Below, piece after piece: positions 1 through 64,000 of a DNA stretch of 64,000 nucleotides. The position numbers were made by a program, and so were the translations under genes. Numbering within the stretch: the stretch's first letter is position 1; each line of letters opens with the position of its first letter. Under the pieces are notes generated by a model, which was not told the DNA's origin, did not search any database, and was given only the letters and a program-made list of their open reading frames with translations. The DNA is taken from positions 843,627 to 907,626 of the forward strand of contig CP129477.1 in assembly GCA_030583825.1 (NCBI GenBank), written 5' to 3'. Source of the DNA: Candidatus Dojkabacteria bacterium. Its GTDB lineage: Bacteria > Patescibacteriota > Dojkabacteria > GCA-002793355.

Positions 1-275
1 CTCCTATCTTCTTGCGGTCATTGGTTGTGAGCGTAATAGAAAATGGAAGCCAAGTGTTGCTCAAAAAGATGTGAAATAGCCGAGTGAGCCAGAAAGTTGA
101 AATTCTAATTCGCCCTGCAACCTTGTGGTCAACGTAGTTAATGGTATAAGACTGCGGAAATAATGGAACTCCAAGTTGTGAAGTAACAGTCATTTCGGTT
201 TGTGCGGGAAATGGCAACGTTGGGTCAATTGTATGAGTGGTTGTCTTTGCATTGTGCCCGTTATGTGACTGGGGC

Positions 276-2108
276 TTACTTTGCTTCGGCTTCGCCGCAT
301 GTCTCTGCGATGAGTATTTTTGCTTCTTCTGTTTCATAGGTAATACCTCCGGGAGTATGCTCATTAAGTTGTGAAATAATCTGGCAGGCCCGTTCTTTTG
401 TGTTTCCTTGTATTGTATCAGTTATGAACATAATTTTAGGAACAGTACCATCTGTTCCTTCGACAACAAAATCAACATGAGGAGTGGTACAAGGCTCACC
501 ATCGCAAGTGGGGATATCAATTGTTATTTTCTTTATACTATCCAAAGGAATACTCATGTAACCGTTGATAAATCGGTCATTATGGATACCCCATAGGGTA
601 TCTCCGGAAATACTCAAAAACTGTGTAATAAATAGTACGAATAGTGCCGTTGCTGCAAGCCAAACACTGATACCGGCAAGTACTACTAATGCGAGATAAC
701 GAATCATTTGTGGCAATCCACTTCGCTGAGCAAGCGTAAATAATGATTTTATCGCAATTCCCGTGTACCACAGCATACCGGTAAGAAGTATGCTAATAAA
801 AAAGTATCCTAGTGCAAACGATGGAGTTAATACTTCGCTAATAACAGTGTTACTTTGCGAGACAAATATGCCGTATGCAAGTGGCATGGTATACGACGCG
901 AGGCCAATAATTCCGGCAACAATGACAACTAATTGTGCGAGCGGATCTTTTTTTACAGTCTTGTTTTTGAGCTTTTGTGCATGGAAGTAATACTTTAATT
1001 TGTTCTGCCAGGAAAGCTTCTGGTAATAATTTTGCAAAAGTACCTGTTGCGAGAACTCTGTGACCAAGTTATGGGCAAGAAACGCCTTTTCATACTCGCT
1101 TCGTAGTGATGCTCGAGGCTCGCTTGCGTTCAGTGTTACAAACGTTTCAAACCCTCGCGTATATGACCCTGTTTTCGAGAACTTTCGAATAGTTTTTACC
1201 TCTGGATACAGCAAGAATCGTGATTTTTCTTTTTTGAAAAGTTCCAACAGCTCAACAAGAATTTGCTCCGATGATGCCGGATCCGGCGAGTTTATTAGGT
1301 ACAATGCAAGGTCAGCGAGAAGTAATTGTGATATTTCGTGAGAGACTGGTAATTCCGAGAAGAATGGCGCAATATCAACAAGAATCGTGTGAAGCGGCAA
1401 TAGATCAATATACGAAGAAGAAAAGCTTTTATAATACAAAATGAGCTTAAAAGTGAGTAATGCTTTAAGGTGGGAGTCTTCCAAGCTAAGCAAAATATCC
1501 AATGCCGGGCGTATAATTTTTGCCACTCTTTCCTGAGTATTCTGATTAACTCGTTTTAGCTGTGCAATATACGCGGAATAGGCAAAGATACGAAATTGTT
1601 CTGGGAGCTCAGTGATTTTAGAGAGTACACTGTCTATATCGGTATCATTGGCAATCGAGTTGAGTAATGCGTTTTCCTGCGTAAATGAGGCCGTTCGTGA
1701 CTCTACAAGCACTGCAACTGCTTGCTCCAGATCTTCTGAATTTTCTACGGAGATATCGCGTTGCAAATAGAGGTCTTTTATTGTGAACTCGCCAATTTTT
1801 GCGTAGATACTTGTAAGTGTGTGATGGATAACTTCTTCTAAAGAAATGTATTGAGCGATTTTATATTCAAATTCAAGAGAAAATGCGTCAAGAAAGAGGT
1901 GGTTATCATGGACTTTTGCGTAAACATCGAGGAACCCTACAGCTTCCTGCCTTTTGGGTTCAAGTTGCCACATGATTGCAAATGCCCGGGTATTAGGGTT
2001 ATACACGACTTGCAGAGGGAGTGAAAAATACTCCGAGGGAACGGATACGCTACGCAAGGGGACTCTTTTCTTTGGAATAATGAAGTAAAACATATTCAAG
2101 TATAGCAT
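276..2108 (-). CDS. hypothetical membrane protein (610 aa) with a C-terminal cluster of transmembrane helices and a Cys-rich tail; it sits downstream of the Bat-like operon
   Basis: Long ORF. Hydrophobic segments at the C-terminal end (ALVVLAGISVWLAATALFVLFI; IIGLASYTMPLAYGIF). No recognisable catalytic motif. It has the same orientation as the upstream Bat-like genes and follows them after a ~190 nt gap. Confidence 0.4.
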   Translation of the reverse strand: MLYLNMFYFIIPKKRVPLRSVSVPSEYFSLPLQVVYNPNTRAFAIMWQLEPKRQEAVGFLDVYAKVHDNHLFLDAFSLEFEYKIAQYISLEEVIHHTLTSIYAKIGEFTIKDLYLQRDISVENSEDLEQAVAVLVESRTASFTQENALLNSIANDTDIDSVLSKITELPEQFRIFAYSAYIAQLKRVNQNTQERVAKIIRPALDILLSLEDSHLKALLTFKLILYYKSFSSSYIDLLPLHTILVDIAPFFSELPVSHEISQLLLADLALYLINSPDPASSEQILVELLELFKKEKSRFLLYPEVKTIRKFSKTGSYTRGFETFVTLNASEPRASLRSEYEKAFLAHNLVTEFSQQVLLQNYYQKLSWQNKLKYYFHAQKLKNKTVKKDPLAQLVVIVAGIIGLASYTMPLAYGIFVSQSNTVISEVLTPSFALGYFFISILLTGMLWYTGIAIKSLFTLAQRSGLPQMIRYLALVVLAGISVWLAATALFVLFITQFLSISGDTLWGIHNDRFINGYMSIPLDSIKKITIDIPTCDGEPCTTPHVDFVVEGTDGTVPKIMFITDTIQGNTKERACQIISQLNEHTPGGITYETEEAKILIAETCGEAEAK

Positions 2109-2301
2109 TAACTTCTCTCACCTTCTCAAAAAGAGTGCTCAGCTTTTGACGCGTAGCAAGTACGCTAAGCTTGCGCGCTTTTTGCTCATGTTCGCTCAGT
2201 TTTAAAGATAAATAGCTCTCCTACCTTGCAAAAATATGAAATTGTTCATACTTTTCACTACGGTTCCGCTCCGCACATTAAATATTTAAAAGGGGCGGCG
2301 C

Positions 2302-3999
2302 TCACCACTGAGGCCCGCCGGAGCCGCCTTGGCCGCGGGAATAGCCGTCATCATTACGGTATCGCCCAAAGCGATTATATCTATCGCGCGCGGTCTGCTC
2401 GCCTTCCTCTATACGTTCCTCTAAATCCTGCTGATTTTCCGACGACGAAGAACCGTTGTTTCCATTAGATTGCTCTTGCTTTTGCTGGAGAGCTTCAAGC
2501 TTTTTCTTTACAAACTCGCGGTTTTCATAGGCTTTTGTGTCATTTGGATCCTTTTGTAATGCAAGATCATACGCTGCAATCGCGCGAATCCATTGTTGTA
2601 CTGTTGTTGCGGGGTCAGTTTGCTCGTAGGTTTGCCCATCGCGGTAATATGCGTTGCCCAAGTTATATGAAGCTTTTTGGGATATGTCTGAATTATTATG
2701 TTCCGCAGCGCGGGAAAGTGATTGTATAGCTTCTTTGTACAAATTAGCCCTGTAAGAAGCAACTCCAGAATTATACAGCAAACGAGGATTTTGTCCATCT
2801 TTTTGGAGGTACGTATTATAGGTCTCCTTTGCTCCAATAAATTCGTTACGAGTGTACAATAAATTTCCTTGTTGGATCCCAACTAAACTTGATACGTAAA
2901 TGATTGGTAATAAGACTACTGAAGTAAGGGAGATTGGAGCAATCTGAAAAGCTTTGGGTGTATGCTTTAAAGACACCTTCTCGTACAGCTTAAAATGAAC
3001 AACAATCAATAAAATGAGTATTATAAATGCAAAAAAGGGATATATTTCCTGCCTCAAGATACCTCCCTGGGTAAACTGCTGCTCTCTCGAAACTACCGAT
3101 ATATCAGTATGAATATTACCCCCGGGGGTATTACTGTCGTAAAACTTTCCGTTTGTTTTGTCAGCAATTTCTTCAAGTAAATCCGGCATCATTTTTGAAA
3201 CAACATCTCTTCCCTGCTCACGAATATAAAATACTTCTCCAGAACGTGACGTAAAATACGGAATTTTATCTCCGGAAGTTGACCCCACTCCAACGGTAAA
3301 GATCGGAATATCTGAGCCTGACGCGCTTGCAATTGCATCCTGGAGCTCTGCGCCATTGAGTTCTTCCCCATCCCCCAGCAAAATAATTACTTTTTGCCGA
3401 TTACTGTCGTTATTTCGAGTAAGACGCGTGACTGCTTCGGCAATGCCGGTACTCATTGAAGAACCCGATGCGTAGGTATAGTCAACAAGTCTCAGCGTCT
3501 CTATTCCCGTATGAACAGTATCAAGATCATATGTAAGAGGAACTTCGGTTGTTGCAAATGTTGTGTACGATACCAGCGCAACTCGTTCACCACTACTCTG
3601 CTCTAGAAACTTTTTCATAATATCCTGTGCTGTTTCGATGCGTGACTTTCCAAGTGAATCCTGAACTCCCATACTAAGAGAGATATCAACAACAAATGCT
3701 ACATCCAGCGATGATTGGGCTACTCTACCCTGCTCTGTCCCAAATGATGGGCGCAAAAGCATAAGAATACAGACTGTAACGATAAGGCCTATTAAAATCA
3801 TTTTTCTTATGATACTTTTGTTGAAGGGGGTTCCTACATAATTCAAAAGATGATCATACTTCTGCTCCATTTTTATAACGATGGGTCGGATCTTTACAAG
3901 CCTATACACTGCATATATTCCTACAACTACAACAAGCAAAATAGCGATCCAAATGTACCAATTTCCACTATTTGCCCAGATCATACTTTCAGCCTCCAT
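2302..3999 (-). CDS. BatB-like von Willebrand factor A domain protein with TPR repeats and a Gly/Arg-rich C-terminal tail
   Basis: VWA MIDAS-type motif DVAFVVDISLSMGVQD. TPR-like repeats (YNLGNAYYRDGQTYEQ; AAYDLALQKDPNDTKAYENR). N-terminal TM helix. The 3' end is locally GC-rich because of the GQGGSGGPQW tail. Confidence 0.6.
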   Translation of the reverse strand: MEAESMIWANSGNWYIWIAILLVVVVGIYAVYRLVKIRPIVIKMEQKYDHLLNYVGTPFNKSIIRKMILIGLIVTVCILMLLRPSFGTEQGRVAQSSLDVAFVVDISLSMGVQDSLGKSRIETAQDIMKKFLEQSSGERVALVSYTTFATTEVPLTYDLDTVHTGIETLRLVDYTYASGSSMSTGIAEAVTRLTRNNDSNRQKVIILLGDGEELNGAELQDAIASASGSDIPIFTVGVGSTSGDKIPYFTSRSGEVFYIREQGRDVVSKMMPDLLEEIADKTNGKFYDSNTPGGNIHTDISVVSREQQFTQGGILRQEIYPFFAFIILILLIVVHFKLYEKVSLKHTPKAFQIAPISLTSVVLLPIIYVSSLVGIQQGNLLYTRNEFIGAKETYNTYLQKDGQNPRLLYNSGVASYRANLYKEAIQSLSRAAEHNNSDISQKASYNLGNAYYRDGQTYEQTDPATTVQQWIRAIAAYDLALQKDPNDTKAYENREFVKKKLEALQQKQEQSNGNNGSSSSENQQDLEERIEEGEQTARDRYNRFGRYRNDDGYSRGQGGSGGPQW

Positions 4000-4961
4000 G
4001 AAGTTAATCCCAGATATACGGCAATTCCTAGCGCTGCAATAAGCAAAAACAACGTTGGTGAGTCTCTGTACTGAATTGGAGAGATCCCTTGATACGCACC
4101 TCTCTCAAGTCGGTCAATTTCATCGAAGATTGTGGCCAATTCCTTCTTGTTTTCGACAGTGTATGCCTTGCCTCCCGTTTTTTGTGCAACATTTGCCAGT
4201 GAGTCTTTTGCTCGTGATGTAAAGAATGAGCCAATATAAATTGTATATACTTTTATACCGCTCTGTGCGGCAATATCTGCTGCTTCTGATGGATCAATGC
4301 CAATATTCGACTGCCCGTCTGTAATTAAAATTGCGACTTTTGAGCGCTGTGTGCCTTGCTGAAATTTCTTTGTTGTTAAGAATAATGCGTCTCCAACAGC
4401 AGTTCCGCCTCCAGCGCTTAGCCATAAGGACTTATCCGGTGTGAGTAAATCTACATGCTCTTGAACAATGGCGTAGTCTTGCGTTAGTGGCGATAGCGTA
4501 ACAGGAACACCGGTAAATACGACTAATCCGACTCTATCCTTGCTGAGCTTCTTCAGAAATTCTGTAATGACCTCTCGTGCGGCATCAATACGGCTTGGAG
4601 GAACATCTTCGATTGTCATCGAGCCAGAAATATCAACAGTAAGCATAATATCAAGTCCGACTCTATCGTCTTCTGCAGGAGAAGCAATCATGGGGCGTGC
4701 GACCAATGCAAGTAAGGCGGCGATTGTAATAAATAGTACTGCCTTTTCAGCTATATCTTTCCAATTTTGTGTCTTTTTCTCTGTCTTTGCTCCGGCTTCA
4801 CTTTTCTTTATTTTCTTGGCAGTGGGAACAAACAACGCTCGTACGGCGCCTTTCTTGTATCGAATAATAAAATATACTGCAACTGCCGTTATTACCGCGC
4901 ATAAAATACCCCAGAGGGTATATTTAAATATCATCTTGCACACTCTTAATTGAGTTCGCAA
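3981..4961 (-). CDS. BatA-like membrane-anchored von Willebrand factor A domain protein
   Basis: N-terminal TM helix, then LTVDISGSMTIEDVPPSRIDAAREV (VWA DxSxS MIDAS motif). Overlaps the neighbouring genes, which suggests an operon. Confidence 0.6.
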   Translation of the reverse strand: MRTQLRVCKMIFKYTLWGILCAVITAVAVYFIIRYKKGAVRALFVPTAKKIKKSEAGAKTEKKTQNWKDIAEKAVLFITIAALLALVARPMIASPAEDDRVGLDIMLTVDISGSMTIEDVPPSRIDAAREVITEFLKKLSKDRVGLVVFTGVPVTLSPLTQDYAIVQEHVDLLTPDKSLWLSAGGGTAVGDALFLTTKKFQQGTQRSKVAILITDGQSNIGIDPSEAADIAAQSGIKVYTIYIGSFFTSRAKDSLANVAQKTGGKAYTVENKKELATIFDEIDRLERGAYQGISPIQYRDSPTLFLLIAALGIAVYLGLTSWRLKV

Positions 4962-5409
4962 CTATCGCAGAAAACTCTGCTCGAGTTCGCTTTTGCCACG
5001 GATATACCATGGAGTATACAAAGGCAAAAAATTGTGTAAAAGTTGGTGGAATGACTTCGGTAAGCTCTTTCCAGGTTTTTCCTAAGAGCATTTGCTGCAT
5101 TTTGCATGATAAATACCACTTTAATGCGTGATGAAATCTACTGGCAAGGTGAACAAGCTCTTCTTCCGGTACAAGAGGGATGGTATTTTCAATACTTCTC
5201 AGCTCTGTAATTGTCATATCTTTATACTCTTTGGGGAACGGAGTTTTTGTTCCTGGCCCATCGTTTTTAATCGCAGAATGTGCTGCAAGTTTCTTTTGTA
5301 GCCATCTTACGAAATATGCCATAATTGCTGAAACTACCACAATTATGATAATTAACGGCCACCAGTTTGGCCCAACAATCGTTTGTATATCGTGAATGTC
5401 GGTCATCAT
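4924..5409 (-). CDS. DUF4381-like small membrane protein
   Basis: The N-terminus MMTDIHDIQTIVGPNWWPLIIIIVVVSAIMAYFVRWLQKK matches the DUF4381 pattern (DIH..P..WWPL, then a TM helix, then basic residues). This family is typically found with MoxR/DUF58/VWA Bat-type operons. Confidence 0.5.
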   Translation of the reverse strand: MMTDIHDIQTIVGPNWWPLIIIIVVVSAIMAYFVRWLQKKLAAHSAIKNDGPGTKTPFPKEYKDMTITELRSIENTIPLVPEEELVHLASRFHHALKWYLSCKMQQMLLGKTWKELTEVIPPTFTQFFAFVYSMVYPWQKRTRAEFSAIVANSIKSVQDDI

Positions 5410-6314
5410 CTTTTTTTAGTATGCGCAAATTTACTGTAATACGCAATTACTTGTTGCAGCAAATCTTTTGTCACAGAAATCGGCATATACGGGACATGTG
5501 ACTTTTCGAATAACTCTATTGCCTGTTTTACAATGTCAGTGCTGGATTTTTCCTTTTCTTCGGGGAGGAGCATTTCTCCTGTCTCGATATCTTGGAATAC
5601 AAAAGGCATGAATTCTGCATCTGACACTGGATCAGGTGCCACTAGATGGACAATTGTTACGTCATGCTTTTTGTTTAGCGTTTTGAATGTATCAATACTC
5701 TCTTTTGTAATGTCCAATGCATCGGTGATTAAAAAGCAATATGTTTTTTTCTTTACTCCCTGCAATAAGATCTTCTTTAAAAGCTCGTGACTGGTTTGCT
5801 GAAAGTAGTTATGCTCAAATGCCTTTGCGACGGTGTTTACGATTTGTCGTGCATGTTGCTTTCCTTTTGCAAAAGGAACTACTTCTTGGACAGCGCTGTT
5901 ATAAAATACTGCTCCAAACGAATCATTATGTTGCATTGCCGCGTACGTCATAAGTGTGACAAAATCGGTAATAACATTAATTTTTTGATCATTATTTCGC
6001 GACGAAATACCCACTGACGATGATGTATCAATGACAAATAGCAACGTAATTTCTTTTTGCTCTCGAAACTGCCGAATATACACTTTCTGAGTTCGTGCCG
6101 TTGCGTTCCAGTCAATGTCTCGCACATTATCACCTGCGACATATTCGCGAAGGTCTTGTAACTCGACGCCGTGTCCTCTGTATAAAGAAGAATATGCTCC
6201 CATAAGCAACGAAACTATTTGTTTTCGGGGAGAGATTTTCAAACGTTTTAGGCTTTTTAGATATTCCGCCATATTAGGATTATGGTACTGGGATTTTTTC
6301 AAAAATCTTGTCAA
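5406..6314 (-). CDS. DUF58 family protein (VWA-like, MoxR-associated)
   Basis: The VYIRQFREQKEITLLFVIDTSSSVG motif is typical of DUF58. It lies immediately downstream of the MoxR ATPase and overlaps it. Confidence 0.55.
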   Translation of the reverse strand: MTRFLKKSQYHNPNMAEYLKSLKRLKISPRKQIVSLLMGAYSSLYRGHGVELQDLREYVAGDNVRDIDWNATARTQKVYIRQFREQKEITLLFVIDTSSSVGISSRNNDQKINVITDFVTLMTYAAMQHNDSFGAVFYNSAVQEVVPFAKGKQHARQIVNTVAKAFEHNYFQQTSHELLKKILLQGVKKKTYCFLITDALDITKESIDTFKTLNKKHDVTIVHLVAPDPVSDAEFMPFVFQDIETGEMLLPEEKEKSSTDIVKQAIELFEKSHVPYMPISVTKDLLQQVIAYYSKFAHTKKR

Positions 6315-7266
6315 TTGCCCACTCTGTTGTCACTCCTTCTGCCTCAGCTTCGTAACTTAAAATCAGACGATGGCGTAATACATCGTGGCGAACTTCGCGG
6401 ATATCTTCAGGGATAACATAGTTTCGCCCTGCCAATAATGCGGCAATTTTCGAGACTTTCATGAATGCAAGTGTCCCACGAGGAGAACTTCCGAACTGCA
6501 CTGTTTGAGTCAGCTCATTTAGTCCGTAATTTCCAGGTGTTCGTGTAGCTTGAACGATCGCAGCAATATATTCTTTCAGTTTTGGATCAATATAAACCTG
6601 TTCAGTGATGTTCTGAATTTTCTCGATATCTTTTGTGTGAGCGACAACTTTCGCAGTAATTTCTTCAGGTTCATCTTCCAGCAGGTCAATGATCTTGAGC
6701 TCTTCTTGCAATGTTGGATACGTAATAACAGTCTTAATTAAAAAGCGGTCAATTTGGGCTTCTGGCAGTGGATACGTTCCTTCCTGCTCGATGGGATTTT
6801 GTGTTGCAAGTACAAAAAACGGCTTTGGCAACTCGTATGTCGTATCTCCGATAGTTACTTGCTTTTCCTGCATCGCTTCAAGCAGCGCAGACTGAACTTT
6901 TGCCGGCGCACGGTTGATTTCATCAGCAAGAACAAAGTTAGCAAATACTGGGCCTTTCTTAACAATGTAAGAGCTTTCCTTTGGATTGAATACGAGGTTT
7001 CCGGTAATGTCAGACGGTAGTAAATCCGGCGTAAACTGAATACGCTTGAAAGTACTGTCAATGCTGCTCGCAAGCATTTTTATTGAGCGAGTCTTTGCAA
7101 GGCCTGGAACTCCTTCCAATAAAATGTGGCCTTTTGCACACAATGCGAATACAAGTCGGGAAATAAGCATTTCTTGGCCAATAATGTGGCGCGATAACTC
7201 AGTAGTTATTTTGTTTAAGACTTCCGATGCTTCAACAAGTTGTTCGTTTGTTGGGGGCTGTTTCAT
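6280..7266 (-). CDS. moxR: MoxR-family AAA+ ATPase
   Basis: HILLEGVPGLAKTRSIKMLASSIDSTFKRIQFTPDLLPSDITG and VLADEINRAPAKVQSALLEAMQE are canonical MoxR/AAA_3 motifs. Size ~328 aa. Confidence 0.75.
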   Translation of the reverse strand: MKQPPTNEQLVEASEVLNKITTELSRHIIGQEMLISRLVFALCAKGHILLEGVPGLAKTRSIKMLASSIDSTFKRIQFTPDLLPSDITGNLVFNPKESSYIVKKGPVFANFVLADEINRAPAKVQSALLEAMQEKQVTIGDTTYELPKPFFVLATQNPIEQEGTYPLPEAQIDRFLIKTVITYPTLQEELKIIDLLEDEPEEITAKVVAHTKDIEKIQNITEQVYIDPKLKEYIAAIVQATRTPGNYGLNELTQTVQFGSSPRGTLAFMKVSKIAALLAGRNYVIPEDIREVRHDVLRHRLILSYEAEAEGVTTEWAIDKIFEKIPVP

Positions 7267-7280
7267 GGCGTTCTTAATAT

Positions 7281-7880
7281 TTAAGTATTCGATGTAAATT
7301 TCTTTTTATACTCTTCTGTGCAAGCACTAAGAACTTTATGTGCTTCTTCAATTCCGCCCCATCCTTCGATTACAATCTTTTTGTCGGTTTTGCCTTTATA
7401 TTTAAATTGCAAATCTTTGTAGTGCTCAAAAAAGTACTGAATTTCGTCTCTTCGCAGTCTTGGAATGTCATCAACAGTTTGAATGTGGTCAAATCGCGCA
7501 TCGTCTGCTGGTACAACAACAATCTTGCTATCTTTTTCTCCGCTGTCGTTCATGTACATAATACCGATAATTCGGCCTGCAATAAGACATCCTGGGAAAG
7601 TTGGGTATGTCATAAGCGCGATAACATCAAGCATATCTTCGTCTTCGTCCCATGTTTGAGGGATTAGTCCATACTCTACCGGATACGGAAGCATTTCGTA
7701 CAAAACGCGGTCAAGCTTGATAATACCTGCTTCTGTAACGTATTCGTATTTGTTAAACGATCCCTGTGGAATTTCTACAAGCATGTTTACATTGCCATCT
7801 TTGTCGAGAGGGTTAAGAATGTGCTGAGCATTTGGAGTGAACTTCATAAAGTCCTGGCCAAGAGATTTAATATTTGCCAT
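7281..7880 (-). CDS. ppa: inorganic pyrophosphatase (family I)
   Basis: YEYVTEAGIIKLDRVLY and DEDEDMLDVIALM resemble the acidic metal-binding cluster of soluble PPases. Size ~199 aa. Confidence 0.65.
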   Translation of the reverse strand: MANIKSLGQDFMKFTPNAQHILNPLDKDGNVNMLVEIPQGSFNKYEYVTEAGIIKLDRVLYEMLPYPVEYGLIPQTWDEDEDMLDVIALMTYPTFPGCLIAGRIIGIMYMNDSGEKDSKIVVVPADDARFDHIQTVDDIPRLRRDEIQYFFEHYKDLQFKYKGKTDKKIVIEGWGGIEEAHKVLSACTEEYKKKFTSNT

Positions 7881-7984
7881 GAATAACTAATCAATTTTAA
7901 GTATCTCTCTAATAATACTGAATTTTACGCCAAAAGTGAATATTGGGCATTATATGTTATTAAGTGGAATTTATCCTATAGTTA

Positions 7985-7993
7985 TGCTATAAT
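7985..7993 (+). promoter_or_regulatory. extended -10 element (TGcTATAAT) upstream of the 8035 small ORF
   Basis: The sequence tgctataat lies ~40 nt upstream of an AAGGAG-type RBS and the ATG at 8035. Confidence 0.4.
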
Positions 7994-8034
7994 AATGCAT
8001 TGTTCTGTGCTTTAGCACTTTAAGGAGAATTGAA

Positions 8035-8286
8035 ATGTCTGACAAAAAGATCGTGCAAACTCTGAGCAAACTCGAAAAGCTGCCTCGCTCTGTTGCGGAG
8101 GACTTACTACTCGAATATGTGACTGAGGTAGACGATATACATTCAAGAAAGAACATGCTGTTAACACAGCGACTAAGCTCGCTAGAGCATAGTACAGGTC
8201 TTCTTTCTTACGTATTAAGTTGTCTAATGATCTACTCTCTTGGGTTGACCGCTGTTGTGGTGGTAACTCTCATCTCAATACTCTAA
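8035..8286 (+). CDS. small hypothetical protein (83 aa) with a C-terminal transmembrane anchor
   Basis: Good RBS (aaggagaattgaaATG). The C-terminus LLSYVLSCLMIYSLGLTAVVVVTLISIL is hydrophobic. Confidence 0.3.
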   Translation: MSDKKIVQTLSKLEKLPRSVAEDLLLEYVTEVDDIHSRKNMLLTQRLSSLEHSTGLLSYVLSCLMIYSLGLTAVVVVTLISIL

Positions 8287-8484
8287 ACTTTCATCGCGCG
8301 GACAAAGGACACTCTTTTTTTAGCCTCACCTTTGTCACGCAACAAGCCTTTTCAACCAATAAAACAAGTTCCCTATCATAACTGTTACATATTTTTGTCC
8401 TCACTGTAAAAGTAGATAAAGATCTATAGTCGTGAGATAATTCGTTTAGTATTCTGTGCTTAATGCACTTGAAAAAGGACGGTT

Positions 8485-8736
8485 ATGCCTGTTGACATGC
8501 GCGAAGCGCGCCTCGTTGCCGAGTTTGAGCTTGCAGCTCAGAAATTAAATACCGCGAAAAACCTTGACCCTAACGGGTGGATGTTTCGTGAGTACATTAC
8601 GGCAAAGGAACGTCTGGATGATTATCGTTGGCTGAAAAAAATGCACCGGCAGATTTGGGTTCTCTCAGTCTACTGTGTTGCGATTTCTTTCGTTGTTGCC
8701 ATTCTGACTATCATTCTTCTGCATAAGTTGGGCTAA
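8485..8736 (+). CDS. small hypothetical protein (83 aa) with a C-terminal transmembrane anchor
   Basis: RBS aaaaggacggttATG. The C-terminus IWVLSVYCVAISFVVAILTIILL is hydrophobic. Same size and architecture as the 8035 ORF. Confidence 0.3.
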   Translation: MPVDMREARLVAEFELAAQKLNTAKNLDPNGWMFREYITAKERLDDYRWLKKMHRQIWVLSVYCVAISFVVAILTIILLHKLG

Positions 8737-9097
8737 ACAAACAAAAACCCCGTCCACGAGCTGACAAAGGCCAAAAACCCAATATTATATTTTCGCCTTT
8801 TGCGAACTTTATAAAACTTTTTTGGAGCTCCACTTTGTCTGCCTCACCGCCTTTTTTCGATAACACAAAATTGCTGCAAAATTTCCAAGAATCACTATTG
8901 AGTGGTATAATTCACTATGACTTTTATTCAAGTCACACATTGTTTTCATTTCCATCCCCGCTCGTAGGGGAACTTTTTCACGACTACATATTTTTCGCGT
9001 ATACTTGTGTAATTCGTTGCGCGTAAAATTCGTAAATATTTAAATAGTGAGCAAATGCTCATTGCCAAGGCTAAAAATTAATTTAAAAAATATAAAA

Positions 9098-10402
9098 ATG
9101 AAAACAGTAAGCACACAGCCCTACAAAGGAGCACGTGATTTTTACCCCGAAGACATGCGACTTCGTAACTATATCTTCGATAAGTGGCGTAAAGTCTCCC
9201 GATTGTTCGGATTCGAAGAGTATGACTTCCCTATTGTGGAGCCATTTGAAGTATTTGCCTCAAAATCAGGCGAAGAAATTGTGAATACACAGCTTTTTTC
9301 CTTTACTGACCGTGGAGATCGTAAACTTGCATTGCGACCGGAATTAACTCCAAGCACTGTGCGTATGATTGCCGGAAAGTTCAATGAAATTCCAAGGCCG
9401 ATAAAGTGGTTCATGATTGGCAATAATTGGCGATTTGAAAAGCCACAAAAAGGCCGCGGTCGTGAGTTTTATCAGCTTGAAGCAAATATTTTTGGAGTTT
9501 CTCAGGTCGAAGCAGACTTCGAAATTATCTCTTTAATTGTGGCTCTCATGAAAGAATTCGGTGCCACATCAGAGATGTTTTCAATTCGACTTAGTGATCG
9601 TAGGCTTATCTCTGCTCTCTTAAATGACACATTACAGCTTTCTGAAGAAAAACAGCTCTCAACACGCCGTCTGATGGATAAATATCGAAAAATGAGCCCA
9701 CAGGAGTTCACAGAGGCATTGTACGATATAGATGTAGACGCAGAAAAGGCATCAAAAATCGCTATATTTATGGATAGTGGGACAAAGGTGCAGGATCTAA
9801 CCAAAAGTATCCCACAGGCCATTTTAGAGGCTAACGAGGGCTATATTTCGTTGCTTTCTTTGTTCACAATGCTTGAAAACGCAGGAATTGCAGAATTCTG
9901 TCAGTTTGACCCAGGAATTATTCGTGGCTTCGACTACAGCGACGGGCTTGTGTACGAAGCATTCGACAATAATCCGGAGTATAAGCGCTCACTCTTTGGT
10001 GGAGAACGATTCGATAAACTTGTACAGGTGTATGGTAATTATGATCTTGCCGCAACGGGTTTTGCTGTTTCAGATGTATCGCTTTTAGAGTTTTTGAAAG
10101 GCTGGAATCTTGTACCTGAATTGCCCCAAACAGTAAAAGTGCTTGTTGCTCTCTTTGAAAACGGCCTGAATGACTCTCAAAAAGTCGCTGCAGAATTAAG
10201 AAATGCAGGAATTTCTACAGATATGTTTGTCCAGTACGAAAAGCTTGATAAGCAAATCAAATACGCTGATAAAAAAGGTATCGAATGGATGGTAATTCCA
10301 GGTGAAGAAGAGCTAAAAGCAGGGAAAGTTGTCTTGAAAAATCTTCGAAATAGAACTCAGGAAGTGGTATCCGTGAAAGATGTTATTTCAGCCTTGATTT
10401 AA
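9098..10402 (+). CDS. hisS: histidyl-tRNA synthetase
   Basis: MKTVSTQPYKGARDFYPEDMRLRNYIFDKWRKV...RWFMIGNNWRFEKPQKGRGREFYQLEANIFG contains class II aaRS motifs typical of HisRS. The ORF track starts at 9047, but the conserved N-terminus starts at the ATG at 9098. Confidence 0.85.
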   Translation: MKTVSTQPYKGARDFYPEDMRLRNYIFDKWRKVSRLFGFEEYDFPIVEPFEVFASKSGEEIVNTQLFSFTDRGDRKLALRPELTPSTVRMIAGKFNEIPRPIKWFMIGNNWRFEKPQKGRGREFYQLEANIFGVSQVEADFEIISLIVALMKEFGATSEMFSIRLSDRRLISALLNDTLQLSEEKQLSTRRLMDKYRKMSPQEFTEALYDIDVDAEKASKIAIFMDSGTKVQDLTKSIPQAILEANEGYISLLSLFTMLENAGIAEFCQFDPGIIRGFDYSDGLVYEAFDNNPEYKRSLFGGERFDKLVQVYGNYDLAATGFAVSDVSLLEFLKGWNLVPELPQTVKVLVALFENGLNDSQKVAAELRNAGISTDMFVQYEKLDKQIKYADKKGIEWMVIPGEEELKAGKVVLKNLRNRTQEVVSVKDVISALI

Positions 10403-10422
10403 GGTCTCGATTAAAAAGATCC

Positions 10423-11061
10423 TTACTGAAAAAGTCCAGGCTTCTGCTTGATGAATACAAGCGATTCGGGGGCAAACCTTACAACGTTTGATTCAGTTCC
10501 GGGAATAGTATTGGCTTTTGTTGTTATCATGTCTTCGCCGTCTACAAGAAAGTTAAACTCGTAAATTGCGCCTGTTCTTAGAAAAGACTTAAAACTGAAT
10601 TGGTTACTTTCGAATTTTCCTTCCTGGAGCTTGTATCGGACATTTAGCTCGTCCGGCTTCATAGAGGTGACTGTTCTGCGAAGAGAGGCATCCTGAGTGA
10701 TGAATACGGTGTTTTTGTATGTAAAGTCCAAATTTGCGTGTAAGCCATTTCTGCTGTCGAAAATGCTAAGCTTACAAGTTCCTTCGATTTTTGCGATAGA
10801 GATACTGTCTTTTAGGAGTGTATATGAGCAAATTTTGTTTTCATCTGTGACCCAAGTGCCGGAAAGTGGCCCACCTGTATTAAATGTAAATGATGCACTT
10901 AAATTTTCTCCCCATTCTTTGAGCGGTGAAGGTAAAATCGGTGCAGATGCCATAAATGCAAAAGTTCCCACAATGATGACGATTACAAAGATTGCAAACC
11001 CTTTGAGAAATTTTATAAACCACCAGTCACTTAGTTTTTGTGCTGAGACAGCAGTGTCCAT
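10423..11061 (-). CDS. hypothetical membrane-anchored (probably extracytoplasmic) protein
   Basis: N-terminal TM helix FAIFVIVIIVGTFAFMASAPIL followed by a ~170 aa domain with no known motif. Confidence 0.35.
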   Translation of the reverse strand: MDTAVSAQKLSDWWFIKFLKGFAIFVIVIIVGTFAFMASAPILPSPLKEWGENLSASFTFNTGGPLSGTWVTDENKICSYTLLKDSISIAKIEGTCKLSIFDSRNGLHANLDFTYKNTVFITQDASLRRTVTSMKPDELNVRYKLQEGKFESNQFSFKSFLRTGAIYEFNFLVDGEDMITTKANTIPGTESNVVRFAPESLVFIKQKPGLFQ

Positions 11062-11164
11062 AAACCATTATAGCATCTCATTGGATTTCGTCATGTCGTA
11101 TGGATATCGCACCTTTTTTCTTACATTTTATTGCGGGAAAAGTTTTCTTATAGGAGAAAACTCA

Positions 11165-11698
11165 TTAAACAAACAATGTTTTTGCGTCTGATGGGGTTGT
11201 AAAGATCTTCATATCTTCTGTCCAGTTTGCAACGAATTCTTCGATATTTCTTTGGTAGGTCATATAGAACTGAACAAAGCGATCTTTATCAAAATCTCCG
11301 GTGTATGATGCAGAAAATGTCACGCGACCTGTTCTTTCATCTGGCTGGAATACTGTGAGTTTTATAAGCGCTTCGTCGAGGTTTCTGTCATTTATGAATG
11401 AGAAGAACTGCACTTTTCTTTCAGGAGAATCGAGGTAGTACGTTTCCGGCGAAAGAAAATCAACGCTAAGAATAAATGTATCTTCAAGAATATGATATTC
11501 ATGTCCCACGCTAAGGTCAGATACCAACAATGCGATCATTCCATCTTCGCTATGACGTACTTCCACTTCACATTTAAGAGTTTCGAGGAGTTCTTTTACT
11601 GAGGATAATCTTGCAGAAATCATGTGACAAAGGATTAATTTATAAAAACTAGCTTTTCGTGTGGATGTAAGAGCTGACGTTTGGTTAATGTAGCACAA
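11165..11698 (-). CDS. hypothetical protein
   Basis: ORF only. A hairpin AGTTTTC-N8-GAAAACT lies just 3' of the stop on the minus strand (11131-11152). Confidence 0.3.
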   Translation of the reverse strand: MCYINQTSALTSTRKASFYKLILCHMISARLSSVKELLETLKCEVEVRHSEDGMIALLVSDLSVGHEYHILEDTFILSVDFLSPETYYLDSPERKVQFFSFINDRNLDEALIKLTVFQPDERTGRVTFSASYTGDFDKDRFVQFYMTYQRNIEEFVANWTEDMKIFTTPSDAKTLFV

Positions 11699-11756
11699 TT
11701 CTTGGATGGAACGAAACTTTTTAAAACAGTTCTTGTTTTGAAAAGATGAGTGACTA

Positions 11757-11828
11757 TCCAGAGGATAGGATTTGAACCTATGACCAAGAGTTTTACAGAC
11801 TCCTGCTCTACCGCTGAGCTACCTCTGG
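11757..11828 (-). tRNA. tRNA, anticodon apparently GUA (Tyr) but with a short (type I) variable loop
   Basis: The reverse complement folds as a cloverleaf: acceptor CCAGAGG/CCTCTGG, U8, D stem GCTC/GAGC, anticodon stem GGAGT/ACTCT with loop CUGUAAA (U33, A37), variable loop UGGUC, T arm ATAGG-TTCAAAT-CCTAT, discriminator A. 72 nt, no encoded CCA. Confidence 0.6.
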
Positions 11829-11900
11829 ATGACGTATTTTACGATGGATGGAGGCTTTTGTAAAGATTATTCAGTAAGTGTCCTCATTAGTAGAACGCTT

Positions 11901-12248
11901 TTATATCTTTTCAGGACTTGGTGAGTCGGTTAAATCGCTTTCAAATAAAAATGAGATATTTCCATCCGGGTAAATGAGCACTAATCCATTTGTATCTCTC
12001 TGTGCGGCTTCCTCCAGGAATCCTTCTAATTGAGACGTTGGTTTTGTTTCTGCTGCTGCTCCAAGAACTTGTCCTACAAGAATATTTGTAGTTTCATCAT
12101 AAGACAATGAGTCAAAAAGCTGTACTTTAATCGTTCCCATATCTACTGTGGGCAATGCCGGAATTATAGGATCTGCTGTGCTTTCTGGATCATGAATTTG
12201 TTCAATCCATTCATTAAATTGTTCTATCGGTTCTTGAGAACTCATCAT
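11901..12248 (-). CDS. small, highly acidic hypothetical protein (115 aa)
   Basis: Its start is 2 nt after the stop of the upstream 362-aa ORF. Very D/E-rich and no TM helix. Immunity-protein or chaperone-like partner architecture. Confidence 0.35.
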   Translation of the reverse strand: MMSSQEPIEQFNEWIEQIHDPESTADPIIPALPTVDMGTIKVQLFDSLSYDETTNILVGQVLGAAAETKPTSQLEGFLEEAAQRDTNGLVLIYPDGNISFLFESDLTDSPSPEKI

Positions 12249-12250
12249 AA

Positions 12251-13339
12251 TTATTTCATAAAGTTATTTGGGGGCATGGTCACTATCCTTAAGGATGTTG
12301 GCGCGTCGCGTCCTTCTAGTCCATTACTGTCAATTCCCATTAATTTTACAGCACTGTCATAATGCCTGGATTCTAATCGTCCTTCTTCCTCGGCTTGGAG
12401 TGCTATACTTTGAGCTTGCGTGTGTTTATTTCTTCCATTTTGAATAACTGGCAAATGACATTCTGTAACGCTGCTTCCAGTCTTGGTGTCAATATAAATG
12501 ACTTCATCTCCTTTTTTGGCAATTAAGTCTACTCCTGATAAGTCTTCTGTCCCTGATTTTGTAACGCTAACATCATATCCTTGCTCTCTAAAATAAACAT
12601 ATGCTGAAAATTCGGCAAGAATAGATTCTCTTCTCTGTGCTGCCTCTGCTCTATGTAACGGTGGGACAATATGATTTATCATACTGGTAATTGCACGTTC
12701 AATCTCCTGCATTGTTGCTTTACGGTTAGGCTGACCGGCATTGTCTGGAATATATATCTTCTCATACATTGTAATACATGTTCCAAGCATATTTCTTTGA
12801 AACTCAGAGGCTATTTCAACAGCAACTGCTCGGTCTGAAGAAGAAAGTCGAGGATCTCTGATACCACTATATCTTTCATTTACTAAGGCTTTTGCATTGG
12901 GATTATTAGAGAATTCTTTTCCGGACTTCATGGCCCTGTTCATTGAGCGCCAAACGTCTATTACTGCCGGCGGGTAATGGTCGTTTATAACGAAAATTGT
13001 TTCTCCTTCCTCGTTTTGTTTTTCTTCAACTACCGAAACTCTTTGCTTTACTACAGATTGCAGAGCAGCCTTTTGTTCCGGCTTCAATTTTTTACGTTTT
13101 TTAGGAGGTTCAGTCTCATTTGTTGTTTCTGATTCTGCAGCAATAACTTTCAAATCTCTCAGAAATAGGTCAAATGATGTTAATCCTTGACCTTGTGACT
13201 CCTTTAAGCGATTACTATACGCTTTATTTCTGTCTAAAGTATCGTTAACAGTGTGAAACTCATTGATAGTTCCTTCCTGGACAGGTGTTGTGGCTGGGGT
13301 TTCCCATTCTGGCATAGATAAAGTGTACGCAAATGCCAA
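12251..13339 (-). CDS. hypothetical protein (362 aa) with a basic KKRKK patch and a possible C-terminal PD-(D/E)xK-like segment
   Basis: No canonical motif. The C-terminal GVDLIAKKGDEVIYIDTKTG could be a degenerate D...(D/E)xK nuclease core, which is speculative. PPKKRKKLKPEQK is a basic stretch. Confidence 0.4.
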   Translation of the reverse strand: MAFAYTLSMPEWETPATTPVQEGTINEFHTVNDTLDRNKAYSNRLKESQGQGLTSFDLFLRDLKVIAAESETTNETEPPKKRKKLKPEQKAALQSVVKQRVSVVEEKQNEEGETIFVINDHYPPAVIDVWRSMNRAMKSGKEFSNNPNAKALVNERYSGIRDPRLSSSDRAVAVEIASEFQRNMLGTCITMYEKIYIPDNAGQPNRKATMQEIERAITSMINHIVPPLHRAEAAQRRESILAEFSAYVYFREQGYDVSVTKSGTEDLSGVDLIAKKGDEVIYIDTKTGSSVTECHLPVIQNGRNKHTQAQSIALQAEEEGRLESRHYDSAVKLMGIDSNGLEGRDAPTSLRIVTMPPNNFMK

Positions 13340-13352
13340 TGATATGTCAAAA

Positions 13353-13916
13353 CTACACGATCACTTCGTAAATTCCCAAATTTGGTGCTTTAAAAGAAAA
13401 TATTTCTTCAATATTTTTCTGTCCACTTGCTAAAAGTGCAAGACGTACGATTGCACCGCTTGTTACGCAAATTCCATTCTGGTATGTACTGCTTTTAAAA
13501 TCATCTAAAAAACTTTTTACTCGAGGTAAGGTTTCTTCGTATGATTCGATAGTCTCAATTTTGTAGGAGTACTTTTCGTACGGAGAATGCGGGTTATATT
13601 TATGAACTTTTTCCATCTGAGGAACTGTCCATCCTTCAAATTTACCAAAACTTCTCTCGTTCATTCTTTCGTCCTGGATGATCTCAAGAGGATACTGCTT
13701 TGACAACTTTTTGTAGAGTAAATCTGCTAAAAATTCAGTTCTGCCGTTGAATGCATAATATATTGCGTCAACTCTTTGCTTTGGACGAAAGTTCTGTACA
13801 AATGCTCTACTGGTCTCTTTGCCGTAGTCTGTAACAGGACTATCGAGTGTTCCTTGCAGGCGATCTTCAACATTCCACACAGTTTGTGGATGGCGAATAA
13901 AATACAGTGTTTTCAT
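13353..13916 (-). CDS. histidine phosphatase superfamily (phosphoglycerate mutase-like) protein
   Basis: The N-terminus LYFIRHPQTVWNVEDRLQG corresponds to the RHG catalytic motif region of branch-1 histidine phosphatases. Confidence 0.6.
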   Translation of the reverse strand: MKTLYFIRHPQTVWNVEDRLQGTLDSPVTDYGKETSRAFVQNFRPKQRVDAIYYAFNGRTEFLADLLYKKLSKQYPLEIIQDERMNERSFGKFEGWTVPQMEKVHKYNPHSPYEKYSYKIETIESYEETLPRVKSFLDDFKSSTYQNGICVTSGAIVRLALLASGQKNIEEIFSFKAPNLGIYEVIV

Positions 13917-13918
13917 GA

Positions 13919-14998
13919 CTACAAATATATCACGGTACTTGGGTCTTTCTCAAGTTGTGCAAGAAATTCCTTTAGTTTTGTATTGTCATTTTTGTGGAAA
14001 ATAGCGACAACATCTTTGGTGTTAACAACGACAAAGCCCTTTAACCCAATGGTAACCACAAGCTTGTCCGCTTCTGTATTGTAAATGAGTGTATCTTCTG
14101 ATCCCATATCTTTTGCAGGGCCAATAGCAACGTTGCTTTCGGGGGAAGATTCTAATGTCTCTTTAAGTGCAATCCATTCTCCAATATCGCTCCAGCCAAT
14201 ATCTGCAAGCAAAACTCGAGCATCTTCTGGTTTCAAGTACTCAGCATACGCATAGTCTGCGGAGATTTTTTCCAGCTTAGAAAATTTCTCACATGATTCT
14301 TCTGAAAAATCTGACTCAACCATTTCTGTAACCACATCGTAGATTTCTCTTGCACTGTCTTTGTAGCCTTTTAGAAAATCTTGACCAAAGGCTGCCCAAT
14401 ATCCTGGATTCCAACCATATGTTCCTGCGGCAATATACTCTTTAGCTACTTCCATTGTTGGCTTTTCTACGAACCGTTCAAACTCCGCAAGCTTTATTTG
14501 TCCACCATACTGTGAGTCAAGAACTTTTCCAAAATGAATATATCCTCTATGTGGTGAAGGAAACCGCGCGGGAACTGCCAAAAATACTGTTTTCTTTTCT
14601 TGCTTTACGACCTCTTCTGCTTTTTTGATTGCAGTAATAAATGCAATTGGATCTTTTATGTGGTGATCTGTCCACTGTGTCATGATGACTTCATCTGGAA
14701 ACATTTTTGTAACATATGCAATAGCAAGTCCCACTGCAGGGCCTGTATCGCGCATCATTGGCTCGGCAATGATATTTTCTTTAGGGAGCTCAGGAATAAT
14801 CTGTTCAACTTCGTGACGATACTGTTGCCCAAGGCTGACAAATATATCACTTGCAGGAAATGCTTCGCGAAGCAAATCGTAGCGAATTCGCAACAATGGC
14901 TTATCTTCAATAATAGCGAGGAACTGTTTTGGCGACTTCACACGACTGACTGGCCAAAAACGTTTTCCTGTTCCTCCTGCAAAAAGAATAATTTTCAT
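13919..14998 (-). CDS. sugar-phosphate nucleotidyltransferase, mannose-1-phosphate guanylyltransferase-like
   Basis: The N-terminus MKIILFAGGTGKRFWPVSRVKSPKQF matches the GGxGxRLWPLSR signature of ManC/CpsB-type nucleotidyltransferases. Confidence 0.65.
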   Translation of the reverse strand: MKIILFAGGTGKRFWPVSRVKSPKQFLAIIEDKPLLRIRYDLLREAFPASDIFVSLGQQYRHEVEQIIPELPKENIIAEPMMRDTGPAVGLAIAYVTKMFPDEVIMTQWTDHHIKDPIAFITAIKKAEEVVKQEKKTVFLAVPARFPSPHRGYIHFGKVLDSQYGGQIKLAEFERFVEKPTMEVAKEYIAAGTYGWNPGYWAAFGQDFLKGYKDSAREIYDVVTEMVESDFSEESCEKFSKLEKISADYAYAEYLKPEDARVLLADIGWSDIGEWIALKETLESSPESNVAIGPAKDMGSEDTLIYNTEADKLVVTIGLKGFVVVNTKDVVAIFHKNDNTKLKEFLAQLEKDPSTVIYL

Positions 14999-15001
14999 GT
15001 C

Positions 15002-15718
15002 CTAAGTATTTAATTTATTTAAGTGTTCGTACATAAGTTTCCCAGCACTTCTTAAATTTATAACTGCGTTCTGTATGTGCTGGTCTTCTGCAAACCCTGC
15101 CATGAAATAAAATGAATCCTCATGTACGAGAATCCCGGTATTTCCTACTGTATAAATTCCTTCTTCTTTTGTCATTCCTGTTTTTGAAGTGACGAGTGAC
15201 GTAGGCAATTGATCGAATAAATAGAAAATATTGATGGAATTTTTTCCTATAAAAAAATCCTTTAGCTTTTTATTTGTCCATATATATTGATAGAGCATAA
15301 AACAGTCGCGTAATGTCAGCTTATTCTCATTTATTTTATTATCAATAAAGCTAATATGGGCTGACTTCATTCCAATTCGTCCAATTTCTTGTGTTATTTT
15401 GTGTCTTTCGGGAAAAAATATATCAAGGAGAACCTTCGTTGAAGAATTGCAACTATATATGAGCATAAGGTTTAAAAGACTTTCTACAGAAATTTCGTGA
15501 GTATCCTTGTGCATAAATAGTTTAGGAAGGACATCAGTTCCATACCCGGCAAGTTGATCTTTTGAAATAGTAAGAATTTGCGAAAAATCGGCAGTCTCTG
15601 CGATTAGTGCGGCATATAGGGTTTTTGTAAGGCTGGCTGCTTCGAATAGTGTGTCTGCGTAGTGAGAAAGTAAGATATCTTGAGAATCTATGTTAGCGAG
15701 AAGGTAGCCTCGTGTCAT
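15002..15718 (-). CDS. serine-type D-Ala-D-Ala carboxypeptidase / class-A beta-lactamase-like protein (penicillin-recognising fold)
   Basis: All three active-site motifs are present in order: SLTK (SxxK), SCN (SxN), KTG (KTGMT). Size 238 aa. Confidence 0.55.
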   Translation of the reverse strand: MTRGYLLANIDSQDILLSHYADTLFEAASLTKTLYAALIAETADFSQILTISKDQLAGYGTDVLPKLFMHKDTHEISVESLLNLMLIYSCNSSTKVLLDIFFPERHKITQEIGRIGMKSAHISFIDNKINENKLTLRDCFMLYQYIWTNKKLKDFFIGKNSINIFYLFDQLPTSLVTSKTGMTKEEGIYTVGNTGILVHEDSFYFMAGFAEDQHIQNAVINLRSAGKLMYEHLNKLNT

Positions 15719-16965
15719 TCAATTATTGGCGCAATATAAATTCCTGTTCCTGCGTTTATTTTACCATTTGCTTGCGAGAGTTGTGTAGGAGTGCAACCAT
15801 ACATTTCGTAAGATACCTTCACACCGCCATCAGGCATAATGACACCTGTTGTTCTATATAATGTTGTAACAGTTGTCTCTACTCCCTGATACAGAACTCT
15901 TTCCTGTGAAGGATTTATATGTTGTTGAAATATATAACTGCCTCCATCTGTTGTGAGACTACGCATTAATTCGCGGACATTCTCTGCTCCTGAATTTGTT
16001 TTTCCTTCAATTATTTCTGCTGCTGCAGCGTTACTTCCGCACAATGCATTAAGAATTGCGTCTCTCTGCCACTTTCGTACATTTGTTAGGTTTACAACTA
16101 ATGAAAACCCATCTTTTCCTTCATACTTTAGCCACGGGAATTGCACGGGGTCAACGGTAGAAGCATCGTTTCTTGTTAGTGGCATGATATCAGGCTGTTG
16201 TTCCTGTAGTTGCCTAAGAAACTTTCTATATCCAAAAAATGGTGCAGATAAACTATTTAATACGTGAACATCTTCTCTTTCCTGACAATAATCTAGCATC
16301 ATTTGAGAACCATCGGAGTATAAAAATGTTTTACTATTACAACATCGAAATAATATATCTGGGTAGAATCCTTCCTCTAATAACTGTCCAAAGCCTTGAA
16401 TGTCGGTATATGCTGTATCAATTCCGGCCTGGGCCATTCTTCTTGCGAGGTATTCATGAGATCTCCAAAACGCGTTTTTTCTACTTCCAATTACTGCAGC
16501 AGATTGCACACCCGACGATTGGAATCTTTCTGTTAAATGCGCAACAAAATCGTCGTTATGAGCACTGCCAATGCTTTCTGCTCGAGGACGTTGTAAAAAT
16601 GATTGATTATTGGGGTTGATTTCAATGACGTAGAACCTGCCATCTTCTCCTTTCACTAAATCTAGTCCAAAATATGTTATTGCGCTGTTGGTTGTACTAT
16701 CAAAATTGATGACGTCACGTGCATAATGCGGTTCTACCCCTACACCTTCGGCAAATTCAGGAGAAATAGTTGTCTGCTCTATTACTTTTGCTACTTTTGT
16801 GGTTATATCATCAAGCTGTACTCTATCGTGTTCAGGAATAATAACGGGACTTTCTGCAATAAGTGTTGGTTGCTCTTTACCTTCTGGCCCAAAAATCATG
16901 TAATCGGGTTGAGCTTCTGTACCTACTTGATGCGCAACGAATAATTTCTTATCCATCTCCCCCAA
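15715..16965 (-). CDS. hypothetical protein, possibly a (circularly permuted?) ATP-grasp-like enzyme
   Basis: FYVIEINPNNQSF resembles the ATP-grasp Mg-binding hhE(I/V)N motif but sits near the N-terminus. Overlaps the downstream peptidase gene by 4 nt. Confidence 0.3.
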   Translation of the reverse strand: MGEMDKKLFVAHQVGTEAQPDYMIFGPEGKEQPTLIAESPVIIPEHDRVQLDDITTKVAKVIEQTTISPEFAEGVGVEPHYARDVINFDSTTNSAITYFGLDLVKGEDGRFYVIEINPNNQSFLQRPRAESIGSAHNDDFVAHLTERFQSSGVQSAAVIGSRKNAFWRSHEYLARRMAQAGIDTAYTDIQGFGQLLEEGFYPDILFRCCNSKTFLYSDGSQMMLDYCQEREDVHVLNSLSAPFFGYRKFLRQLQEQQPDIMPLTRNDASTVDPVQFPWLKYEGKDGFSLVVNLTNVRKWQRDAILNALCGSNAAAAEIIEGKTNSGAENVRELMRSLTTDGGSYIFQQHINPSQERVLYQGVETTVTTLYRTTGVIMPDGGVKVSYEMYGCTPTQLSQANGKINAGTGIYIAPIIE

Positions 16966-16971
16966 TAAAAA

Positions 16972-18903
16972 TTAAACGTCAAGAATTGCGAACTTTGCGT
17001 TTTGCAAAATGAACTTTCGTCGTGGAGCTACTTCAGTACCCATGAGCATATCGAAAATTGCATCTGCCTGCTGGGCGTCTTTAATATCTACTTGCTTTAA
17101 TACGCGAACTTTTGGATCCATTGTTGTTTCCCACAATTGGTCAGGGTTCATTTCTCCAAGACCTTTGAATCGCTGAATGCTTTTAATTTTCTTTCCAAGT
17201 TTGCTTTGTTTTGCAACAAAGTTGTCTTTTTCTGAGTCACTGATAAACCAGTGCTTTTCTTTTCCAATTTCGACTTTAAACAATGGCGGCTGTGCAACAT
17301 ATACTCGCTTATCTTCGATTAGCTTTCGCATGAATCGGTACATAAATGTAAGTACCAGCGTAACAATGTGAGCACCGTCAACATCGGCATCTGTCATAAT
17401 AATAACTTTACCATAGCGAAGCTTGGCGATCTCCATTTGCTCTCCAATTCCACATCCGAGTGCTGTTACCAGATCCTTAAGCTTTTCGTTTGCCAATACA
17501 CGATCCAAACGATACTTTTCGCTATTGATTGGCTTACCACTGAGTGGCAAAATAGCCTGAAATTCTCGGCTTCGTGCCTGTTTTGCTGATCCACCTGCGC
17601 TATCACCTTCTACAACAAATAATTCTGAGAGCTCTTTGTCTTTTGTAGAACAATCTGCAAGTTTTCCTGGCAATGCTGAAAATGTCAAAACGTTCTTTCT
17701 TAAGATAGCGTTACGTGCTGCTTTTGCTGCGTTACGTGCTTTCAACGAGATAATTGCTTTCTGAATCACTGATTTTGCGTCGCCCGGGTTTTCCTGGAAA
17801 AATTCGTGCAACGCGTCAACAACGACTTTCTGAACAATACTCTTGATTTCAGGGTTGTTCAATTTGATTTTTGTCTGACCCTCATATTGTGGGTTTGGAA
17901 GTTTTACTGAAATAACTGCGGTTAACCCTTCTCGGACATCTTCTCCTTCGAGCTTTGTTTTCTCGTCGAGAAGGCTTGCTCCAAGTCCATACTTGTTAAT
18001 TGTTTGTGTTAATGCTGCTTTGAATCCTGCTAAGTGAGTTCCACCTTCTGGGTTTTCAATGTTGTTTGCGAATGTTTTTATATTTTCCTGGGTTGAATCT
18101 GTGTACATAAATCCTACTTCGACGACAACGTTCTCATCTTCTTTGCTGACGAAAAATGGAGTTTTCATAATTGCATTTCCCACTTTGAGACTGTTTACAA
18201 ATGAAAGAATACCCTTTTCGAAGTAATACTGCTTTGTGATTGCTCCTTCTGATTGCTCGTTAATGAATGTGAACAAAATCTCAGAAGTTAAGTATGCCTG
18301 AGTATGAAGTCTTTTTTCGATAGTTTTTGGATTGAATTTCTGATCTGCGAAGATCTCTGTATCTGGTAAAAAGTGCTGAGTTGTTCCTGTCTGCTCTGCA
18401 TCGTTTAGTTTACGGACAACTTCAAGCTCTGTTTGGCGAATTCCACGTGAAAACTTCTGTTGATATAACTTTCCGTTACGCATAACTTGTGTTGTCATTT
18501 CCGAAGAAAGTGCATTCGTACAAGAAATACCTACTCCGTGAAGACCACCGGAAATTTTATACGCATTTTTGTTGAACTTACCGCCAGCGTGAAGCACAGT
18601 CATGACTGTTTCAAGTGCGCTTAGGCCAGTTTCTGGGTGAACATCTACAGGAATACCACGGCCATTATCTCGAACAGTAATGGAATTGTCTTTGTGAAGA
18701 ATAACAGTGACATGTGTTGCAAACTTTCCAAGTGCTTCGTCAACAGCGTTGTCGAGTGCTTCGTAAAAAATCTGATGTAATCCATGAGCATCGGTTGAAC
18801 CGATGTACATAGCTGGTCTTTCGCGTACTGCTTCAAGGCCCTTAAGGACGGTAATTTCCGCCGCATTATATGATGATTGTTTCTGTGGTTGTGTTGCTGC
18901 CAT
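16972..18903 (-). CDS. gyrB: DNA gyrase subunit B
   Basis: The N-terminus AAEITVLKGLEAVRERPAMYIGSTDAHGLHQIFYEALDNAVDEA, the GHKL ATPase, TOPRIM (VEGDSAGGSAKQAR) and the C-terminal domain are all present. Compact 643-aa form. Confidence 0.85.
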   Translation of the reverse strand: MAATQPQKQSSYNAAEITVLKGLEAVRERPAMYIGSTDAHGLHQIFYEALDNAVDEALGKFATHVTVILHKDNSITVRDNGRGIPVDVHPETGLSALETVMTVLHAGGKFNKNAYKISGGLHGVGISCTNALSSEMTTQVMRNGKLYQQKFSRGIRQTELEVVRKLNDAEQTGTTQHFLPDTEIFADQKFNPKTIEKRLHTQAYLTSEILFTFINEQSEGAITKQYYFEKGILSFVNSLKVGNAIMKTPFFVSKEDENVVVEVGFMYTDSTQENIKTFANNIENPEGGTHLAGFKAALTQTINKYGLGASLLDEKTKLEGEDVREGLTAVISVKLPNPQYEGQTKIKLNNPEIKSIVQKVVVDALHEFFQENPGDAKSVIQKAIISLKARNAAKAARNAILRKNVLTFSALPGKLADCSTKDKELSELFVVEGDSAGGSAKQARSREFQAILPLSGKPINSEKYRLDRVLANEKLKDLVTALGCGIGEQMEIAKLRYGKVIIMTDADVDGAHIVTLVLTFMYRFMRKLIEDKRVYVAQPPLFKVEIGKEKHWFISDSEKDNFVAKQSKLGKKIKSIQRFKGLGEMNPDQLWETTMDPKVRVLKQVDIKDAQQADAIFDMLMGTEVAPRRKFILQNAKFAILDV

Positions 18904-19082
18904 TTGTCATTATATCACGTGAGCAGTAGACTTTGTACCCCCATTTGGACGAATAATATGGAACTGACATGTTGAGAATATTTGAACAAGGTAAAGGAGA
19001 GACTTTTTATTTAGGGGTGAGAACAGGCACTTTTGCGACCAAAAAAGGATACACAGAAGTGCCTGGGGGAGACTTTTAGCGA

Positions 19083-19598
19083 TTACTGTGGCAATTCAAG
19101 CCGATAGATTTTGTCGCGGGATGAACCGAATACGGCAAAGTCAGGCATGAAGCCAGAAATCTCACGCACAGTGACTGTTTCAGGAAAGGTGCGTGTGCCA
19201 CGTCCAAGAATCATGTTTCGGAATGTTATTTCTCCATCAAGGGTGAAAATGGGTTGAACGCGATATTCGCTCCATATTTCTAACTGCAATGAGGCAGCCG
19301 AAGCTAATTCTCGTCCGCAACCATCGGAGAAGCACCATACCTCTGCAAAACTCGTATGCAGTGAAAGTGGTTCAGATGGAGTTGTTACTATTAAATGGTA
19401 AACGATTAAAAACTTTCCTTCCTGAGGAATACCATTCACCACTAGCGTTGCGTGATTTTCTAGGCGCAATGTACCGCCGTAAAAAACGCGTGTAGTCGGC
19501 GTTTCAGCCTGAAGCGGAGCCTCTGCCTGCACGGGAATAAAACCTATGCTTAGCATTAGCACGATAAAAACGAGGACGGCTTTCCTCAAATCAAACAT
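19083..19598 (-). CDS. hypothetical secreted protein
   Basis: N-terminal signal peptide-like segment MFDLRKAVLVFIVLMLSIGFIPVQAEA. Confidence 0.35.
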   Translation of the reverse strand: MFDLRKAVLVFIVLMLSIGFIPVQAEAPLQAETPTTRVFYGGTLRLENHATLVVNGIPQEGKFLIVYHLIVTTPSEPLSLHTSFAEVWCFSDGCGRELASAASLQLEIWSEYRVQPIFTLDGEITFRNMILGRGTRTFPETVTVREISGFMPDFAVFGSSRDKIYRLELPQ

Positions 19599-19706
19599 TG
19601 AAATCTCCTTTTTGAAGAACGGAGTTTAACGATACACCCGATTATACTACTTTCTCCTTACGAAATCCTGACAAAAGGCATTCCCTAGAAAATAAACTGA
19701 AAAACT

Positions 19707-21551
19707 TTACGAACCAGATTCCTCTTTATACCCTTCCGCTTGCAGCTTAAATGCCTTCGCATATACGCCATCTTTTGCGAGTAATTCGCCATGTGTTCCC
19801 TGCTCTGCAATCTTGCCCTTTTCAAGCACGATGATTCTGTCTGCGCGGCGAACAGTCGAAAATCGGTGGGAAATAATCACAACTGTTTTATTCTTAAAGA
19901 AGTCGTAAATTCTCGTAAAAATATTGTACTCAGAAACTGCGTCAATTGCGGCTGTTGGTTCGTCAAAGACAGCGAGTGCTGCATCACGGTAGAAAAATCG
20001 AGCAATTGCAATCTTTTGCTGTTGTCCTCCACTTGGGCGGATTCCACCCTCAAATCGTTCGCTCAAAATCTGATCATATTGCTTCTGAAACTCCATAATA
20101 AAATCATGTGCATCGGCGCTTCTTGCGGCTTCAACAATTTTCTCTTCATTAAGCTCTTTTACAGATCGTCCGATATAAATATTTTCTCTGACAGTCATGT
20201 GTCCGTAAGAATTAAAGTCTTGGAAAAGGATGCCTACATTTTTGTGCCAGTCGTCAATTGTGAGATCGTTTATATTCATTCCGTTTACAAGAATTTCTCC
20301 TGAAGAAACTTGGTAAATCCGTGCTAATAATTTCACTAAAGTTGTTTTTCCTGCGCCATTGTGCCCGACAATCGCGATTTTCTCTCCAGCTTTAATTGTG
20401 AAGGATAAATTATTAAAAATTTTCTTTTTTGAGTGTGGATACGAGAACGATACATTTCTAAATTCAATTTCAGGAGGCTCAGAAAGCCGGGGTAATGCAA
20501 TGTGACCATCCGCAACTGCTCTTTTAAGCTTAAAGAGCTTTACAACATCAATCATTTTTACTGAGTATTCATTCAAGAATGAAATTGTTCCCAATACTCT
20601 CATCAGTGCCGAAGAGAAGCTATCAACTGCACGGATCTGAAACGTTGCTGTACCAACCGTAATTGCGCCTGCAATTGCCTGACCGATAACAACAACATAT
20701 GCCCCAATGCTTACGAGTGAGTCCAGCAGATTCAAAAAGAATCCTACGAGTTCTCTATCGCGGATAATCTGCAAAATCCCTTTGTTATACCATGCGTAAA
20801 ATTCTTTAAACTTTCTGTCAAAATATCCATATGCACCGGTAAGTCCAATTTCCTGCAATGCATTCGGATTTGTTAGCCATCCTGAATAATTGCCTGCCAT
20901 ACGACGCTTTTCTGAGTTATCTACCTGGAACCTAAAATCTTTATTTGTGTAATAGCGGTCGGGGACAAATTTTATAAGTGTTAATACAATGAGGATTGGT
21001 ATAAACATTGGAAGAAACGCAACAAGCACGACTCCTGCGGTAATTGCGCGGATAATCTGAGCAAATCCCGTGACCAACTCAAGGATAATATCAAATGTAC
21101 TGTAAATCCATTGGTTTGCTCTTTGAACTATATTGTTTACTTCGGGATCTTCGAGTGTCTGTACTCCAAGCGAATGTAAATGTGTGTACATGATTCTTTC
21201 CAGCTCGCTGCGCATAATCATTCTAATAGAACGCCTGGCGTAAATTTGGATGCTGTGAACAAATCCATCGAAAATAATCCAGTATAAAAATAGTGCAATA
21301 AGGTACGGATACATTTCAGAAATATTTCCACCATTTGTTGTGAGGCGAATCAATTCGTCAAGCACTTTTGCGAAAAGCGCGGCGTAGATAATTGGGCGTA
21401 CTTCCGCAAGCACTTGCATTAAAAACATGAGAATCAGTTTAAATGGTGCGAATCTGAAATACGTTTTAAGAGTCCAAAGGATAATTTCGAAGAACTCTTT
21501 CTGGGTAATTTTTTCCTGTTTGACAGGATTTATGTCTTTTTGATTTGCCAT
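19707..21551 (-). CDS. ABC transporter, fused permease/ATP-binding protein (type I exporter, MsbA-like)
   Basis: N-terminal 6-TM domain. Walker A GHNGAGKTT, signature LSGGQQQKIAIARFF, Walker B LAVFDEPTAAID. Confidence 0.8.
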   Translation of the reverse strand: MANQKDINPVKQEKITQKEFFEIILWTLKTYFRFAPFKLILMFLMQVLAEVRPIIYAALFAKVLDELIRLTTNGGNISEMYPYLIALFLYWIIFDGFVHSIQIYARRSIRMIMRSELERIMYTHLHSLGVQTLEDPEVNNIVQRANQWIYSTFDIILELVTGFAQIIRAITAGVVLVAFLPMFIPILIVLTLIKFVPDRYYTNKDFRFQVDNSEKRRMAGNYSGWLTNPNALQEIGLTGAYGYFDRKFKEFYAWYNKGILQIIRDRELVGFFLNLLDSLVSIGAYVVVIGQAIAGAITVGTATFQIRAVDSFSSALMRVLGTISFLNEYSVKMIDVVKLFKLKRAVADGHIALPRLSEPPEIEFRNVSFSYPHSKKKIFNNLSFTIKAGEKIAIVGHNGAGKTTLVKLLARIYQVSSGEILVNGMNINDLTIDDWHKNVGILFQDFNSYGHMTVRENIYIGRSVKELNEEKIVEAARSADAHDFIMEFQKQYDQILSERFEGGIRPSGGQQQKIAIARFFYRDAALAVFDEPTAAIDAVSEYNIFTRIYDFFKNKTVVIISHRFSTVRRADRIIVLEKGKIAEQGTHGELLAKDGVYAKAFKLQAEGYKEESGS

Positions 21552-21613
21552 GTCGGAATTATATCACAAATGCGGGACTTTCTTATGTTCTAGAGGTATG
21601 AGATAATACAGGG

Positions 21614-22432
21614 ATGACACAGAGCGAAACAGATACTCTGCCTTCACAAATGGAGCAGCAACTTTCAAAAGGAGTTATGTACATTGTCGCAACGCCAATC
21701 GGTAACTTGCAAGACATGACATTACGGGCAAAAGATACGCTTTCTAATGTTCACACAATTATTGCAGAAAACCCTCAAGTGACTCGAAAATTGCTTACAC
21801 ATTTTGGTATTTCTACTCCTATTATCCCCTACCGTGAAGATAACCACGACCGAGTTATTGGCAACATAATCACAACACTAAAAGACGGACACAGTATTGC
21901 ACTTGTGTCAGATGCGGGAACCCCGGTGATTTCTGATCCTGGTATTAAGTTGTTGCGAGAGTGTTATGCACAAAATATTCCAGTTATCCCAATTCCAGGT
22001 GCTTCTGCAGTAACTAGCGCAGTCTCAGTTTTTCCTGTTCCAAGCCCGAAGTTTGTGTTTCTTGGATTTTTTCCACGGCAGTTTTCAGAGTTTAAGAAGT
22101 GGTTTGAGCAGTCTCAGGACTTTATTCTCAAAGAGAAAGTATCATATGTTGCGTTTGAGTCTCCACATCGAATACGAAAGACGCTTGAAGGATTTGTCGA
22201 ATTTGCAAAAGACCTTTCTGAAAAATACACTCTCAGAATTGGTCTTGCGTCGGAAATTTCGAAACTTCACGAAACATTTTTATGGTCTGCACCAGATGCG
22301 TTGCTCTCGTATAGAGAAAATGGCTTTTCCTTAGAAAAGGGCGAATACACAATTGTGGTATCATTTGTAAAGAATGGAAAACAACAAGATGACAACAGCG
22401 AAACAGAATACGACGAAGACAGTCGTGATTAA
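21614..22432 (+). CDS. rsmI: 16S rRNA (cytidine1402-2'-O)-methyltransferase
   Basis: MYIVATPIGNLQDMTLRAKDTLSNVHTIIAE is the tetrapyrrole-methylase-like RsmI N-terminus. Confidence 0.8.
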   Translation: MTQSETDTLPSQMEQQLSKGVMYIVATPIGNLQDMTLRAKDTLSNVHTIIAENPQVTRKLLTHFGISTPIIPYREDNHDRVIGNIITTLKDGHSIALVSDAGTPVISDPGIKLLRECYAQNIPVIPIPGASAVTSAVSVFPVPSPKFVFLGFFPRQFSEFKKWFEQSQDFILKEKVSYVAFESPHRIRKTLEGFVEFAKDLSEKYTLRIGLASEISKLHETFLWSAPDALLSYRENGFSLEKGEYTIVVSFVKNGKQQDDNSETEYDEDSRD

Positions 22433-23174
22433 GCTTGGGGGATCACTTCTCTCTCCGTACGATAAAGCGATGTCGCAGCTTTGCTCTGCACAGATTCCTT
22501 TTGACGTGGACTACGCAAATAACCTGATTCAACAGCTTGTCCGTGCTCCAATGCGGGTAGTATTACTTGTTGGTGGAGGTTTCTTAAACCGCTGGTATGT
22601 GAAACAAATGAAGGCGTCGTGGAACATTGAAGAAGGAAATACAAATGACCTCCATACTATCGGCATTGCTGCGTCAGTGATAAATGCGAGTACATTTAAG
22701 ATATTGCTACATAATGCCCTTGGCGTGAAACAACGACTTTTTCCAGAAGTTTTAAAGTTTCACATGTATGAGCACCTAGATGAGCTACGTGACCAACTTG
22801 AGGCTTCTCAATTTATTGTTGCATCGGGTTGGAAACCAGGTCACAGCCATGATTTGGATGCAGTTATGTTTGCGGAGTACTTTGGTGAAACAACGTTTTA
22901 CAGCCTAAAGAATATTGATGGCGTATATACCGCTGATCCAGAGAAAGATTCCACAGCGAGACGTCTTGCTTCACTTACATGGGATGAATATTTCTCAATT
23001 ATTAAAGTCACAGAACATTTGCCAGGTGCCAACTACCCTGTTGATCCTATTGCAGCAAAAGAATCTAAAGAAAAAAATATTACTTGCTACGTTATGAGTG
23101 GAACAGAGTTTTCCGACGTGGAACGAGTTATTCATGGACAAATACCAGTCCAGGCAACGCGAATTTCAAACTAA
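22374..23174 (+). CDS. amino-acid kinase family protein, uridylate kinase-like
   Basis: TVVIKLGGSLLSP, VVLLVGGGFLNRWYV and a DAVMFAEYFGE...IDGVYTADPEKD block fit the AAK/UMP-kinase fold. Overlaps the rsmI 3' end by ~59 nt. Confidence 0.5.
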   Translation: MENNKMTTAKQNTTKTVVIKLGGSLLSPYDKAMSQLCSAQIPFDVDYANNLIQQLVRAPMRVVLLVGGGFLNRWYVKQMKASWNIEEGNTNDLHTIGIAASVINASTFKILLHNALGVKQRLFPEVLKFHMYEHLDELRDQLEASQFIVASGWKPGHSHDLDAVMFAEYFGETTFYSLKNIDGVYTADPEKDSTARRLASLTWDEYFSIIKVTEHLPGANYPVDPIAAKESKEKNITCYVMSGTEFSDVERVIHGQIPVQATRISN

Positions 23175-23191
23175 CCTAAGTTTATTACCTA

Positions 23192-24073
23192 GTGAAAAAT
23201 AAACATATTGAGGTTATTGTTAACCCGGCATCCGGTCAAAAAGTCCTTAATTTGCGCGTACTAAATGCCGTTTTCAAAAAGTATAAATACGATTGGGATG
23301 TTTCTATTACCAACCGCGCAGGAGATGCCGCAAAGTTTGCAAAGAAGGCTTCAAAACGTGGAAGTATCGTTGTCGCATACGGAGGAGATGGCACTGTAAA
23401 AGAAGTCGCCGGTGGATTGGTTGGAACGAACGCTCTAATGGGAATTATTCCTGGAGGTACAGGCAATGTTATGTCTATTGAGCTTGGGATTTCTGCTGAC
23501 CAGCGCGAAGCGGCTGAGATAATCGCCAAGCCCGAAATTAACACACGAAAAATAGATGTTGGTCTCACAGAAGATAAAGAATATTTTGTTTTACATGCAG
23601 CAATGGGATTATCTGCCCAAATGATACACAATGCTCCACGGAGTGCAAAGAATAACCTTGGGCAACTTGCGTATGTTTTTGGCGCATTTGCAGCAATTCA
23701 ATCTCCAATTGAAAGTACATATCAGCTTGAAATTGATGGCAAAAAAAGCGAAGCCAAAGGTGTCACCTGCATTATTTGTAATGCTGGAAGTATTGGTCTT
23801 CCCGGCTTAAAGATGGACGAAGATGTTTTAATTGATGATGGTAAGCTTGACGTATTTATTATTGATTCTGCGGAGCTTGGAGCTCTTGTAGACGTTGCAA
23901 AAAATCTTTTACAGAAAAATATGGGTGTGCCCCATCTTGAGCACTGGAAAGGTTCAAAAATTGTTGTGACTGCAACTCCAAAACAGCCTGGCCAACTTGA
24001 CGGTGAGGTTTATACAAAGAAACGTATTGCAATTTCAGTGATTCCACAAGCAGTGAACATCATTGTTCCATAG
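23192..24073 (+). CDS. diacylglycerol-kinase catalytic domain (YegS/BmrU-like) lipid kinase
   Basis: VAYGGDGTVKEVAGGL (the GGDGT motif) and the typical ~290 aa size. Confidence 0.65.
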   Translation: MKNKHIEVIVNPASGQKVLNLRVLNAVFKKYKYDWDVSITNRAGDAAKFAKKASKRGSIVVAYGGDGTVKEVAGGLVGTNALMGIIPGGTGNVMSIELGISADQREAAEIIAKPEINTRKIDVGLTEDKEYFVLHAAMGLSAQMIHNAPRSAKNNLGQLAYVFGAFAAIQSPIESTYQLEIDGKKSEAKGVTCIICNAGSIGLPGLKMDEDVLIDDGKLDVFIIDSAELGALVDVAKNLLQKNMGVPHLEHWKGSKIVVTATPKQPGQLDGEVYTKKRIAISVIPQAVNIIVP

Positions 24074-24166
24074 CGTGGTTTATTATTCAGGAATTTATCA
24101 GAAAGGTGAAGGGACAGCCTTGTTTTTCGTTGTTTATGACGGTAAGCAAGGCTGCCTAGGTGAAAT

Positions 24167-24478
24167 TCAGTTGGAGGAAATAGTTTTTCTGACGCAGTAG
24201 CTTTGCTCTAAAGCATCTAAAATAATTTCCCACATCTCCGTTTCTGCGCGGTTGTTTGCTTTTTCGAGTTGCTCCTGTGCAATATTTAGTAAGGCTTCGG
24301 GTGTGGAATTACTTTCCGAATAGTGAAGAATAGTAACTTCATGCTCACCTGAGTAACTAAATAGGATACACACGATTGCAAGAAGGCAACCGTTTTTACA
24401 GAGTTTGACCGCTACATCATATTCTATGTCCATTGCGTCTGCGATGGCTTCGGCGGACATATCAGGGAAGAACAACAT
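24167..24478 (-). CDS. hypothetical protein
   Basis: ORF only. Confidence 0.25.
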   Translation of the reverse strand: MLFFPDMSAEAIADAMDIEYDVAVKLCKNGCLLAIVCILFSYSGEHEVTILHYSESNSTPEALLNIAQEQLEKANNRAETEMWEIILDALEQSYCVRKTISSN

Positions 24479-24619
24479 TCTAAAATTTCTCCATGTGCGC
24501 TAAACGAATAACCGATAGTATTGTAACATCTTGTAAGAAGTTCGTAAACTTTCGTGTCGCGAAGTCTATTTCTCTGAAGTATAATTATATGTCCGAACAA
24601 TGACAAAAGGGAGGTTCGT

Positions 24620-24913
24620 ATGTTAGTCCAGATATTGCAATACCCAGCTATCGCGCTCTTAAAGGTGGCAATGTGGGTAGTTGCCCTTACGCAGAACGCG
24701 CATAGTCACTCTGTCTCCGGTAATATGCTTGACTGGGATGATAAAACGACTCGCGTTTTCTGGGCAGTAATGGTGATATACATTGTGGCGATAGTTGTAA
24801 TATCATTGTTCCTTTCCGCATTCAATCTGTGGTCGGGAATCGCCTTCTTCATTGTTATGGTTGCGAGTAGTTTTGCGTTATTCGGCACGCCGTCCGCGTC
24901 ATCCAAACAATAA
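24620..24913 (+). CDS. small hypothetical membrane protein (97 aa)
   Basis: Strong RBS aagggaggttcgtATG, a -10 TATAAT at 24580-24585, two predicted TM helices, and a terminator hairpin downstream. Confidence 0.4.
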   Translation: MLVQILQYPAIALLKVAMWVVALTQNAHSHSVSGNMLDWDDKTTRVFWAVMVIYIVAIVVISLFLSAFNLWSGIAFFIVMVASSFALFGTPSASSKQ

Positions 24914-24933
24914 CGCTCTCTCATGACCAAGAC

Positions 24934-24975
24934 GGGTCGAAGCTTTTTCCCACGAATCGCTTCGACCCACTTTTC
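24934..24975 (+). terminator. Rho-independent terminator-like hairpin
   Basis: GGGTCGAAGC-N15-GCTTCGACCC (10-bp perfect stem) followed by a T-rich ACTTTTCC. Confidence 0.5.
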
Positions 24976-25137
24976 CTTATCCTATTTATCAAAACTATTA
25001 CACTAGATTTGCTCTTCTCTACTCATTCGGTAACCGAAATACCGTCCAATTATCGGGCACAGATTCTCCCCTATCCCTTTCTTTTATGCTATAATCCATG
25101 GCAACTGCCTTGAAGAGATAATATCAAAAGGGGGAAC

Positions 25138-26745
25138 ATGGCAGATATGCAATCTTTAGAAACTAAGTCGGCACAACCGGTGCAAAACAATATAGGTGAC
25201 CTCGAAGGTATTTTAGAGGCGCGTCCTCCTTTAGGAAATCGCCATTCTTCTTCACGAAAACCCAACGAAGCCGCAACACTCAACTATTTTGACCTGAACA
25301 ATGAAGAGGCTCGTGAGCGAGCCTTACACATACAGGAATCACTCCGCAGGCAACATTTCCATAAAGTCCACACAATGTACGAAGCATTTGAGACAGAACC
25401 AGGTGCTGTAAACGCTTTGAGACGAGATACTGTTAATAACATTGCTGCAATGCAGTGGTTTCCTAGGCACTCTCAAGAAGCACAAGAATACTTCGAGGAG
25501 ATGGTTCCAGACGAAGATCTTCGTAAACAAATTCAGCTTCATTACAGTGAATTCTTCACATATGTTCATAGAGAAGTCGCCCGAGCAGTACTTTCGCCTC
25601 GAAAGTGTGAAACAATGTTTGCCGACAAAGGACTCTTGAGCAGAATTAGAAAGAACCTTCCAGCGCATCTTATTCCTGCTGCAGAAGAACTCACAGAACA
25701 GCTTATTGATGACTACTATCAACAGCTAAACAACCTCATTGACGAAGAAAAGCTCGCAAAATATGAACAAAATGTTTGTTACGAGCTAGATTGGTACGAT
25801 GATGGCTATAGCCTACACAAGAGAAAAAGAAATATTATTTTGCTTAACGGCCCAGTTGGCTCAGGAAAAGGAACGACGCTTGAACAATTAGAAGCTGAAG
25901 CTGTAGAAACAGGAACTGCCGGTATTGCCGGACGTGGTGGACAATCAAAAGAAAAACGCGATAAATTAGAAGGTGGCCCAAACAGATACGATCGTTGGGA
26001 ATATGTTTCCGGCGGACTTGACCGTTCACGCAAAAAGCAGAGACGAATTCCTGACCGCGTTATGCGTATGTGGCTTGCAATGGAACTTATGCAAAAGCGT
26101 GGAGAGCTTGATGCAGAAGGAAAATTCGACGAGCCTATTTATATCTCGGGTTATCCTCGCGAGGTTGATCAAACAAAACTCTTTGCGCATCTTGACCAGG
26201 AGCAAGTTGTTTCTGTGTATATGGAAATTTCTGAACAGGAAGCAGCAACGCGAACGCTAAGCCGCATGATTGAGCAAAGTGTCGCAACTGCAATGGATGC
26301 AAGAGCTATTGAAAATGCTGAGCTTTCTCGTGCAGAAAAAGATGCAAGACTTGCAAAGTTGGAATATTACCGCGGAGATGACTTTAAATCTTTGGACTTT
26401 TCAAATGCTCCAGAAGTTAGACAGATGATCTTGCGGTTTAATAAAGACATGCTTGCTGCGTTGCAAATCGTAGATCCACACGGGAAAATAGAGTTGAAAA
26501 AACTACAGGAAAAAATTAAAAAAGCAATTTTTGAGAATCACAAGGCAGCGATTGAACAGCTATTGCTGGCACGTGGAGACGAAGGTCATAAAGGAGAAGC
26601 TCGATATCACCTCGACATGCGCAACAAAAGGTCTATTATTGAAGCATCCGAGTCAATGGGTATTGAAACAATTATCGTTCAATGTGACGGTAAAGCCCCA
26701 CCGCAGGTAACTGAAGAAGTGGCACAATATGTCCGCGCAGCCTAA
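25138..26745 (+). CDS. hypothetical protein (535 aa) with an embedded adenylate/NMP-kinase-like P-loop domain
   Basis: NIILLNGPVGSGKGTTLEQLEAE is an NMP-kinase-type P-loop. Then VSGGLDRSRKK (compare AK ISTGDMLR) and PIYISGYPREVDQTKLF (compare AK GFLLDGFPRT). These are flanked by a ~230-aa N-terminal and ~170-aa C-terminal extension with no recognisable motifs. Confidence 0.45.
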   Translation: MADMQSLETKSAQPVQNNIGDLEGILEARPPLGNRHSSSRKPNEAATLNYFDLNNEEARERALHIQESLRRQHFHKVHTMYEAFETEPGAVNALRRDTVNNIAAMQWFPRHSQEAQEYFEEMVPDEDLRKQIQLHYSEFFTYVHREVARAVLSPRKCETMFADKGLLSRIRKNLPAHLIPAAEELTEQLIDDYYQQLNNLIDEEKLAKYEQNVCYELDWYDDGYSLHKRKRNIILLNGPVGSGKGTTLEQLEAEAVETGTAGIAGRGGQSKEKRDKLEGGPNRYDRWEYVSGGLDRSRKKQRRIPDRVMRMWLAMELMQKRGELDAEGKFDEPIYISGYPREVDQTKLFAHLDQEQVVSVYMEISEQEAATRTLSRMIEQSVATAMDARAIENAELSRAEKDARLAKLEYYRGDDFKSLDFSNAPEVRQMILRFNKDMLAALQIVDPHGKIELKKLQEKIKKAIFENHKAAIEQLLLARGDEGHKGEARYHLDMRNKRSIIEASESMGIETIIVQCDGKAPPQVTEEVAQYVRAA

Positions 26746-27547
26746 AGACACCGAAATTCGGTATTACCACCCTCCTGAGAAAGACTTTGAGCCGGTTGCT
26801 CTTGGACGCGAAGTTTTGCCGGGTGGAAAATTCGCAATAATTACGACTGTAGAATGTCCAGAAGAAGTGAAAGACACAATTCGCGCCAATGCCGATGAGA
26901 ACGAAGGAATGTTTCTCGCAGGTGATTTTATTGGCTCAGCATCCCGTCGAGTTGTAACCCGATTAAACTCACGCGAAGAAAGACCCCATGCAATCGCTGT
27001 TGTAAAAAGAAAAGCACAAGTGCCGCAGGATGGATATATGCGAAGGTTCACAACTTTCAGCTTAGTTAACGAGATTAGAATGGCCCATGCTACCAATGAT
27101 ATTATTGATGCAGAAGGATTGCGTGACTATTCCGTAATGTATCAGGATCAAGAAGTTGATATTCAGTTTGACGTGCAAGTGCCTTTTGGTGGTGTATATG
27201 GAATTACCCCGGAAACCCGAAATCAGCGTTATGGATTGTTTCAGTTTCATTCTGGAACTTCTGTCCGCGATGAAGTGGCAATGTCTTACGGGTGGAATCA
27301 CCTCACACAGGAAGAACGTTTGCTCTATGGAAACCTTTTTCATGGACAGTTAACAAATCTTCATGTCGCGGCTGCTTCAAAATACGGGATTTATACACAT
27401 GATTTAGGAGTTCACCAGCTATTGTATAACGAATCACGTAACGATGGAAAAACAAAGTACCAACTCACGATTCTTGATACTGAAGAATTTTACCCTTGTG
27501 AGCCTTTTGTTCCAGGTGGACTGTTTCCTGTTATATGTTTTCTTTAG
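26729..27547 (+). CDS. hypothetical protein (272 aa), translationally coupled to the upstream kinase-like gene
   Basis: Its start overlaps the upstream stop by 17 nt. No recognisable motif. FHGQLTNLHV...LTILDTEEF has a faint resemblance to the catalytic loop/DFG region of a kinase-like fold, which is weak. Confidence 0.4.
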   Translation: MSAQPKDTEIRYYHPPEKDFEPVALGREVLPGGKFAIITTVECPEEVKDTIRANADENEGMFLAGDFIGSASRRVVTRLNSREERPHAIAVVKRKAQVPQDGYMRRFTTFSLVNEIRMAHATNDIIDAEGLRDYSVMYQDQEVDIQFDVQVPFGGVYGITPETRNQRYGLFQFHSGTSVRDEVAMSYGWNHLTQEERLLYGNLFHGQLTNLHVAAASKYGIYTHDLGVHQLLYNESRNDGKTKYQLTILDTEEFYPCEPFVPGGLFPVICFL

Positions 27548-27569
27548 TATTTGTCTCTGATTTTGCTTT

Positions 27570-28829
27570 TTACGGAATAGGGAACTTTTTCGCAAGTTCT
27601 GTAACTGCTTTACCGATTTTCTCTAACACGGAAGTTTCATCACGGTTTTCTAATGCTTCATGAATCCATAGTGCAATTTTCTCTGCCTCCTGCTCTTTCA
27701 TTCCACGTGTTGTAATTGCCGGAGTTCCTAGTCGAATGCCAGAAGGATTCCATGGTTTTCCAGTATCGTTTGGAACTGTATTTTTGTTCACAATGAGGTT
27801 TGCTTTTTCTAGCGCAAGTGCTGCCACTGTTCCGGAGATTTCTTTATTTCGTAAGTCCAGAAGAAGCAAGTGCTTGTCTGTTCCTCCGCTTACGACATGA
27901 TAGCCTAATTCTTGCAGTTTGTTCGCCATAGCCTGTGCATTTTTAATGACTTGAGCGGCATAATCTTTAAATTCCGGTTTCATTGCTTCTGCGAGCGCGA
28001 TTCCAATGCCTGCAATGCTATGGTTTAGTGGGCCACCTTGAATTCCTGGGAATAATGCTGATTCTATCTGCCCAATAAGCTCTTTTCTTGCAAAGATAAT
28101 TGCACCAACCGGCCCACGAAGTGTTTTTCTCGTTGTCATTGTTACTACATCAGCAAATGGAAATGGGCTGGGATATGCTTTCCCTGCGATAAGTCCTGCC
28201 TCGTGTGCAACATCTGCAAGATAATATGCACCGACACTTTGAGCAATTTGCTTCATTCGTTCATGATCAATTGTTCGTGGATATGCTGTTCCACCAGAAA
28301 TAATCATTTTTGGCTGAACTTCTTCTGCACGTTTCTGTACTTTGCCATAATCAAACCGCTGGGTATCTGGATCAACCATATAAAAGTAGCTTTCAAACAG
28401 CTTTGAGGAGATAGTGACTTTCTTCCCGTCAGGAAGTTTCCATCCATGTGATAAATGTCCTCCGTCGTAAAGATGCATTGAAAGCACTCTACTTCCTGTC
28501 TCTAAGAGCCCTGTTGTCACGGCGAGATTTGCAATGCTTCCTGTTGCTGCCTGAACGATAACTCCCCATTGATTTGGGTCAAGGTCGAATAGGTCAAGTG
28601 CGGCTTTTTTTACTAGAAATTCTATATCGTCAATAATATGATTTCCTTGGTAATAGCGTTTTCCTGCTGCTCCCTCCGAATATTTATTCATAAGCACGGA
28701 TCCAACAGCTTCGCGAACATCTTTTGAAACATGATTTTCAGACGGAATTAGTTGAAGCTGTGTATTTTGCCTATCTTCTTCTTGCGAGATGAGATTTTTT
28801 AGTTCTGTTGTAAGCTTTTTGTATGGCAT
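27570..28829 (-). CDS. glyA: serine hydroxymethyltransferase
   Basis: LQLIPSENHVSKDVREAVGSVLMNKYSEGAAGKRYYQGNHIIDDIE and the PLP-lysine region TTRKTLRGP are present. 419 aa. Confidence 0.9.
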   Translation of the reverse strand: MPYKKLTTELKNLISQEEDRQNTQLQLIPSENHVSKDVREAVGSVLMNKYSEGAAGKRYYQGNHIIDDIEFLVKKAALDLFDLDPNQWGVIVQAATGSIANLAVTTGLLETGSRVLSMHLYDGGHLSHGWKLPDGKKVTISSKLFESYFYMVDPDTQRFDYGKVQKRAEEVQPKMIISGGTAYPRTIDHERMKQIAQSVGAYYLADVAHEAGLIAGKAYPSPFPFADVVTMTTRKTLRGPVGAIIFARKELIGQIESALFPGIQGGPLNHSIAGIGIALAEAMKPEFKDYAAQVIKNAQAMANKLQELGYHVVSGGTDKHLLLLDLRNKEISGTVAALALEKANLIVNKNTVPNDTGKPWNPSGIRLGTPAITTRGMKEQEAEKIALWIHEALENRDETSVLEKIGKAVTELAKKFPIP

Positions 28830-28842
28830 TGTCGTAATTGAG

Positions 28843-30504
28843 TTAAGATTTTAGCTTTGAAAGAATAATTTTTGAATAATCACTCTCTTCTGATTTTTTA
28901 ATTTCCTGCAATACTGTTTCTAATACGCTTGTATCGCTTACTTCCAATGCATCGTGAATTTTATCGAGCAACTCGAAGCAAAGTTTCAGAAATTGGGATT
29001 CTTTTTCAGTAGAAAATGCCAGTGTGACTGAATCATTTTCTACATTGAGAATTCCTGCTTCTGCGAGTAACGAGTAAATGCGCATTGTGCTGTTTCTATA
29101 TGCGCGGAGTGACGAGCTTGTCCACGCATCATAGCGTCGCAATTCATGCGCTGTATATCCTACAACTGTTTCATGAAGTTTCTCAGGTGAGAGTTGTCCA
29201 TTCTTATCCAGAATGTGTAAAGCTGAGAGCGCGTTCAAATCTGCTCGTAACTCTTCGAGTTGCTGAGAATATACGTTTGGTATTGCTGGCGCAAAATCTC
29301 CAATATTGTAAATCGTGTGACCAAACTCGTGTGGAACAACGTGATTCAACATCTGATCCTCTGCAGTAACGTACTGCAATTCTTTTTCAACTCCGTCCCC
29401 AAAAACTTTTTTGAACAATTGCTTTGCTTTTTCTGTTCTTGCTTGTGATGACTGATAGTCAAGATAGATTTTTACACCCTTTTCCTGTTTTACTTCTGTT
29501 CGATTTGGAATACTCTGCCCTGCAAATTTGAAGTGAACGCTCATTCCTGTTTGAAACGGTAAGTATGACACACATGCAAGTGAATTTCGCAGTGCTTGTA
29601 ATCCTTTTTTACTGAATTCGTTATCTCGAACTGAATAATACGCATCTAATATCTGCTGAGACGCTTTAAAAGATGCTTGTGCTTGCTCATGTGATTCATC
29701 CGTAAATCGGAGGGAAAAGTCAGGAATTATTTTTACACCTAGAGGGTCGCCATAGTGGTTCTCAATGTCGTGAACAATCTGAATCCAGAAACTTGTGTTC
29801 ATCCAGTACTTGTCCACTTCAGTCCAGGCCTGCTCTAGTTCTTCTATGCTGGTTAATGCAAGTGCGCCTCTGTAATGTTTAAGATACGTAACCATCGCCT
29901 GCTCCTCTTCGTTGAGTGTCATGTGCTGTGTCGCAGCAAAAAGATTGTCAAAGTCACGTAAAATCGGGTCAAGCTCTTGTGCAAACTTTTCGGCGTATGG
30001 AATCTGCTGCAATGTTTCGTAGGAAACATTTTCCTCGCTATTGTGGGTAATGACGGTGTAACCATTGTCAAAGCCTTTTTCTGTAATAAATGAGTGAAGT
30101 TTGTCCGGATTTGTCTCTAGCTCCGCTTTAAGAAATTGTGATGCAGGACTTGAAACCATTTCTTGAATCCATGCCTTGTAATATGCAGCATAGTGAAAAG
30201 AAATTTCGAGTGAGTACATGACTAAAATTGTTTCAAACGGTGTCAGTTGCAAGCGATTTGCCTGGATTTCCTCTCGAATTCCATCGCGTACGGTTTGCTG
30301 GTATTCGTTTGCAAGATCAAGTAACGCGTAAAAAGTTTCAGTCCCTTCTGTAATTCCTGCGAAATCTGATTTTGCAGATGCGCGAAATGCCTGGTCTTGT
30401 GATACTCCTTCGGGAAGCATTTTCATTGATAAGACTTCTTTCCATTTTTCGCTTTTTTGTGAAACAATGTTTTGAAGGTGTTTCACGATTTCGATATGTG
30501 TCAT
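28843..30504 (-). CDS. putative zinc metallopeptidase (gluzincin, HExxH)
   Basis: VVPHEFGHTIYN (HEFGH), then LEELRADL ~20 residues downstream as a candidate third ligand. 553 aa. Family not resolved. Confidence 0.45.
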   Translation of the reverse strand: MTHIEIVKHLQNIVSQKSEKWKEVLSMKMLPEGVSQDQAFRASAKSDFAGITEGTETFYALLDLANEYQQTVRDGIREEIQANRLQLTPFETILVMYSLEISFHYAAYYKAWIQEMVSSPASQFLKAELETNPDKLHSFITEKGFDNGYTVITHNSEENVSYETLQQIPYAEKFAQELDPILRDFDNLFAATQHMTLNEEEQAMVTYLKHYRGALALTSIEELEQAWTEVDKYWMNTSFWIQIVHDIENHYGDPLGVKIIPDFSLRFTDESHEQAQASFKASQQILDAYYSVRDNEFSKKGLQALRNSLACVSYLPFQTGMSVHFKFAGQSIPNRTEVKQEKGVKIYLDYQSSQARTEKAKQLFKKVFGDGVEKELQYVTAEDQMLNHVVPHEFGHTIYNIGDFAPAIPNVYSQQLEELRADLNALSALHILDKNGQLSPEKLHETVVGYTAHELRRYDAWTSSSLRAYRNSTMRIYSLLAEAGILNVENDSVTLAFSTEKESQFLKLCFELLDKIHDALEVSDTSVLETVLQEIKKSEESDYSKIILSKLKS

Positions 30505-30521
30505 ATTCTCCCGATAATATA

Positions 30522-31385
30522 TTAGTTGAGACTCTTTTGACTATTTTCCCAAGCGGTAGCCGTTTGCTCAAGGAGTGAGATAATTGTCATTGGGCCGACA
30601 CCACCTGGAACTGGTGTAACTGCTCTGGCAACCTCGCTCACACTTTCGTAGTCACAATCTCCTACAATTTTGCCCGTTTCAGGCTGGACAGATGTACCAA
30701 CGTCAATCACAATTGCTCCTTCTTTTACATATTCCTTTGTGACGAACTGGGGTTTCCCGACTGCACTCACAAGAATATCTGCTTCTCGTGCGATAGACAG
30801 TATGTCTGGTGTAAATTCATCGCAGAATGTGACTTCTGCGCCGTGGTGTTTTAGTAGCATGCCAATAGGATGCCCTGTATATTTGCTGTTTCCAATTACC
30901 ACAGCTTTTTTACCCTGTAAATGAGCATCAATACTTTGTATAAGTGAAAGTACTCCTTTTGCAACTGCGGGAAGAAACTGTGACGTATGATGCTCTAGTG
31001 CGTCAAGCGATGCTGAACTTATTCCATCTATATCTTTCGCTGCGGGAACGAGGTCGAGGATTTCTTGAGTATTTACATGTTGAGGAAGAGGAAGCTGTAT
31101 AAGAATGCCGTGGATATTGGGGTCGTTTGCAAGCTCTGTGACTGTCGCGTGAATGACAGATTGTTGACATTCTGCCTGGATTCTTACAAGGGTTGTCGCA
31201 ATTCCGATTGCTTCTGCCTGTTTTTGCTTCATTTTGACATATTGCTCGGATGCGGGATTATCACCCACAAGAACAATTGCTAAATGTGGTTTTGTTTGCG
31301 CATTTTTCAGCCGTTGAGAAAGCTCGGCTGCTCTTTCTAATGCTAGTTGTTTTCCTGAAATCTGTACTGCGGCTCTTTTGGTCAT
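30522..31385 (-). CDS. folD: bifunctional methylenetetrahydrofolate dehydrogenase/cyclohydrolase
   Basis: N-terminus AAVQISGKQLALERAAELSQRLKNAQTKPHLAIVLVGDNPASEQYVKMK, a GxSxxxGxP Rossmann segment (VVIGNSKYTGHPI) and the C-terminus PGGVGPMT. Confidence 0.85.
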   Translation of the reverse strand: MTKRAAVQISGKQLALERAAELSQRLKNAQTKPHLAIVLVGDNPASEQYVKMKQKQAEAIGIATTLVRIQAECQQSVIHATVTELANDPNIHGILIQLPLPQHVNTQEILDLVPAAKDIDGISSASLDALEHHTSQFLPAVAKGVLSLIQSIDAHLQGKKAVVIGNSKYTGHPIGMLLKHHGAEVTFCDEFTPDILSIAREADILVSAVGKPQFVTKEYVKEGAIVIDVGTSVQPETGKIVGDCDYESVSEVARAVTPVPGGVGPMTIISLLEQTATAWENSQKSLN

Positions 31386-31471
31386 GAGTAATATGCCCTA
31401 TTGTACCGTATGTGGGAAGATTATGTAAATAGGCCTGAATATTTACGGTTTTACGCAAGAGACTTATAGTA

Positions 31472-31480
31472 TGATATAAT
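31472..31480 (+). promoter_or_regulatory. extended -10 promoter element (TGaTATAAT)
   Basis: tgatataat lies ~55 nt upstream of the small ORF at 31536, with an AAAGGAA RBS in between. Confidence 0.4.
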
Positions 31481-31535
31481 ACGCGTAGACCTAATAGGGT
31501 CTGAAAATTGTTCGTATGAAAGGAACTTAAACATC

Positions 31536-31730
31536 ATGTCAGTCCGCACACCTCGTCAAGACGAAACTTCCGAAGAAACTTTTGTTCCTGAAATCGCACC
31601 AGCGTCTGTGCCGCAAGGCTATCTGAGAGAATATCCAGACCTGATTGAGGCGACAACAGGTAAAACACCACACAAAAAGGTGAAGAAGCAAAAGAACGGG
31701 AAGAAGAAGTCGAATGGCGACAATGAATAA
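31536..31730 (+). CDS. small hypothetical protein (64 aa) with a lysine-rich C-terminus
   Basis: RBS gaaaggaacttaaacatcATG, an upstream extended -10, a downstream terminator hairpin, and C-terminus KKVKKQKNGKKKSNGDNE. Two antisense ORFs at this locus are judged to be shadows. Confidence 0.35.
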   Translation: MSVRTPRQDETSEETFVPEIAPASVPQGYLREYPDLIEATTGKTPHKKVKKQKNGKKKSNGDNE

Positions 31731-31750
31731 CTGACACCTTTCACGAATCG

Positions 31751-31802
31751 GGAGTGAGCGCTCAACAATATACACAACAACGAAAACTCACTCCCTTTTC
31801 TA
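31751..31802 (+). terminator. terminator-like hairpin followed by a T tract
   Basis: GGGAGTGAG-N28-CTCACTCCC followed by TTTTCTACCCTTTTC, immediately after the 31536 ORF stop. Confidence 0.45.
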
Positions 31803-32145
31803 CCCTTTTCATGAAAAATATCTCCTTTATGTGTACAGTTTTATTGCAAGATTAACCTATAGTATGTTGTAATTACGATATGTAATAGCCTGAAAGGATG
31901 TACGACTTACAATGAAAAAAAATATCTACTGGACAAAAAAGGTAGTGGGACATTCCCTCTTTGAGGGTGAAGATACCTCGATTTTATGGGACAATATCCC
32001 TCAAAAGATCCTCAGGAAAGTCCAGCAAAGTAAGAAAAGAAAGAAAAAACAAACAAAAAACTAGGCTAAAATTACGTAGGGTTAGGAGTCACATTCCGTT
32101 TTATATTCGATGCTCTTAGCCCTACTTTTCCACTAATCTATGAAA

Positions 32146-33507
32146 CTAATCCTCAATCTGGGACTTTATCTTTTTCCAATCGCTGCGCATGCGAGGTAAT
32201 ACTCCTGCAACATAAGAAGGATCTTGATTTGCAAGTAATTGTTCAACGGCGAATTCTAAGAATACCTCATTTTGGCTCCCCTCAAAAAGAATCACATCAT
32301 TTTCTTCAATCATATTTTTAATGTGGTAGCTCAATTGTTTTCCATTTTTAAACCAGAACAGATTCTCATTCATTGCAAAGCCAAGCTCTTTCGCCTTAGG
32401 AATGCCGTATTTAAGCATTTCTGTGTTTGTAAGTATCAACAAATCAGCAACTTTGACAGCTTCTTCGATTAAATCCTCATGAATTTTCTGTGTTAGCAAT
32501 CCGTTTTCTCGTAATTCTCCTAATACTACAACTCGTCTGCGGCGCTTATGTTTTGTCATGTCTCTCATTGCGTGAAGTAACCCCACAGCGGCATCAATGT
32601 TCGCGTTATATGAAGAATCAATAATCACAGTCTTTTCTATACCAGGCAAAATGGAGGAACGTCCGGGTTCAATACGCAGTAATGTAGGAAGCATGCGATA
32701 TGATTTGTCCAAGTCGAACTTTAATAAATCAAGAATTTTTGTTGCTGCTTCAAGGTTCAGTAATGCCTGCGGAGGAAGTACATAGTTAGGAATTTCAACA
32801 GTGTATCGCTTGTTCTTGTATTTCACGACACCGGAAAACCCTTGCAACGTATTACCACCTTCAACAAGTGAAAAATCTTGGCCTGTACCGATGATCCGTA
32901 CATTTTTCAAATCTTCGCTTGGAAGAAACGAAACTATATCGTGTGCAACAAATCCATGAGATCTATTTTCCAACGAGCGAATCAAGTTAAACTTTTCATT
33001 AGCGATAAGTTTCTTAATTGCGGTATTTCGTTCTTCTCCGGTAAGTGTCGGGTCAACAAGATGGTCAAATGCAAAGCCGTGTACTGTTCCAACAGAAATA
33101 AATACGCCAACATGTGGTCGGATAATTCTGAGTAATGCAGTCATATTATTTGGCCTGTATGGAGAATCAATTCCCATCTCTACAACAAATACGTCAAATT
33201 GCTCCCAGAATGTGAGTACTTGCCAGAATGCTTTAAAAAGAGTGCCGATAAATCCAAGCGTAGAATGCTTTTTTACGGGGAGTCCTAGAATTTCATAGCA
33301 AATACCAATATCGGAGTTGCCGCTGCCTGTGTATTTAAGTTTTTCACCAACATGTGGAGTCAAAAATGCAACTAATGTCTCTTTACATGATGACTTTCCA
33401 GTTGATCCTGTCACTCCAATTATTAGTGCTTCCGGATTTTTTCTGAGCTGGATTTTCGCGAATAGGTATAAAAGTGACCGGAATATGGTCTCTCCCAATT
33501 TCTTCAT
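32146..33507 (-). CDS. Mur ligase family protein (MurF-like)
   Basis: IGVTGSTGKSSCKE Mur-ligase P-loop. 453 aa. Exact specificity (MurF, MurE or FolC) is not resolved. Confidence 0.55.
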   Translation of the reverse strand: MKKLGETIFRSLLYLFAKIQLRKNPEALIIGVTGSTGKSSCKETLVAFLTPHVGEKLKYTGSGNSDIGICYEILGLPVKKHSTLGFIGTLFKAFWQVLTFWEQFDVFVVEMGIDSPYRPNNMTALLRIIRPHVGVFISVGTVHGFAFDHLVDPTLTGEERNTAIKKLIANEKFNLIRSLENRSHGFVAHDIVSFLPSEDLKNVRIIGTGQDFSLVEGGNTLQGFSGVVKYKNKRYTVEIPNYVLPPQALLNLEAATKILDLLKFDLDKSYRMLPTLLRIEPGRSSILPGIEKTVIIDSSYNANIDAAVGLLHAMRDMTKHKRRRRVVVLGELRENGLLTQKIHEDLIEEAVKVADLLILTNTEMLKYGIPKAKELGFAMNENLFWFKNGKQLSYHIKNMIEENDVILFEGSQNEVFLEFAVEQLLANQDPSYVAGVLPRMRSDWKKIKSQIED

Positions 33508-33716
33508 AAGTAGTATATTATATGAGATTTTCGCATTAAAGGCAATTTTAAGTAGAAAATCGGAACCGTAACGACCAATAGCAACAATTTGCTATTGTGT
33601 TGTAAGGCTTGGTAGAATTGAGGAGAATAGAAAATGTCTATTCGACGAAAACGTTACTTTTAAGATGTTCGCACGTTCAATTATCCAGGAAACTATCTAA
33701 GCTTATAGGTCACCGA

Positions 33717-35993
33717 ATGACAAATACAGATTATGTCTGGCTCCTTGCTCTTCTTTGTGGATTTACCTTCACTTTCGCAGTAATTGGAGTTCCTACGGGG
33801 CTGGGATTGTTTCTTTTCTCCAATATGATTCTTGGTGTTTTATGGTTTCTCTATAGTCGTAAGGACAAAAAAGATCTCGCGCGAAACAAAGAGGCTGACA
33901 TGGTGTTAAAAGTCTTCGCCGGTTTTTATGTTCTGTTAACGATTCCTTACCTTTACCGCCTTGATGAAATGGTAACAACTGGCCTTGTTGCGTATCATTT
34001 TCTTTACATTGCAGTATTCTCGGTTCTTGGACTATACCCAGCGTTGCTGGCAGTTTTAAATCCATTCAATATGTTCATTTATTGGCTAAGTGCCGGACTG
34101 AACTGGGTTATTCACATTTTTAAAACTATTTTTTCGTTACTACAGTTGGAATCGTCGCGTGTAAAATTTTTGTTAAAGACAGTTATTTATGTCACGATAT
34201 CACTTGTTATTTTCATTGTGTTTGTAACGCTTCTTTCTCAAGCAGACGCAAACTTTCGGGAAAGAATTCTCAGAATCTTAGAGCAGATCAAGTTTGGTGA
34301 AATTGTCGTACGTACATTTGCAGGTCTCATATTCGTGTTTATTTTTGCCGGAGCTTTCAAGTTAGTGACCGAAATGCCAGTATTTGGAATTATTGCTGCA
34401 AAGAAGGAATTTATTGATGAGCAACTTGCAAAAGTGAAGCAGTTTATTCATTCAAAGTTCTCAGACGCATTTCTTCCGCTGCTTGTAACTGTCCCTATTT
34501 TCTTCATCTTCCTTTTATTTGTGTACTTGCAGTTTAAATACCTATTTGGTGTGAGTATTGACGAAGTTCTTTCAACTCTTACGTTTTCTGAATATGCTCG
34601 CAAAGGATTTTGGGAATTACTGCTTGTTGTCGCCTTGACCTACCCGATTCTCGCATGGGTTTCAAATCATTCTCGAACAGAAAAACTATTGCCACGAGTT
34701 ATTAACTTTATTGTGAGTTCCAGTATTGTAGGATTTGTGTATGTCATGCTTTATTCTGCGTTTGTCAGAATGGGAATTTATAGCGAAGTATATGGCCCAT
34801 CTGTTCGTCGAAATTATGTCATTCTTGCAATTATCGTTCTTGCCATTGGAATGACTTTGTATCAGGTATTGGCCGCAGTAAAAGCATTTAAGCCACAGTT
34901 TAGAATTCTTGCCTCTCAATTCTTTGGTGATTACATTATTCTTGCCGCGCTAATAGCTGTGTCATTGTTAAGCATCGTTGCAATTGTTCCATGGAACTCA
35001 GTTACTCTTCAGCAAATTGCCGCAAAATACGAGAAAACCGGGAATATAGATGTCTATCAGATTGTTGAGCTTCCAATGGAAACAACTCGAGAAGTATACC
35101 TATTTGCAGATGGCCTCGAGCAAAAGTATGCGCAACAGATTGAGGATGGATCTTGTGCGACAGATATGAAATGTCCATCATTTGGAATCCGCTTTTTAAA
35201 GGCGCGCTCACTTATTAAGAAGGAACAATACACCAAAGGAATTAACAGCTCTATTTTTACTCGAGTTTTCGGATTAAATATTACCGGACTTATGCTTGAA
35301 ACATTCAAGACCCCCGCAAGAGACGAATATATTTCACAAGTAACTTCTACCAGCGAAAGAGAGCTCAACGCGATTGTGAATGACTTTGCAAGCGCGATAG
35401 AAAGAAACGATTTTGCTGCTGCCCGTGCATTATACGACCCCAAAATGCAGGCATCAAACCTTCGAGCTTTTAAATCAGGTGTAAGTCTTACGATCTCTGA
35501 TGTCTCAACAGCGCGCGGAGCGGTTACAGCCTCTGACATGTTTGGCCATGAAAATTACGGTTCATATGCTCCAAAGTATGTGACCTATACTCTTTCGGTA
35601 CAAGTAACACGAGATTCTTCCCAGATACAGGGGGTAAGTATTCGTCCACTACAGTTTGGCACTGACGATCTTGATGTCTATGCACAGGAATCAATGCCTC
35701 TACAGACTAGTAAGTCTGTGACAAACTCGCCATTGGTAATTCGAGTGGGCACGCGTAATGGAAAACCAGTAATTGTCTACTCAAACTTGGAACTTGCATA
35801 TTTGCCTGAAGCATTTGTCTCAGAAGATGGAGAATATAACTATATACTGAGCAACTATGGATATGAAGCATATTGCGGAATATCTACGACTTCGGAAGTT
35901 CCTCGTGATTTGCCGGTACAGAAATGCTTTTCGGGAATCGAAACAGTAGGCAATTTAACTGCGGAAGACTTTCTCTTGAATACTGAAAAATAA
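33717..35993 (+). CDS. large polytopic membrane protein (~10-12 TM) with a ~330-aa C-terminal soluble domain
   Basis: The ORF track starts at 33609, but the probable start is MTNTDYVW at 33717. It has many hydrophobic helices up to ~residue 450, then a hydrophilic domain (YEKTGNIDVYQIVELPMETT...). Confidence 0.45.
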   Translation: MTNTDYVWLLALLCGFTFTFAVIGVPTGLGLFLFSNMILGVLWFLYSRKDKKDLARNKEADMVLKVFAGFYVLLTIPYLYRLDEMVTTGLVAYHFLYIAVFSVLGLYPALLAVLNPFNMFIYWLSAGLNWVIHIFKTIFSLLQLESSRVKFLLKTVIYVTISLVIFIVFVTLLSQADANFRERILRILEQIKFGEIVVRTFAGLIFVFIFAGAFKLVTEMPVFGIIAAKKEFIDEQLAKVKQFIHSKFSDAFLPLLVTVPIFFIFLLFVYLQFKYLFGVSIDEVLSTLTFSEYARKGFWELLLVVALTYPILAWVSNHSRTEKLLPRVINFIVSSSIVGFVYVMLYSAFVRMGIYSEVYGPSVRRNYVILAIIVLAIGMTLYQVLAAVKAFKPQFRILASQFFGDYIILAALIAVSLLSIVAIVPWNSVTLQQIAAKYEKTGNIDVYQIVELPMETTREVYLFADGLEQKYAQQIEDGSCATDMKCPSFGIRFLKARSLIKKEQYTKGINSSIFTRVFGLNITGLMLETFKTPARDEYISQVTSTSERELNAIVNDFASAIERNDFAAARALYDPKMQASNLRAFKSGVSLTISDVSTARGAVTASDMFGHENYGSYAPKYVTYTLSVQVTRDSSQIQGVSIRPLQFGTDDLDVYAQESMPLQTSKSVTNSPLVIRVGTRNGKPVIVYSNLELAYLPEAFVSEDGEYNYILSNYGYEAYCGISTTSEVPRDLPVQKCFSGIETVGNLTAEDFLLNTEK

Positions 35994-36635
35994 GAAGAGC
36001 AATGCTTGTTTTGCCGCGATATTTGTGGAGATAAGCTCTCCTGCTCGTTGAATATGCTCAAGCAGTTTTTGTTGCTGTGAATGATTTTTCTCTCGAATAG
36101 TTCGCGATAAGTTACTTAAGAACTGTGCTGCCGACTGTTTTGTCCAATCTCCACCAGAAATTGTAACGTATCCGTTTAAATAATGCGGCTGCTTTGCTGT
36201 AAAAAGCTCGATTAAGGCAGAATCTTCATTTATTTGTCCACTCGATTGCTTCCCTGTGTAAATTTTTTTCGAGCGTGACAATATTGTTTGTAACATTGCC
36301 TGTTCATTTGTTGTTCCTAGCATGTATACGACTGTTTTTGGATGGTCTTCCAACTCTTTGAGCAATGCATTTTGTGCTTCTACTGTCAGCAAGTCAGCTT
36401 TTGGAATAATTCCAATTTGTAATAGTCGCTTAAATGGCTTATTTCGTAGCTTTTTGACAAATTTACGGGTATCTTCTACTCCTAACGATGGTGATTCTGA
36501 CTCTAAAATATGAATATCTGGATCAATAAGCGTTTCGAGTGCGTATTCAAACTGGGCAGAAAGATGCTCGTTAACAGATGTAACAATGGCCTCTGTAATA
36601 TCTTCCGACTGTTGGGCAATGAATAAATATGTCAT
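35955..36635 (-). CDS. holB: DNA polymerase III delta-prime subunit-like protein (degenerate, no P-loop)
   Basis: AQNALLKELEDHP (compare AQNALLKTLEEPP) and TILSRSKKI (compare the ILSRC sensor motif). The N-terminus lacks a Walker A, as expected for delta-prime. Confidence 0.5.
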   Translation of the reverse strand: MTYLFIAQQSEDITEAIVTSVNEHLSAQFEYALETLIDPDIHILESESPSLGVEDTRKFVKKLRNKPFKRLLQIGIIPKADLLTVEAQNALLKELEDHPKTVVYMLGTTNEQAMLQTILSRSKKIYTGKQSSGQINEDSALIELFTAKQPHYLNGYVTISGGDWTKQSAAQFLSNLSRTIREKNHSQQQKLLEHIQRAGELISTNIAAKQALLFLFFSIQEKVFRS

Positions 36636-36638
36636 GAT

Positions 36639-38984
36639 CTATTTTACTGTAACAGCAGTTGGCCACGTTGCATACATGATTGTCTCTGATTCTCCAGACT
36701 TTTTAGGGAATGATTGCCAAATATACTCTGTGATAAACGGAATATATGGATGAAGCAATCGTAAGTATGTGTCAAGTGCTTTCCAAAGTGTCCACTGAGC
36801 AGCTTTCCTTGACGCAACTGCTTCATCAGAAGTGTTAATTGGATTCCCTTCTCGGTCTTTTGTATAAAGTCTTTGTTTGATGGCTTCGAGATAAACATCA
36901 CAAAAGTCGTGCCAGAATGAGTCATAAAGGTCTAGTGACACAATTCCGAATCGGAATTTTTGTATCTTTTCTGCAACTTGTGGAATAAGCGCGTTAAGTT
37001 TTTCAAGCATTGCTTTGTCGTCTTCCGTGAAAGCAAAATTATCTGTCCATTCTGCGACATCACTGGGGAGGTTCATCATTGAGAACTTTGAAGCGTTCCA
37101 TAGCTTGTTTAAAAAGTTTCGATATCCTTTTAGCTTTTCCTCGTCGAGGCGATAGCTTGCTCCAGCTTTGTTTCCAACAATGTATAAAAGTCGAAGTCCA
37201 TCTGCTCCATAGTTTGTAACCAATTCATCCAAAGAGACAGTATTTTTCTTTGATTTGCTCATTTTTTGTCCGTCACCTGCTTTTACAAGTCCATGCAAGT
37301 AAACGTCTGTAAATGGATATTTTCCTGTTCTAAATTTCCCAAGCATGATCATGCGTGAAACCCAGAATTCGAGGATGTCATATCCCGTTTCCATAACATT
37401 TGTCGGATAGAAAATGTCATCTATTTCTTCTTTTTGCAATGTGACATAAGGCCATTGTCCCGATGAAAACCAAGTATCAAAAACATTTTCGTCTTGTTTC
37501 CATTCTGTTCCCGGTGATTCAAAGCTTACTTTTGCGAGATCTTTTGCAACTGCATCTGCAAAATCTGAAATCTCAATGCCATTGATTTGTTCAGTTATTT
37601 GTCCATTTTCATCAATTGTTTCTTCTACCTCACCTTTATACCAAATTGGGAAACGATATCCCCACCACAGTGAGCGTGAAATTGGCCAATCGCGAAGGTT
37701 TTTCATCCAGTGAAGATATTTCTTTGTCATATATTTGGGATGAATGCTAACGTGACCATTTTCAACTGCGTCCAAACCGTCTTTTTTCATTTCGTCAGTC
37801 TTAATAAACCACTGGCTGGACATTATTGGCTGAATAATGGACTTACAGCGCTCACAAACAGGAACACGTTGCAATGTCTTTTCTTCTTTTTCTAAAAGTC
37901 CGAGTGCTTTTAAATCTGCAATAACTGCTTCGCGTGCCTCACCAACTGTCACACCCACGTACTTACCTGCCGGGCCAACAATTTTTGCATCTTTATGAAT
38001 AACAGAAATGTTCTCTACTTTTTTGTCTGGATTGGCTTGATTCCAGCGAATCATAATTTCATAGTCTTCGGTAGCGTGCGCAGGTGTTAGTTTCAATGCG
38101 CCCGTTCCTGTTTCCCTTTCGATAATTGGATCGAGAATAATTGGAATTTCTCTGTCCATGAGTGGCAAAATTGCTGTCTTGCCATGAAACTCTGTGTAAC
38201 GCTCATCATTAGGATGAACGACAACTGCTGTATCACCAAGCATAGTTTCTGGACGTGTTGTCGCAATCGTAATAAATTTGTCACTTTCCCCTTTTATTGG
38301 ATACTTGATGTAATACATCGCAGATTCACGTTCTTTCTTCTGTGTATCAATATCTGCGAGAGCTGTTTGACATGAAGGGCACCAGTTAACTATACGGACA
38401 CCTTTATATACCTTTCCTGTGTCGTATAAATCAATGAATGTTTGTAAAACGTTGTGAACGATTTTTGGATCAAGGGTGAATGTGTCGCGTGCATAATCTG
38501 CACTTAAACCAATTCTCTGCTCGTCTTTTTGAGCGCGTGCCATCATCTCTGTAAAGTACTGGTATGTTTGCTCGTAAAATTCTTCCCGAGTGATATTATT
38601 TTTGTTTTTTCCCTGAGGTTTGAACAAATCGTTAAGAACAACAACTTCTCCCTGAATACCGGCGTGGTCTTTACCTGGAAATAGTAAAACTCGTTTGTCG
38701 TTCATTCGCCAAAAACGTCCAAGCAAATCCTGGTACGCATAGCCTGAAATATTCCCAATATGAGGACGATCGTATGCATTTGGCGGAGGATCAATGATTG
38801 TAAACTTTTTGTCAGGATTTTCTGCAAGATACTGACGCATTTCTTCCACAGTGTCAGCTTTTTTTGTTACTTTATTATACTCCGGCTTGTAAAAGTCGTG
38901 CGCGAGCCAATATGCGAGAATTTTCTTTTCAGATTCGTCTGCATTATAAGGGCCGCGATAAAGCTCAAAATTTTCTTGCGTCAT
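36639..38984 (-). CDS. valS: valyl-tRNA synthetase (compact form)
   Basis: IIDPPPNAYDRPHIGN (PPPN plus a HIGH-like motif), YDILEFWVSRMIM and DGQKMSKSKKN (KMSKS). 781 aa. Confidence 0.65.
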   Translation of the reverse strand: MTQENFELYRGPYNADESEKKILAYWLAHDFYKPEYNKVTKKADTVEEMRQYLAENPDKKFTIIDPPPNAYDRPHIGNISGYAYQDLLGRFWRMNDKRVLLFPGKDHAGIQGEVVVLNDLFKPQGKNKNNITREEFYEQTYQYFTEMMARAQKDEQRIGLSADYARDTFTLDPKIVHNVLQTFIDLYDTGKVYKGVRIVNWCPSCQTALADIDTQKKERESAMYYIKYPIKGESDKFITIATTRPETMLGDTAVVVHPNDERYTEFHGKTAILPLMDREIPIILDPIIERETGTGALKLTPAHATEDYEIMIRWNQANPDKKVENISVIHKDAKIVGPAGKYVGVTVGEAREAVIADLKALGLLEKEEKTLQRVPVCERCKSIIQPIMSSQWFIKTDEMKKDGLDAVENGHVSIHPKYMTKKYLHWMKNLRDWPISRSLWWGYRFPIWYKGEVEETIDENGQITEQINGIEISDFADAVAKDLAKVSFESPGTEWKQDENVFDTWFSSGQWPYVTLQKEEIDDIFYPTNVMETGYDILEFWVSRMIMLGKFRTGKYPFTDVYLHGLVKAGDGQKMSKSKKNTVSLDELVTNYGADGLRLLYIVGNKAGASYRLDEEKLKGYRNFLNKLWNASKFSMMNLPSDVAEWTDNFAFTEDDKAMLEKLNALIPQVAEKIQKFRFGIVSLDLYDSFWHDFCDVYLEAIKQRLYTKDREGNPINTSDEAVASRKAAQWTLWKALDTYLRLLHPYIPFITEYIWQSFPKKSGESETIMYATWPTAVTVK

Positions 38985-39161
38985 GGCTCATTGTATCGGT
39001 ATTTGTGGGAGTTGTAAAGGATATAGTTCAAATCTTCTTTGATAAGGTAAAAAATAAGGATTGGTGATTGCTATAGTTTCGTTAAACATAGAATTTCCGC
39101 GTATTGAAGTGAAATAGTTTTACACTTCAACAATCATAATTTTTACGCTATACTGCATGAT

Positions 39162-41015
39162 ATGGCACTGCCCTACACCGGTGTTGATTTGCGATTGCTG
39201 AATGCCCTTGTGCAACAGGGAAAGCTTACAAATGAGCAAGCTGAAGCCCTAAAACTCGAGTCTGCGCAGCAAAGTAAGTCTGAAATAACACTGATACTTG
39301 AAAAAAATTTACTCTCCGAAACGGATGTTTATAGAGTCAAGGCACAAATTTATAATGTGCCTTTCATTGAGGATATTAGCGGTGTCACTGTTCCCCAGGA
39401 AGTTCTTACCGGCTTAAACGTTGATACGCTCAAAGAGCAAATGGCTTTCCCATTTGAAATCACTGAGCAAAAAGTAAAAGTATTGATGGCTGACCCGTTC
39501 AACGTGGGTGCTATTCAATTCTGGCGTGTCCGATATATTCCAAGACAAATCGAAGTGTACACGTCTACTCCATCGGTAGTCGCGTCGTTTGTTAACACAA
39601 AATTTGGAAACTTAATCGGGGGCGAGGTCGCCTCTGCTGTATCATCATATAAACAAGATGCCGGGCAATCTGGTATTGACGAAACTGTCATTAGTGAAGG
39701 TGGCGATCTTGGTACAGATTTGCAAAGCGCTCCTGTCGCAAAAATAGTTAACACAATATTGGTATATGGTGCTCGTGTAGGCGCATCAGATATCCATATT
39801 GAACCGCAGGAAAACTCTATTCGTGTGCGATACCGTATTGATGGTGTTATGCAGGAAAGAATGAATTTGCCAAAAGATTTGCAAGCGCCAATTGTGGCAC
39901 GTATCAAAATTCTTTCAAACCTTAAAATTGACGAAACTCGTCTTCCGCAAGACGGTCGTATCTTTATCAAAGTAGATAATCGAAGCTTCGACTTACGTGT
40001 ATCAACACTTCCTGCAATTCAGGGTGAAAAAACAGTAATGCGTTTGCTTGAGCGTACGACAGGTATTCCTCCATTGGAAGAGTCAGGTCTTCGCGGCTCT
40101 GCATATCGAAAATATCTTGAAACAATTAAGCTTACGAACGGAATCATTCTGATTACTGGGCCGACAGGTTCAGGTAAAACGCGTACACTTGCTTCGACGC
40201 TCTCACGAATGAACGATCCAAAGGTAAACATTATTACCATTGAAGATCCGGTTGAAATTCGTGTTGGCGGTATTAACCAGGTTCAGATTCACCACGAAAT
40301 TGGACTTGACTTTGCGACAGTACTTCGTGCGGTATTGCGACAAGACCCGAATATCATCATGGTTGGTGAAATTCGTGACGGCGAAACTGCGACATTGGCT
40401 ATTCGTGCTGCATTGACTGGTCACTTGGTTCTTTCTACTTTACACACAAACTCTGCGGTAGCAGCGCTTACTCGTTTGACTGATATGGGAATTGAATCAT
40501 ACTTGGTTTCTTCAACAGTAAAAATGGTTGTTGCACAGCGTCTTGTGAGAACTGTGTGTCCATACTGCCGTGAGCCATATGCTGCATCTCCAAGTGATGT
40601 CGAAGAACTACAGGAGCAATTCAAATCTATTCAAAATTTTGACATGTTTTCATATTTAGAAGCGTTGGCACAGAAAAATGGAAACCCTCCGAATGACTCT
40701 GTTGAGTTTAAATTTGCTCCTCCTGTAAAAGCTCCTGAAACATTACCGGATGGAACAAAGCAAATGTATCTGTACAAAGGAAAAGGTTGCTCTCGTTGTG
40801 GTGAAAGCGGATATAAAGGTCGTATGGCTATCTTCGAAGTCATTTCTATTACTCCACGGTTGGGTGAGGCCATCACTCAGAATGTTCCGTACGACGTATT
40901 GCAGAAAATTGCAGTTGAAGAAGGAATGATTACGATGTACCAGGACGGTTTCTTAAAAGCAATTGAAGGAATTACCTCTATGGCTGAGGTTATGAGGGTT
41001 GCGAAAAGTGAATAA
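39162..41015 (+). CDS. pilB: type IV pilus assembly ATPase PilB (GspE family)
   Basis: GSPII_E N-terminal domain. Walker A ILITGPTGSGKTRTLAS, Asp box, His box TGHLVLSTLHTN, and a tetracysteine CPYC...CSRC zinc motif. Confidence 0.85.
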   Translation: MALPYTGVDLRLLNALVQQGKLTNEQAEALKLESAQQSKSEITLILEKNLLSETDVYRVKAQIYNVPFIEDISGVTVPQEVLTGLNVDTLKEQMAFPFEITEQKVKVLMADPFNVGAIQFWRVRYIPRQIEVYTSTPSVVASFVNTKFGNLIGGEVASAVSSYKQDAGQSGIDETVISEGGDLGTDLQSAPVAKIVNTILVYGARVGASDIHIEPQENSIRVRYRIDGVMQERMNLPKDLQAPIVARIKILSNLKIDETRLPQDGRIFIKVDNRSFDLRVSTLPAIQGEKTVMRLLERTTGIPPLEESGLRGSAYRKYLETIKLTNGIILITGPTGSGKTRTLASTLSRMNDPKVNIITIEDPVEIRVGGINQVQIHHEIGLDFATVLRAVLRQDPNIIMVGEIRDGETATLAIRAALTGHLVLSTLHTNSAVAALTRLTDMGIESYLVSSTVKMVVAQRLVRTVCPYCREPYAASPSDVEELQEQFKSIQNFDMFSYLEALAQKNGNPPNDSVEFKFAPPVKAPETLPDGTKQMYLYKGKGCSRCGESGYKGRMAIFEVISITPRLGEAITQNVPYDVLQKIAVEEGMITMYQDGFLKAIEGITSMAEVMRVAKSE

Positions 41016-41035
41016 ATTGGATACTATTTGATTAC

Positions 41036-42469
41036 ATGGATGGAAACGCCCCCGTGACTCCAAATGTCACGCAAAATTCAGACTTTTCGGTGTCCCAATT
41101 TGCCGGTGCTCCGGCTGCATCACCTTCGATTCCTAGTGCACCTATGCCAATGCCGGGAACATCGGATATGAACGCGAATGTTTCACAAAATATGCCTCAA
41201 ATGCCTCCTGCACCGCAAGTTGCACAGTCGTTTGCACCACCGACATTACCCCCTATGCCACAAGTACCCGCATCTCCGACCGTGGAACAGCAGATTCAAG
41301 ACGTTTCACAACTACCTCCACTTCCGCAAACACCTCAAAACAATGTTTCACAGCCTGCAGCAGCTGCAGCCTCGGCACCTATGGTTCAAGTTGTAGATTC
41401 TGTCAGCGGTGACATGAGTATTTTTCAGATGCTTGAGCTTGTTGCATCAAAAAACGCATCTGACTTACACCTTGTTGTTGGTTATCCTGCAATGCTTCGT
41501 ATTGATGGCGATCTTGTGAATATTTCCAGCACAATTGTCTCTCCGGATATGGCCAAGAAACTTGTATATGATGTCCTTCCTGACGATAAAAAAGAACAGC
41601 TTGAAGTAAATCGTGAAGTTGACCTTGCATATGGATACGAAGGAATTGGACGTTTTCGTATTAACGCATATTATCAGCGTGGATATATTTCTGCAGCATT
41701 TCGTTTGATTCCTACACGTATTAGGACATTAGACGAATTGAAAGTTCCCGCTATTTTTAAAGAATTTGCAGAGCTTGAGCAAGGATTGGTATTGGTAACC
41801 GGCCCGACAGGTCACGGAAAATCAACAACGTTGGCAGGTATTATTCAACAAATTAACGATACTCATCCAAAGCACATTCTGACTATTGAAGATCCAATTG
41901 AATACGTATTTCCACAATCAAAAGCGTTAGTTTCTCAGCGTGAGCTTGGCGACGATACTCATTCATGGAAAGGTGCACTTCGTGCAGCACTTCGTGAAGA
42001 CCCAGATGTCGTACTCGTTGGTGAAATGCGTGACTATGAAACAGTTAACTCTGCAATCACTGTTGCAGAAACAGGTCACTTGGTTCTTGCAACACTTCAC
42101 ACGAACAATGCAGCTCAAACAATTCAGCGTATTATTAACGTTTTTCCCGATGTTCAGCAGGAAGAAGTCCGCGCACAGCTTGCAGACATTCTTGAAGTTG
42201 TTGTCGCGCAGCGATTGATTCCTATTAAAGGTGGTGGACGTCGTGCAGCCGTTGAAATCATGTTGATGACTCCGGCAATTAGAAACCTTATTCGTGAAAA
42301 TAAGATCTTCCAAATTGACAATGTTATTCGTACAAGTCTTGATCTGGGAATGATCACCTTAGAGCGCTCATTATTGAATATGTTCCGTGAAGGATTAATT
42401 GATAGAGAAGATGCATTGCGATATGCACTCGATGCATCAGAAATGCAGCGATTAATTAATGAAGGTTAA
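41036..42469 (+). CDS. pilT: PilT-like pilus retraction ATPase with a ~120-aa Pro/Gln/Ala-rich disordered N-terminal extension
   Basis: VLVTGPTGHGKSTTLA, VLVGEMRDYETV and GHLVLATLHTNNAAQTIQRI are PilT motifs. The N-terminus is low-complexity (PQMPPAPQVAQSFAPPTLPPMPQVPASP). Confidence 0.8.
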   Translation: MDGNAPVTPNVTQNSDFSVSQFAGAPAASPSIPSAPMPMPGTSDMNANVSQNMPQMPPAPQVAQSFAPPTLPPMPQVPASPTVEQQIQDVSQLPPLPQTPQNNVSQPAAAAASAPMVQVVDSVSGDMSIFQMLELVASKNASDLHLVVGYPAMLRIDGDLVNISSTIVSPDMAKKLVYDVLPDDKKEQLEVNREVDLAYGYEGIGRFRINAYYQRGYISAAFRLIPTRIRTLDELKVPAIFKEFAELEQGLVLVTGPTGHGKSTTLAGIIQQINDTHPKHILTIEDPIEYVFPQSKALVSQRELGDDTHSWKGALRAALREDPDVVLVGEMRDYETVNSAITVAETGHLVLATLHTNNAAQTIQRIINVFPDVQQEEVRAQLADILEVVVAQRLIPIKGGGRRAAVEIMLMTPAIRNLIRENKIFQIDNVIRTSLDLGMITLERSLLNMFREGLIDREDALRYALDASEMQRLINEG

Positions 42470-42492
42470 ATTTAATTATTAATGAAATAGCT

Positions 42493-43881
42493 ATGGCAGA
42501 CGAAGCAGTGGTCGGACAAACTCAGCAGACACCAGGAATTCCTGGTACAGTTCCGGCACAGCCACAGCCTACTGAAAGCTCTCAGACAATGCCAGCAACG
42601 GCAACGTCATCACAAGCTCCAACTCAGGCACCTGCCGCGTCTTCAGCTCCGCAAGGAGGTGGACAGAAAAAATTCTTTGAGTACGTTAGTCTCGACAAAG
42701 ACGGAAAGCGTGTGAAAGGAAGCATGTCTGCCTATACAAAAGAAGAAGTTGTACAAAGTGTCGTTTCACGAGGACTTTCAATTATCTCCATTGACGAAGT
42801 ATCAGGATTATTCTCGCTTGAACGATTAAAAGAAATCAACATCGGTGGTGTTCCGCTTGATGAAAAGGTGATTTTCATGAAACAGATCGCAATTATGATT
42901 AATGCGGGTTTGTCGGTTACCCGTGCATTGGAAGTTTTAAGTTTTCAAGCGCAAAACCCGCGATTCAAAGCAGTATTAAAAGAATCGTATAAATTAGTGT
43001 CAGGTGGAGTCAGCTTGTCTGACGCCTTTGGAAAGTTCCCTGACGCCTTTGATAGTATTGCAGTAAGCTTGATTCGAGCTGGTGAACAATCAGGTAACTT
43101 AGACAAGATCTTTCGTAAGCTCGCGACAGAATATCAAAATAGAAAACAGTTGCAAGGAAAAATTCAGGGAGCACTCGCCTATCCTGCCGTTATCACAACA
43201 TTAATGGTTGGCGTTGTTATCTTCTTAATGCTCTTTGTCGTTCCACAGTTGCAACAGGCATTTGAAGAATTCGGAGCAGAACTTCCACTTATTACGAAAA
43301 TTGTTATTGGCCTTAGCAATATCCTTATACATTATTGGTATATCGTTATTGTTCTTATTGTTTCAATTGTTGTCGCGTTCCGATACTTTATTTCGACTCC
43401 GCAAGGAGACAGATTGTGGCAAAAAATGTGGATTACTATTCCTGTATTTGGGCCACTAAATGTTAAAATTCAAACAGCAAACTTTGCCCGTATTTTGTAC
43501 TTGCTTATCAGCAGCGGTGTTCCTATTTTGCAAGGCTTGGACTTGACTGAAGCTGCAATGACAAACATTTGGTTTAAAGACGAAGTCGCCGACATGCGTG
43601 AGCAAGTAAAGCGAGGTATCCCTATTGCACAGCCATTGATGCAGAGCGCAAACTTTCCTCTCATTTTGGGATATATGGTAAACGTTGGACAGGAAACCGG
43701 TAAGCTTGACGAGGTCTTAAAGAAAGTCTCGAAGTACTACGACATCGAAATTAAAGCTGCCAGCAAAGCATTGTCCACAATTTTGGAACCGATTCTGCTT
43801 ATTGTCATGGGTGTTGTTGTTGGTGGTATTGTCGTTGCAGTGTACCTGCCGATGTTCCAGTTGACACAGCAAATACAATAA
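42493..43881 (+). CDS. pilC: type IV pilus platform protein PilC (GspF family) with a low-complexity N-terminal extension
   Basis: Two GspF repeats and 3 TM helices. N-terminus QTPGIPGTVPAQPQPTESSQTMPATATSSQAPTQAPAASSAP. Confidence 0.8.
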   Translation: MADEAVVGQTQQTPGIPGTVPAQPQPTESSQTMPATATSSQAPTQAPAASSAPQGGGQKKFFEYVSLDKDGKRVKGSMSAYTKEEVVQSVVSRGLSIISIDEVSGLFSLERLKEINIGGVPLDEKVIFMKQIAIMINAGLSVTRALEVLSFQAQNPRFKAVLKESYKLVSGGVSLSDAFGKFPDAFDSIAVSLIRAGEQSGNLDKIFRKLATEYQNRKQLQGKIQGALAYPAVITTLMVGVVIFLMLFVVPQLQQAFEEFGAELPLITKIVIGLSNILIHYWYIVIVLIVSIVVAFRYFISTPQGDRLWQKMWITIPVFGPLNVKIQTANFARILYLLISSGVPILQGLDLTEAAMTNIWFKDEVADMREQVKRGIPIAQPLMQSANFPLILGYMVNVGQETGKLDEVLKKVSKYYDIEIKAASKALSTILEPILLIVMGVVVGGIVVAVYLPMFQLTQQIQ

Positions 43882-43920
43882 ACTAGAATGAAATAACTTA
43901 ATTAATATTGCCCTTTTACC

Positions 43921-44517
43921 ATGAAAAAATTGAAAGGTTTTACCCTCCCGGAGCTTCTTGTCGTCATGGCTATTATTGCCTTCTTGACCGTAGGATCATT
44001 CGCAGGTTTGACATTCGGTCTTCGACAAGCACGTGATACGCAGCGACGTACACTAACAAGCTCAATTAACACTGCGTTGCTTGCATATTATGCAGACTAT
44101 CAGCAGTATCCAGGAGCTCAGCCAACGACACCAAACATTGGATGTACAGGCTCAGGTATTTTGTCAGGAAGCTTCACATACGTTCGTTGTACAAACGCAA
44201 TGACAGCAACTGGCGGTATCTTGTTCACAAGAGGTAACAACGGTCTTGCAGACTACTTTGAAGGAACATTTAACTGGGGCCCGATTGACCCTAACGCTAA
44301 CCCACCATTGATTGGTTACTATGCAGGAACTGCAGGTGGTACAAATACTCGTGCTCTTAAATATGGAGTATGTGTTGTTCTTGAAAACCCGAACGGTGGA
44401 AACATCGCACGACCAGCCGCAGCAGGTGGCCCTTCAGTTGGAAAAAGAGACTGTTTCTGTTTAGGATCTGACTACTCACCATATGCGTGTGTAGGTCTTG
44501 GATCATTGCAGCAGTAA
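43921..44517 (+). CDS. type IV major pilin (prepilin N-terminal cleavage/methylation domain)
   Basis: MKKLKGFTLPELLVVMAIIAFL is the class III signal peptide (G|FTLPE). Cysteines in the C-terminal domain. Confidence 0.75.
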   Translation: MKKLKGFTLPELLVVMAIIAFLTVGSFAGLTFGLRQARDTQRRTLTSSINTALLAYYADYQQYPGAQPTTPNIGCTGSGILSGSFTYVRCTNAMTATGGILFTRGNNGLADYFEGTFNWGPIDPNANPPLIGYYAGTAGGTNTRALKYGVCVVLENPNGGNIARPAAAGGPSVGKRDCFCLGSDYSPYACVGLGSLQQ

Positions 44518-44564
44518 CGCGTCGTTCAGATTTATCGAGACTACGCGTCTCTCAAAATCCTTAC

Positions 44565-44612
44565 CTCCGCAAAAGAGATTGTGAAAACTTTCTCAATTGC
44601 GGAGTTTTTTTG
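44565..44612 (+). terminator. Rho-independent terminator after the major pilin gene
   Basis: CTCCGCAA-N24-TTGCGGAG followed by TTTTTTTG. Confidence 0.55.
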
Positions 44613-44658
44613 TTTATTATCTCTTGCGACAATTCCCAATAACTGACACAATCACTGT

Positions 44659-45426
44659 ATGGATATTATTCAACTTGAACTAGGGGTGTATCTCTTTCTT
44701 GTCGGACTTCTTATTTCGGAATTTATCCAAGTGCTTGTTGATAGAGACAACAATTCTTCTTCCATTTTTGACCGCTCTCGTTGCGATCATTGTAAAAAGC
44801 CTGTTCCGTGGTATGGCATGGTTCCCTTGTTTGGATATTTTCTTGTAAAAGGAAAATGTATTCACTGTGGTAAGAAAATTTCTTTAAACTACCCTCTTTT
44901 TGAATGGTCGTTTGCAATTATGTGGGCAGCCACCTTAATTCTTATTCCTCACACAATTATTTCTGCACTGATTTTTCTGTCCATACTTTGTGTTGTGTGG
45001 TATCTTGCCTACTACGACCTAAAACAGTTTGAAGTGCCCGTTATCGCGCTTGTTGTCTTTGGAATACTTCTTGGAATCTTTCACTTATTTGTGATGCCGC
45101 TTAGGCTTGATGTCGTTTCAGTGCTCTTAATGGCTCTTATCATCGTGGTTGCCATTGTTGCTGTCATGTTTCAAAAGCAAGACGCAGCATTTAGTGAGCT
45201 ATTTGGCCTTGCCGACTGGATCGTCATTTTGGCAACTGCCCTTCTCTTTGGTATAGAAGCGACAGTTATTGTTATCTGTATCTCTGTTGGAATATTTGTT
45301 CTTTACTTATTGCTTTCGTTTGGATTGAAACTCAAACAAATGAAAGGCGTCCCCTTTCTATTCTGGTATCTGCCGATTTGGTACTGGTACTTGCTTTATC
45401 TGACCACAACAGTAATTGTTCGCTGA
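44659..45426 (+). CDS. pilD: prepilin peptidase (A24 family)
   Basis: CDHCKKPVPWYGMVPLFGYFLVKGKCIHCGKKISLNYPLFE (CxxC...CxxC zinc motif) and a multi-TM aspartyl peptidase body. Confidence 0.75.
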   Translation: MDIIQLELGVYLFLVGLLISEFIQVLVDRDNNSSSIFDRSRCDHCKKPVPWYGMVPLFGYFLVKGKCIHCGKKISLNYPLFEWSFAIMWAATLILIPHTIISALIFLSILCVVWYLAYYDLKQFEVPVIALVVFGILLGIFHLFVMPLRLDVVSVLLMALIIVVAIVAVMFQKQDAAFSELFGLADWIVILATALLFGIEATVIVICISVGIFVLYLLLSFGLKLKQMKGVPFLFWYLPIWYWYLLYLTTTVIVR

Positions 45427-46106
45427 ACATTCTGCACTGTTGGGCGTCCATTCATCTGAAGCTTTGAATCAAGCTTGAACGCCACAGATACTGTGGTAAA
45501 TGTTTGCCCGGTAAGGCTGTCGCTTGCAGTTTCGCACGAAAGTTGAATATCTTTTACATTGACATCTCCATACGTAAGAACTGAGCGCACGGCTGTTCCT
45601 GCCTGAGGTTTTTGAATAAAGATAAATCGGCCAGTATTTAGTCCTATGTCTGCAACTTCATAGCCGAATGTATATGTTTCTCCCGATCCTAAAGGCTGCC
45701 AGGTCACAGAGTTTACGGTGAATGTATTTGGTCGCAATGCTGATCCATTACACATGTTTATTGCTGTATTTTGGCCAACAACAACAAGTGTTCGAGGATC
45801 TGCGTTCTTTGCGTATAGCTCGAAAAATTCTGAAACAAATTCTCCCTCTGTTCTCACGGATGTTCGGGCATCAATCATGTAGGAACCAAGCAAAATTGCG
45901 TTAAACGACTGCATAATCATTAAAAAGATAATAGAAAGTATTGTCATAGAGATTAATGTTTCAGCAAGTGACAATGCCGCAATCTTCTGGAATCTCTCTT
46001 TGAGTGTTTGGTGTTTTGTTACGTGCTCCATGCTAGTTTGTACCTGTTCTGTAAACATAAATAGTAAGGACAACCGGTTTGTAGTCTGCAGGAAGGCACT
46101 GCCCAT
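45396..46106 (-). CDS. putative minor pilin/pseudopilin
   Basis: IAALSLAETLISMTILSIIF is a class III signal-like segment (A|LSLAE with E at +5). The ORF start is uncertain. Confidence 0.45.
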   Translation of the reverse strand: MGSAFLQTTNRLSLLFMFTEQVQTSMEHVTKHQTLKERFQKIAALSLAETLISMTILSIIFLMIMQSFNAILLGSYMIDARTSVRTEGEFVSEFFELYAKNADPRTLVVVGQNTAINMCNGSALRPNTFTVNSVTWQPLGSGETYTFGYEVADIGLNTGRFIFIQKPQAGTAVRSVLTYGDVNVKDIQLSCETASDSLTGQTFTTVSVAFKLDSKLQMNGRPTVQNVQRTITVVVR

Positions 46107-46644
46107 TTATACAGGCTACAGTGACTGTAAACTGAGCGAACGATCCCGTTCCTGATGCGAGCTGTCGCAATTCAATTAAACGGCCAAATAAAGCATCTGA
46201 GCCTGTTTGGCTTACTGCTGTAACAGAGCATGAACTGTCAAATGTCTGGTCTGAGCGTAATCCACATGTTTGTGTCATTGTTGTGAGAGATGCAATTTTG
46301 TTACTTCCCTGCTGTGTGTATGTGACATAGGCTCGCCCATTAACTGATCTGAATACTCCCGATGGGCCGATAAGTCCATTCCATGATTCGTCTTTCTCTT
46401 TTTTGATAATTTCTACTCCTTCGTTGGCAAGTGTTAACATTCTATCCTGTAATTCGAGCTTTTTTACTTGTCGCAATGCTGCAAATGTCGTGTTAAGAAC
46501 TGATACAAAGACGAGCGATACAATAGCAAGTGCAATCAAAACCTCAACAATGCTTAGCGCAAGCACTTTCCTTTTAATTGTTGATTGCGGAGATGTTTCC
46601 ATCTGTTCGAATGGTAATTTTAGTGCTTGAAAAATTTGTTCCAA
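46033..46644 (-). CDS. putative minor pilin/pseudopilin
   Basis: RKVLALSIVEVLIALAIVSLVF (A|LSIVE with E at +5). Confidence 0.5.
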   Translation of the reverse strand: MEQIFQALKLPFEQMETSPQSTIKRKVLALSIVEVLIALAIVSLVFVSVLNTTFAALRQVKKLELQDRMLTLANEGVEIIKKEKDESWNGLIGPSGVFRSVNGRAYVTYTQQGSNKIASLTTMTQTCGLRSDQTFDSSCSVTAVSQTGSDALFGRLIELRQLASGTGSFAQFTVTVACINGQCLPADYKPVVLTIYVYRTGTN

Positions 46645-47209
46645 TGTCTAATCCCCCAAGGCTTGTAATATCTTGAGTGCCACAATACACAACAGGCGTG
46701 CCGTTGACAGATTTAAACATGACACGCATTCTGCTTCCGGTTCCTGTACAAATTGCGGCTCCATTTGGTCTATAAAATGCAAATGTCGCATTTGAATCAA
46801 TCACTCTAACGTCGCTGGAACGATTAAAGTTATAGTTTGAGATATTTGCCGGGTACGGAATATAAAAGGTATTACTTTCAAGGTTTGGAGTGCTATGCTG
46901 TAGCTTGACTGTGTAATATGTCCATTGTTGAAGCGCATTATCAAATGCAATTTCTATACCGACAGCATGAACCCAGTTTTCATTCACATCTTTTGTAATA
47001 AGCATTGAGGAGCGCCGTGCGCTTCGTGCTGTAACAACAACTTCTTTGAGTATTTGTCCGGAAATAAAGACGTTTCGAGTGTTTGCTCCCAGTACTAATG
47101 CGATCAGAAAAAGCATAGAAGTAATAAGCATGACAATCAATAACTCTATCATTGTGAACGCTTTTACGTTGTACTTTTTCTGTCCAGAGACAGGGGGCAT
47201 ATCCTTCAT
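46574..47209 (-). CDS. putative minor pilin/pseudopilin
   Basis: KKYNVKAFTMIELLIVMLITSMLF (A|FTMIE with E at +5). Confidence 0.55.
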   Translation of the reverse strand: MKDMPPVSGQKKYNVKAFTMIELLIVMLITSMLFLIALVLGANTRNVFISGQILKEVVVTARSARRSSMLITKDVNENWVHAVGIEIAFDNALQQWTYYTVKLQHSTPNLESNTFYIPYPANISNYNFNRSSDVRVIDSNATFAFYRPNGAAICTGTGSRMRVMFKSVNGTPVVYCGTQDITSLGGLDIGTNFSSTKITIRTDGNISAINN

Positions 47210-47217
47210 GTATTGAC

Positions 47218-47772
47218 TTAAAATTCGACTTTTACGTTCTTTTTCTCTTCCTCATCTGCTGCAAAGAATTCTGCTGGCTTGAAGTTCATATAACTTGCAA
47301 CAAGTACGTTTGGAAAGATTTCTAGCTTTACATTGTATTCACGAACATTTGCATTGTAGAATCGTCGTGATTTCTGAATTTCTGTTTCCAACTCTCCAAG
47401 ATCAACCTGCAACTTGAGGAATGACTCGTTTGCTTTCAATTCCGGATAGTTTTCTGATACAGCAAACAAAGTCTTCAATGCCGATGTCATCTGATTGTTA
47501 ATTTGCGACATCTCTTCGATTCCTGCAGCGTTACCCATTTGTGAGCGAAGCTCTGTAATTCTCTCAAATACTTCTTTTTCATGCTTTGCGTATCCTTTTA
47601 CGACACTTACCAAGTTTGGAATAAGGTCGAAACGCTTTTTCAACAGTGTCTCGATATCTGATGCAGACTCTTTGACATTTGTTCTTAGTTGAACCAATGT
47701 GTTATATACGGCAACAAGCCACATTGCGATACATGCAATGAGTGCTATAAGTCCAAGTCCTAATACCAACAT
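47218..47772 (-). CDS. lemA: LemA family protein
   Basis: N-terminal TM helix, then NTLVQLRTNVKESASDIETLLKKRFDLIPNLV, the typical LemA core. Confidence 0.7.
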   Translation of the reverse strand: MLVLGLGLIALIACIAMWLVAVYNTLVQLRTNVKESASDIETLLKKRFDLIPNLVSVVKGYAKHEKEVFERITELRSQMGNAAGIEEMSQINNQMTSALKTLFAVSENYPELKANESFLKLQVDLGELETEIQKSRRFYNANVREYNVKLEIFPNVLVASYMNFKPAEFFAADEEEKKNVKVEF

Positions 47773-47779
47773 ACTATTT

Positions 47780-50473
47780 TTAATTGATTAGATTATTATC
47801 TTGATTATCGGGAGAATTTGTCATTGTGTCAATGATTGTATCAATATTCACATAGTCGGGATGGTTGCCTGACTGTGCTTGCACCTCAAGCATGTAACGT
47901 GCGATATTTGCTTCAATATAATCCTGAATTGCGCGCTTTAGTGGACGCACTCCCATTCCCGGGTTATATCCAATATCTGCAAGAAAGTTTATTGTTCGTT
48001 CTGAGTACTCTGCGGTGATTCCCTGCAATGCGAGTTTGCCGACAAGCTCGTTAAGATTCAGAATACAAATTTCAACAATGTGGTCGCGTGTGAGAGGTTC
48101 AAAAATAATGGTTTTATCAAAACGGTTGATAAATTCCGGGCGGAAGTATTCGGGTAACATGTTTAGCACTGTTTCTTTTGCCTGATTATATTCTTCAGGT
48201 GGCGCGTTGAGTAACAGATCACTTCCAATGTTGCTTGTACAAATAATAATTGAGTTATTAAAATAAAGATTATCACCTTTTTCGGTAACAATGACGCCTT
48301 CATCGAACAAGCGAAGGAACATGTCCAAAATGAATTGCGGTGCTTTCTCGATTTCATCTAAAAGCAAAAGCGAGTATGGGCGGACAGTCACCTTTTCAAG
48401 AATTTTCATAATTGAAGGCATGTCTGCAGCGGTTTTAAATTGTGACAAGTCAACTCGGATAACAGAATAGTCTCCTCCGAAATATTCTCGCGCAGTTATT
48501 TTTGCAAGTTCGGTTTTTCCAACACCTGTTGGCCCAAGAAACATAAATACTGAGATAGGACGTTGAGTGTTTCTCAGCATTGTTTGCGCTCGTTGCAATG
48601 CCTCAACTATAGCCCGGACTGCTGAGTCTTGGTTTACATATTTCTCGTGAATTTTGTCTTCCAGGTTTAAGAGTGTATGAGCCGAGCCTTGAGACGCTGC
48701 AATTGTTGGTATCTTTGTTATTTCTGATATTGTTTCACGCACAATTTCTCTTGTGAGCTTTTTCTCTGGTTTTCTCGAAGCAAGTATGACTGCCTGATCT
48801 AAAACTTCTACAGCTTTCTTAGGGAATCGCTTGTTTGGCATATAAATCTGTGTCATTTTTAAAATCTCTCCAAGTGCTGGGAAACTAATAAAGGTGTTGT
48901 ATTGCTTTTCATACTCTTCTACTTTTGTTGCGAGTATCGAGTATGTGTCTTCTGTGCTTACTTCATCCACTCGAACAATGCTGAAACTTTGCAAAATGGA
49001 CGGATATTGTTTCTCAAAATCATTATATTGCGCATATGTCATCGTTCCCACAATTGGGACGGGACTCTGAATTAAAAGTGGAAGCAAATATGAAATTGTC
49101 GAGCCTTGACCTGTCCCTGTTGTCACGAGTACTTCGAGCTCATCAAAGAAAAGAATTGTTCCTACCTGATTTTTGAGCTCGACAGAAAGCTTTTCGATAA
49201 GTGCAGATACCCCACCAAGGTCATTCCCTACTGATAAGAATCTGTTAATATCAATTGTTTTAATAATCAATCCGCGAAGTGATGGTGGAACATCGCCTTC
49301 AATAATCTTTTGTGCTAATCCCCAAATAATACTGCTCTTTCCAACCCCTGGGTCTCCAACTAAAATCGTGTTTGCATCATAACTTTTTTGTAAAATGCTC
49401 ATTAAATAATTAATCTCTTTTGTATGGCCAATTCCGTAAAGACCACCTCTCTCAGAGATAATTTCAGTAATGTTTGATGAAATTTTATCCAGATAAAACG
49501 TATAGCCTTTTACCCATGAGTCAACAATTCCGCCTTTCTGATAATATGGCTGTTTCAGATTAAACATATTGGTACGGCCTTTGAATTGCTCAGTAATAAT
49601 GTACCATTCGATAATCTTTTCGAATGTTGTCATGTCTACCTGGTATTGCTTGAGTACGTCTTTTAACACAGGGAACATATGAAACATAGCGAGAAGTATG
49701 TGTTCTGGATAGACTTGAAAGCTTTTTGTCGCAATTGCCTGTTCCAATGCGTACAGCAAGAACGACTGCATTGCCATAAATGGGAATGTCGGAGCAGAGT
49801 CATCGGTAATAGGCACTTGGAGCAATGCTTCTCCTGCGTCATCAATTTCAAGGCGTTTTAGAATTCTCTGTGTATGTTCATGTTTCACAACAAACTGCAG
49901 AAGCTTCTGAGTATTACACTCATAACCCTCGCGTGAATGAACAATTGCTTCGTATAAAATCTTCTTTGTCATTGGGTGGAAATATTCCAACGGGTCTTTA
50001 AGCTTAAAATGTGAGAACTGCATTGTATTTTGGCTTATACTTTCAGCGATGAAATCGTCCATCACGGGGTAACGCGTTAGCAGTTTAGGCGCGTCATATG
50101 TTGTTGCAAGGTCATGCCACAGAACTAAAATTGCAAGCGCTGCAAGGTACACGACTTCTTTTGCGAAGATGATAAATAAATCAGGAAGTCCGCTTACCCC
50201 AACACCAAAAAGATTCATGACGTATAGTGCACCCATCGGGATTGCAAGTACTAATATGCCAGTGGCAATCATTCTTTTTAGTCGTTTAAATACTTCACGC
50301 GCTTTGTGGTAACGAATTTCTTCTTCAAGTTTCTCAAGAACAACGGTGAAAATATCAAATTGCGTGACAATAAATGGCTCAAACGAAGAATCAAGTACGA
50401 CGGCATAGTTATTATATACTTGCATCTGGTTTGTTATTTTGTCTTTGTATGCGGTAATCGCGGCTTTTGTCAT
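47780..50473 (-). CDS. membrane-anchored Hsp100/Clp-family AAA+ ATPase (two AAA modules, no M-domain)
   Basis: N-terminal ~130 aa with two TM helices (ATGILVLAIPMGALYVMNLF; VVYLAALAILVLWHD). Then Clp_N-like repeats, D1 ILVGDPGVGKSS and D2 [16 protein letters not shown] with LLLDEIEKA and the sensor [10 protein letters not shown]. Only a short D1-D2 linker. No obvious (I/V)G(F/L) ClpP-docking tripeptide after the TSNIGS segment. Confidence 0.6.
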   Translation of the reverse strand: MTKAAITAYKDKITNQMQVYNNYAVVLDSSFEPFIVTQFDIFTVVLEKLEEEIRYHKAREVFKRLKRMIATGILVLAIPMGALYVMNLFGVGVSGLPDLFIIFAKEVVYLAALAILVLWHDLATTYDAPKLLTRYPVMDDFIAESISQNTMQFSHFKLKDPLEYFHPMTKKILYEAIVHSREGYECNTQKLLQFVVKHEHTQRILKRLEIDDAGEALLQVPITDDSAPTFPFMAMQSFLLYALEQAIATKSFQVYPEHILLAMFHMFPVLKDVLKQYQVDMTTFEKIIEWYIITEQFKGRTNMFNLKQPYYQKGGIVDSWVKGYTFYLDKISSNITEIISERGGLYGIGHTKEINYLMSILQKSYDANTILVGDPGVGKSSIIWGLAQKIIEGDVPPSLRGLIIKTIDINRFLSVGNDLGGVSALIEKLSVELKNQVGTILFFDELEVLVTTGTGQGSTISYLLPLLIQSPVPIVGTMTYAQYNDFEKQYPSILQSFSIVRVDEVSTEDTYSILATKVEEYEKQYNTFISFPALGEILKMTQIYMPNKRFPKKAVEVLDQAVILASRKPEKKLTREIVRETISEITKIPTIAASQGSAHTLLNLEDKIHEKYVNQDSAVRAIVEALQRAQTMLRNTQRPISVFMFLGPTGVGKTELAKITAREYFGGDYSVIRVDLSQFKTAADMPSIMKILEKVTVRPYSLLLLDEIEKAPQFILDMFLRLFDEGVIVTEKGDNLYFNNSIIICTSNIGSDLLLNAPPEEYNQAKETVLNMLPEYFRPEFINRFDKTIIFEPLTRDHIVEICILNLNELVGKLALQGITAEYSERTINFLADIGYNPGMGVRPLKRAIQDYIEANIARYMLEVQAQSGNHPDYVNIDTIIDTMTNSPDNQDNNLIN

Positions 50474-50859
50474 GGAACAAGAAATGGATTGAGTAAAATC
50501 ATTGCAATAATGAGGGGCAAGAGAATAAGCTGAAGAAGAATAACTAATAACAGTGCTCCGTTTGCAACAATAACAACAAAGCCTGCAACGGGAATATACA
50601 CAGTTTTAAGAAACATTCCGACAACCCAACCGGCAATATTATAGTCATTTCGCCAGGGCTTTAAATATCCTTTGAGAATAATCGGCAAAGAAGTGGAGTC
50701 TAACAATACGATATTAATTCTTTTGAGAATGCCGAGCAGATATGTGGGAATATCAACATACCACCAGAGAATAAAATCCTGGACAAAGGACAAATGAAGG
50801 CCGGCGTAATCAAAGATTGTTGTTGACTTCTTCTGGGACAGCATGGGCAGCATCGTCAA
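50470..50859 (-). CDS. small hypothetical membrane protein
   Basis: ORF with two or three hydrophobic helices. Overlaps its neighbours. Confidence 0.3.
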   Translation of the reverse strand: MTMLPMLSQKKSTTIFDYAGLHLSFVQDFILWWYVDIPTYLLGILKRINIVLLDSTSLPIILKGYLKPWRNDYNIAGWVVGMFLKTVYIPVAGFVVIVANGALLLVILLQLILLPLIIAMILLNPFLVP

Positions 50860-51445
50860 TTTGGTTTAAATATTCCTCCTGAACAAGATACGAAACTTTG
50901 TTTACTCCATAGCGACGCTCTTCTGCAACTGCGAGCCCTGTTGGAATCGGCAGTTTAAACTTTTTGGGATGTTTCACGATAACGAGAGACTTTGGGTTCA
51001 ACATGCTTTTACAACGATCAATAATTTCGAGCATGTAACTGTCTCTTTTTTCGTTTTCCATCTGGTACAACTTCGAAAACGGAGGGTCTATGAAAATAAT
51101 ATCAAATTTTCGGTTTTTACGTAATGATTTTACAAGAAATGTAAGAATATCCATTTGGTACACTGCGGTTGCGTCTTTAATACCAAGAGCCTGAACATTC
51201 TGCTTGATTGCTTCGACAGATTTTGATGCAATATCAACAAACACAACTTTTCTTGCGCCACGTGACAATGCTTCTATTCCGAAAGATCCTGCTCCGGCGA
51301 ACAAGTCCAATACTGACGCGTGCTCTATAAAATCATCGAGAAAGTTAAACACTGCGAGTCGTAATAATCGCTGTGTTGGGCGAACGTCTCCATCTGGGAC
51401 GATAAGCTTTTTTCTTTTGAGTGTTCCTGCTGCTATATGAGCCAT
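50810..51445 (-). CDS. rsmD: 16S rRNA (guanine966-N2)-methyltransferase RsmD-like
   Basis: VLDLFAGAGSFGIEALSRGARKVVFVD (SAM motif I) and IIFIDPPF (the DPPY-type motif IV). Confidence 0.65.
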   Translation of the reverse strand: MAHIAAGTLKRKKLIVPDGDVRPTQRLLRLAVFNFLDDFIEHASVLDLFAGAGSFGIEALSRGARKVVFVDIASKSVEAIKQNVQALGIKDATAVYQMDILTFLVKSLRKNRKFDIIFIDPPFSKLYQMENEKRDSYMLEIIDRCKSMLNPKSLVIVKHPKKFKLPIPTGLAVAEERRYGVNKVSYLVQEEYLNQIDDAAHAVPEEVNNNL

Positions 51446-52233
51446 AATAAAATGAAAATGCCAACTAAAATTCTATAAAACGCTGAATATTTCATAACTT
51501 TGGTTGTATTTGATGAGGTAAAAAGCCACATCGCTCCAATTCCTAAGAAAAATGAAAGTGCAAATCCGATAAATAATGCCCACGGAGCAATTCCCAATGC
51601 TGCGATTGAACCGGATGTTATTAACTTTACTAGGCCAACTCCAGCTGCAGCGGTAAGTAGTGGAAATCCAATAATGAATGAAAATTTTGCACTTGTTTGT
51701 GGAGTAACACCTGCGACGATTCCCGACATAGTTGTAATTCCACTTCGCGATGTTCCTGGAATCAGAGCAAGTACTTGCCCTGCACCAATAAATAACGCCT
51801 GTTTGAGTGTTATTTTATCTGTTTTGTTTGTTATAAACGTTGCTGATTCTGCTTTATGTGCAATGTGAGCCATAACAAAGCCCCAAAATAGCTGAGATAC
51901 GCCAATTATGATCGGAGAGTACAAAAGCATGTCTATGACATCAGAAAAGAGTAATCCAATAATTCCTGCTGGAATGATTGCAACAATAACGGCTGGCCAT
52001 TGCTTTGGATTTTTGGCAATTTCAAGTAACTCCTGCCAAAAAAGAAAGCCAATTGAGAAAACTGTCGGTAAATGGAGAAACGCTTCCAGTCCATGAGCAT
52101 CAATTGCTGCGATATGTTCAATAATTATGAGATGTCCGCTCGAAGAAATGGGAAGGAATTCAGTGATTCCCTGCACAATGTTCAACAGCAAATAGAGAAG
52201 ATTCATGCCATTATGGTAGCACATATGGTACAA
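51433..52233 (-). CDS. uppP: undecaprenyl-diphosphatase
   Basis: GITEFLPISSSGHL (BacA/UppP signature) and a polytopic membrane protein of 266 aa. Confidence 0.8.
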   Translation of the reverse strand: MYHMCYHNGMNLLYLLLNIVQGITEFLPISSSGHLIIIEHIAAIDAHGLEAFLHLPTVFSIGFLFWQELLEIAKNPKQWPAVIVAIIPAGIIGLLFSDVIDMLLYSPIIIGVSQLFWGFVMAHIAHKAESATFITNKTDKITLKQALFIGAGQVLALIPGTSRSGITTMSGIVAGVTPQTSAKFSFIIGFPLLTAAAGVGLVKLITSGSIAALGIAPWALFIGFALSFFLGIGAMWLFTSSNTTKVMKYSAFYRILVGIFILLWLI

Positions 52234-52241
52234 TAACTACA

Positions 52242-53477
52242 ATGAAATCGGGTGCTATCGCTTTTGTTGCAGCAGGTTCAGGTGGACATATTCAGTCTGC
52301 TCTTGCAGTACTGGAATTTATTGTCGCAAACCAGCCAGAACTCGCTAAAAACTGCATATTTGTCGGGAGCAATCTGACAATGGAAGGCGAGGTAAAAAAA
52401 GAGTCGTTAGAAGAAAGTCTTTGCAAGCGAATGAATATTCCTTTTGTAAAGGTTCGAGGAGGAAAATTCCAACGCCAGCTTTCTATTCATTCTTTAAAAT
52501 TGTTTCTTGGCATCATTTTTGGTTTTTTCGACTCCTGGAAATTCTTTACAGAGCATAAGCCTGCGGTCGTTGTGTCTTTTGGTGGGTACAGTTCCCTTCC
52601 GATGGGATTTGTTGCCTGGATGAGAAATGTTCCGTTTTTAATTCATGAGCAAACCACGAGCATTGGTCTTACCAATCGTCTGCTGAAAAGGTTCGCAAAT
52701 ATCAGTGCAATCAGCTACGTTAACTCGCGTCCGTTTTTTAAAGGAGCAAAAGAAGTCGTTATGACAGGAAGTCCAAGCCGTGAGTATTTATTCAAAGTCC
52801 AAACTGTTGGCGATCTTAAAACTTACTTGTCCACTCACCCTACTCCACTTGAAAACGAAATTAACTATATTTCTGATCTCGAAAAGCTTATTAGCAACAC
52901 CGACAAATACCCACTTATTTTAATGTCGGGGGGAAGTCAGGGCTCACATATGTTGAACCATACAATCCTTCCATTACTTAATGAACTAACTGAGCATCAC
53001 TCATTGTTTATTCAAACCGGAGATAACCAGCTGTACAAAGACTATGACGTGCTTATGGCAGCCTGGGAGCAGCTTTCAGATGAGAAAAAATCCCGCGTTA
53101 TTATTAGAAAGTTTATATACGAAGAGTTTGGAATCTTGTACAAGCACTCATCGTTATATATTGGACGAAGTGGTGCAAATTCAGTGTATGAAGTCGGAAT
53201 GATGGGAATCCCCGCAGTATTTATCCCAATTCCGTGGGTGACAAAGAATGAGCAGTTTACAAATGCAAAAATTATCGAAGATTTGGGATTTGCAACAATT
53301 CTCCATCAGGATGATCTTACTCCTGAGTCACTAAAAGCTGCTCTGGACAAGATGGAAAAGAATTCTCATGCGCCACCAAAAGAAACTCTTGAAGCATTAT
53401 TCCCAAAAAACGCCGCAGAGCTTATTACGAATGAAGTAATAAAGTTGCTGGAAGTTGATACAAAAGTGTCGGATTAG
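52242..53477 (+). CDS. murG: MurG-like glycosyltransferase (GT28)
   Basis: N-terminus AFVAAGSGGHIQSALAV (compare GGTGGHVFPALA) and a C-terminal GT28 domain (GRSGANSVYEVGMMGIPAVFIP). It sits next to uppP. Confidence 0.6.
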   Translation: MKSGAIAFVAAGSGGHIQSALAVLEFIVANQPELAKNCIFVGSNLTMEGEVKKESLEESLCKRMNIPFVKVRGGKFQRQLSIHSLKLFLGIIFGFFDSWKFFTEHKPAVVVSFGGYSSLPMGFVAWMRNVPFLIHEQTTSIGLTNRLLKRFANISAISYVNSRPFFKGAKEVVMTGSPSREYLFKVQTVGDLKTYLSTHPTPLENEINYISDLEKLISNTDKYPLILMSGGSQGSHMLNHTILPLLNELTEHHSLFIQTGDNQLYKDYDVLMAAWEQLSDEKKSRVIIRKFIYEEFGILYKHSSLYIGRSGANSVYEVGMMGIPAVFIPIPWVTKNEQFTNAKIIEDLGFATILHQDDLTPESLKAALDKMEKNSHAPPKETLEALFPKNAAELITNEVIKLLEVDTKVSD

Positions 53478-53535
53478 GTGAGTGATTAGCAGTCTTGTAT
53501 TGAAATTGCTAATTTAATGTCTTATAATTTCAACT

Positions 53536-55959
53536 ATGGAAGGAGAAAGAATAGACATTCTGCAGTTTTTCTCGCAGAAAGCAAAAGAAATGCTTGCATT
53601 GGCAATTGAGCGTGCCCAGTTGCGTAACAGCTCATTTGTTGACACGGAAGATTTATTGTTAGAGCTCACAAAATCCAGCGAATTGGTACAACGTATTTTA
53701 AAAGAGCTGAAAGTTGACGTTTCATTATTAGAAGAATATCTCGAAAATAACTTGCCTACTGTGCGAAACGCCGGCGAAGGGTTAGATTTATCTCCGCGTA
53801 TGAAGCAGGCGTTACAGCTTGCATTTCAGGAATCTCGAGAACTTGGTCACTCATACGTTGGCCCAGAGCATATGTTGTTGGGTATTATTCGCGAACAGGA
53901 CGGATTTGGAGCACGAACACTTGCAAAATATGATGTTACATTGATTAATGCTCGACAGGCTGTGCAGAAAATTGTTGGAAAAGGCGATGAATCCGGTCAG
54001 GAGTCATCTGAGAAAACAAATACTCCTACATTGGACAAATATTCACGAAATCTTACCGCACTTGCGCAGAAAGGGAATATTGACCCCGTTATTGGCCGTA
54101 ATGACGAAATTACCCGTTTGATTCAGATTCTCATCCGTAGAAGGAAAAATAATCCGGTACTTATTGGTGAGCCTGGAGTCGGAAAAACCGCAATTGCTGA
54201 AGGTCTTGCCCATAGAATTTTAAGCGATGGCGTTCCAGACGAGCTAAAAGGTAAGGTTGTGAAAGAGTTAGATCTTGGCGCGCTTATTGCAGGAGCAAAG
54301 TTTCGTGGAGAATTTGAAGAACGCGTAAAAAAAGTTATTGAAGAGTTACAAAAATCTAGCGGAAGCATCATTTTATTCATTGACGAATTGCACACCGTTG
54401 TAGGTTCGGGTGCACAGGAAGGACAAATGGATCTTTCAAACATGCTAAAACCTGCCCTTGCCCGTGGCGAGTTTCAGATTATCGGTGCAACTACTCTTTC
54501 TGAGTATAAAAAGTATATCGAAAAAGATGCTGCTTTAGAGCGACGTTTTCAGCCAATTCTCGTAGAAGAACCAACAGTCCAGGCAACAATTGGCATGCTT
54601 GAAGGAGTTCGTGACCGTTACGAAGCATTTCACAAAGTCAAAATTGAGAGTACCGCGATTGAGCAAGCCGCCCACCTTTCCGATCGTTACATAAAAGACC
54701 GATTTCTGCCTGATAAAGCATTTGATGTGTTAGACGAGGCATGTAGCGTTGTAAAAATGGAGTCTCAGTATGAGCCAAACGACCTTCGTGAACTAAAGCA
54801 GCAAATTGCAGGACTTGAAAAAGAGCGTGAATCGTTGACGAGGTCACAACAGTTTGAAGAAGCCGCAAAAATGAAGCAGGAAATTGAGCATTTGAAAGAG
54901 AAATTGGCACCTGTAGCCGAGGAATGGGAAAAAACGAAGTCAAGGGGCACCCCCGTGGTTACACCTGCCATAATCGCCACTGTATTAGCTAAAATGACCG
55001 GTATTCCAGTATCCCAATTACAGCAAGAAGAGCGTCAAAAACTACTTGAATTAGAGAAGGTGCTTCATAGCCGCGTTATTGCTCAAGATGAGGCTATACA
55101 GGCCGTTTCAGAGGCCATACGACGTGGCAGAGTGGGCCTTGGGGATCCAAACCGCCCAATTGCGTCATTTTTGTTTCTTGGGCCGACAGGAGTTGGTAAA
55201 ACAGAGCTTGCAAAAGCACTGGCCGAGTTTGTATTTGGTGACGAAGAAGCAATTATTCGCATTGATATGAGCGAATATATGGAACAGCACAGCGTTGCAA
55301 AGCTTATTGGCTCTCCTCCGGGATATATTGGCTACGAAGAAGGTGGTCAGCTTACAGAAAAAGTCCGACGTATGCCCTACTCTTTGATTTTGCTCGATGA
55401 AATTGAAAAAGCTCATCCAGATGTTTTGAATATCTTACTGCAACTTTTGGACGATGGACGGTTAACAGACGCAAAAGGCCGCACCGTGGACTTCAAAAAT
55501 ACTGTTGTGATTGCTACCAGTAACCTTGGCGCTCACTTTATTGTTGAGTTTCTCAAGCAAAAAGAGCGAAAGCCCGGTGAATGGGATGGTGTCAAAAAAC
55601 AAATTGGCGAATTATTGAAGAGGCACTTTAGGCCAGAATTTTTAAATAGAATTGACGATGTCATTATTTTCCATCCATTGGAGATTGCCCATATTGAGGG
55701 AATTGTTGCAATGCAGCTCGATCGCGTTCGCAGAATGCTTGAGGCACAAAAAATTACCGCAACATTTGAACAAAGCCTGATTGAACATATTGCCGATACT
55801 GGCTTTGATCCAGAATTTGGGGCACGTCCATTGAAACGAGCCATTCAGAAAGAAGTCGAAAATGAACTGTCAAATATGATTTTGTCAGGGAAGGTTAAGG
55901 AAGGTGATGAGATAAGTGTGGGGTTTGTGAAAGGAAAAGTTGTTGTTAAAGGGAAATAA
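53536..55959 (+). CDS. clpC: ATP-dependent Clp ATPase ClpC-like (Hsp100)
   Basis: Two Clp_N repeats, D1 [19 protein letters not shown], a short coiled-coil linker, D2 [19 protein letters not shown], and the sensor [10 protein letters not shown]. 807 aa. Confidence 0.8.
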
Positions 55960-56051
55960 AGGGTGTATTGGGGCAGCTTTTTAATTACGTTTTAGGTTGG
56001 GATTCATTGGAGCGAAGGAACGCGAATCCCTAGTGAAGTAATTATTCGCTA

Positions 56052-56381
56052 TTAGCTAAGCAGGTCTCTAAGAATAAGAGCGATATGCTCTTCTCCAAAC
56101 GGGAGGGAGGTATTGTGCAAAACGCGGAAAAATTTTGCCGTTACCTCATACTGGGCGAGTATTACGTGTCCGGGGGGTGGCGTGATTAGGTGACAGGTAA
56201 TCGTGATTCCAAAACGACTTTTGGTAATTGCTACCTCAAGGTCGTAAACTCCCTCTATGGGATATGGGAAGGTTTTTTCCATTACTCCCTCATTCTCATT
56301 GCTGCGCCAATTATTTTTTGGCGATCTAATGAGGTGGATCCATTTTTCTTCGATATTGCCTGCCAAGGTTTGAATGTTCAC
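56052..56381 (-). CDS. small hypothetical protein (109 aa), member of a tandem paralog triad
   Basis: ORF. The C-terminus EEHIALILRDLLS resembles the C-termini of the two upstream ORFs. Confidence 0.3.
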   Translation of the reverse strand: MNIQTLAGNIEEKWIHLIRSPKNNWRSNENEGVMEKTFPYPIEGVYDLEVAITKSRFGITITCHLITPPPGHVILAQYEVTAKFFRVLHNTSLPFGEEHIALILRDLLS

Positions 56382-56529
56382 TATGTTTTTCCTTTCTTAA
56401 AGTGCTAACGATACAAGTATTGTATCATAAATATAGGATATAGTAAATTTGAAAAAATAAAAAGTTGAGAGCGAGTTCAGAGAAGTGCTAATGTAATTCC
56501 TGAACTCCGGGAGTATAGATTGTATGTTG

Positions 56530-56988
56530 TCAGTAGTTATTACCGTTTTCCAGTTGCTTAAGCAAAGATTCAACAAGTTCGAGTATTTCTTGCGCTGTGA
56601 GCATCCATAGAGTATCTGGGATGATAGGCAAAATAATTACTCGAGGTGCTCGCCCGCCAATGAGAGGAGTAAGGGTGAAGTAATAATTTATTGCTTGTGG
56701 CTCCTCTGTCTCGGATACTTGCACTCCTAACCCGCAGTTACTGAGATCTTCGTACTTGAAGGAGACTGTAAAAGTCTTTTGTACGGTTTCATTGCCGCTT
56801 TTACGGACAAGTATAAAGTTTCTCAGGAATATTGTTCCGATGAGTACCCATTGCTCTCCTCGCGGAGTAAGCGGATCATCGAAAATATCCATAATACGTT
56901 GCTTCTTTATAATGTTATAGGCCTTTCGGCACAGCAACAAAAGAAGAACATTTAAACGATATTCAGTACTGGCATTTTGCGGAATCAT
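56530..56988 (-). CDS. small hypothetical protein (152 aa, possibly ~120 aa from the internal Met MDIFDD), paralog triad
   Basis: ORF. The C-terminus TAQEILELVESLLKQLE. Confidence 0.3.
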   Translation of the reverse strand: MIPQNASTEYRLNVLLLLLCRKAYNIIKKQRIMDIFDDPLTPRGEQWVLIGTIFLRNFILVRKSGNETVQKTFTVSFKYEDLSNCGLGVQVSETEEPQAINYYFTLTPLIGGRAPRVIILPIIPDTLWMLTAQEILELVESLLKQLENGNNY

Positions 56989-57153
56989 GGTGATCCCCTT
57001 TCAATTAAAAATGTGCGAATACAATTCTATACAGCTATGCGAATTATACCATATATTGGTTATTTCTGGATTTTTTATTTGTGTAAGGGGTTGAGCTGGA
57101 CGTTCAGATGCGAGTAATTGTAAATAATCTGAACGCCAGAGGGTTGAAAAGAG

Positions 57154-57531
57154 TCAGTCTTGTTTTGGAGTTGAAGGAGGTGGAACAACTTCGAGAAGGC
57201 TATTAAGAATTTCGGCAACCTCTTCGAGAGAGATAGTTTGGTTGTCCACAACACTAACAATAGGCGTGTTCAGATCGTGGTAAGAATATACGATAAGATA
57301 CGCGGATGCTGTGCCACCGTCTTCTGTGCGCGCACGCAAGATAATTTGTCCCCCGCCAAAAAGCTCGATAATTTCGATCTTAACGGTTAGACCCTGATAT
57401 TTGCGGACGAAAACCTTCCCCAGCCCATCCCAAACAGATTGAGGGCCAGCATAGAGGTTAATCTGTCCAAGGTTGATGGATATATCGCCGCAGGTGCGGA
57501 CAATTTTGTGACGAATTTGTTGTTCGTCCAT
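57154..57531 (-). CDS. small hypothetical protein (125 aa), paralog triad
   Basis: ORF. The C-terminus ISLEEVAEILNSLLEVV. It has RHKIVR and DISINLG segments. Confidence 0.3.
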   Translation of the reverse strand: MDEQQIRHKIVRTCGDISINLGQINLYAGPQSVWDGLGKVFVRKYQGLTVKIEIIELFGGGQIILRARTEDGGTASAYLIVYSYHDLNTPIVSVVDNQTISLEEVAEILNSLLEVVPPPSTPKQD

Positions 57532-57823
57532 GACGCAATTCCTTTCTTATAAAGTGCTTTCGATAGGCGTATTATACCATAAATAGTGTTGTTTTTCACT
57601 TCTCGTGTCTACGAAACCGGGACTCGGTCACCTCGCATTCTTACCATGCCTGATAGGTATGCTCCTCGACCCCATTCCACTCGCTGCGAACAGTAACTGT
57701 ACTGTTCTTGCTCGGGTTTCTCGTCCCGTAAACACAGTAATTTCTCAAAAAACTGCTCACTCTGCGCTTTTAGCATTTCGATGAAAATCCGTGAACGCTT
57801 GTAGTGAACAATTTTTTGAGAAA

Positions 57824-57905
57824 TGCCGAAGGAGGGACTCGAACCCTCACGCCTTTTGGGCAACGGATTTTAAGTCCGTCGTGTCTGCCATTCCACCACT
57901 TCGGC
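57824..57905 (-). tRNA. tRNA-Leu (anticodon UAA)
   Basis: The reverse complement GCCGAAG...CTTCGGC-A folds as a cloverleaf with anticodon stem-loop ACGGA-CUUAAAA-UCCGU (U33, UAA, A37), a long variable arm TGCCCAAAAGGCGTGAG, and a T arm GGGTTCGAGTCCC. 82 nt. Confidence 0.75.
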
Positions 57906-57976
57906 GCGGTGTTTGTTACATTTTACTTCAGACCCAGACTATAAATCGTGGGTTGTAAGTTTCGTTTCCGATAAGG

Positions 57977-59233
57977 TTACTTCCGATTTCGGAAATCAAT
58001 CTCGATTATATACGCATCTGCCGAGTCTGTATAGTCCGGATTGTGTTCTTTTGCCTGTGTAAACGCTTCTTTTGCTTGGTCGAATTTCTCTTGGTGGTAG
58101 TAGCATTGTCCAAGTTTGTAGTGAATATCGCCAATGATAATTTCGGTAAGGCCGCGCTGTTCGGTTTGTTCAAGTAATTGTGTGTAAAGCCCTACTGCGT
58201 CGTCATAAAGCTCAACATTGTAGTATAGCTCTGCGAAGAACATTTGTTGAATTGTATCCATCGTTCCGGTACTCTGTGACAAGGTTTGGTATAGTTCGTT
58301 CAATACGGCAACTGATTGCTCTTTTTGATCCAACGATTCAAGAAGAAATACATAATTCACCATGTCGAACGTGCGGACTTTGTATTCATCCCAAAGCTTT
58401 TTATAGATTGCTAAAGATTCCTGAGGTTTCTGGTTCACTCGGAGCAAATTTGCTTTTATGACTAAGATATCACGAGATCTAGTTTCATCTACTTTATTCT
58501 GCTCTGCTGCAGTTTCACAGGTTGTAACTGATTCTTCATTGTCGGTATTCTGATGCCCATCAATCTGACACTTATAATACCAGTATGACGAAGTTTCTCC
58601 ATTGTACTTTTTATACTTTTCTAATGCGTTTTCTGCGGCCCCATAGCCACTTTTTTGAATATAGTCCTGCACAAGGCGCTCATGGTTAATAAATCTTTCC
58701 AGAAAGTTAAACGGCCCAACATTGTAAAGGTAAATTGAAAATCCAATAATGCCAAGCATAGAAACGATGCTTAATCCACTCAACACTATTCCCAGTCGCG
58801 AAGATTTTTGTCTTCCTTTGACTGCTTCTAACGTTATGCCCGAAAACCATTCATTAAATGTAGGCTTTTTTATGAACATTGCGACTAGATTGTATGGTAA
58901 AGCAATAATATTCCACAGTGCTCCAATTGTGTTTCGTAGCAGTACTGTCCAAACAGTCACTTTCTCTAAAGGGGTGTAACGAAATCCCATTAAATATTCA
59001 CCGATTGTAGACTTCAAGAAAAACGGAATAAGTACGTAATTTACAAAGATAATAAGAAACAGTGAAATATACGTTACAACAATAGCTTTAAATACATCTG
59101 CTCTAAGGATGTCGTTAATAACAGATAGATCTTGCGTATAAATGTATAGTGCGGCAATTCCAGCAATCAGCAAAGAGGCAAGGAATGTGAGAAAAAAGAG
59201 GAAATCAATAGCTGCGGCAAATATTTTTTTCAT
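57977..59233 (-). CDS. membrane protein with C-terminal TPR-like repeats
   Basis: Four or five N-terminal TM helices, then repeats containing AELYYNVELYDDAVGLY and YKLGQCYYHQEKFDQAKEAFTQA. Confidence 0.45.
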   Translation of the reverse strand: MKKIFAAAIDFLFFLTFLASLLIAGIAALYIYTQDLSVINDILRADVFKAIVVTYISLFLIIFVNYVLIPFFLKSTIGEYLMGFRYTPLEKVTVWTVLLRNTIGALWNIIALPYNLVAMFIKKPTFNEWFSGITLEAVKGRQKSSRLGIVLSGLSIVSMLGIIGFSIYLYNVGPFNFLERFINHERLVQDYIQKSGYGAAENALEKYKKYNGETSSYWYYKCQIDGHQNTDNEESVTTCETAAEQNKVDETRSRDILVIKANLLRVNQKPQESLAIYKKLWDEYKVRTFDMVNYVFLLESLDQKEQSVAVLNELYQTLSQSTGTMDTIQQMFFAELYYNVELYDDAVGLYTQLLEQTEQRGLTEIIIGDIHYKLGQCYYHQEKFDQAKEAFTQAKEHNPDYTDSADAYIIEIDFRNRK

Positions 59234-59336
59234 TCAGGCGATTATAAACTAACGTACATTCAATTACGGAATGGTGGGCTAAAGGTAACGTTCCATTCAC
59301 AGCAATTATCACAGAAATTCGGGGAACGGGCAAGGC

Positions 59337-60107
59337 TTACTCTGCGCGTTTTTTCGGGTCGCCTTCAACAAGCGCTCTTAATTTTGATATGGTTGTATGA
59401 TAGCTATCAGTCTCTACAATTGTTAATTCTGGGATCGAAAGTAGGGGAAAATCATTGCCATACTGAGTAAATTCGTCTCCAGTATAGACGGTATCGTTAA
59501 TATTCAGCGAAAAATGGTCTAGGATACGCTGTAAGCCTGTACATTTGTTAACGCCTTTATGGCTTATATCGAGTGAAGACTTCCCTCCGTAGACGATAGA
59601 AAGCTCCTGAAACTTCTGTTCGATGAGTGATTTCAGTACTTTACGTTTTCTATAATCAGGATCCCACGCTGCTTTTTCTTCGCGAGGAGCATCAATACCT
59701 AGTACGGAATATGTAAGCAATGTTTCACGATCATCTAAGTATCGGCTAGTTGTTTTGCGTTTGGTAAGTGGATGAGTTTGTGCAAGATAGTCTATAAACT
59801 TTTTAATTTTCTGCCGTTCTTCTTGGGTGAACGCGTTGTGAGTCTCTGTTATCCATGTGTTATTTTCTTTGTAATGAACTTTTGTGCCGAGCGTTGCAGC
59901 GTATACAATACGATCCTGAGGTAAATGCTCAAGGTGAGGAATAACTTTTTCTTCAATTTGGTACAGTCCTGCGCTTGTAAGGATCGCAAAATACTTGTTT
60001 TGGCGAATGAGCCTTTCGATAAGCTGCTTTGATTCAAGCGGAAGATCCGCTTTACTGGGGGCAAGAGTGTTGTCGAGATCAAAAACAAAGAGCTTTTTAT
60101 CTTTCAT
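59337..60107 (-). CDS. HAD-IIB hydrolase, eukaryotic-type phosphomannomutase-like
   Basis: LFVFDLDNTLAP (HAD motif I, DxD). YGGKSSLDISHKGVNK (compare PMM GGxxSFDVFPxGWDK). TGDEFTQYGNDFPLL (compare PMM GDKTxxGGNDxE). Confidence 0.5.
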   Translation of the reverse strand: MKDKKLFVFDLDNTLAPSKADLPLESKQLIERLIRQNKYFAILTSAGLYQIEEKVIPHLEHLPQDRIVYAATLGTKVHYKENNTWITETHNAFTQEERQKIKKFIDYLAQTHPLTKRKTTSRYLDDRETLLTYSVLGIDAPREEKAAWDPDYRKRKVLKSLIEQKFQELSIVYGGKSSLDISHKGVNKCTGLQRILDHFSLNINDTVYTGDEFTQYGNDFPLLSIPELTIVETDSYHTTISKLRALVEGDPKKRAE

Positions 60108-60229
60108 TGCGGGAATTATAGCAAGTAATTGTGAAATGTTAACTTTAAGCTAAGGAAAATTTTGAATATAGAGAAAGCAGATCGCTGGGGTAAATATTGG
60201 TTATTGTTTTACCCCAGCGGGAGAGAGAC

Positions 60230-60496
60230 TTAGAGGAAAAAGCGAATATAAAATATGACCATTTCGGCCAATACAAATACCGGCAACGAGAGCACGAACG
60301 CAATTCTTAAATAAGTAGCGTTTTTCTCGAGACTTCTCGTATTTATTTGGGATAGCCGTAAATTTAACTGGACTAGTCCAGTTAGAAGGATTGCCTGGAT
60401 TGCGACGTTTCCTGTTATTTCAAACAGTCTCCAAACTTCCAGGTTAATGAGGAACAGTATCCCAAACAAATTAAGGTACAGGGAAAAATTGTACAT
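60230..60496 (-). CDS. small hypothetical membrane protein
   Basis: ORF with two hydrophobic helices. Confidence 0.25.
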   Translation of the reverse strand: MYNFSLYLNLFGILFLINLEVWRLFEITGNVAIQAILLTGLVQLNLRLSQINTRSLEKNATYLRIAFVLSLPVFVLAEMVIFYIRFFL

Positions 60497-60638
60497 CTTG
60501 TGGATCTTTCTAAGTGCTAACTAAGGTATTTTAACATATTATAGGATACTCGTCAATTTAAGAGATGCAAGAGAACAGCCATATTGGGGGCTTAACTAGC
60601 TTTGTACAATTCTTGTTATAATCTTTTACACAGCTAAA

Positions 60639-61481
60639 TTGAACCAGGTTTTTATGCAGATAAACGAAAATACTTTGCTTATTGGACGTTTTCACAAAAA
60701 AGTAAGTCCCAGAAGTTTGAATATTTATAATCCTGTGTTTGAAGAACTCGGGATCAATGCAGTTTACATGCTTTTTTATAACGAAGATCCTGCTGTATTG
60801 GTGAGTGGTCTGCGTACGTTAAAATTGTCTGGTGCAATTGTACCAGGATTTGAGTCAGATTCTTCTTTGCCTCCTTTGCTCGATTCACTATCGAATGTCG
60901 CAAACTTTGTAGGAAAAGTTGGTTTTATGTATCAACGTGATGGCATTGTTACAGGAGATTTACAAAGTGGAAAAGGGATTCTCCGTACAATTGAAAAAGT
61001 TTCATCTCTTGAAGGAAAAAAGCTTGTAATTGTTGGAGCTGGTAACGTCGTGAAAGCTTTATTATTTGAGATTCGCGAGAAAGGTATTGGCTGTGAGGTT
61101 TCAATTTTTAATCGTACATTAGGAAATGTGGAAGCATTGCAAGAAGAATTTCCGTTTATAAAAGCGCGCACATTAGACGAGTTAGAATCGGCAAATGGAG
61201 ATATTTTAGCGAATATTTCGGATATAGGTGGTTCTGCTGAAGATATTTATTTTACAGAGAAAGTTGTTGGCAATTTTTCAAATATTGTAGATATCACATT
61301 TGAGAGAGAAAATACGAATTTGGTTGAGCTTGGGCGTAAGCTCGGAAAAAATGTTTCTACCGGATGGGATATGTTCGCCTACCAAGGAATTGTGTGTTTA
61401 GAGGCAATTACTGGTGTGGAAATTCCATTTGATGTGATGAGAAAGCATGTACATGTAGGATTGAGTGAAACAGTGGTGTAA
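60639..61481 (+). CDS. aroE: shikimate dehydrogenase family protein (AroE-like)
   Basis: LIGRFHKKVSPRSLNIYNPVFEELGINAVYMLF (compare AroE GLIGxPIxHSLSPxIHNxAF...Y) and a Rossmann segment KKLVIVGAGNVVKALL. Confidence 0.5.
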   Translation: MNQVFMQINENTLLIGRFHKKVSPRSLNIYNPVFEELGINAVYMLFYNEDPAVLVSGLRTLKLSGAIVPGFESDSSLPPLLDSLSNVANFVGKVGFMYQRDGIVTGDLQSGKGILRTIEKVSSLEGKKLVIVGAGNVVKALLFEIREKGIGCEVSIFNRTLGNVEALQEEFPFIKARTLDELESANGDILANISDIGGSAEDIYFTEKVVGNFSNIVDITFERENTNLVELGRKLGKNVSTGWDMFAYQGIVCLEAITGVEIPFDVMRKHVHVGLSETVV

Positions 61482-61603
61482 GAGGTGACAGCGGGATACC
61501 CAGCTACGCTTCTCTCGCGAAGCTCGAGTGAGAACCATTCACTCTATGAAGGCATATTCACCGAAATATCACCTCGCTACGAGCTACTTTGCAGCTCCTA
61601 CCG

Positions 61604-61675
61604 AGGTGACAGCGGGAATCGAACCCGCGAATAGCAGTTTTGCAGACTGCCGCCTTACCACTTGGCCATGTCACC
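61604..61675 (-). tRNA. tRNA-Cys (anticodon GCA)
   Basis: Reverse complement: acceptor GGTGACA/TGTCACC, anticodon stem GCAGT/ACTGC with loop CUGCAAA (U33, GCA, A37), T arm GCGGG-TTCGATT-CCCGC, discriminator U (typical of tRNA-Cys). 72 nt. Confidence 0.8.
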
Positions 61676-61742
61676 GCTATGTGAATGATAACAAAACTAC
61701 GGTAGTTTTACCAATATATGTTGTATAAATATTTGAGGGGGC

Positions 61743-63029
61743 TTACTTCAAATGCAAATGAACACCATACAACAAACTCATTTGGCGGAGTGCTCGTGCA
61801 TCGCTTGATTCGAACATCAAATGCAACGGTGTTCGCAACTTGGACAAATAAACTAATGGTTCGAACTCATACCAGAACTCTTCCATTGTTTTATACGCAT
61901 CCATGCCGTAATTACATTCGAATCTGAATCCATTGGCCAGATAAAATGTTTCGCGCAAGGCTTTTTCGAGTGTTTCCAATGTCTTTGGATTTTTTGCATT
62001 GACAGACGCTGCTTCTAAAATAACTTCATCGCCGAATAAACAATCACGATCCAAAAACTTTTCTGCTGTGCCAAGAATTTTACTTGCGGTTTTTACTGTT
62101 GTGATTGGATACTGGCCGATTGCTGTTTCTTGTGCGAGCATAATTGCATCTGCTCTGTCGAATACGGCGTTTCCAACGTCCATAATTTCTGCTCGTGTTG
62201 GGAATCGGCTTTCGCGCATTGAATCTAAAATCTGTGTTGCGAGAATAACTGGTTTTCCGTACATTGCAGCTTTTAGTGAAAACTCTTTTTGTAAAATCAA
62301 AAGCTTTTCAAGCGGCAATTCAACAGCTAAATCTCCTCGCGGAATCATTAATCCGTCAACTACTTGTAAGATTTCGTCTAAGTTTCTGACACCTTCAATA
62401 TTTTCAACTTTTGCAATTAAAGAAATACGTGCGTTTCCAATAAACGAACGAACTGCTCGAATATCCTCCGCGGATGTTGTAAATGATACATTCAGAAAGT
62501 CAAAGCCAGCATCAACTGCATTTTGAATATTTATTCTATCTTTGGGAGTAATTGGATCAAACACTAGTTTTGTATCAGGCAAACTGACAGTTTTTCCTTT
62601 TTTAATCAGTCCAGACACTCGTGAAACTGCTGTAATATGCGTCGCACTAACTTCTTTTACCTTTAGCTGAATAATGCCATCATCAATCAGAATTTTATCT
62701 CCAACTTTTACATCCTGTTCAAATCGTGGATAGTCTAGCTCTAAAATGTCGTCTTTTGTAGCTTTTGATGAAAGTTTTACAATTTGCCCTTTCTTTACTG
62801 TAATTTCTGGGTTTTGCTTTGAAAGACGAATTTTGAAGCCGACGGTGTCGGCTGCCATTGCAATCTTAGGAGAAACTGTATGATAAAAGCCTTTTACTCG
62901 CTCCATTTCTGCCCTATCTGCGAACGATGCATTAATTCTCGCAATTGATGTTCCTTTTTCGATAACACGTTTTACCACTTCAGGATCCCAAGTCGAAGGG
63001 CCAATTGTCGTGAGAATTTTGGTATTCAT
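61743..63029 (-). CDS. pyk: pyruvate kinase (short form)
   Basis: N-terminus MNTKILTTIGPSTWDPEVVKRVIEKGTSIARINASF, with the MIPRGDLAVELP and FPTRAEIMDVGNAV motifs. 428 aa. Confidence 0.8.
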   Translation of the reverse strand: MNTKILTTIGPSTWDPEVVKRVIEKGTSIARINASFADRAEMERVKGFYHTVSPKIAMAADTVGFKIRLSKQNPEITVKKGQIVKLSSKATKDDILELDYPRFEQDVKVGDKILIDDGIIQLKVKEVSATHITAVSRVSGLIKKGKTVSLPDTKLVFDPITPKDRINIQNAVDAGFDFLNVSFTTSAEDIRAVRSFIGNARISLIAKVENIEGVRNLDEILQVVDGLMIPRGDLAVELPLEKLLILQKEFSLKAAMYGKPVILATQILDSMRESRFPTRAEIMDVGNAVFDRADAIMLAQETAIGQYPITTVKTASKILGTAEKFLDRDCLFGDEVILEAASVNAKNPKTLETLEKALRETFYLANGFRFECNYGMDAYKTMEEFWYEFEPLVYLSKLRTPLHLMFESSDARALRQMSLLYGVHLHLK

Positions 63030-63058
63030 ATGCAGGCAGTGGTAAAATTAATGTATCT

Positions 63059-63616
63059 ATGAAATTTCTTAAAATCATTATAGCATTTGCAGTCCTTTAT
63101 GTCTTTTTCGGAGTTATCGCCTTTCTCGTGATTGCAGGCTCATGGATGTCTACATTTTGGGCGAATTCTTACGCAAGACCAATTGCAACTATATATGTGT
63201 CGCAAGATGATTCTCGTTCTGTACAAGTAGTGACATTGCGAAATGGTTCTGCTCTTACTGCGATATTTACTCGTGACCTTGAACAAAATGGAACGGCAGC
63301 ACAAATTATTCCACTCTCTCTAGGAGAAAATGACAAAATATTTGTTCGTTTTGCCACTGTAGCACTCCATGAGTGGCTGTATCCGCTTGGATACACTCAT
63401 ATGTATAAATTACACGCAATTGCTTTGCCAGATGGCAGCATTCCTTACAAACGAGCTGATCAAATGCTTTCAACAATTGAACTTAACGGTAGCGTGTTTT
63501 CACGCTTCATTTCAAATATCACAATTGAATCCATAGAAATTCCTGTTTCCGAATCAGGAGCAACATACGATATAATGCTTACAGAGAACGGACTTAGTTT
63601 AGAAAAAAGAGAATGA
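63059..63616 (+). CDS. hypothetical membrane-anchored protein
   Basis: N-terminal TM IIAFAVLYVFFGVIAFLVIAG followed by a soluble domain with no motif. Confidence 0.3.
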   Translation: MKFLKIIIAFAVLYVFFGVIAFLVIAGSWMSTFWANSYARPIATIYVSQDDSRSVQVVTLRNGSALTAIFTRDLEQNGTAAQIIPLSLGENDKIFVRFATVALHEWLYPLGYTHMYKLHAIALPDGSIPYKRADQMLSTIELNGSVFSRFISNITIESIEIPVSESGATYDIMLTENGLSLEKRE

Positions 63617-64000
63617 AGCCTGGAATTTTTACTACAACAATTGGGATTGTCTCGCTTATCGCTGTGAATTATATGACTCAGTTTTTTGAGTTTTCAAAGT
63701 CACTTCAATTTGTTATTCTCTTTTTGGTTATTTACTCTATTGGAAACGTCATCGTTCCGCGCATTCGAAAGTTTTTCCTTCTTCCAAACGTATATTGGGC
63801 AGATTTATTCATTCATGCTGTGATTAATGCGCTAGTATTTTATTTTGCGCATACGTTGTGGGGAGGAATTACGGTACTTCCGGTAAACCTAAGCGAAATG
63901 ACATTTGGAGTACTCAGTGTAAACGAGATTTCACTGGATATTCTTGGTACAATACTCTACGGTGCAATTGCAGTCGCCGCATTGTATGAATTTATTTTAT
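63613..64000 (+). CDS. hypothetical polytopic membrane protein (3' end truncated by the window edge)
   Basis: ATG at 63613 overlaps the upstream stop. It has several hydrophobic helices and there is no stop codon before the end of the window. Confidence 0.3.
   Translation, partial: MKPGIFTTTIGIVSLIAVNYMTQFFEFSKSLQFVILFLVIYSIGNVIVPRIRKFFLLPNVYWADLFIHAVINALVFYFAHTLWGGITVLPVNLSEMTFGVLSVNEISLDILGTILYGAIAVAALYEFIL

Follow-up and report, generated by a model that had tools for sequence, protein, structure and literature searches.

The locus considered here poses the question of whether two genes lying beside a tRNA gene of Candidatus Dojkabacteria were inserted there as foreign cargo, or are a resident part of the chromosome, and what the two encoded proteins do together. 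The window, that is, the whole stretch of 64,000 nucleotides that was analysed (GCA_030583825.1, CP129477.1:843627-907626), carries on its minus strand a gene for a large protein followed closely by a gene for a small, very acidic protein. The initial annotation took these for a unit of the toxin/immunity or effector/chaperone type, inserted next to the tRNA, and described it as a 362-aa protein and a 115-aa protein separated by 2 nt. Both ORFs and the gap between them stand as described, but the length of the first protein probably needs correction.

In the ORF list the large ORF begins with TTG and spans 12251..13339 (minus strand), with a TAA stop at 12253-12251, yielding 362 residues. The TTG reading is probably an over-extension and the true start is very probably M9, the ATG at 13315, because the NCBI entry and both homologues begin there (MPEWE / MIEE) and a promoter-like site overlaps the TTG codon. 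The probable gene thus spans 12251..13315 (minus strand), ends at the same TAA, and encodes a 354-aa protein identical to WKZ29923.1 (QY314_03885). Residues are numbered below in the 354-aa form unless stated otherwise. The promoter-like site, TTGACA-17-TACACT, was located by sequence scan at 13322..13350 (minus strand) and ends 6 nt before the ATG, a position that points to a separate transcription unit with a probably leaderless mRNA. The counterpart at the related locus L001 has the layout TTGACA-17-TAGACT-6-ATG. A -10-like box 4-9 nt ahead of the ATG occurs in 21 of the 53 genes of the window, compared with 7% of internal ATGs. The gene of the small partner, annotated by NCBI as QY314_03880, occupies 11901..12248 (minus strand) and encodes 115 residues; two nucleotides (TT) separate the TAA of the large gene from its ATG at 12248.

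The two proteins have few relatives. When 5.8 billion clusters were searched with a word index, each protein had one non-self relative, P0002 for the large protein (47% identity) and P0004 for the small one (68% identity). HMMER, run exhaustively over 1.84 billion representatives that cover about 15 billion proteins, contributed a single distant full-length member of the large-protein family, P0006 (388 aa, E 3e-26, 26-30% identity), and also listed one fragment of P0002; the only match outside the family was an ordinary 122-aa YraN protein (E 2e-4). No copies of the pair were found in the metagenome contigs, viral contigs, phage genomes and plasmids that were scanned. The gap between the large and the small gene is 2 nt in the window and 4 nt in L001, part of the P0002 locus L001/L002, and at the P0006 locus, L017, it is replaced by a 14-nt overlap with a small gene of 106 aa that is 48% identical to that of the window. 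That this coupling is kept in three genomes speaks for a functional pair. Both ORFs are genuine genes, since NCBI annotates them, two other genomes carry them together, and their non-synonymous divergence is well under the saturated synonymous divergence, which indicates that they are maintained.

The same observations bear on the proposal that the pair is a toxin-immunity, toxin-antitoxin or addiction module, in which a DNase toxin is held in check by an acidic neutraliser and which either came in on a mobile element beside the tRNA or has since been domesticated. Adjacent, co-oriented and tightly coupled genes, as found here, are the organisation expected of such modules, and in three genomes a nuclease gene is followed by that of a very acidic small protein. 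Both proteins are orphans of very narrow distribution, and the large gene is the fastest evolving of its neighbourhood: its dN relative to L001 is 0.48, the highest in the block, versus 0.06 for GyrB, and the large protein is 47% identical where GyrB is 93% identical. As dS was above 1.5 or undefined, and hence saturated, the genes were compared only by the rank of their dN values. The fast evolution of the large gene fits a conflict-type gene of toxin or defence systems no less than a housekeeping gene. The genomic setting of the pair, however, speaks against a mobile module.

At L001/L002, where GyrB and HisRS are 93% and 84% identical to their counterparts in the window, the genes follow the order of the window, namely GyrB, a 413-aa protein, an S11 peptidase, an NTP-transferase, a His-phosphatase, the large gene and the small gene, and these are followed by tRNA-Tyr, genes for 152-aa and 220-aa proteins, and a convergent HisRS gene. 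The more distant L017 (GyrB 83%, HisRS 62% identical) retains the His-phosphatase, the large gene, the small gene, tRNA-Tyr, a 209-aa gene and HisRS, and is without the 177-aa, 416-aa and S11 genes. The real insertions and deletions lie elsewhere. They affect the 177-aa gene, the HisRS/TrpR side, where L001 has three genes including TrpR that are absent from the window, and the region upstream of GyrB, where gene content differs between the compared genomes. The pair and tRNA-Tyr are therefore a fixed block amid a varying neighbourhood in the window, L001/L002 and L017. Among 14 distant Dojkabacteria loci, collected with the NTP-transferase as anchor (at most 59% identity), there was no synteny and no pair within 10 kb, which shows that synteny around the NTP-transferase fades quickly among Dojkabacteria. 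Beyond the tRNA, where three hypothetical genes had been counted, two are credible, encoding 177 aa (probably 152 aa) and 212 aa; a 164-aa ORF at 10697..11191 (plus strand) runs antisense to both of these conserved genes.

The tRNA gene itself is tRNA-Tyr(GTA), at 11756..11829 (minus strand; ARAGORN, Rfam 73.4 bits). The adjacency noted initially is correct, as the tRNA lies 71 nt downstream of the small gene on the same strand, and in L001 and L017 it occupies the same position. A promoter-like site, TTTACA-17-TAAAAT, was found by the scan at 11836..11864 (minus strand), directly upstream of the tRNA; the element CTTTACAA...CATCGTAAAATACGT is also present in L001 and L017, and tRNA-Tyr may be transcribed from its own promoter. 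The classical location of an integrative island is the 3' end of a tRNA gene, whereas the pair lies 5' of it. The 3' end of tRNA-Tyr occurs as a single copy in the 64-kb window with up to three mismatches allowed, no att-like repeat and no meaningful flanking repeats were found, and no integrase or transposase was found among the genes scanned in the window. The window is core chromosome of a metagenome-assembled genome (MAG), with housekeeping genes and a type IV pilus cluster, and its GC content is flat (0.37-0.40 over 11-14 kb; 0.36-0.445 over the whole window). The suggestion that 11062-13340 is an insertion, for which comparison with syntenic genomes had been named as the check, is not supported by that comparison: two other Dojkabacteria genomes share this tRNA-Tyr and these neighbours, and there is no presence/absence polymorphism, the pair being fixed in L001/L002 and L017. 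On the grounds of shared synteny, the 5' location, the flat GC and the lack of repeats and integrase, the tRNA island was rejected. The tRNA-Tyr gene, rather than marking an integration site, is conserved as the downstream neighbour of the pair. Since adjacency to a tRNA is here no signature of an island, the locus does not belong in counts of mobile or defence DNA, and this negative result is the main practical value of the analysis.

The large protein had been said to belong to no recognisable family, which holds for Pfam (full length, E up to 1) and PADLOC, neither of which gave a family match, but not for NCBIfam, whose YraN models match residues 232-328 (362-aa numbering) with E 4.9e-6. 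The best of these scores is 26.9 bits and misses the 124-bit cut-off, and the Pfam YraN family PF02021 gave no match even for the isolated domain at E up to 10. The top sequence match in the PDB is 3fov, a UPF0102 protein, with E 0.13 for the single sequence and 0.008 for a profile of three sequences. Two further hits, PglZ in PADLOC (E 0.016) and BrxF in NCBIfam (E 0.21), are far under any threshold and were set aside. Because the large protein falls under every curated family threshold, the assignment draws on remote homology and on an AF2 model.

Alignment by hhalign with 23 diverse YraN sequences gave a probability of 90.6% and E 1.3e-6 over the region from α1 to β3. In this register the α1 Glu, the β2 Asp (GVDLIA in the large protein, GEVDFIA in YraN) and the acid-x-Lys of β3 (IDTK, VEVK) coincide, and a common motif, G-x-D-[LF]-I-A-x-K-x-x-x-[VI]-x-[FY]-[IV]-[DE]-x-K, can be written for both; the β2 Asp, the β3 (D/E)-x-K and the α1 Glu that define the YraN core fold are thus all present. 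The stretch GVDLIAKKGDEVIYIDTKTG is present in the large protein. The AF2 model computed from the three sequences has a mean pLDDT of 73 and a pTM of 0.76, with confidence of 80-93 across residues 160-350. The predicted domain covers residues 222-354 (12254..12652, minus strand) and is ordered as α1, three to four β-strands, an α-helix, an inserted α-helix and a β-strand, the order expected for a PD-(D/E)xK fold. Foldseek comparison of the large protein with viral models (BFVD) returned nothing significant, and the non-significant list is dominated by restriction enzymes, Holliday junction resolvases and VRR-NUC proteins. Mrr_cat weakly matches the domain of P0002 (E 0.011).

The candidate catalytic residues are D263 (12527-12529), D276 (12488-12490) and K278 (12482-12484), all on the minus strand, together with E235. 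The alignment shows D263, D276 and K278 to be invariant in all three homologues at 26-47% identity, whereas E235, the α1 Glu, is replaced by Gln in P0006. Remote homology and the three-sequence model together support a PD-(D/E)xK nuclease core in the C-terminal segment, and the conserved D...DxK residues bear out the earlier guess of a degenerate core of this kind. The shared minimal restriction-endonuclease-like fold and catalytic layout also relate the domain to Hjc/Hje (PF01870; 1ob8) and to the AHJR-like, Mrr_cat and NERD domains; these differ from it in domain architecture, show no significant sequence match, and have no equivalent of the partner gene.

The conservation just described also bears on the possibility that the large protein is a non-catalytic DNA-binding or regulatory protein with a leftover nuclease-like fold, and that the small gene is unrelated to it. 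PD-(D/E)xK folds sometimes lose activity and are reused, so there is precedent, and both the Gln of P0006 and the missing Glu of the YraN GE-x-D motif would suit a decayed active site. Nonetheless, the D and D-x-K residues are retained although identity drops to 26-30%, and the close spacing of the genes in all three genomes (gaps of 2 nt and 4 nt, and an overlap of 14 nt) argues against an unrelated neighbour. This possibility is considered very unlikely.

The proximity to YraN invites a different reading, in which the large protein is the YraN equivalent of the clade, an N-terminally enlarged endonuclease that acts on ssDNA or D-loops with ComM in natural transformation, the acidic protein serving as adaptor or regulator. 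Every method points to YraN as the nearest family, the gene has been passed on vertically as part of a core region, and no stand-alone YraN is encoded in the 64-kb window. Type IV pili are often tied to DNA uptake, and the pilus cluster of the window (39162-45426) comprises PilB, a PilT-like protein, PilC, a pilin and PilD. YraN itself has been reported as a PD-(D/E)xK ssDNA and D-loop endonuclease that interacts with the ComM helicase and is needed for the chromosomal integration of transforming DNA (bioRxiv 10.1101/2024.02.06.579203). The same study describes it as a single-domain protein with no other domain, and this is the first of several differences. YraN proteins are about 120 aa long (102-135 aa in the collected set), whereas the large protein has 354 aa including a 220-aa helical N-terminal extension. 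The Glu of GE-x-D and the Arg that follows ExK, both invariant in the 23 YraN sequences, are Gly in the large protein, the RFD region of the last strand is unaligned or unconserved, an extra helix precedes the last strand, and there is a dedicated gene for an acidic partner. YraN is also nearly universal, in contrast to a family confined to three lineages, and neither faster evolution than all its neighbours nor a restriction to just three lineages would be anticipated for a core recombination factor. The YraN models themselves fail, as described above, and the window represents 64 kb, or 6%, of a genome of about 1.09 Mb, so that a canonical YraN may be encoded elsewhere. The reading as a YraN equivalent is accordingly doubtful. 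With the Glu, Arg and RFD motif missing, a helix inserted and an N-terminal region added, the sequence comparisons place the large protein as a divergent offshoot of the YraN/Hjc-like PD-(D/E)xK branch that is no YraN by any curated criterion.

The N-terminal extension of about 220 residues is α-helical and is kept at full length in all three homologues. Within it, residues 66-150 (12866..13120, minus strand) form the sole basic stretch of the protein and a candidate nucleic-acid-binding module, with a pI of 9.5-9.8 in each of the three homologues, whereas the complete large protein, with a pI of 5.9, is not basic. The KKRKK patch reported initially is present, and a KKRK arm (codons 72-75, within 13088-13102) is invariant in the three homologues; a conserved YpP-V--vW motif lies in the same segment. 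A basic arm followed by an EQK--L helix and a V--VW--NR helix recalls a homeodomain. The sole PDB profile match to the segment (residues ~70-130) is the ZF-HD structure 1wh5 (E 0.074), and one homologue matches HTH_32 with E 0.11. With nine homeodomains, 1wh5 among them, hhalign gave 3% and a score of 15.9, no real improvement on the 15.4 reached by the highest-scoring of 30 column-shuffled controls. Homeodomain helix 2 is absent from the AF2 prediction, where confidence in that segment is low (below 50 for residues 59-113). The homeodomain-like character of the KKRKK...VW..NR segment is suggestive and is treated as a lead only.

The small partner contains 21 Asp and Glu residues as compared with 4 Lys and Arg, giving a pI of 4.05 and a net charge of -17. 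With a Kyte-Doolittle (19) maximum of 0.97 it has no transmembrane helix and would be soluble; the strongly acidic character and the lack of a membrane segment agree with the original description. The three versions of the partner are 106-115 aa long, all with a pI of 4.05 and with net charges of -13 to -17, and they share the core motifs MGxIxVQxFDxLSxDE and LVLxYPDG. The AF2 model, with a pLDDT of 81, is confident and therefore argues for a folded protein, predicted to comprise an α-helix, three strands, a second α-helix and two strands. A structure search with this fold found no significant neighbour in the PDB, and the three-sequence profile matched nothing in the PDB or Pfam.

These features complete the comparison with toxin systems. 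Small acidic inhibitors are paired with nucleases in colicin E9 DNase-Im9, barnase-barstar and Anabaena NucA-NuiA. The resemblance of the present pair is one of layout, a nuclease gene followed by or coupled to the gene of a small soluble acidic protein; neither protein is related to these systems in sequence or fold, the pair has no export or killing context, and inhibition is proposed by analogy. Polymorphic-toxin systems of the Tox-REase/Imm kind and type II toxin-antitoxin systems likewise share with the pair the two-gene arrangement, a C-terminal restriction-endonuclease fold, fast evolution and orphan status. The large protein, however, lacks a transmembrane segment, a secretion signal and an N-terminal trafficking domain, immunity-gene arrays and a mobile context are missing, and searches of the pair against Pfam, NCBIfam, PADLOC and PHROGs recovered no toxin, antitoxin, immunity or defence family. 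Taken with the strictly syntenic position in three genomes, held down to 83% identity in GyrB and 62% in HisRS, these differences make a toxin module, whether mobile or domesticated, a less likely reading.

The reading preferred here, held with moderate confidence, is that the pair forms a chromosomal operon, inherited vertically within a small group of Candidatus Dojkabacteria and restricted to that clade, which encodes a nuclease and a likely inhibitory acidic partner. Both genes would be expressed from their own, probably leaderless, promoter. The C-terminal 130 residues of the first protein, taken to be soluble, would form an endonuclease of the YraN or archaeal Holliday-junction-resolvase type, its predicted catalytic set (D263, D276-x-K278 and usually E235) intact, and residues 66-150 with the KKRK arm would most likely hold nucleic acid and give the nuclease its substrate preference. 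DNA is the presumed substrate, and the enzyme is presumed to be active. Through translational coupling the acidic α/β protein would most likely be made in step with the nuclease and bind it as an obligate partner; a physical interaction is likely because the coupling and the extreme acidity are both conserved. Its likeliest role would be to restrain the nuclease by covering either its active site or the basic DNA-binding stretch, and an inhibitory or regulatory function, drawn from analogy, is the most economical guess. The process served would probably be recombination, repair or the processing of incoming DNA. A more specific form of this proposal, which is quite unlikely as it stands, is a hitherto undescribed system particular to this CPR lineage. 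In it, a YraN-derived endonuclease would have acquired a DNA-targeting domain of its own and an obligate acidic subunit of new fold, which may act as a DNA-mimic inhibitor; in these ultra-small bacteria the system would take the place of the canonical YraN/resolvase step in the recombination of incoming DNA, or add to it.

With three lineages known, the expected impact of the finding is modest. If the preferred reading is correct, the pair would provide a small and tractable nuclease-partner system for in vitro work. It would add a new architecture to the YraN/Hjc nuclease core, a family whose functional characterisation began only recently, and would bring a partner protein with no structural match in the PDB from the CPR/Dojkabacteria, where most lineage-specific genes are uncharacterised.

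The initial annotation had read the large, PD-(D/E)xK nuclease-like gene of the pair from a TTG codon at position 13339, giving a protein of 362 residues. This reading is probably eight codons too long (13316–13339): the NCBI annotation and both homologues begin instead with the Met whose codon lies at 13315, and a promoter-like site overlaps the TTG codon. Start signals were counted at the first ATG of the window ORFs of at least 150 aa (n = 53) versus internal ATGs. A TANNNT box ending 4–9 nt upstream precedes 21 of the 53 first-ATG starts, compared with 7% of internal ATGs. Shine-Dalgarno-like motifs precede two of the 53, which is not above the internal-ATG background of 6%. Judged from these sequence signals, the gene starts of the window appear leaderless, for example those of GyrB (18903), the 212-aa gene (11061), the His-phosphatase (13916) and the large gene (13315).

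Two genes lie on the 3′ side of tRNA-Tyr, both on the (−) strand and neither with a family match in the Pfam scan. The first, a 177-aa ORF (11165–11698), probably encodes 152 aa, with the start at M26 as in L001, the locus of a close Dojkabacteria relative; its product is acidic (pI 4.6). The gene is missing from L017, the locus of a more distant relative, and is therefore the sole variable gene adjoining tRNA-Tyr. The second, the 212-aa gene (10423–11061), is conserved throughout the three genomes, with identities of 60% and 40%, and its product carries one N-terminal transmembrane helix (Kyte-Doolittle 2.58). A 164-aa ORF on the (+) strand (10697–11191) runs antisense to both of these conserved genes.

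The tRNA-Tyr of L017 (5842–5913) is flanked on both sides, within 5762–5987, by a 51-nt inverted repeat, the arms of which (5777–5827 and 5924–5974) are 80% complementary. It is also bracketed by two local hairpins of 21 nt (95% complementarity) and 19 nt (100%). Together, the inverted repeat and hairpins displace the conserved tRNA-Tyr promoter ~150 nt upstream. These elements, absent from the window and L001, may be small insertions of palindromic sequence; alternatively, they may form a processing stem.

On the GyrB side, a 416-aa protein is encoded between GyrB and the S11 peptidase (15715–16965, (−) strand). It yielded a weak circularly-permuted ATP-grasp signal, below the cut-off (E = 1.9e-4), and nothing else. 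L001 encodes a version of this protein with 62% identity; at the corresponding position of L017 it is absent. Between GyrB and RsmI, a 171-aa ORF and a 614-aa ABC-ATPase gene occupy a site where L001 has other genes. Sizeable window ORFs of 610, 535, 272, 236 and 171 aa, in the regions 276–2108 (−), 25138–27547 (+), 45396–46106 (−) and 19083–19598 (−), had no Pfam match at E ≤ 1e-5. Elsewhere, a type IV pilus cluster (39162–47209) encodes two ATPases, one PilB-like and carrying an MshEN domain, the other a second T2SSE ATPase. It also encodes a PilC-like platform protein, a pilin bearing an N-methylation motif and a prepilin peptidase, and includes an additional pilin-like gene (46574–47209).

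The interval from HisRS to the pyrophosphatase (7880–9047) was compared with its L001 counterpart (14034–16311). In the window it holds two 83-aa ORFs (8035–8286 and 8485–8736), each with a hydrophobic C-terminal stretch. The L001 interval contains genes of 173 and 296 aa, one of the Trp-repressor family and one of 84 aa, of which only the last is matched in the window (8485–8733, 70% identity); TrpR adjoins HisRS in L017 too. The true indel variation of the neighborhood is this HisRS–pyrophosphatase interval, not the pair.

Follow-up and report, generated by a model that had tools for sequence, protein, structure and literature searches.

The window, that is the whole stretch of 64,000 nucleotides that was analysed, originates from Candidatus Dojkabacteria bacterium, a member of the CPR with a tiny genome. 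Two consecutive plus-strand genes, here termed ORF1 and ORF2, were investigated (Table 1). Their positions and their 17-nt overlap, as given by the first-pass annotation, were confirmed in the sequence. Both are real genes. They show host-like codon usage and a GC content by codon position that is typical of coding sequence, and the in-frame log-likelihood margins of codon usage (0.218 for ORF1, 0.182 for ORF2) lie within the range of the 31 training genes (0.117-0.345). For ORF2 the host-like usage holds in frame over the full length. The GC content at the locus is native. The flanks consist of housekeeping genes (RsmI, UMP-kinase-like, lipid kinase, SHMT, FolD, MurF-like), and their order is kept in one relative. 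A search for mobile-element signs and flanking repeats around ORF2 yielded short chance repeats only, and no canonical adk was found within the 64-kb window. The hairpin upstream of ORF1 likely marks the 5' boundary of the transcription unit; the terminator scan by which it was detected gave no more matches than in shuffled sequence. The overlap had been read as a sign of co-translation. In this genome, 5 of 27 same-strand neighbour pairs overlap and another 9 lie within 25 nt of each other. Thus, an overlap of this kind is unremarkable here and does not serve as evidence of coupling.

Table 1 Features of the ORF1-ORF2 locus (positions refer to the window)
Feature	Position	Strand	Basis and remarks
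Terminator-like hairpin followed by a T-run, just 3' of the upstream small ORF	24924..24939	+	Consensus scan only
Possible -10 box, perfect TATAAT, 43 nt 5' of the ORF1 start	25090..25095	+	Good -35 absent; TATAAT not reported by the promoter scan
Strong Shine-Dalgarno sequence of ORF1, AAAGGGGG	25127..25134	+	Sequence
ORF1	25138..26745	+	535 aa; N-terminal helical extension, then adenylate/UMP-CMP-kinase-fold core with two insertions
ORF1 N-terminal extension, aa 1-228	25138..25821	+	AF2 model; no Pfam or NCBIfam match in the region
ORF1 strand and P-loop IILLNGPVGSGKGT, aa 233-246	25834..25875	+	Family alignment, motif table
ORF1 remodelled NMP-site segment, aa 255-290	25900..26007	+	Invariant columns; phmmer vs AK1; hhalign
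ORF1 IYISGYPREVDQ, aa 334-345, counterpart of DG(F/Y)PR...Q of adenylate kinases	26137..26172	+	Family alignment; phmmer vs AK1; hhalign
ORF1 LID-region insertion, helical, ~115 aa (aa ~380-495)	26275..26622	+	hhalign gaps vs E. coli Adk; Foldseek
ORF1 canonical adenylate kinase C-terminal strand-helix IETIIVQCDGKAPPQVTEEVAQYVRAA, aa 509-535, last 27 residues	26662..26742	+	hhalign to E. coli Adk
Overlap of ORF2 start and ORF1 stop, 17 nt	26729..26745	+	ATG of ORF2 at 26729; TAA of ORF1 at 26743-26745
ORF2	26729..27547	+	272 aa; rare unannotated family, ~28 known members, lengths 250-297 aa
ORF2 AVVKRKAQ, aa 90-97	26996..27019	+	Family alignment; K93 and K95 conserved
ORF2 LVNEIRM, aa 112-118	27062..27082	+	Family motif HE(I/M)RT; E115 near-invariant
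ORF2 QRYGLFQFHSGTSVRDE, aa 166-182	27224..27274	+	Family motif RYGIFEYxxGxSxRxE; resembles a kinase hinge
ORF2 HDLGVHQ, aa 224-230	27398..27418	+	D225, G227 and Q230 invariant; catalytic-loop-like (D-x4-Q)
ORF2 LDTEEF, aa 249-254	27473..27490	+	E252 invariant; D250, T251 and E253 near-invariant; candidate metal-binding motif

ORF1 has the fold and the motifs of an adenylate kinase (AK). The three-layer P-loop NMP-kinase fold with CORE, NMP-binding and LID regions was found in its AF2 model, which is of moderate confidence only (pLDDT 57.7). The best Foldseek matches of this model were AK5, AK1 and 1uky (probability 1.0, TM 0.55-0.60 normalised to the target). With hhalign, residues 232-533 matched E. 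coli Adk 1-214 from end to end. The scores stayed far below the curated cut-offs, with 12.9 bits against 26.8 for Pfam ADK and 24.7 bits against 168 for NCBIfam adk. Therefore, ORF1 is classed among the divergent derivatives of this fold rather than with the annotated Adk proteins. The assignment as an NMP kinase is based on the fold together with the sub-threshold adk matches; with the P-loop, these also bear out the first-pass annotation, which had described an NMP-kinase core within a much larger protein.

Compared with the short-type adenylate and UMP/CMP kinases (AK1, AK5, yeast Ura6; PF00406, TIGR01351/TIGR01360), which comprise ~190-220 aa, the 535-aa ORF1 is remodelled at three sites. 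A helical extension of ~228 aa is added at the N-terminus, the NMP motif is split by a Gly-rich loop of ~20 aa and reads ETGT...RYxRW instead of STGDxxR, and a helical insertion of ~115 aa replaces the LID. Residues 1-89 of the extension were modelled with pLDDT <50 and may be disordered, residues 90-228 are helical in the model, and the N-terminal region is partly conserved in two of the relatives (P0002 and P0003). The core starts with the Walker-A P-loop GPVGSGKGT (aa 238-246), which follows the pattern GxxGxGKGT. Seven of its nine residues (G238, P239, G241, G243, K244, G245, T246) are invariant in all four members of the ORF1 family. Downstream, ETGT (257-260) was aligned by hhalign with STGD of AK. 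It is followed by the conserved Gly-rich loop (AGIAGRGG...) and then by the invariant RYxRW. The NMP-site arginine is thereby displaced by ~20 residues to R286, which phmmer placed beside R44 of AK1; from this alignment, R286 is likely the equivalent of R44. Hence, the insert that had been noted earlier after the P-loop is real, but it is better described as ~20 residues that split the TG...R motif of the NMP site between ETGT and R286.

The segment SGYPREVDQ (aa 337-345) is also conserved; S337, G338, Y339, P340 and R341 are invariant, and the glutamine follows in four of four members. R341 corresponds to R88/R97 of AK and Q345 to the adenine-reading glutamine. Furthermore, R372 and R376 are invariant among the four members, and CDGKxP is conserved. 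The LID insertion holds RGDD (412-415), present in three of the four members, and the invariant R489-Y-H-x-D493; Foldseek used ~310 alignment columns for kinases of ~190 aa. The C-terminus was modelled as a strand (511-515) and a helix (521-534). A long C-terminal extension free of motifs, as proposed before, does not exist. The last 27 residues are the canonical AK strand-helix, and the extra mass is the internal insertion in the LID region. Judged by its retained motifs, ORF1 is probably catalytically intact and would act as an ATP:NMP phosphotransferase.

In the Foldseek search, Zeta/PezT proteins showed a weak structural similarity to ORF1 (probability 0.4-0.8, TM 0.26-0.29). Zeta/PezT-epsilon pairs also consist of a P-loop kinase-fold protein encoded beside a partner gene. 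The partner in the zeta/epsilon systems is a small antitoxin encoded upstream. In contrast, the ORF2 partner has 272 aa, lies downstream and carries enzyme-like conserved motifs. A toxin-antitoxin system of the zeta/epsilon type was rejected, as no Zeta_toxin Pfam match was obtained for ORF1 and AKs match it far better.

Only three relatives of ORF1 were found among 5.8 billion proteins, so ORF1 is not a widespread housekeeping kinase. A scan of the genome collection for loci of the ORF1 family gave no match. ORF2 is absent beside all three relatives. Two of them, in Dojkabacteria-like loci of conserved synteny (L001 and L002), are followed after 20-29 nt by a convergent gene, which encodes SHMT in L001. 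Downstream of the third relative (L003), which is more distant, a gene on the same strand is likewise missing. Thus, ORF1 can work without ORF2.

By word-indexed protein searches ORF2 appeared to be an orphan. This was overturned by an exhaustive phmmer search, in which 22 relatives were identified (E 3e-20 to 1e-7). A profile search added more, which brings the family to ~28 known members in a total of roughly 15 billion proteins. The relatives are distant and all unannotated, and CPR taxonomy is on record for three of them only. Searches of Pfam, NCBIfam and PDB with the members, the family profile and the consensus gave no match. As no match was obtained with PADLOC either, the earlier statement that ORF2 falls into no described family holds, and no characterised family was found to contain it. 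Scans of metagenome and viral loci with ORF2 alone found none, and with a tighter sub-alignment (A3) two loci in each of two collections were detected. No description of the ORF1 or the ORF2 family was found in the literature.

In the family alignment W189, D225, G227, Q230 and E252 are invariant, and R74, K95, E115, F171, S178, R180, D250, T251 and E253 are near-invariant. The first-pass annotation had pointed to a faint kinase-like pair of motifs. Its LDTEEF is indeed among the best conserved segments; HGQLTNLHV is not conserved, and the invariant catalytic-loop-like motif is HDLGVHQ instead. By their sequence the motifs VVK-x-K, HE, FEYxxGxS, DLGxHQ and LDTEE look protein-kinase-like, and AVVKRKAQ is a candidate for the strand with the ATP-binding lysine. 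At the HE motif the ORF2 of the window carries N114 where the family has H.

Aminoglycoside and choline kinases carry HxDxxxxN ... IDxE, and the Kdo/WaaP-type enzymes are sugar kinases of the protein-kinase-like (PKL) fold. ORF2 resembles such small-molecule kinases in its motifs only, which agree in order and spacing: hhhK (K93), ~22 aa, E115, the hinge-like FEYxxGxS, ~50 aa, D225-x4-Q230, a predicted beta-hairpin and D250-T-E-E. The last motif lies 25 residues after D225, and it is a low-confidence model that puts the hairpin between them. Unlike the PKL kinases, ORF2 has glutamine and not asparagine at +5 of the loop and no obvious Gly-rich loop. Only ~20 residues follow D-T-E-E, which would leave no room for most of a normal C-lobe. 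No sequence or profile similarity to PKL kinases was detectable. The hhalign probabilities of the ORF2 profile against APH and ePK were below 1%; as ePK against APH, run as the positive control, reached only 1.8% and thus failed too, this comparison had no power. The scores against the kinases covered (NPTII, APH(3')-Ia, APH(3')-IIIa, Hph, PKA, CDK2, PknB) were no better than those against GFP, TEM-1 and CAT. RYGIFEYxxGxSxRxE was set in register with YMVMEYVAGG of PKA, without significance. A single-sequence AF2 prediction of ORF2 reached pLDDT 29.5 and was useless as a model.

The adjacency of an AK-like gene and an ORF2-family gene recurs. In 4 of 10 informative loci an AK-like P-loop gene lies directly upstream of the ORF2-family gene on the same strand. 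The two genes overlap by 17 nt in the window, are separated by 11 nt in L006/L007/L013 and in L009, and follow each other with a gap of 0 nt in L011/L012, which belong to a Woesebacteria genome. The four linked members of the ORF2 family fall on three deep branches of the family tree; of the six unlinked ones, five group together in a single derived clade. In these other six loci no AK-like gene was found within the fetched flanks, and tblastn of the partner-less loci was also negative. The context of L009 differs from that of L006 and L011, which indicates that the pair moved as a cassette. The module is known so far from metagenome sequence of uncultured bacteria only; where the taxon is on record, it is CPR/Patescibacteria.

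The AK-like partners in L006 (414 aa), L009 (368 aa) and L011 (411 aa) form an unannotated family (alignment A4). They are mutually homologous (E 7e-26). Their relation to AKs was shown by hhalign against Adk (probability 86%, E 4.6e-6) and by a PDB profile search that matched AKs (E 6e-4). Like ORF1, these proteins are AK-derived, with a P-loop, (S/T)GDxxR, DGxxR and R(D/F)DD, they are enlarged by a very long insertion that separates the core from the LID-end motif, and they are encoded with tight spacing upstream of an ORF2-family gene. Unlike ORF1, they lack the N-terminal extension (the P-loop starts at residue ~13-19) and the Gly-rich insertion, and the canonical arginine of GDxxR is kept. 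Between ORF1 and A4, hhalign gave E 1.6e-4 and a probability of 50%, which is no closer than either is to ordinary Adk. As this similarity is only generic, a shared origin of the pairing and the orthology of ORF1 are unproven.

The recurrent adjacency suggests a real functional coupling of AK-like and ORF2-family genes. The claim of a functional pair is thus supported by four loci on three deep branches, but the pair as a fixed unit is not supported, since all three ORF1 relatives lack ORF2. The module is genuine, rare and uncharacterised. As a tentative explanation, and the one that we prefer, ORF1 and ORF2 would be a two-gene operon encoding a phosphotransfer module, with both proteins acting on the same metabolite pool. 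The acceptor of the ATP gamma-phosphate transferred by ORF1 would most likely be a nucleoside monophosphate or another, closely related phosphorylated compound; the extra domains of ORF1 may serve docking or regulation. For ORF2, a new family of ~265 aa, we propose a transferase that depends on ATP and Mg and whose active site is of the protein-kinase-like (or ATP-grasp-like) type, because the ordered invariant Lys, Glu, FEYxxG, D-x4-Q and D-T-E-E motifs would fit such an enzyme. The two proteins could carry out successive phosphorylations, for instance from a nucleoside or sugar to the monophosphate and on to the diphosphate. Alternatively, the AK-like enzyme could recycle AMP or ADP made by ORF2. 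Either option would suit an organism living on scavenged nucleotides; Patescibacteria rely on scavenged nucleotides and on NMP kinases (bioRxiv 10.64898/2026.06.21.733656; PMC5113843).

A more general form of this proposal has to be called doubtful. The AK-like and the ORF2-family genes would then represent an undescribed two-enzyme phosphotransfer cassette. In this case, ORF2 would be the first member of a new, minimal enzyme family of protein-kinase-like (or ATP-grasp-like) type, and its nucleotide substrate or product would be provided, extended or recycled by the decorated AK. If this is true, the cassette could be a route for the salvage or activation of scavenged nucleosides, nucleotides or envelope sugar precursors in bacteria that are unable to synthesise nucleotides.

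An unlikely alternative to the phosphotransfer module is that the adjacency is coincidental. ORF1 would then be a self-sufficient, lineage-specific nucleotide kinase, which might make up for an NMP-kinase activity that this narrow Dojkabacteria clade lacks, and ORF2 would be an unrelated accessory gene placed or inserted between ORF1 and SHMT, with the overlap reflecting the compact genome. This fits the ORF1 relatives in L001-L003, which do without ORF2 and in two cases have the convergent gene at 20-29 nt, as well as the overlaps or very short spacers in 14 of 27 same-strand pairs of this genome. Elsewhere the gene that an ORF2-family member overlaps or directly follows is an unrelated one, for example MBL/beta-CASP in L015 or DUF3131 in L016, and orthology between ORF1 and the other AK-like partners is not demonstrable. 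However, three other independent loci place an AK-like P-loop gene, a tiny fraction of the genome, directly upstream of an ORF2-family gene. As NMP-kinase-like genes number only a handful in roughly 1000, we estimate the chance of a fourth such case by coincidence at about 1 in 200. If ORF1 and A4 are independent AK derivatives, their convergent association would argue even more for a functional link.

It is also conceivable, though quite improbable, that ORF2 is not an enzyme. By analogy with the AK-like ATPase Fap7/AK6, which acts on ribosomal protein S14, ORF2 might serve an AK-fold ATPase as partner, client or regulator, and the ATPase would load, remodel or phosphorylate the ORF2 protein using ATP. 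No enzyme family was matched by ORF2, and the large non-catalytic insertions of the AK-like partners could be protein-binding surfaces. Nevertheless, the conserved polar and charged residues of ORF2 (D225, Q230, E252, K95, E115, D250) stand in short, sharp motifs, a pattern that an active site typically shows and an interaction surface does not, and most family members have no AK-like neighbour. In addition, ORF1 retains R341 and Q345 of the NMP site; to our knowledge, ATPases of the Fap7 type lack equivalents of these residues.

The first-pass annotation had compared the pair with nucleotide-modifying or nucleotide-depleting modules of anti-phage defence or signalling. The general architecture of a P-loop kinase-like protein with a partner of no described family, a sub-threshold PADLOC match of ORF1 to mad8 (E 0.0024, P-loop region only) and the Anti-Pycsar Apyc1 Pfam match of the MBL/beta-CASP gene in L015 point in this direction, but the housekeeping flanks in an order conserved in a relative, the missing signs of mobile elements and the native GC content and codon usage make such a role highly improbable. 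None of 22 ORF2-family members matched PADLOC-DB 2.0, where ORF1 gave nothing significant. No homologues of ORF1 or ORF2 were found in 50,697 phage records and none of ORF2 in 72,556 plasmid records; viral contigs were likewise negative for ORF2. Thus, nothing supports a defence role, and the locus has no bearing on phage defence.

CPR/Patescibacteria make up a large share of bacterial diversity, lack their own nucleotide synthesis and possess many unannotated genes. The phosphotransfer module proposed here is of interest in two respects. ORF1 is an example of an AK fold that tolerates a split NMP motif, the replacement of the LID by ~115 aa and an N-terminal domain of ~228 aa with the predicted catalytic residues kept, and it is therefore of interest for the evolution of the textbook adenylate kinase. 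The very rare ORF2 family, with its active-site-like motifs and its recurrent AK-like neighbour, offers a testable entry into the nucleotide and phosphotransfer metabolism of the CPR. Several of its members lie within envelope-glycan gene clusters, in which sugar kinases of the PKL fold occur as well.

The two open reading frames of the first-pass annotation, ORF1, which is adenylate kinase (AK)-like, and ORF2, are both present in the window (Table). The two overlap by 17 nt, with the ATG of ORF2 ahead of the ORF1 TAA at 26743-26745. This overlap had been taken as a sign of coupling, but it is nothing special: 5 of 27 same-strand neighbour pairs overlap and a further nine are within 25 nt. ORF1 is preceded by an intergenic stretch of 224 nt, in which a terminator-like hairpin, a TATAAT hexamer and a strong Shine-Dalgarno sequence were found, and the 3' end of a convergent SHMT gene lies 22 nt past the end of ORF2. 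Because of these 5' signals and the convergent gene, ORF1 and ORF2 look like a two-gene transcription unit. The in-frame codon log-likelihood margin was 0.218 for ORF1 and 0.182 for ORF2 (0.117-0.345 for the 31 long genes of the window). Codon statistics of both genes are host-like, all 90-codon windows along ORF2 are coding-like and the GC content is flat over the region. The exact copy of ORF2 at NCBI carries the name 'MAG: hypothetical protein QY314_03955 [Candidatus Dojkabacteria bacterium]', which places the organism in the CPR/Patescibacteria.

Table. Features of the window referred to in the text
Feature	Position	Strand	Size or sequence
tRNA Tyr-GTA	11756-11829		
AA_kinase-fold ('UMP-kinase-like') gene	22374-23174	+	
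Small ORF	24167-24478	-	103 aa
Small ORF	24620-24913	+	97 aa
Terminator-like hairpin, 5' of ORF1	24924-24939		
TATAAT hexamer, 5' of ORF1	25090-25095		
Shine-Dalgarno sequence of ORF1	25127-25134		AAAGGGGG
ORF1	25138-26745	+	535 aa
ORF2	26729-27547	+	272 aa
DUF7897 gene	28843-30504	-	553 aa
tRNA Leu-TAA	57824-57905		
tRNA Cys-GCA	61603-61675		

In curated libraries all matches of ORF1 were sub-threshold, namely generic P-loop families, Pfam ADK (12.9 bits, cut-off 26.8) and NCBIfam adk (E 1.5e-5, 24.7 bits, cut-off 168). With hhalign, E. coli Adk 1-214 was matched end to end by ORF1 232-533, P-loop on P-loop, SGYPR on DGFPR and QCDGKAPPQV on the corresponding segment; phmmer aligned human AK1 with residues 290-376, GYPREV.Q included. 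ORF1 thus consists of an N-terminal extension of ~228 aa and an AK core with two insertions. The first, a conserved Gly-rich loop of ~20 aa, divides the NMP-site motif into ETGT...RYxRW, and the second, helical and ~115 aa long, is situated at about aa 380-495, in the region of the LID. The protein is closed by the canonical AK strand-helix, so that the supposed C-terminal extension is really an internal insertion. The AlphaFold2 model, calculated from a four-sequence family alignment, was moderate (mean pLDDT 57.7; core 70-84). Residues 1-89 (pLDDT <50) are possibly disordered; the remainder of the extension is helical. The AK catalytic residues K244, R341, Q345 and, putatively, R372/R376 and R489..D493 are kept across the ORF1 family, which argues for an active phosphotransferase; R286, the presumed equivalent of AK1 R44, is likewise conserved. 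ORF1 thus represents a new and heavily decorated form of an enzyme fold that is itself very well known. The 64-kb window contains no canonical adenylate kinase gene.

A word-indexed protein search with ORF2 returned the self-match alone. Its status as an orphan was overturned by exhaustive phmmer search of 1.84 billion representatives, which found 22 relatives (26-38% identity, E 3e-20 to 1e-7) of 201-297 aa, plus one 117-aa fragment; six further members were added by profile search. In the alignment, short and sharply defined motifs follow one another in a constant order: CPxx, SRR, (V/I)xK-x-K (K93/K95), HE(I/M)RT (E115), VQxPxG, RYGIFEYxxGxSxRxE, GGWNN, GLEPWDLGxHQ (D225, G227 and Q230 invariant) and ILDTEEY (D250, T251, E252, E253). 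Of the kinase-loop-like motif proposed earlier, 'LDTEEF' is conserved, but 'HGQLTNLHV' belongs to a variable helix. No family member was matched by Pfam, NCBIfam or PADLOC models, and the family profile and consensus gave no meaningful match to PDB sequences. The family is rare and described in none of the searched libraries or literature. All members looked up were metagenomic singletons or near-singletons. Where an organism is on record, it is 'Patescibacteria group bacterium', Candidatus Woesebacteria or, in one record title, 'uncultured Pseudomonadales'. The last label, from the record title of CAYOQI010000002.1 (L004/L010, carrying protein P0030), is doubtful because of the local genes (glycosyltransferases, sortase, cohesin/dockerin-like genes, NUDIX, GIY-YIG) and the otherwise CPR-only distribution. 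The family is tiny, and the available records place it only in uncultured lineages known from metagenomes. In the 882-aa protein P0027, nine different stretches were matched by ORF2 residues 61-87 (E 1.6e-7); this is apparently a repeat protein with a short segment in common with ORF2 rather than a family member, and it was excluded from the alignments.

The gene neighbourhood could be established for ten distinct ORF2-family loci that were informative. Four of these have an AK-like P-loop gene as the next gene upstream, on the same strand: the window, L006 (= L007 = L013; upstream protein 414 aa, 11-nt gap), L009 (368 aa, 11-nt gap) and L011 (= L012, Candidatus Woesebacteria; 411 aa, 0-nt gap). 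The three non-window partners are mutually homologous (25-30% identity, E 7e-26 to 4e-31) and, judged by sequence, AK-like. They carry the motifs FLHGPSGxGK, (S/T)GDxxR, DGxxR and R(D/F)DD, aligned with Adk in hhalign (probability 86%, E 4.6e-6), matched PDB adenylate kinases at E 6e-4 and gave sub-threshold matches to NCBIfam adk and cmk. A very large insertion within the AK core is common to them and ORF1. ORF1 is colinear with them over ~277 columns, weakly (E 1.6e-4, probability 50%) and no better than either aligns to ordinary Adk; it may be their very divergent orthologue or an independently recruited AK derivative. The context of L009 (DegT, NUDIX, AAA_28, formyltransferase) differs from that of L006 and L011 (pilin genes, PEGA, UbiA, GT4), which indicates that the two genes travel together. 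In L009 (1-5409) the pair forms the tail of a same-strand cluster, which also contains a GFO/IDH/MocA oxidoreductase; its DegT gene encodes an aminotransferase, and its AAA_28 protein is of the P-loop type and NadR-like. Judged by its content, the cluster would serve nucleotide-sugar modification, and this may hint at the substrate class.

The first-pass view of the pair as a coupled unit gains support from these four loci, but not from the relatives of ORF1. In a collection of 5.8 billion clustered proteins, ORF1 forms a cluster of its own and has three relatives (identity 50%, 47% and 25%). The first (L001, 129-kb contig) shows the gene order of the window: RsmI-type methylase ... AA_kinase, lipid kinase, small ORF and ORF1 homologue, then convergent SHMT, DUF7897, FolD and Mur ligase genes. 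Here SHMT follows the ORF1 homologue after 19 nt, without ORF2. In the second (L002) a convergent gene fragment ends 28 nt on, at the SHMT position of L001, and ORF2 is also absent beside the third (L003). In the DNA alignment an additional ~800 bases, with no flanking repeats, separate ORF1 from SHMT in the window; therefore, the nearest relatives either lost ORF2 or never had it. Furthermore, no AK-like gene was detected in the fetched flanks of the other six ORF2-family loci (L004, L008, L014, L015, L016, L018). In a neighbour-joining tree five of these six form one derived clade, and the four linked members are on three deep branches. Chance adjacency, with ORF1 a kinase that works by itself and ORF2 an accessory gene with no relation to it, would agree with the unpaired loci but is rather unlikely, since an AK-fold protein, of whichever origin, adjoins ORF2-family genes too frequently for chance to be probable. 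In L015 (337-2473) the ORF2-family gene shares 11 nt with the end of a gene for a metallo-beta-lactamase/beta-CASP protein of 451 aa, which also has an Anti-Pycsar Apyc1 Pfam match; this tightly coupled partner differs from the AK-like one. No description of the pairing was found in the searched literature.

ORF2 resembles protein-kinase-like enzymes in motif order and spacing, by motifs alone: a strand Lys, a Glu ~22 residues on, hinge-like FEYxxG, D-x4-(N/Q), a hairpin and an acidic, putatively metal-binding motif, which we take to be like IDxE of choline and aminoglycoside kinases. Comparison of the family with kinases by hhalign gave no signal, a test that lacked power as its positive control failed too, and the single-sequence structure model was useless. 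For the function of the pair we tentatively infer a two-enzyme phosphotransfer module. ORF1 would be an active AK-type kinase, fitted by its remodelled NMP site and extra domains for a specific acceptor or partner, and ORF2 a transferase of a new family that depends on ATP and Mg; both would work on a single pool of metabolites, either one after the other or with one recycling for the other. Such a module would fit Patescibacteria, which live on scavenged nucleotides and depend on NMP kinases, at times without one, e.g. Gmk (bioRxiv 10.64898/2026.06.21.733656; PMC5113843). It is considerably less probable that ORF2, devoid of library matches yet kinase-like in its motifs, has no enzymatic role and serves an AK-fold ATPase as its client or regulator.

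The defence module suggested by the first reading is highly improbable, and nothing points to mobility either: no matches were found in PADLOC models for ORF1 and the ORF2 family or in phage records for ORF1 or ORF2, ORF2 was also without a match among plasmid records and viral contigs, the region is of native composition, and the flanks, syntenic with L001, are housekeeping genes (RsmI, archaeal-type UMP-kinase-like gene, YegS-type lipid kinase, SHMT, FolD, MurF-like ligase).

Apart from the three tRNA genes, no Rfam family reached threshold in the 64-kb window. The 103- and 97-aa ORFs between lipid kinase and ORF1 have no family matches and weak coding statistics; the latter resembles a membrane protein. 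At this position L001 and L002 likewise have small ORFs (93 and 116 aa). The 'UMP-kinase-like' neighbour is closest to archaeal-type PyrH (119.6 bits, below the equivalog cut-off of 158); as annotated, it begins 59 nt within the RsmI gene, thus the true start may be further downstream. The 553-aa protein between SHMT and FolD, with a counterpart at the same position in L001, matched DUF7897 (Pfam E 2.9e-22) and, sub-threshold, 'invasion protein CiaB' (NCBIfam E 1.8e-22, 79.6 bits, cut-off 250), and it carries the HEFGH-like motif VVPHEFGHTIY: an odd CiaB-like putative metalloprotease within a CPR folate one-carbon gene cluster.

Follow-up and report, generated by a model that had tools for sequence, protein, structure and literature searches.

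The retraction ATPase PilT of a Candidatus Dojkabacteria type IV pilus cluster carries a long N-terminal tail that, by comparison with relatives, appears to be translated and selected. As a whole, the account that we favor, and hold to be somewhat probable, is that of a secretin-less CPR pilus in which the disordered PilT tail would serve as a docking leash, while a second tail, on the platform protein PilC, would be recent and close to neutral.

The pilus locus

Genes were assigned by Pfam and NCBIfam profile matches in the window, the 64-kb stretch of DNA analyzed here. Judged by these matches, the cluster is an ordinary chromosomal set of secretin-less type IV pilus genes, type IVa-like, retractile, and of the CPR type, from Candidatus Dojkabacteria (Patescibacteria/CPR). 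The layout proposed in a first-pass annotation proved correct in ORFs, identities, and coordinates: pilB, pilT, pilC, the major pilin gene, and pilD lie on the forward strand, with three convergent minor pilin-like genes on the reverse strand. Its description of a CPR-style pilus without secretin also stood, as the best matches of the cluster proteins are in Candidatus Dojkabacteria and the absence of PilQ is a known pattern in CPR pili (PMC6744442). Adjacent genes within the cluster are separated by gaps of about 20 to 40 nt. The assembly ATPase PilB (39162..41015, + strand; 617 aa) matches Pfam T2SSE (8.7e-121) and MshEN and scores about 520 bits against TIGR02538 and TIGR02533. It has Walker A and B motifs, an Asp box, a His box, and CPYC...CSRC cysteine pairs with a spacing of 73 residues, and is without an N-terminal tail.

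PilT architecture and the position of its start codon

PilT (41036-42469, + strand) matches TIGR01420 at 456.6 bits (cutoff 319.1) over residues 129-468. About 126 additional residues (aa 1-126) precede the canonical core (residues 127-477; 41414..42469, + strand), which contains the Walker A sequence GPTGHGKST, an Asp box, Walker B, a His box, and AIRNLIRE and is the only part annotated by NCBI (351 aa). From sequence and structure prediction, the protein is built of a conserved N-terminal peptide of ~24 aa, a disordered spacer of ~100 aa, and a canonical hexameric ATPase core. The peptide (residues 1-24, MDGNAPVTPNVTQNSDFSVSQFAG; 41036..41107, + strand) may be a short linear motif for docking, and the spacer (residues 25-126; 41108..41413, + strand) is P/Q/A/S-rich and predicted to be disordered. 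The tail as a whole is 20% P, 13% A, 12% Q, and 12% S. It is negatively charged overall, lacks Lys and Arg altogether, and includes no transmembrane segment (maximum KD19 hydropathy, 0.87). AlphaFold2 gave residues 1-122 a pLDDT of 30-41 and no secondary structure, compared with about 90 for the core.

The comparative data indicate that pilT is translated from the ATG located 20 nt past the pilB stop and that the tail is no start-codon artefact. A true start at Met127 (41414), with the 378 nt upstream being untranslated and merged into the longest ORF, is extremely unlikely. NCBI does annotate the gene in that way (P0002, 100% identical, 351 aa, begun at Met127), several annotated relatives are likewise 349 to 356 aa long, MSIFQMLELVASKNASDLHL looks like a canonical PilT N terminus, and no Shine-Dalgarno site favors either start over the other. 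However, Met127 is replaced by Leu in the closest relatives (L001 and L003) and is missing in most long homologs, and in two further relatives (L005 and L006) no ATG occurs within 12 codons of where the canonical protein would begin. The pilT frame is open upstream toward the pilB stop for 118 to 290 codons in eight genomes (shuffle P, 6e-3 to <5e-5 each), the stop-free frame reaching to 10 to 20 nt from that stop in six Patescibacteria loci. Over the tail region, frame 0 is stop-free, versus two to seven stops in each other frame. A relative with a complete genome that NCBI annotates as short (L007) shows the same in-frame MDLNTGTPI... tail. An untranslated gap of 378 nt would also be unusual in this cluster, because neighboring genes lie so close together.

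Substitution patterns point in the same direction. The dN/dS is 0.155 in the tail and 0.035 in the core (dS is saturated). In codons 1-24, all 10 of the nucleotide differences from L001 are third-position and synonymous, leaving the peptide 100% identical. Comparative data thus effectively refute the Met127 start, and the concern that wrong start choice had lengthened proteins of canonical size was not borne out. Nevertheless, the internal ATG may allow an additional short PilT isoform in this particular genome.

A -10-like box, TACTAT (41022..41027, + strand), lies 8 nt upstream of the long-form ATG, at the same distance from pilT in L001 and L003. Boxes in which five or more of the six positions match and which end 3 to 14 nt upstream accompany 39% of window gene starts versus 3.3% of internal ATGs; the pilT box matches at only 4 of 6.

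The PilT tail across relatives

Tails were present in 93 of 136 single-core cluster representatives of PilT, and in all 28 of those with at least 55% core identity, with lengths over the tailed set ranging from 61 to 753 aa. Sequence comparison shows that the extreme N terminus is conserved inside each subclade while spacer length drifts. In clade A the consensus reads MDxNxP..NSD[FL]S[VL]xxFxGxP, and related motifs in other clades include MDLNTGTPIQ, MPF[IV]DL, and DFSYP; as the motif varies between subclades, any docking site may not be universal. Taken together, these comparisons indicate that the tail of PilT is ancient, extends across the clade, and is under selection, and that it has been cut off in the NCBI annotations seen.

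The spacer is hypervariable in both length and sequence, with many in-frame indels between relatives. This hypervariability is also compatible with a largely neutral low-complexity region.

PilC and its tail

PilC (42493-43881, + strand) matches Pfam T2SSF (1.1e-57) in two stretches as well as GspF/PilC NCBIfam models, which start at residue about 54 to 62 and end at ~462. The platform core (42664..43881, + strand) comprises T2SSF_N and two T2SSF domains (AlphaFold2 pLDDT, about 90). Residues 1-57 (42493..42663, + strand) form a low-complexity tail inserted between a conserved MA[DE][EQ] start and KKxFFEY. This tail is 18% A, 16% Q, 16% P, and 14% T, has no Lys or Arg, and received a pLDDT of 39-45 over residues 1-55; the only downstream alternative start is Met33. 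In alignment it is 57 aa long here, 36 aa in L001, and about 7 aa in L003, and the remaining Dojkabacteria PilC proteins are 400 to 416 aa long.

By these comparisons the PilC tail is real but young, occurring only here and in the nearest relative; with a dN/dS of about 0.6 it is probably a recent, nearly neutral, in-frame low-complexity insertion at the cytoplasmic N terminus. The first-pass annotation had paired the two P/Q/A/S-rich tails. Both exist, at about 126 and about 57 extra residues, but they are not equivalent, the one being ancient and selected and the other almost neutral and found in two genomes. Nor are they homologous, as their local alignment scores fall inside the null distribution.

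It is also conceivable, though unlikely, that both tails are functionless low-complexity expansions, tolerated on the solvent-exposed N termini of PilT and PilC and drifting without a role in the machine. The variable spacer, the dN/dS of the PilC tail and its restriction to two genomes, the lack of predicted structure in either tail, and their unrelatedness would all suit such an origin. It accounts poorly for a PilT tail whose dN/dS is well under neutrality, whose extreme N terminus is under strong purifying selection and conserved within clades, and which every close relative retains. CPR genomes, small as they are and with tight gene spacing in the window, have nonetheless kept tails that reach about 750 aa. 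Moreover, P/Q-rich low-complexity segments occur only in PilT and PilC, 2 of 52 window proteins, which argues against a genome-wide habit.

A possible docking role and its precedents

A tether or docking role for the PilT tail is suggested by analogy. The tail would form a flexible leash, and the peptide at its tip would bind either a regulator or a partner at the machine's cytoplasmic base, with PilC, PilB, and, where it occurs, PilM as candidates. Such a leash might hold the retraction motor near the machine or gate its engagement, comparable to the N-terminal disordered region of CpaF. As background, an N-terminal peptide of PilN (INLLP motif) binds PilM. There, a conserved cytoplasmic peptide, short, N-terminal, and carried on a flexible segment, docks on another pilus component, as proposed here for the PilT tip, although the PilT tips (MDxNxP..SDFSV, MDLNTGTPIQ, and MPFIDL) do not match INLLP and the likeness is one of analogy only.

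The closest precedents appear to be the disordered regions of CpaF and PilU. Caulobacter crescentus CpaF, a class II Tad ATPase, is likewise a hexameric pilus motor of PilT/VirB11-like type whose N-terminal region is disordered; this region is invisible to structure determination, dispensable for ATPase activity, and needed for full pilus dynamics. Truncation of this region, which is thought to mediate protein-protein contacts, reduces both pilus extension and retraction while ATPase activity is kept (PMC12019362). CpaF differs in that it is a bifunctional Tad motor whose disordered region, ~79 aa long and lacking in most orthologs, is followed by a three-helix bundle, whereas here a bona fide PilT (AIRNLIRE, TIGR01420) has a tail that directly abuts the core, every close relative is tailed, and tail lengths reach about 750 aa. 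Myxococcus xanthus PilU is likewise a PilT-family retraction ATPase with a lineage-specific disordered extension, a C-terminal region of ~112 aa implicated in regulation (PMC13584747), and the M. xanthus PilT paralog MXAN_6705 has a longer disordered N terminus. However, the PilU extension is C-terminal and restricted to myxobacteria, and MXAN_6705 is an accessory paralog; here, the tail is carried by the only PilT of the cluster and ends in a conserved peptide. No mention of N-terminal tails on PilT was found in the searched CPR pilus literature.

[quoted passage not shown] The PilU region appears to be negatively regulatory (PMC13584747), shortening the disordered region of CpaF brought a trend to higher ATPase activity (PMC12019362), and the negative charge of the PilT tail, with no Lys or Arg, is in line with such a gate. 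Yet AlphaFold2, run on a single chain, left the N-terminal peptide undocked on the monomer core (residues 1-30, pLDDT about 35), and a more than 10-fold range of spacer length fits a leash more easily than a precise intramolecular contact.

PilM, PilN, and PilO

As the first-pass annotation had stated, pilM/N/O/P/Q are lacking here: none of the ORFs of 110 aa or more in the 64-kb window matched these families, a PilM HMM (119 sequences) and PilN/PilO probes found nothing on its six-frame ORFs, and no complete pilMNOPQ set lies nearby. The loci of close relatives L001 to L007 are also without pilMNO. The CPR pili described so far (Saccharibacteria TM7x T4P-1 and the gene set of Meheust et al. 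2019) likewise combine PilB/T/C/D with several divergent pilins and no PilQ, and share a compact gene order and well-conserved machinery proteins. However, described CPR loci have PilM/N/O, as CPR pili normally do (PMC6744442; PMC11623550), and so does the sister Dojkabacteria locus L013, so that the lack of these genes, which had been taken as CPR-style, is in fact untypical. It is either a trait of this subclade's locus or a sign that the genes lie elsewhere in the genome.

In L013, a tailed pilT (639 aa) is followed downstream by pilM-pilN-pilO, encoding a PilM of family PF11104, a PilN with a canonical FNLLPP N terminus, and a PilO-like ORF. In addition, several PilM and tailed-PilT matches fall on equal-sized contigs (125314, 87329, 29716, and 46122). 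These co-occurrences make it very unlikely that the PilT tail makes up for an absent PilM/N/O alignment complex by substituting for PilM-mediated motor recruitment, even though pilMNO was not found in the window or in the L001 to L007 loci and PilM contacts the motors in canonical systems (PMC13584747, as a background statement there). The arrangement in L013 instead implies that the tail is older than, or independent of, the loss of pilMNO here.

Pilins and prepilin peptidase

The major pilin (43921..44517, + strand; 198 aa) matches N_methyl (2.1e-07) and TIGR02532 and has the prepilin site MKKLKG|FTLPELLVV, with Gly at -1, Phe at +1, and Glu at +5. A promoter-like TTGACA-17-TAGAAT sequence (43861..43889, + strand; 11/12 consensus) lies inside the pilC 3' end, 31 nt ahead of the start codon (ATG) for the major pilin; it is a consensus match only, and the regional total of such sites is not above chance. 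The PilD-like prepilin peptidase (44659..45426, + strand; 255 aa) matches A24_N_bact (1.3e-21). Its peptidase domain is divergent, with no PF01478 match, although the L013 ortholog has a weak one, and both candidate catalytic Asp residues (YYDLK and GLAD) are conserved in a four-genome alignment.

All three minor pilins, on the reverse strand, have a class III signal peptide. The first (45396..46106; A|LSLAE) has no Pfam match and probably starts at Met26, giving 45396-46031; its orthologs are 209 aa long in L001 and have G|LTLIE in L003. The second (46033..46644; A|LSIVE), with weak GspI and ComGE matches, probably starts at Met15, giving 46033-46602, and the third (46574..47209; A|FTMIE) matches N_methyl (5.6e-06). 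The first-pass annotation had counted two minor pilins with Ala at position -1, but all three carry it (ALSLAE, ALSIVE, and AFTMIE). Gly and Ala swap at this position among pilin orthologs of relatives, so Ala at -1 has no special significance.

Pilus cluster and its chromosomal setting

Eight pilus genes lie at one place in the window, five on the + strand and three on the − strand, with a LemA gene next. The + strand carries pilB (39162–41015; T2SSE, PF00437, 8.7e-121, plus MshEN), pilT (41036–42469; TIGR01420, 456.6 bits, cutoff 319.1), pilC (42493–43881; T2SSF, PF00482, 1.1e-57 in 2 stretches), a major pilin gene (43921–44517; class III signal peptide G/FTLPE, cleaved after Gly), and the gene for a PilD-like peptidase (44659–45426; A24_N_bact, 1.3e-21). 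Three convergent pilin-like open reading frames (ORFs), also with class III signal peptides, occupy the − strand (45396–46106, 46033–46644, and 46574–47209). These Pfam and NCBIfam assignments agree with the first-pass annotation, which had placed pilB, pilT, pilC, a major pilin, and pilD on one strand and three pilins convergent to them.

PilB, PilT, PilC, and the pilins have the features of type IVa machinery. A motif scan of PilB found Walker A/B, the Asp and His boxes, and the tetracysteine motif CPYC...CSRC; the PilT core has Walker A/B, Asp/His boxes, and AIRNLIRE at residue 414; and the platform protein PilC has two T2SSF domains, with a core that AlphaFold2 predicts confidently. PilB scored 519 bits against TIGR02538, under the equivalog cutoff of 675, which marks it as a divergent member of the T4aP assembly ATPases. 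The CxxC pairs of its zinc-binding motif are 73 residues apart (residues 466–546; window 40557–40799), with a proline-rich segment between them (...GNPPNDSVEFKFAPPVKAPETLPDG...), and NCBIfam PilB models align to the protein in two stretches. This spacing and the two-stretch match suggest an insertion in the zinc module. The cluster does not fit a competence (ComG) pilus, as the ComGA and ComGB models scored under their NCBIfam cutoffs (245 versus 300 and 133.9 versus 240, respectively) and PilT is present.

The best matches of PilT and PilC come from Candidatus Dojkabacteria. Among these matches, P0121 is 100% identical to PilC, and P0002 is 100% identical to PilT yet shorter. PilT is 84% identical in the relatives L001 and L002 and 71% identical in L003, and the whole neighborhood is syntenic in these metagenomic relatives, in the order DUF4153 gene, holB, valS, pil genes, LemA, ClpB-like, methyltransferase, uppP, and murG. 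This synteny makes it a stable chromosomal locus. A scan of genome contigs with PilT gave only four Patescibacteria loci. The pilus cluster itself is of a known kind.

Translation starts of PilT and PilC

NCBIfam models begin to match at PilT residue 129 and PilC residue ~54–62, and the N-terminal tails that precede these points would be artifacts if the genes started further downstream. For PilT, the obvious candidate is Met127 (41414), as M127-SIFQMLELVASKNASDLHL resembles the beginning of a canonical PilT and the NCBI annotation (P0002, 351 aa) begins there. However, the corresponding residue is Leu in both L001 and L003, and almost all of ~75 long homologs lack Met at the equivalent position; two relatives' loci (L005 and L006) have no ATG inside 12 codons of the canonical start. 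In six Patescibacteria loci, among them L007 from the complete Dojkabacteria genome CP129470.1, which NCBI also annotates as short, the frame is open to within 10 to 20 nt of the pilB stop, and the first ATG begins a conserved peptide. Stop-free tails of 118 to 290 codons were found in each of eight genomes, with shuffle P values from 6e-3 to <5e-5, and the window's own tail has 0 stops in frame 0 versus 2 to 7 in each other frame. Between the window and L001, dN/dS was 0.155 for the tail and 0.035 for the core, with dS saturated. The first 24 codons of these two genes differ at 10 nt, all third-position and synonymous, so that the peptide is identical. Conservation, open frame, shuffle tests, dN/dS, and codon data together show that the long form is the pilT gene, encoded and selected, and overturn the Met127 start on comparative grounds.

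The PilC tail is genuine too. Only Met1, Val6, and Met33 are available as starts upstream of the conserved KKxFFEY, the start sequence MA[DE][EQ] is conserved in relatives, and NCBI annotates the full 462 aa.

Ribosome-binding sites were uninformative for start choice because only 3 of 49 window genes have a Shine-Dalgarno sequence. A −10-like box matches at 4 of 6 positions at both candidate pilT starts; the TACTAT before the long start is kept in L001 and L003. Across the window, a TATAAT-like box (at least 5/6, ending 3 to 14 nt upstream) precedes 39% of starts versus 3.3% of internal ATGs, with examples at 18903, 21551, 60107, 53536, 38984, and 39162. The scarcity of Shine-Dalgarno sequences and these boxes suggest that leaderless transcripts are widespread in this Dojkabacteria genome.

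Short PilT annotations recur in the clade: seven NCBI entries (P0002, P0012, P0020, P0022, P0085, P0094, and P0098) are 349 to 356 aa long, although a conserved N-terminal tail is encoded in frame by the very genes concerned or by their orthologs. The truncation looks systematic and is probably caused by homology-guided start calling.

Composition and predicted disorder of the tails

The low-complexity character claimed for both extensions held up, with measured lengths of 126 aa for PilT (P 20%, A 13%, Q 12%, S 12%) and 57 aa for PilC (A 18%, Q 16%, P 16%, T 14%); the first-pass annotation had given ~60 to 120 aa. All charged residues are acidic (7 in the PilT tail and 3 in the PilC tail), with no Lys or Arg in either, and neither tail contains a hydrophobic segment. 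P/Q-rich low-complexity segments occur in 2 of 52 window proteins, PilT and PilC only. AlphaFold2, run on input alignments of 57 and 41 sequences, gave pLDDT values of 30 to 41 for PilT residues 1–122 and 39 to 45 for PilC residues 1–55, with no predicted secondary structure in either tail, and ~90 for the folded cores. The disorder that had been proposed is thus borne out by prediction.

Several simple accounts of the tails were tried and rejected. For a tandem-repeat origin, TRF gave no match in 40900–42800; for a common origin of the two tails, local alignments scored inside the shuffle null for both DNA and protein; and for intramolecular docking of the tip peptide, AlphaFold2 left the tip at pLDDT ~35 and undocked from the monomer core.

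An ancient PilT tail and a young PilC tail

An exhaustive HMMER search with the PilT core against 1.84 billion cluster representatives was examined through its best 150 matches, 136 of which are single-core proteins. Among these matches, 93 of the 136 have N-terminal tails of 61 to 753 aa (median 253), and at least 50% of the tail is P/Q/S/T/A/N/G in 77 of the 93. Still among the matches listed, a tail of at least 45 aa is found in all 28 single-core representatives with core identity of at least 55%, in 33 of 43 at 50 to 55%, and in 31 of 64 at 45 to 50%.

The tails are not random throughout: within each subclade the extreme N terminus is kept, followed by an indel-rich spacer. The window's own clade (clade A) begins MDxNxP..NSD[FL]S[VL]xxFxGxP, clade B begins MDLNTGTPIQxPSxQxPPxP, a third large group begins MPF[IV]DL[NS], and more distant members have a DFSYP-like tip. 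Compared with the remainder of the tails, their first 45 residues are ~6-fold enriched in a motif of the Φ-x-Y-P type. Conserved N termini with indel-rich spacers add up to an architecture of conserved tip, variable disordered spacer, and PilT core, and the window PilT has all three elements: a tip peptide (residues 1–24), a low-complexity spacer (residues 25–126), and a single PilT core.

The PilC tail has a different history. Its length falls from 57 aa in the window to 36 aa in the closest relative and ~7 aa in L003; PilC of all other Dojkabacteria is canonical at 400 to 416 aa; and tail dN/dS is ~0.6. By these comparisons it is a young, fast-evolving insertion; the PilT tail is ancient. 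The first-pass annotation was therefore right that both proteins carry tails, but the two are not equivalent.

PilMNO and the secretin

Among ORFs of 110 aa or more, the 64 kb contained no Pfam family match to PilM, PilN, PilO, PilP, or PilQ, and L001 to L007 had no Pfam match to PilMNO. An HMM built from 119 PilM sequences of the candidate phyla radiation (CPR), together with PilN and PilO probes, found no match when run on all six-frame ORFs of the window and of L001 to L007, and the same HMM gave E = 2.8e-150 on a positive control, the sister Dojkabacteria locus L013. The absence of pilM/N/O/P/Q from the window was thus upheld. This genome's own contig is not represented among the best 120 of 453 PilM matches. 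The window also has no family match to an outer-membrane secretin (PilQ/GspD) of the kind that marks diderm T4aP/T2SS.

The description of this arrangement as CPR-style is right in part. PilQ is reported absent in CPR, as in the window (PMC6744442), but CPR and Saccharibacteria pilus loci normally include PilMNO (PMC6744442 and PMC11623550), so the lack of these genes is not typical. PilM proteins labeled as Dojkabacteria exist in the database. In L013 the order is pilB, pilT (639 aa, tailed), pilC, pilin, pilD, two pilins, a 228-aa ORF, PilM, PilN (which carries FNLLPP), and a PilO-like gene, and several other PilM matches lie on contigs equal in size to tailed-PilT contigs. Tail and PilMNO thus occur together elsewhere, and the tail does not simply take the place of PilMNO. 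PilB of L013 (7501–9498, 665 aa) has an N-terminal low-complexity tail too (MDQLPNLQNPINTLQPNGLPTLDP...), and a 502-nt AT-rich stretch without an open frame (9499–10000) separates its pilB and pilT.

Possible role of the PilT tail

PilT-like motors with disordered termini have been described before. The best experimental case is CpaF: when its N-terminal disordered region is truncated, ATPase activity stays intact but the pilus extends and retracts less, and the region is speculated by the authors to make protein-protein contacts (PMC12019362). A regulatory role has been suggested for the C-terminal disordered region of Myxococcus xanthus PilU, and the paralog MXAN_6705 has a disordered N terminus (PMC13584747). 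The window PilT shares an N-terminal disordered region with CpaF-like class II Tad ATPases, but those have a three-helix bundle and a TadA/CpaF core, whereas the window PilT has a PilT core (TIGR01420) with no bundle before it; its first helix (129–138) is part of the PilT N-domain in the AlphaFold2 model. It is an analogue of the CpaF-like ATPases and not a member.

The PilT tail may act as a leash whose tip docks on a regulator or on some partner at the machine's cytoplasmic base. Such docking would concentrate PilT locally or act as a gate on its engagement. It is also possible that the tail acts in cis as an autoinhibitor, or that the spacer is largely neutral. Extending the leash to Dojkabacteria and neighboring CPR as a whole, one could imagine that PilT is permanently leashed, to the machine or to a regulator, by a conserved docking peptide on the far end of a long disordered tether, and that tethered competition at the platform, not free diffusion, sets the switch between extension and retraction, an idea that we put forward tentatively and consider rather unlikely as it stands. 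If true, the motor would be controlled in a distinct way that now escapes notice, since the tail is missing from the NCBI annotations examined here.

Host attachment and DNA uptake by the ultrasmall CPR are believed to depend centrally on type IV pili. We found no description of N-terminal tails on CPR PilT in the open-access literature. Nor did we find there an account of a tail shared by all close PilT relatives sampled and borne by the only PilT of each cluster examined; of its conserved tip peptide; of its length range of ~60 to 750 aa; or of its removal by the NCBI annotations here. If an obligatory disordered tail with a conserved tip extends across this CPR clade, public PilT annotations are systematically truncated, treating CPR PilT as canonical in structural and functional work misses a selected module, and a peptide of 24 to 30 aa offers a testable handle on the recruitment or regulation of retraction in these bacteria, which are uncultured. 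The range of lengths also provides a large natural series for the emerging theme of PilT-like motors, CpaF and PilU among them, being tuned by disordered termini.

Pilins and the prepilin peptidase

The major pilin has the site G/FTLPE, and the minor pilins have A/LSLAE, A/LSIVE, and A/FTMIE (the slash marks cleavage); N_methyl/TIGR02532 matched 2 of the 4. Ala at −1 had been noted in two minor pilins, but all three have it. Ala is the only −1 substitution that prepilin peptidases are known to tolerate, and some Com pilins of Gram-positive bacteria carry it naturally. The L003 orthologs of the three convergent pilins have Gly at −1 and the L007 major pilin has Ala; these swaps show that Gly and Ala interchange freely in the clade and that Ala is ordinary here. 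For minor pilins 1 and 2, taking the longest ORF probably sets the start too far upstream, as orthologs point to Met26 and Met15.

The PilD-like ORF had no match to Peptidase_A24 (PF01478) in Pfam. Its two candidate catalytic Asp residues (YYDLK and GLAD) are invariant in a four-genome alignment, and the second motif is GxAD instead of GxGD.

A putative near-consensus sigma-70-like promoter (TTGACA-17-TAGAAT, 43861–43889) lies within pilC at its 3' end, 31 nt ahead of the gene for the major pilin, and would permit separate high-level pilin expression. In L007, an extra 605-aa ORF absent from the window (12798–14615, − strand) lies between the third minor pilin and LemA and could encode a large tip or adhesin-type pilin.

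Other genes in the window

Rfam identified three tRNAs only. ORFs of 535, 272, 610, and 362 aa (25138–27547, 276–2108, and 12251–13339) had no Pfam match at E up to 0.01 and no match to the PilM/N/O probes. Two Clp/Hsp100-type AAA+ proteins are encoded within 6 kb: the one at 47780–50473 (897 aa) scores far under the ClpB and ClpA cutoffs and has an N-terminal hydrophobic region resembling a membrane segment, and the one at 53536–55959 looks like a regular ClpB/ClpC type. At 2302–7266 on the − strand, genes for a MoxR AAA+ protein, a DUF58 protein, and two VWA proteins (one VWA-TPR) form a BatA-like cluster.
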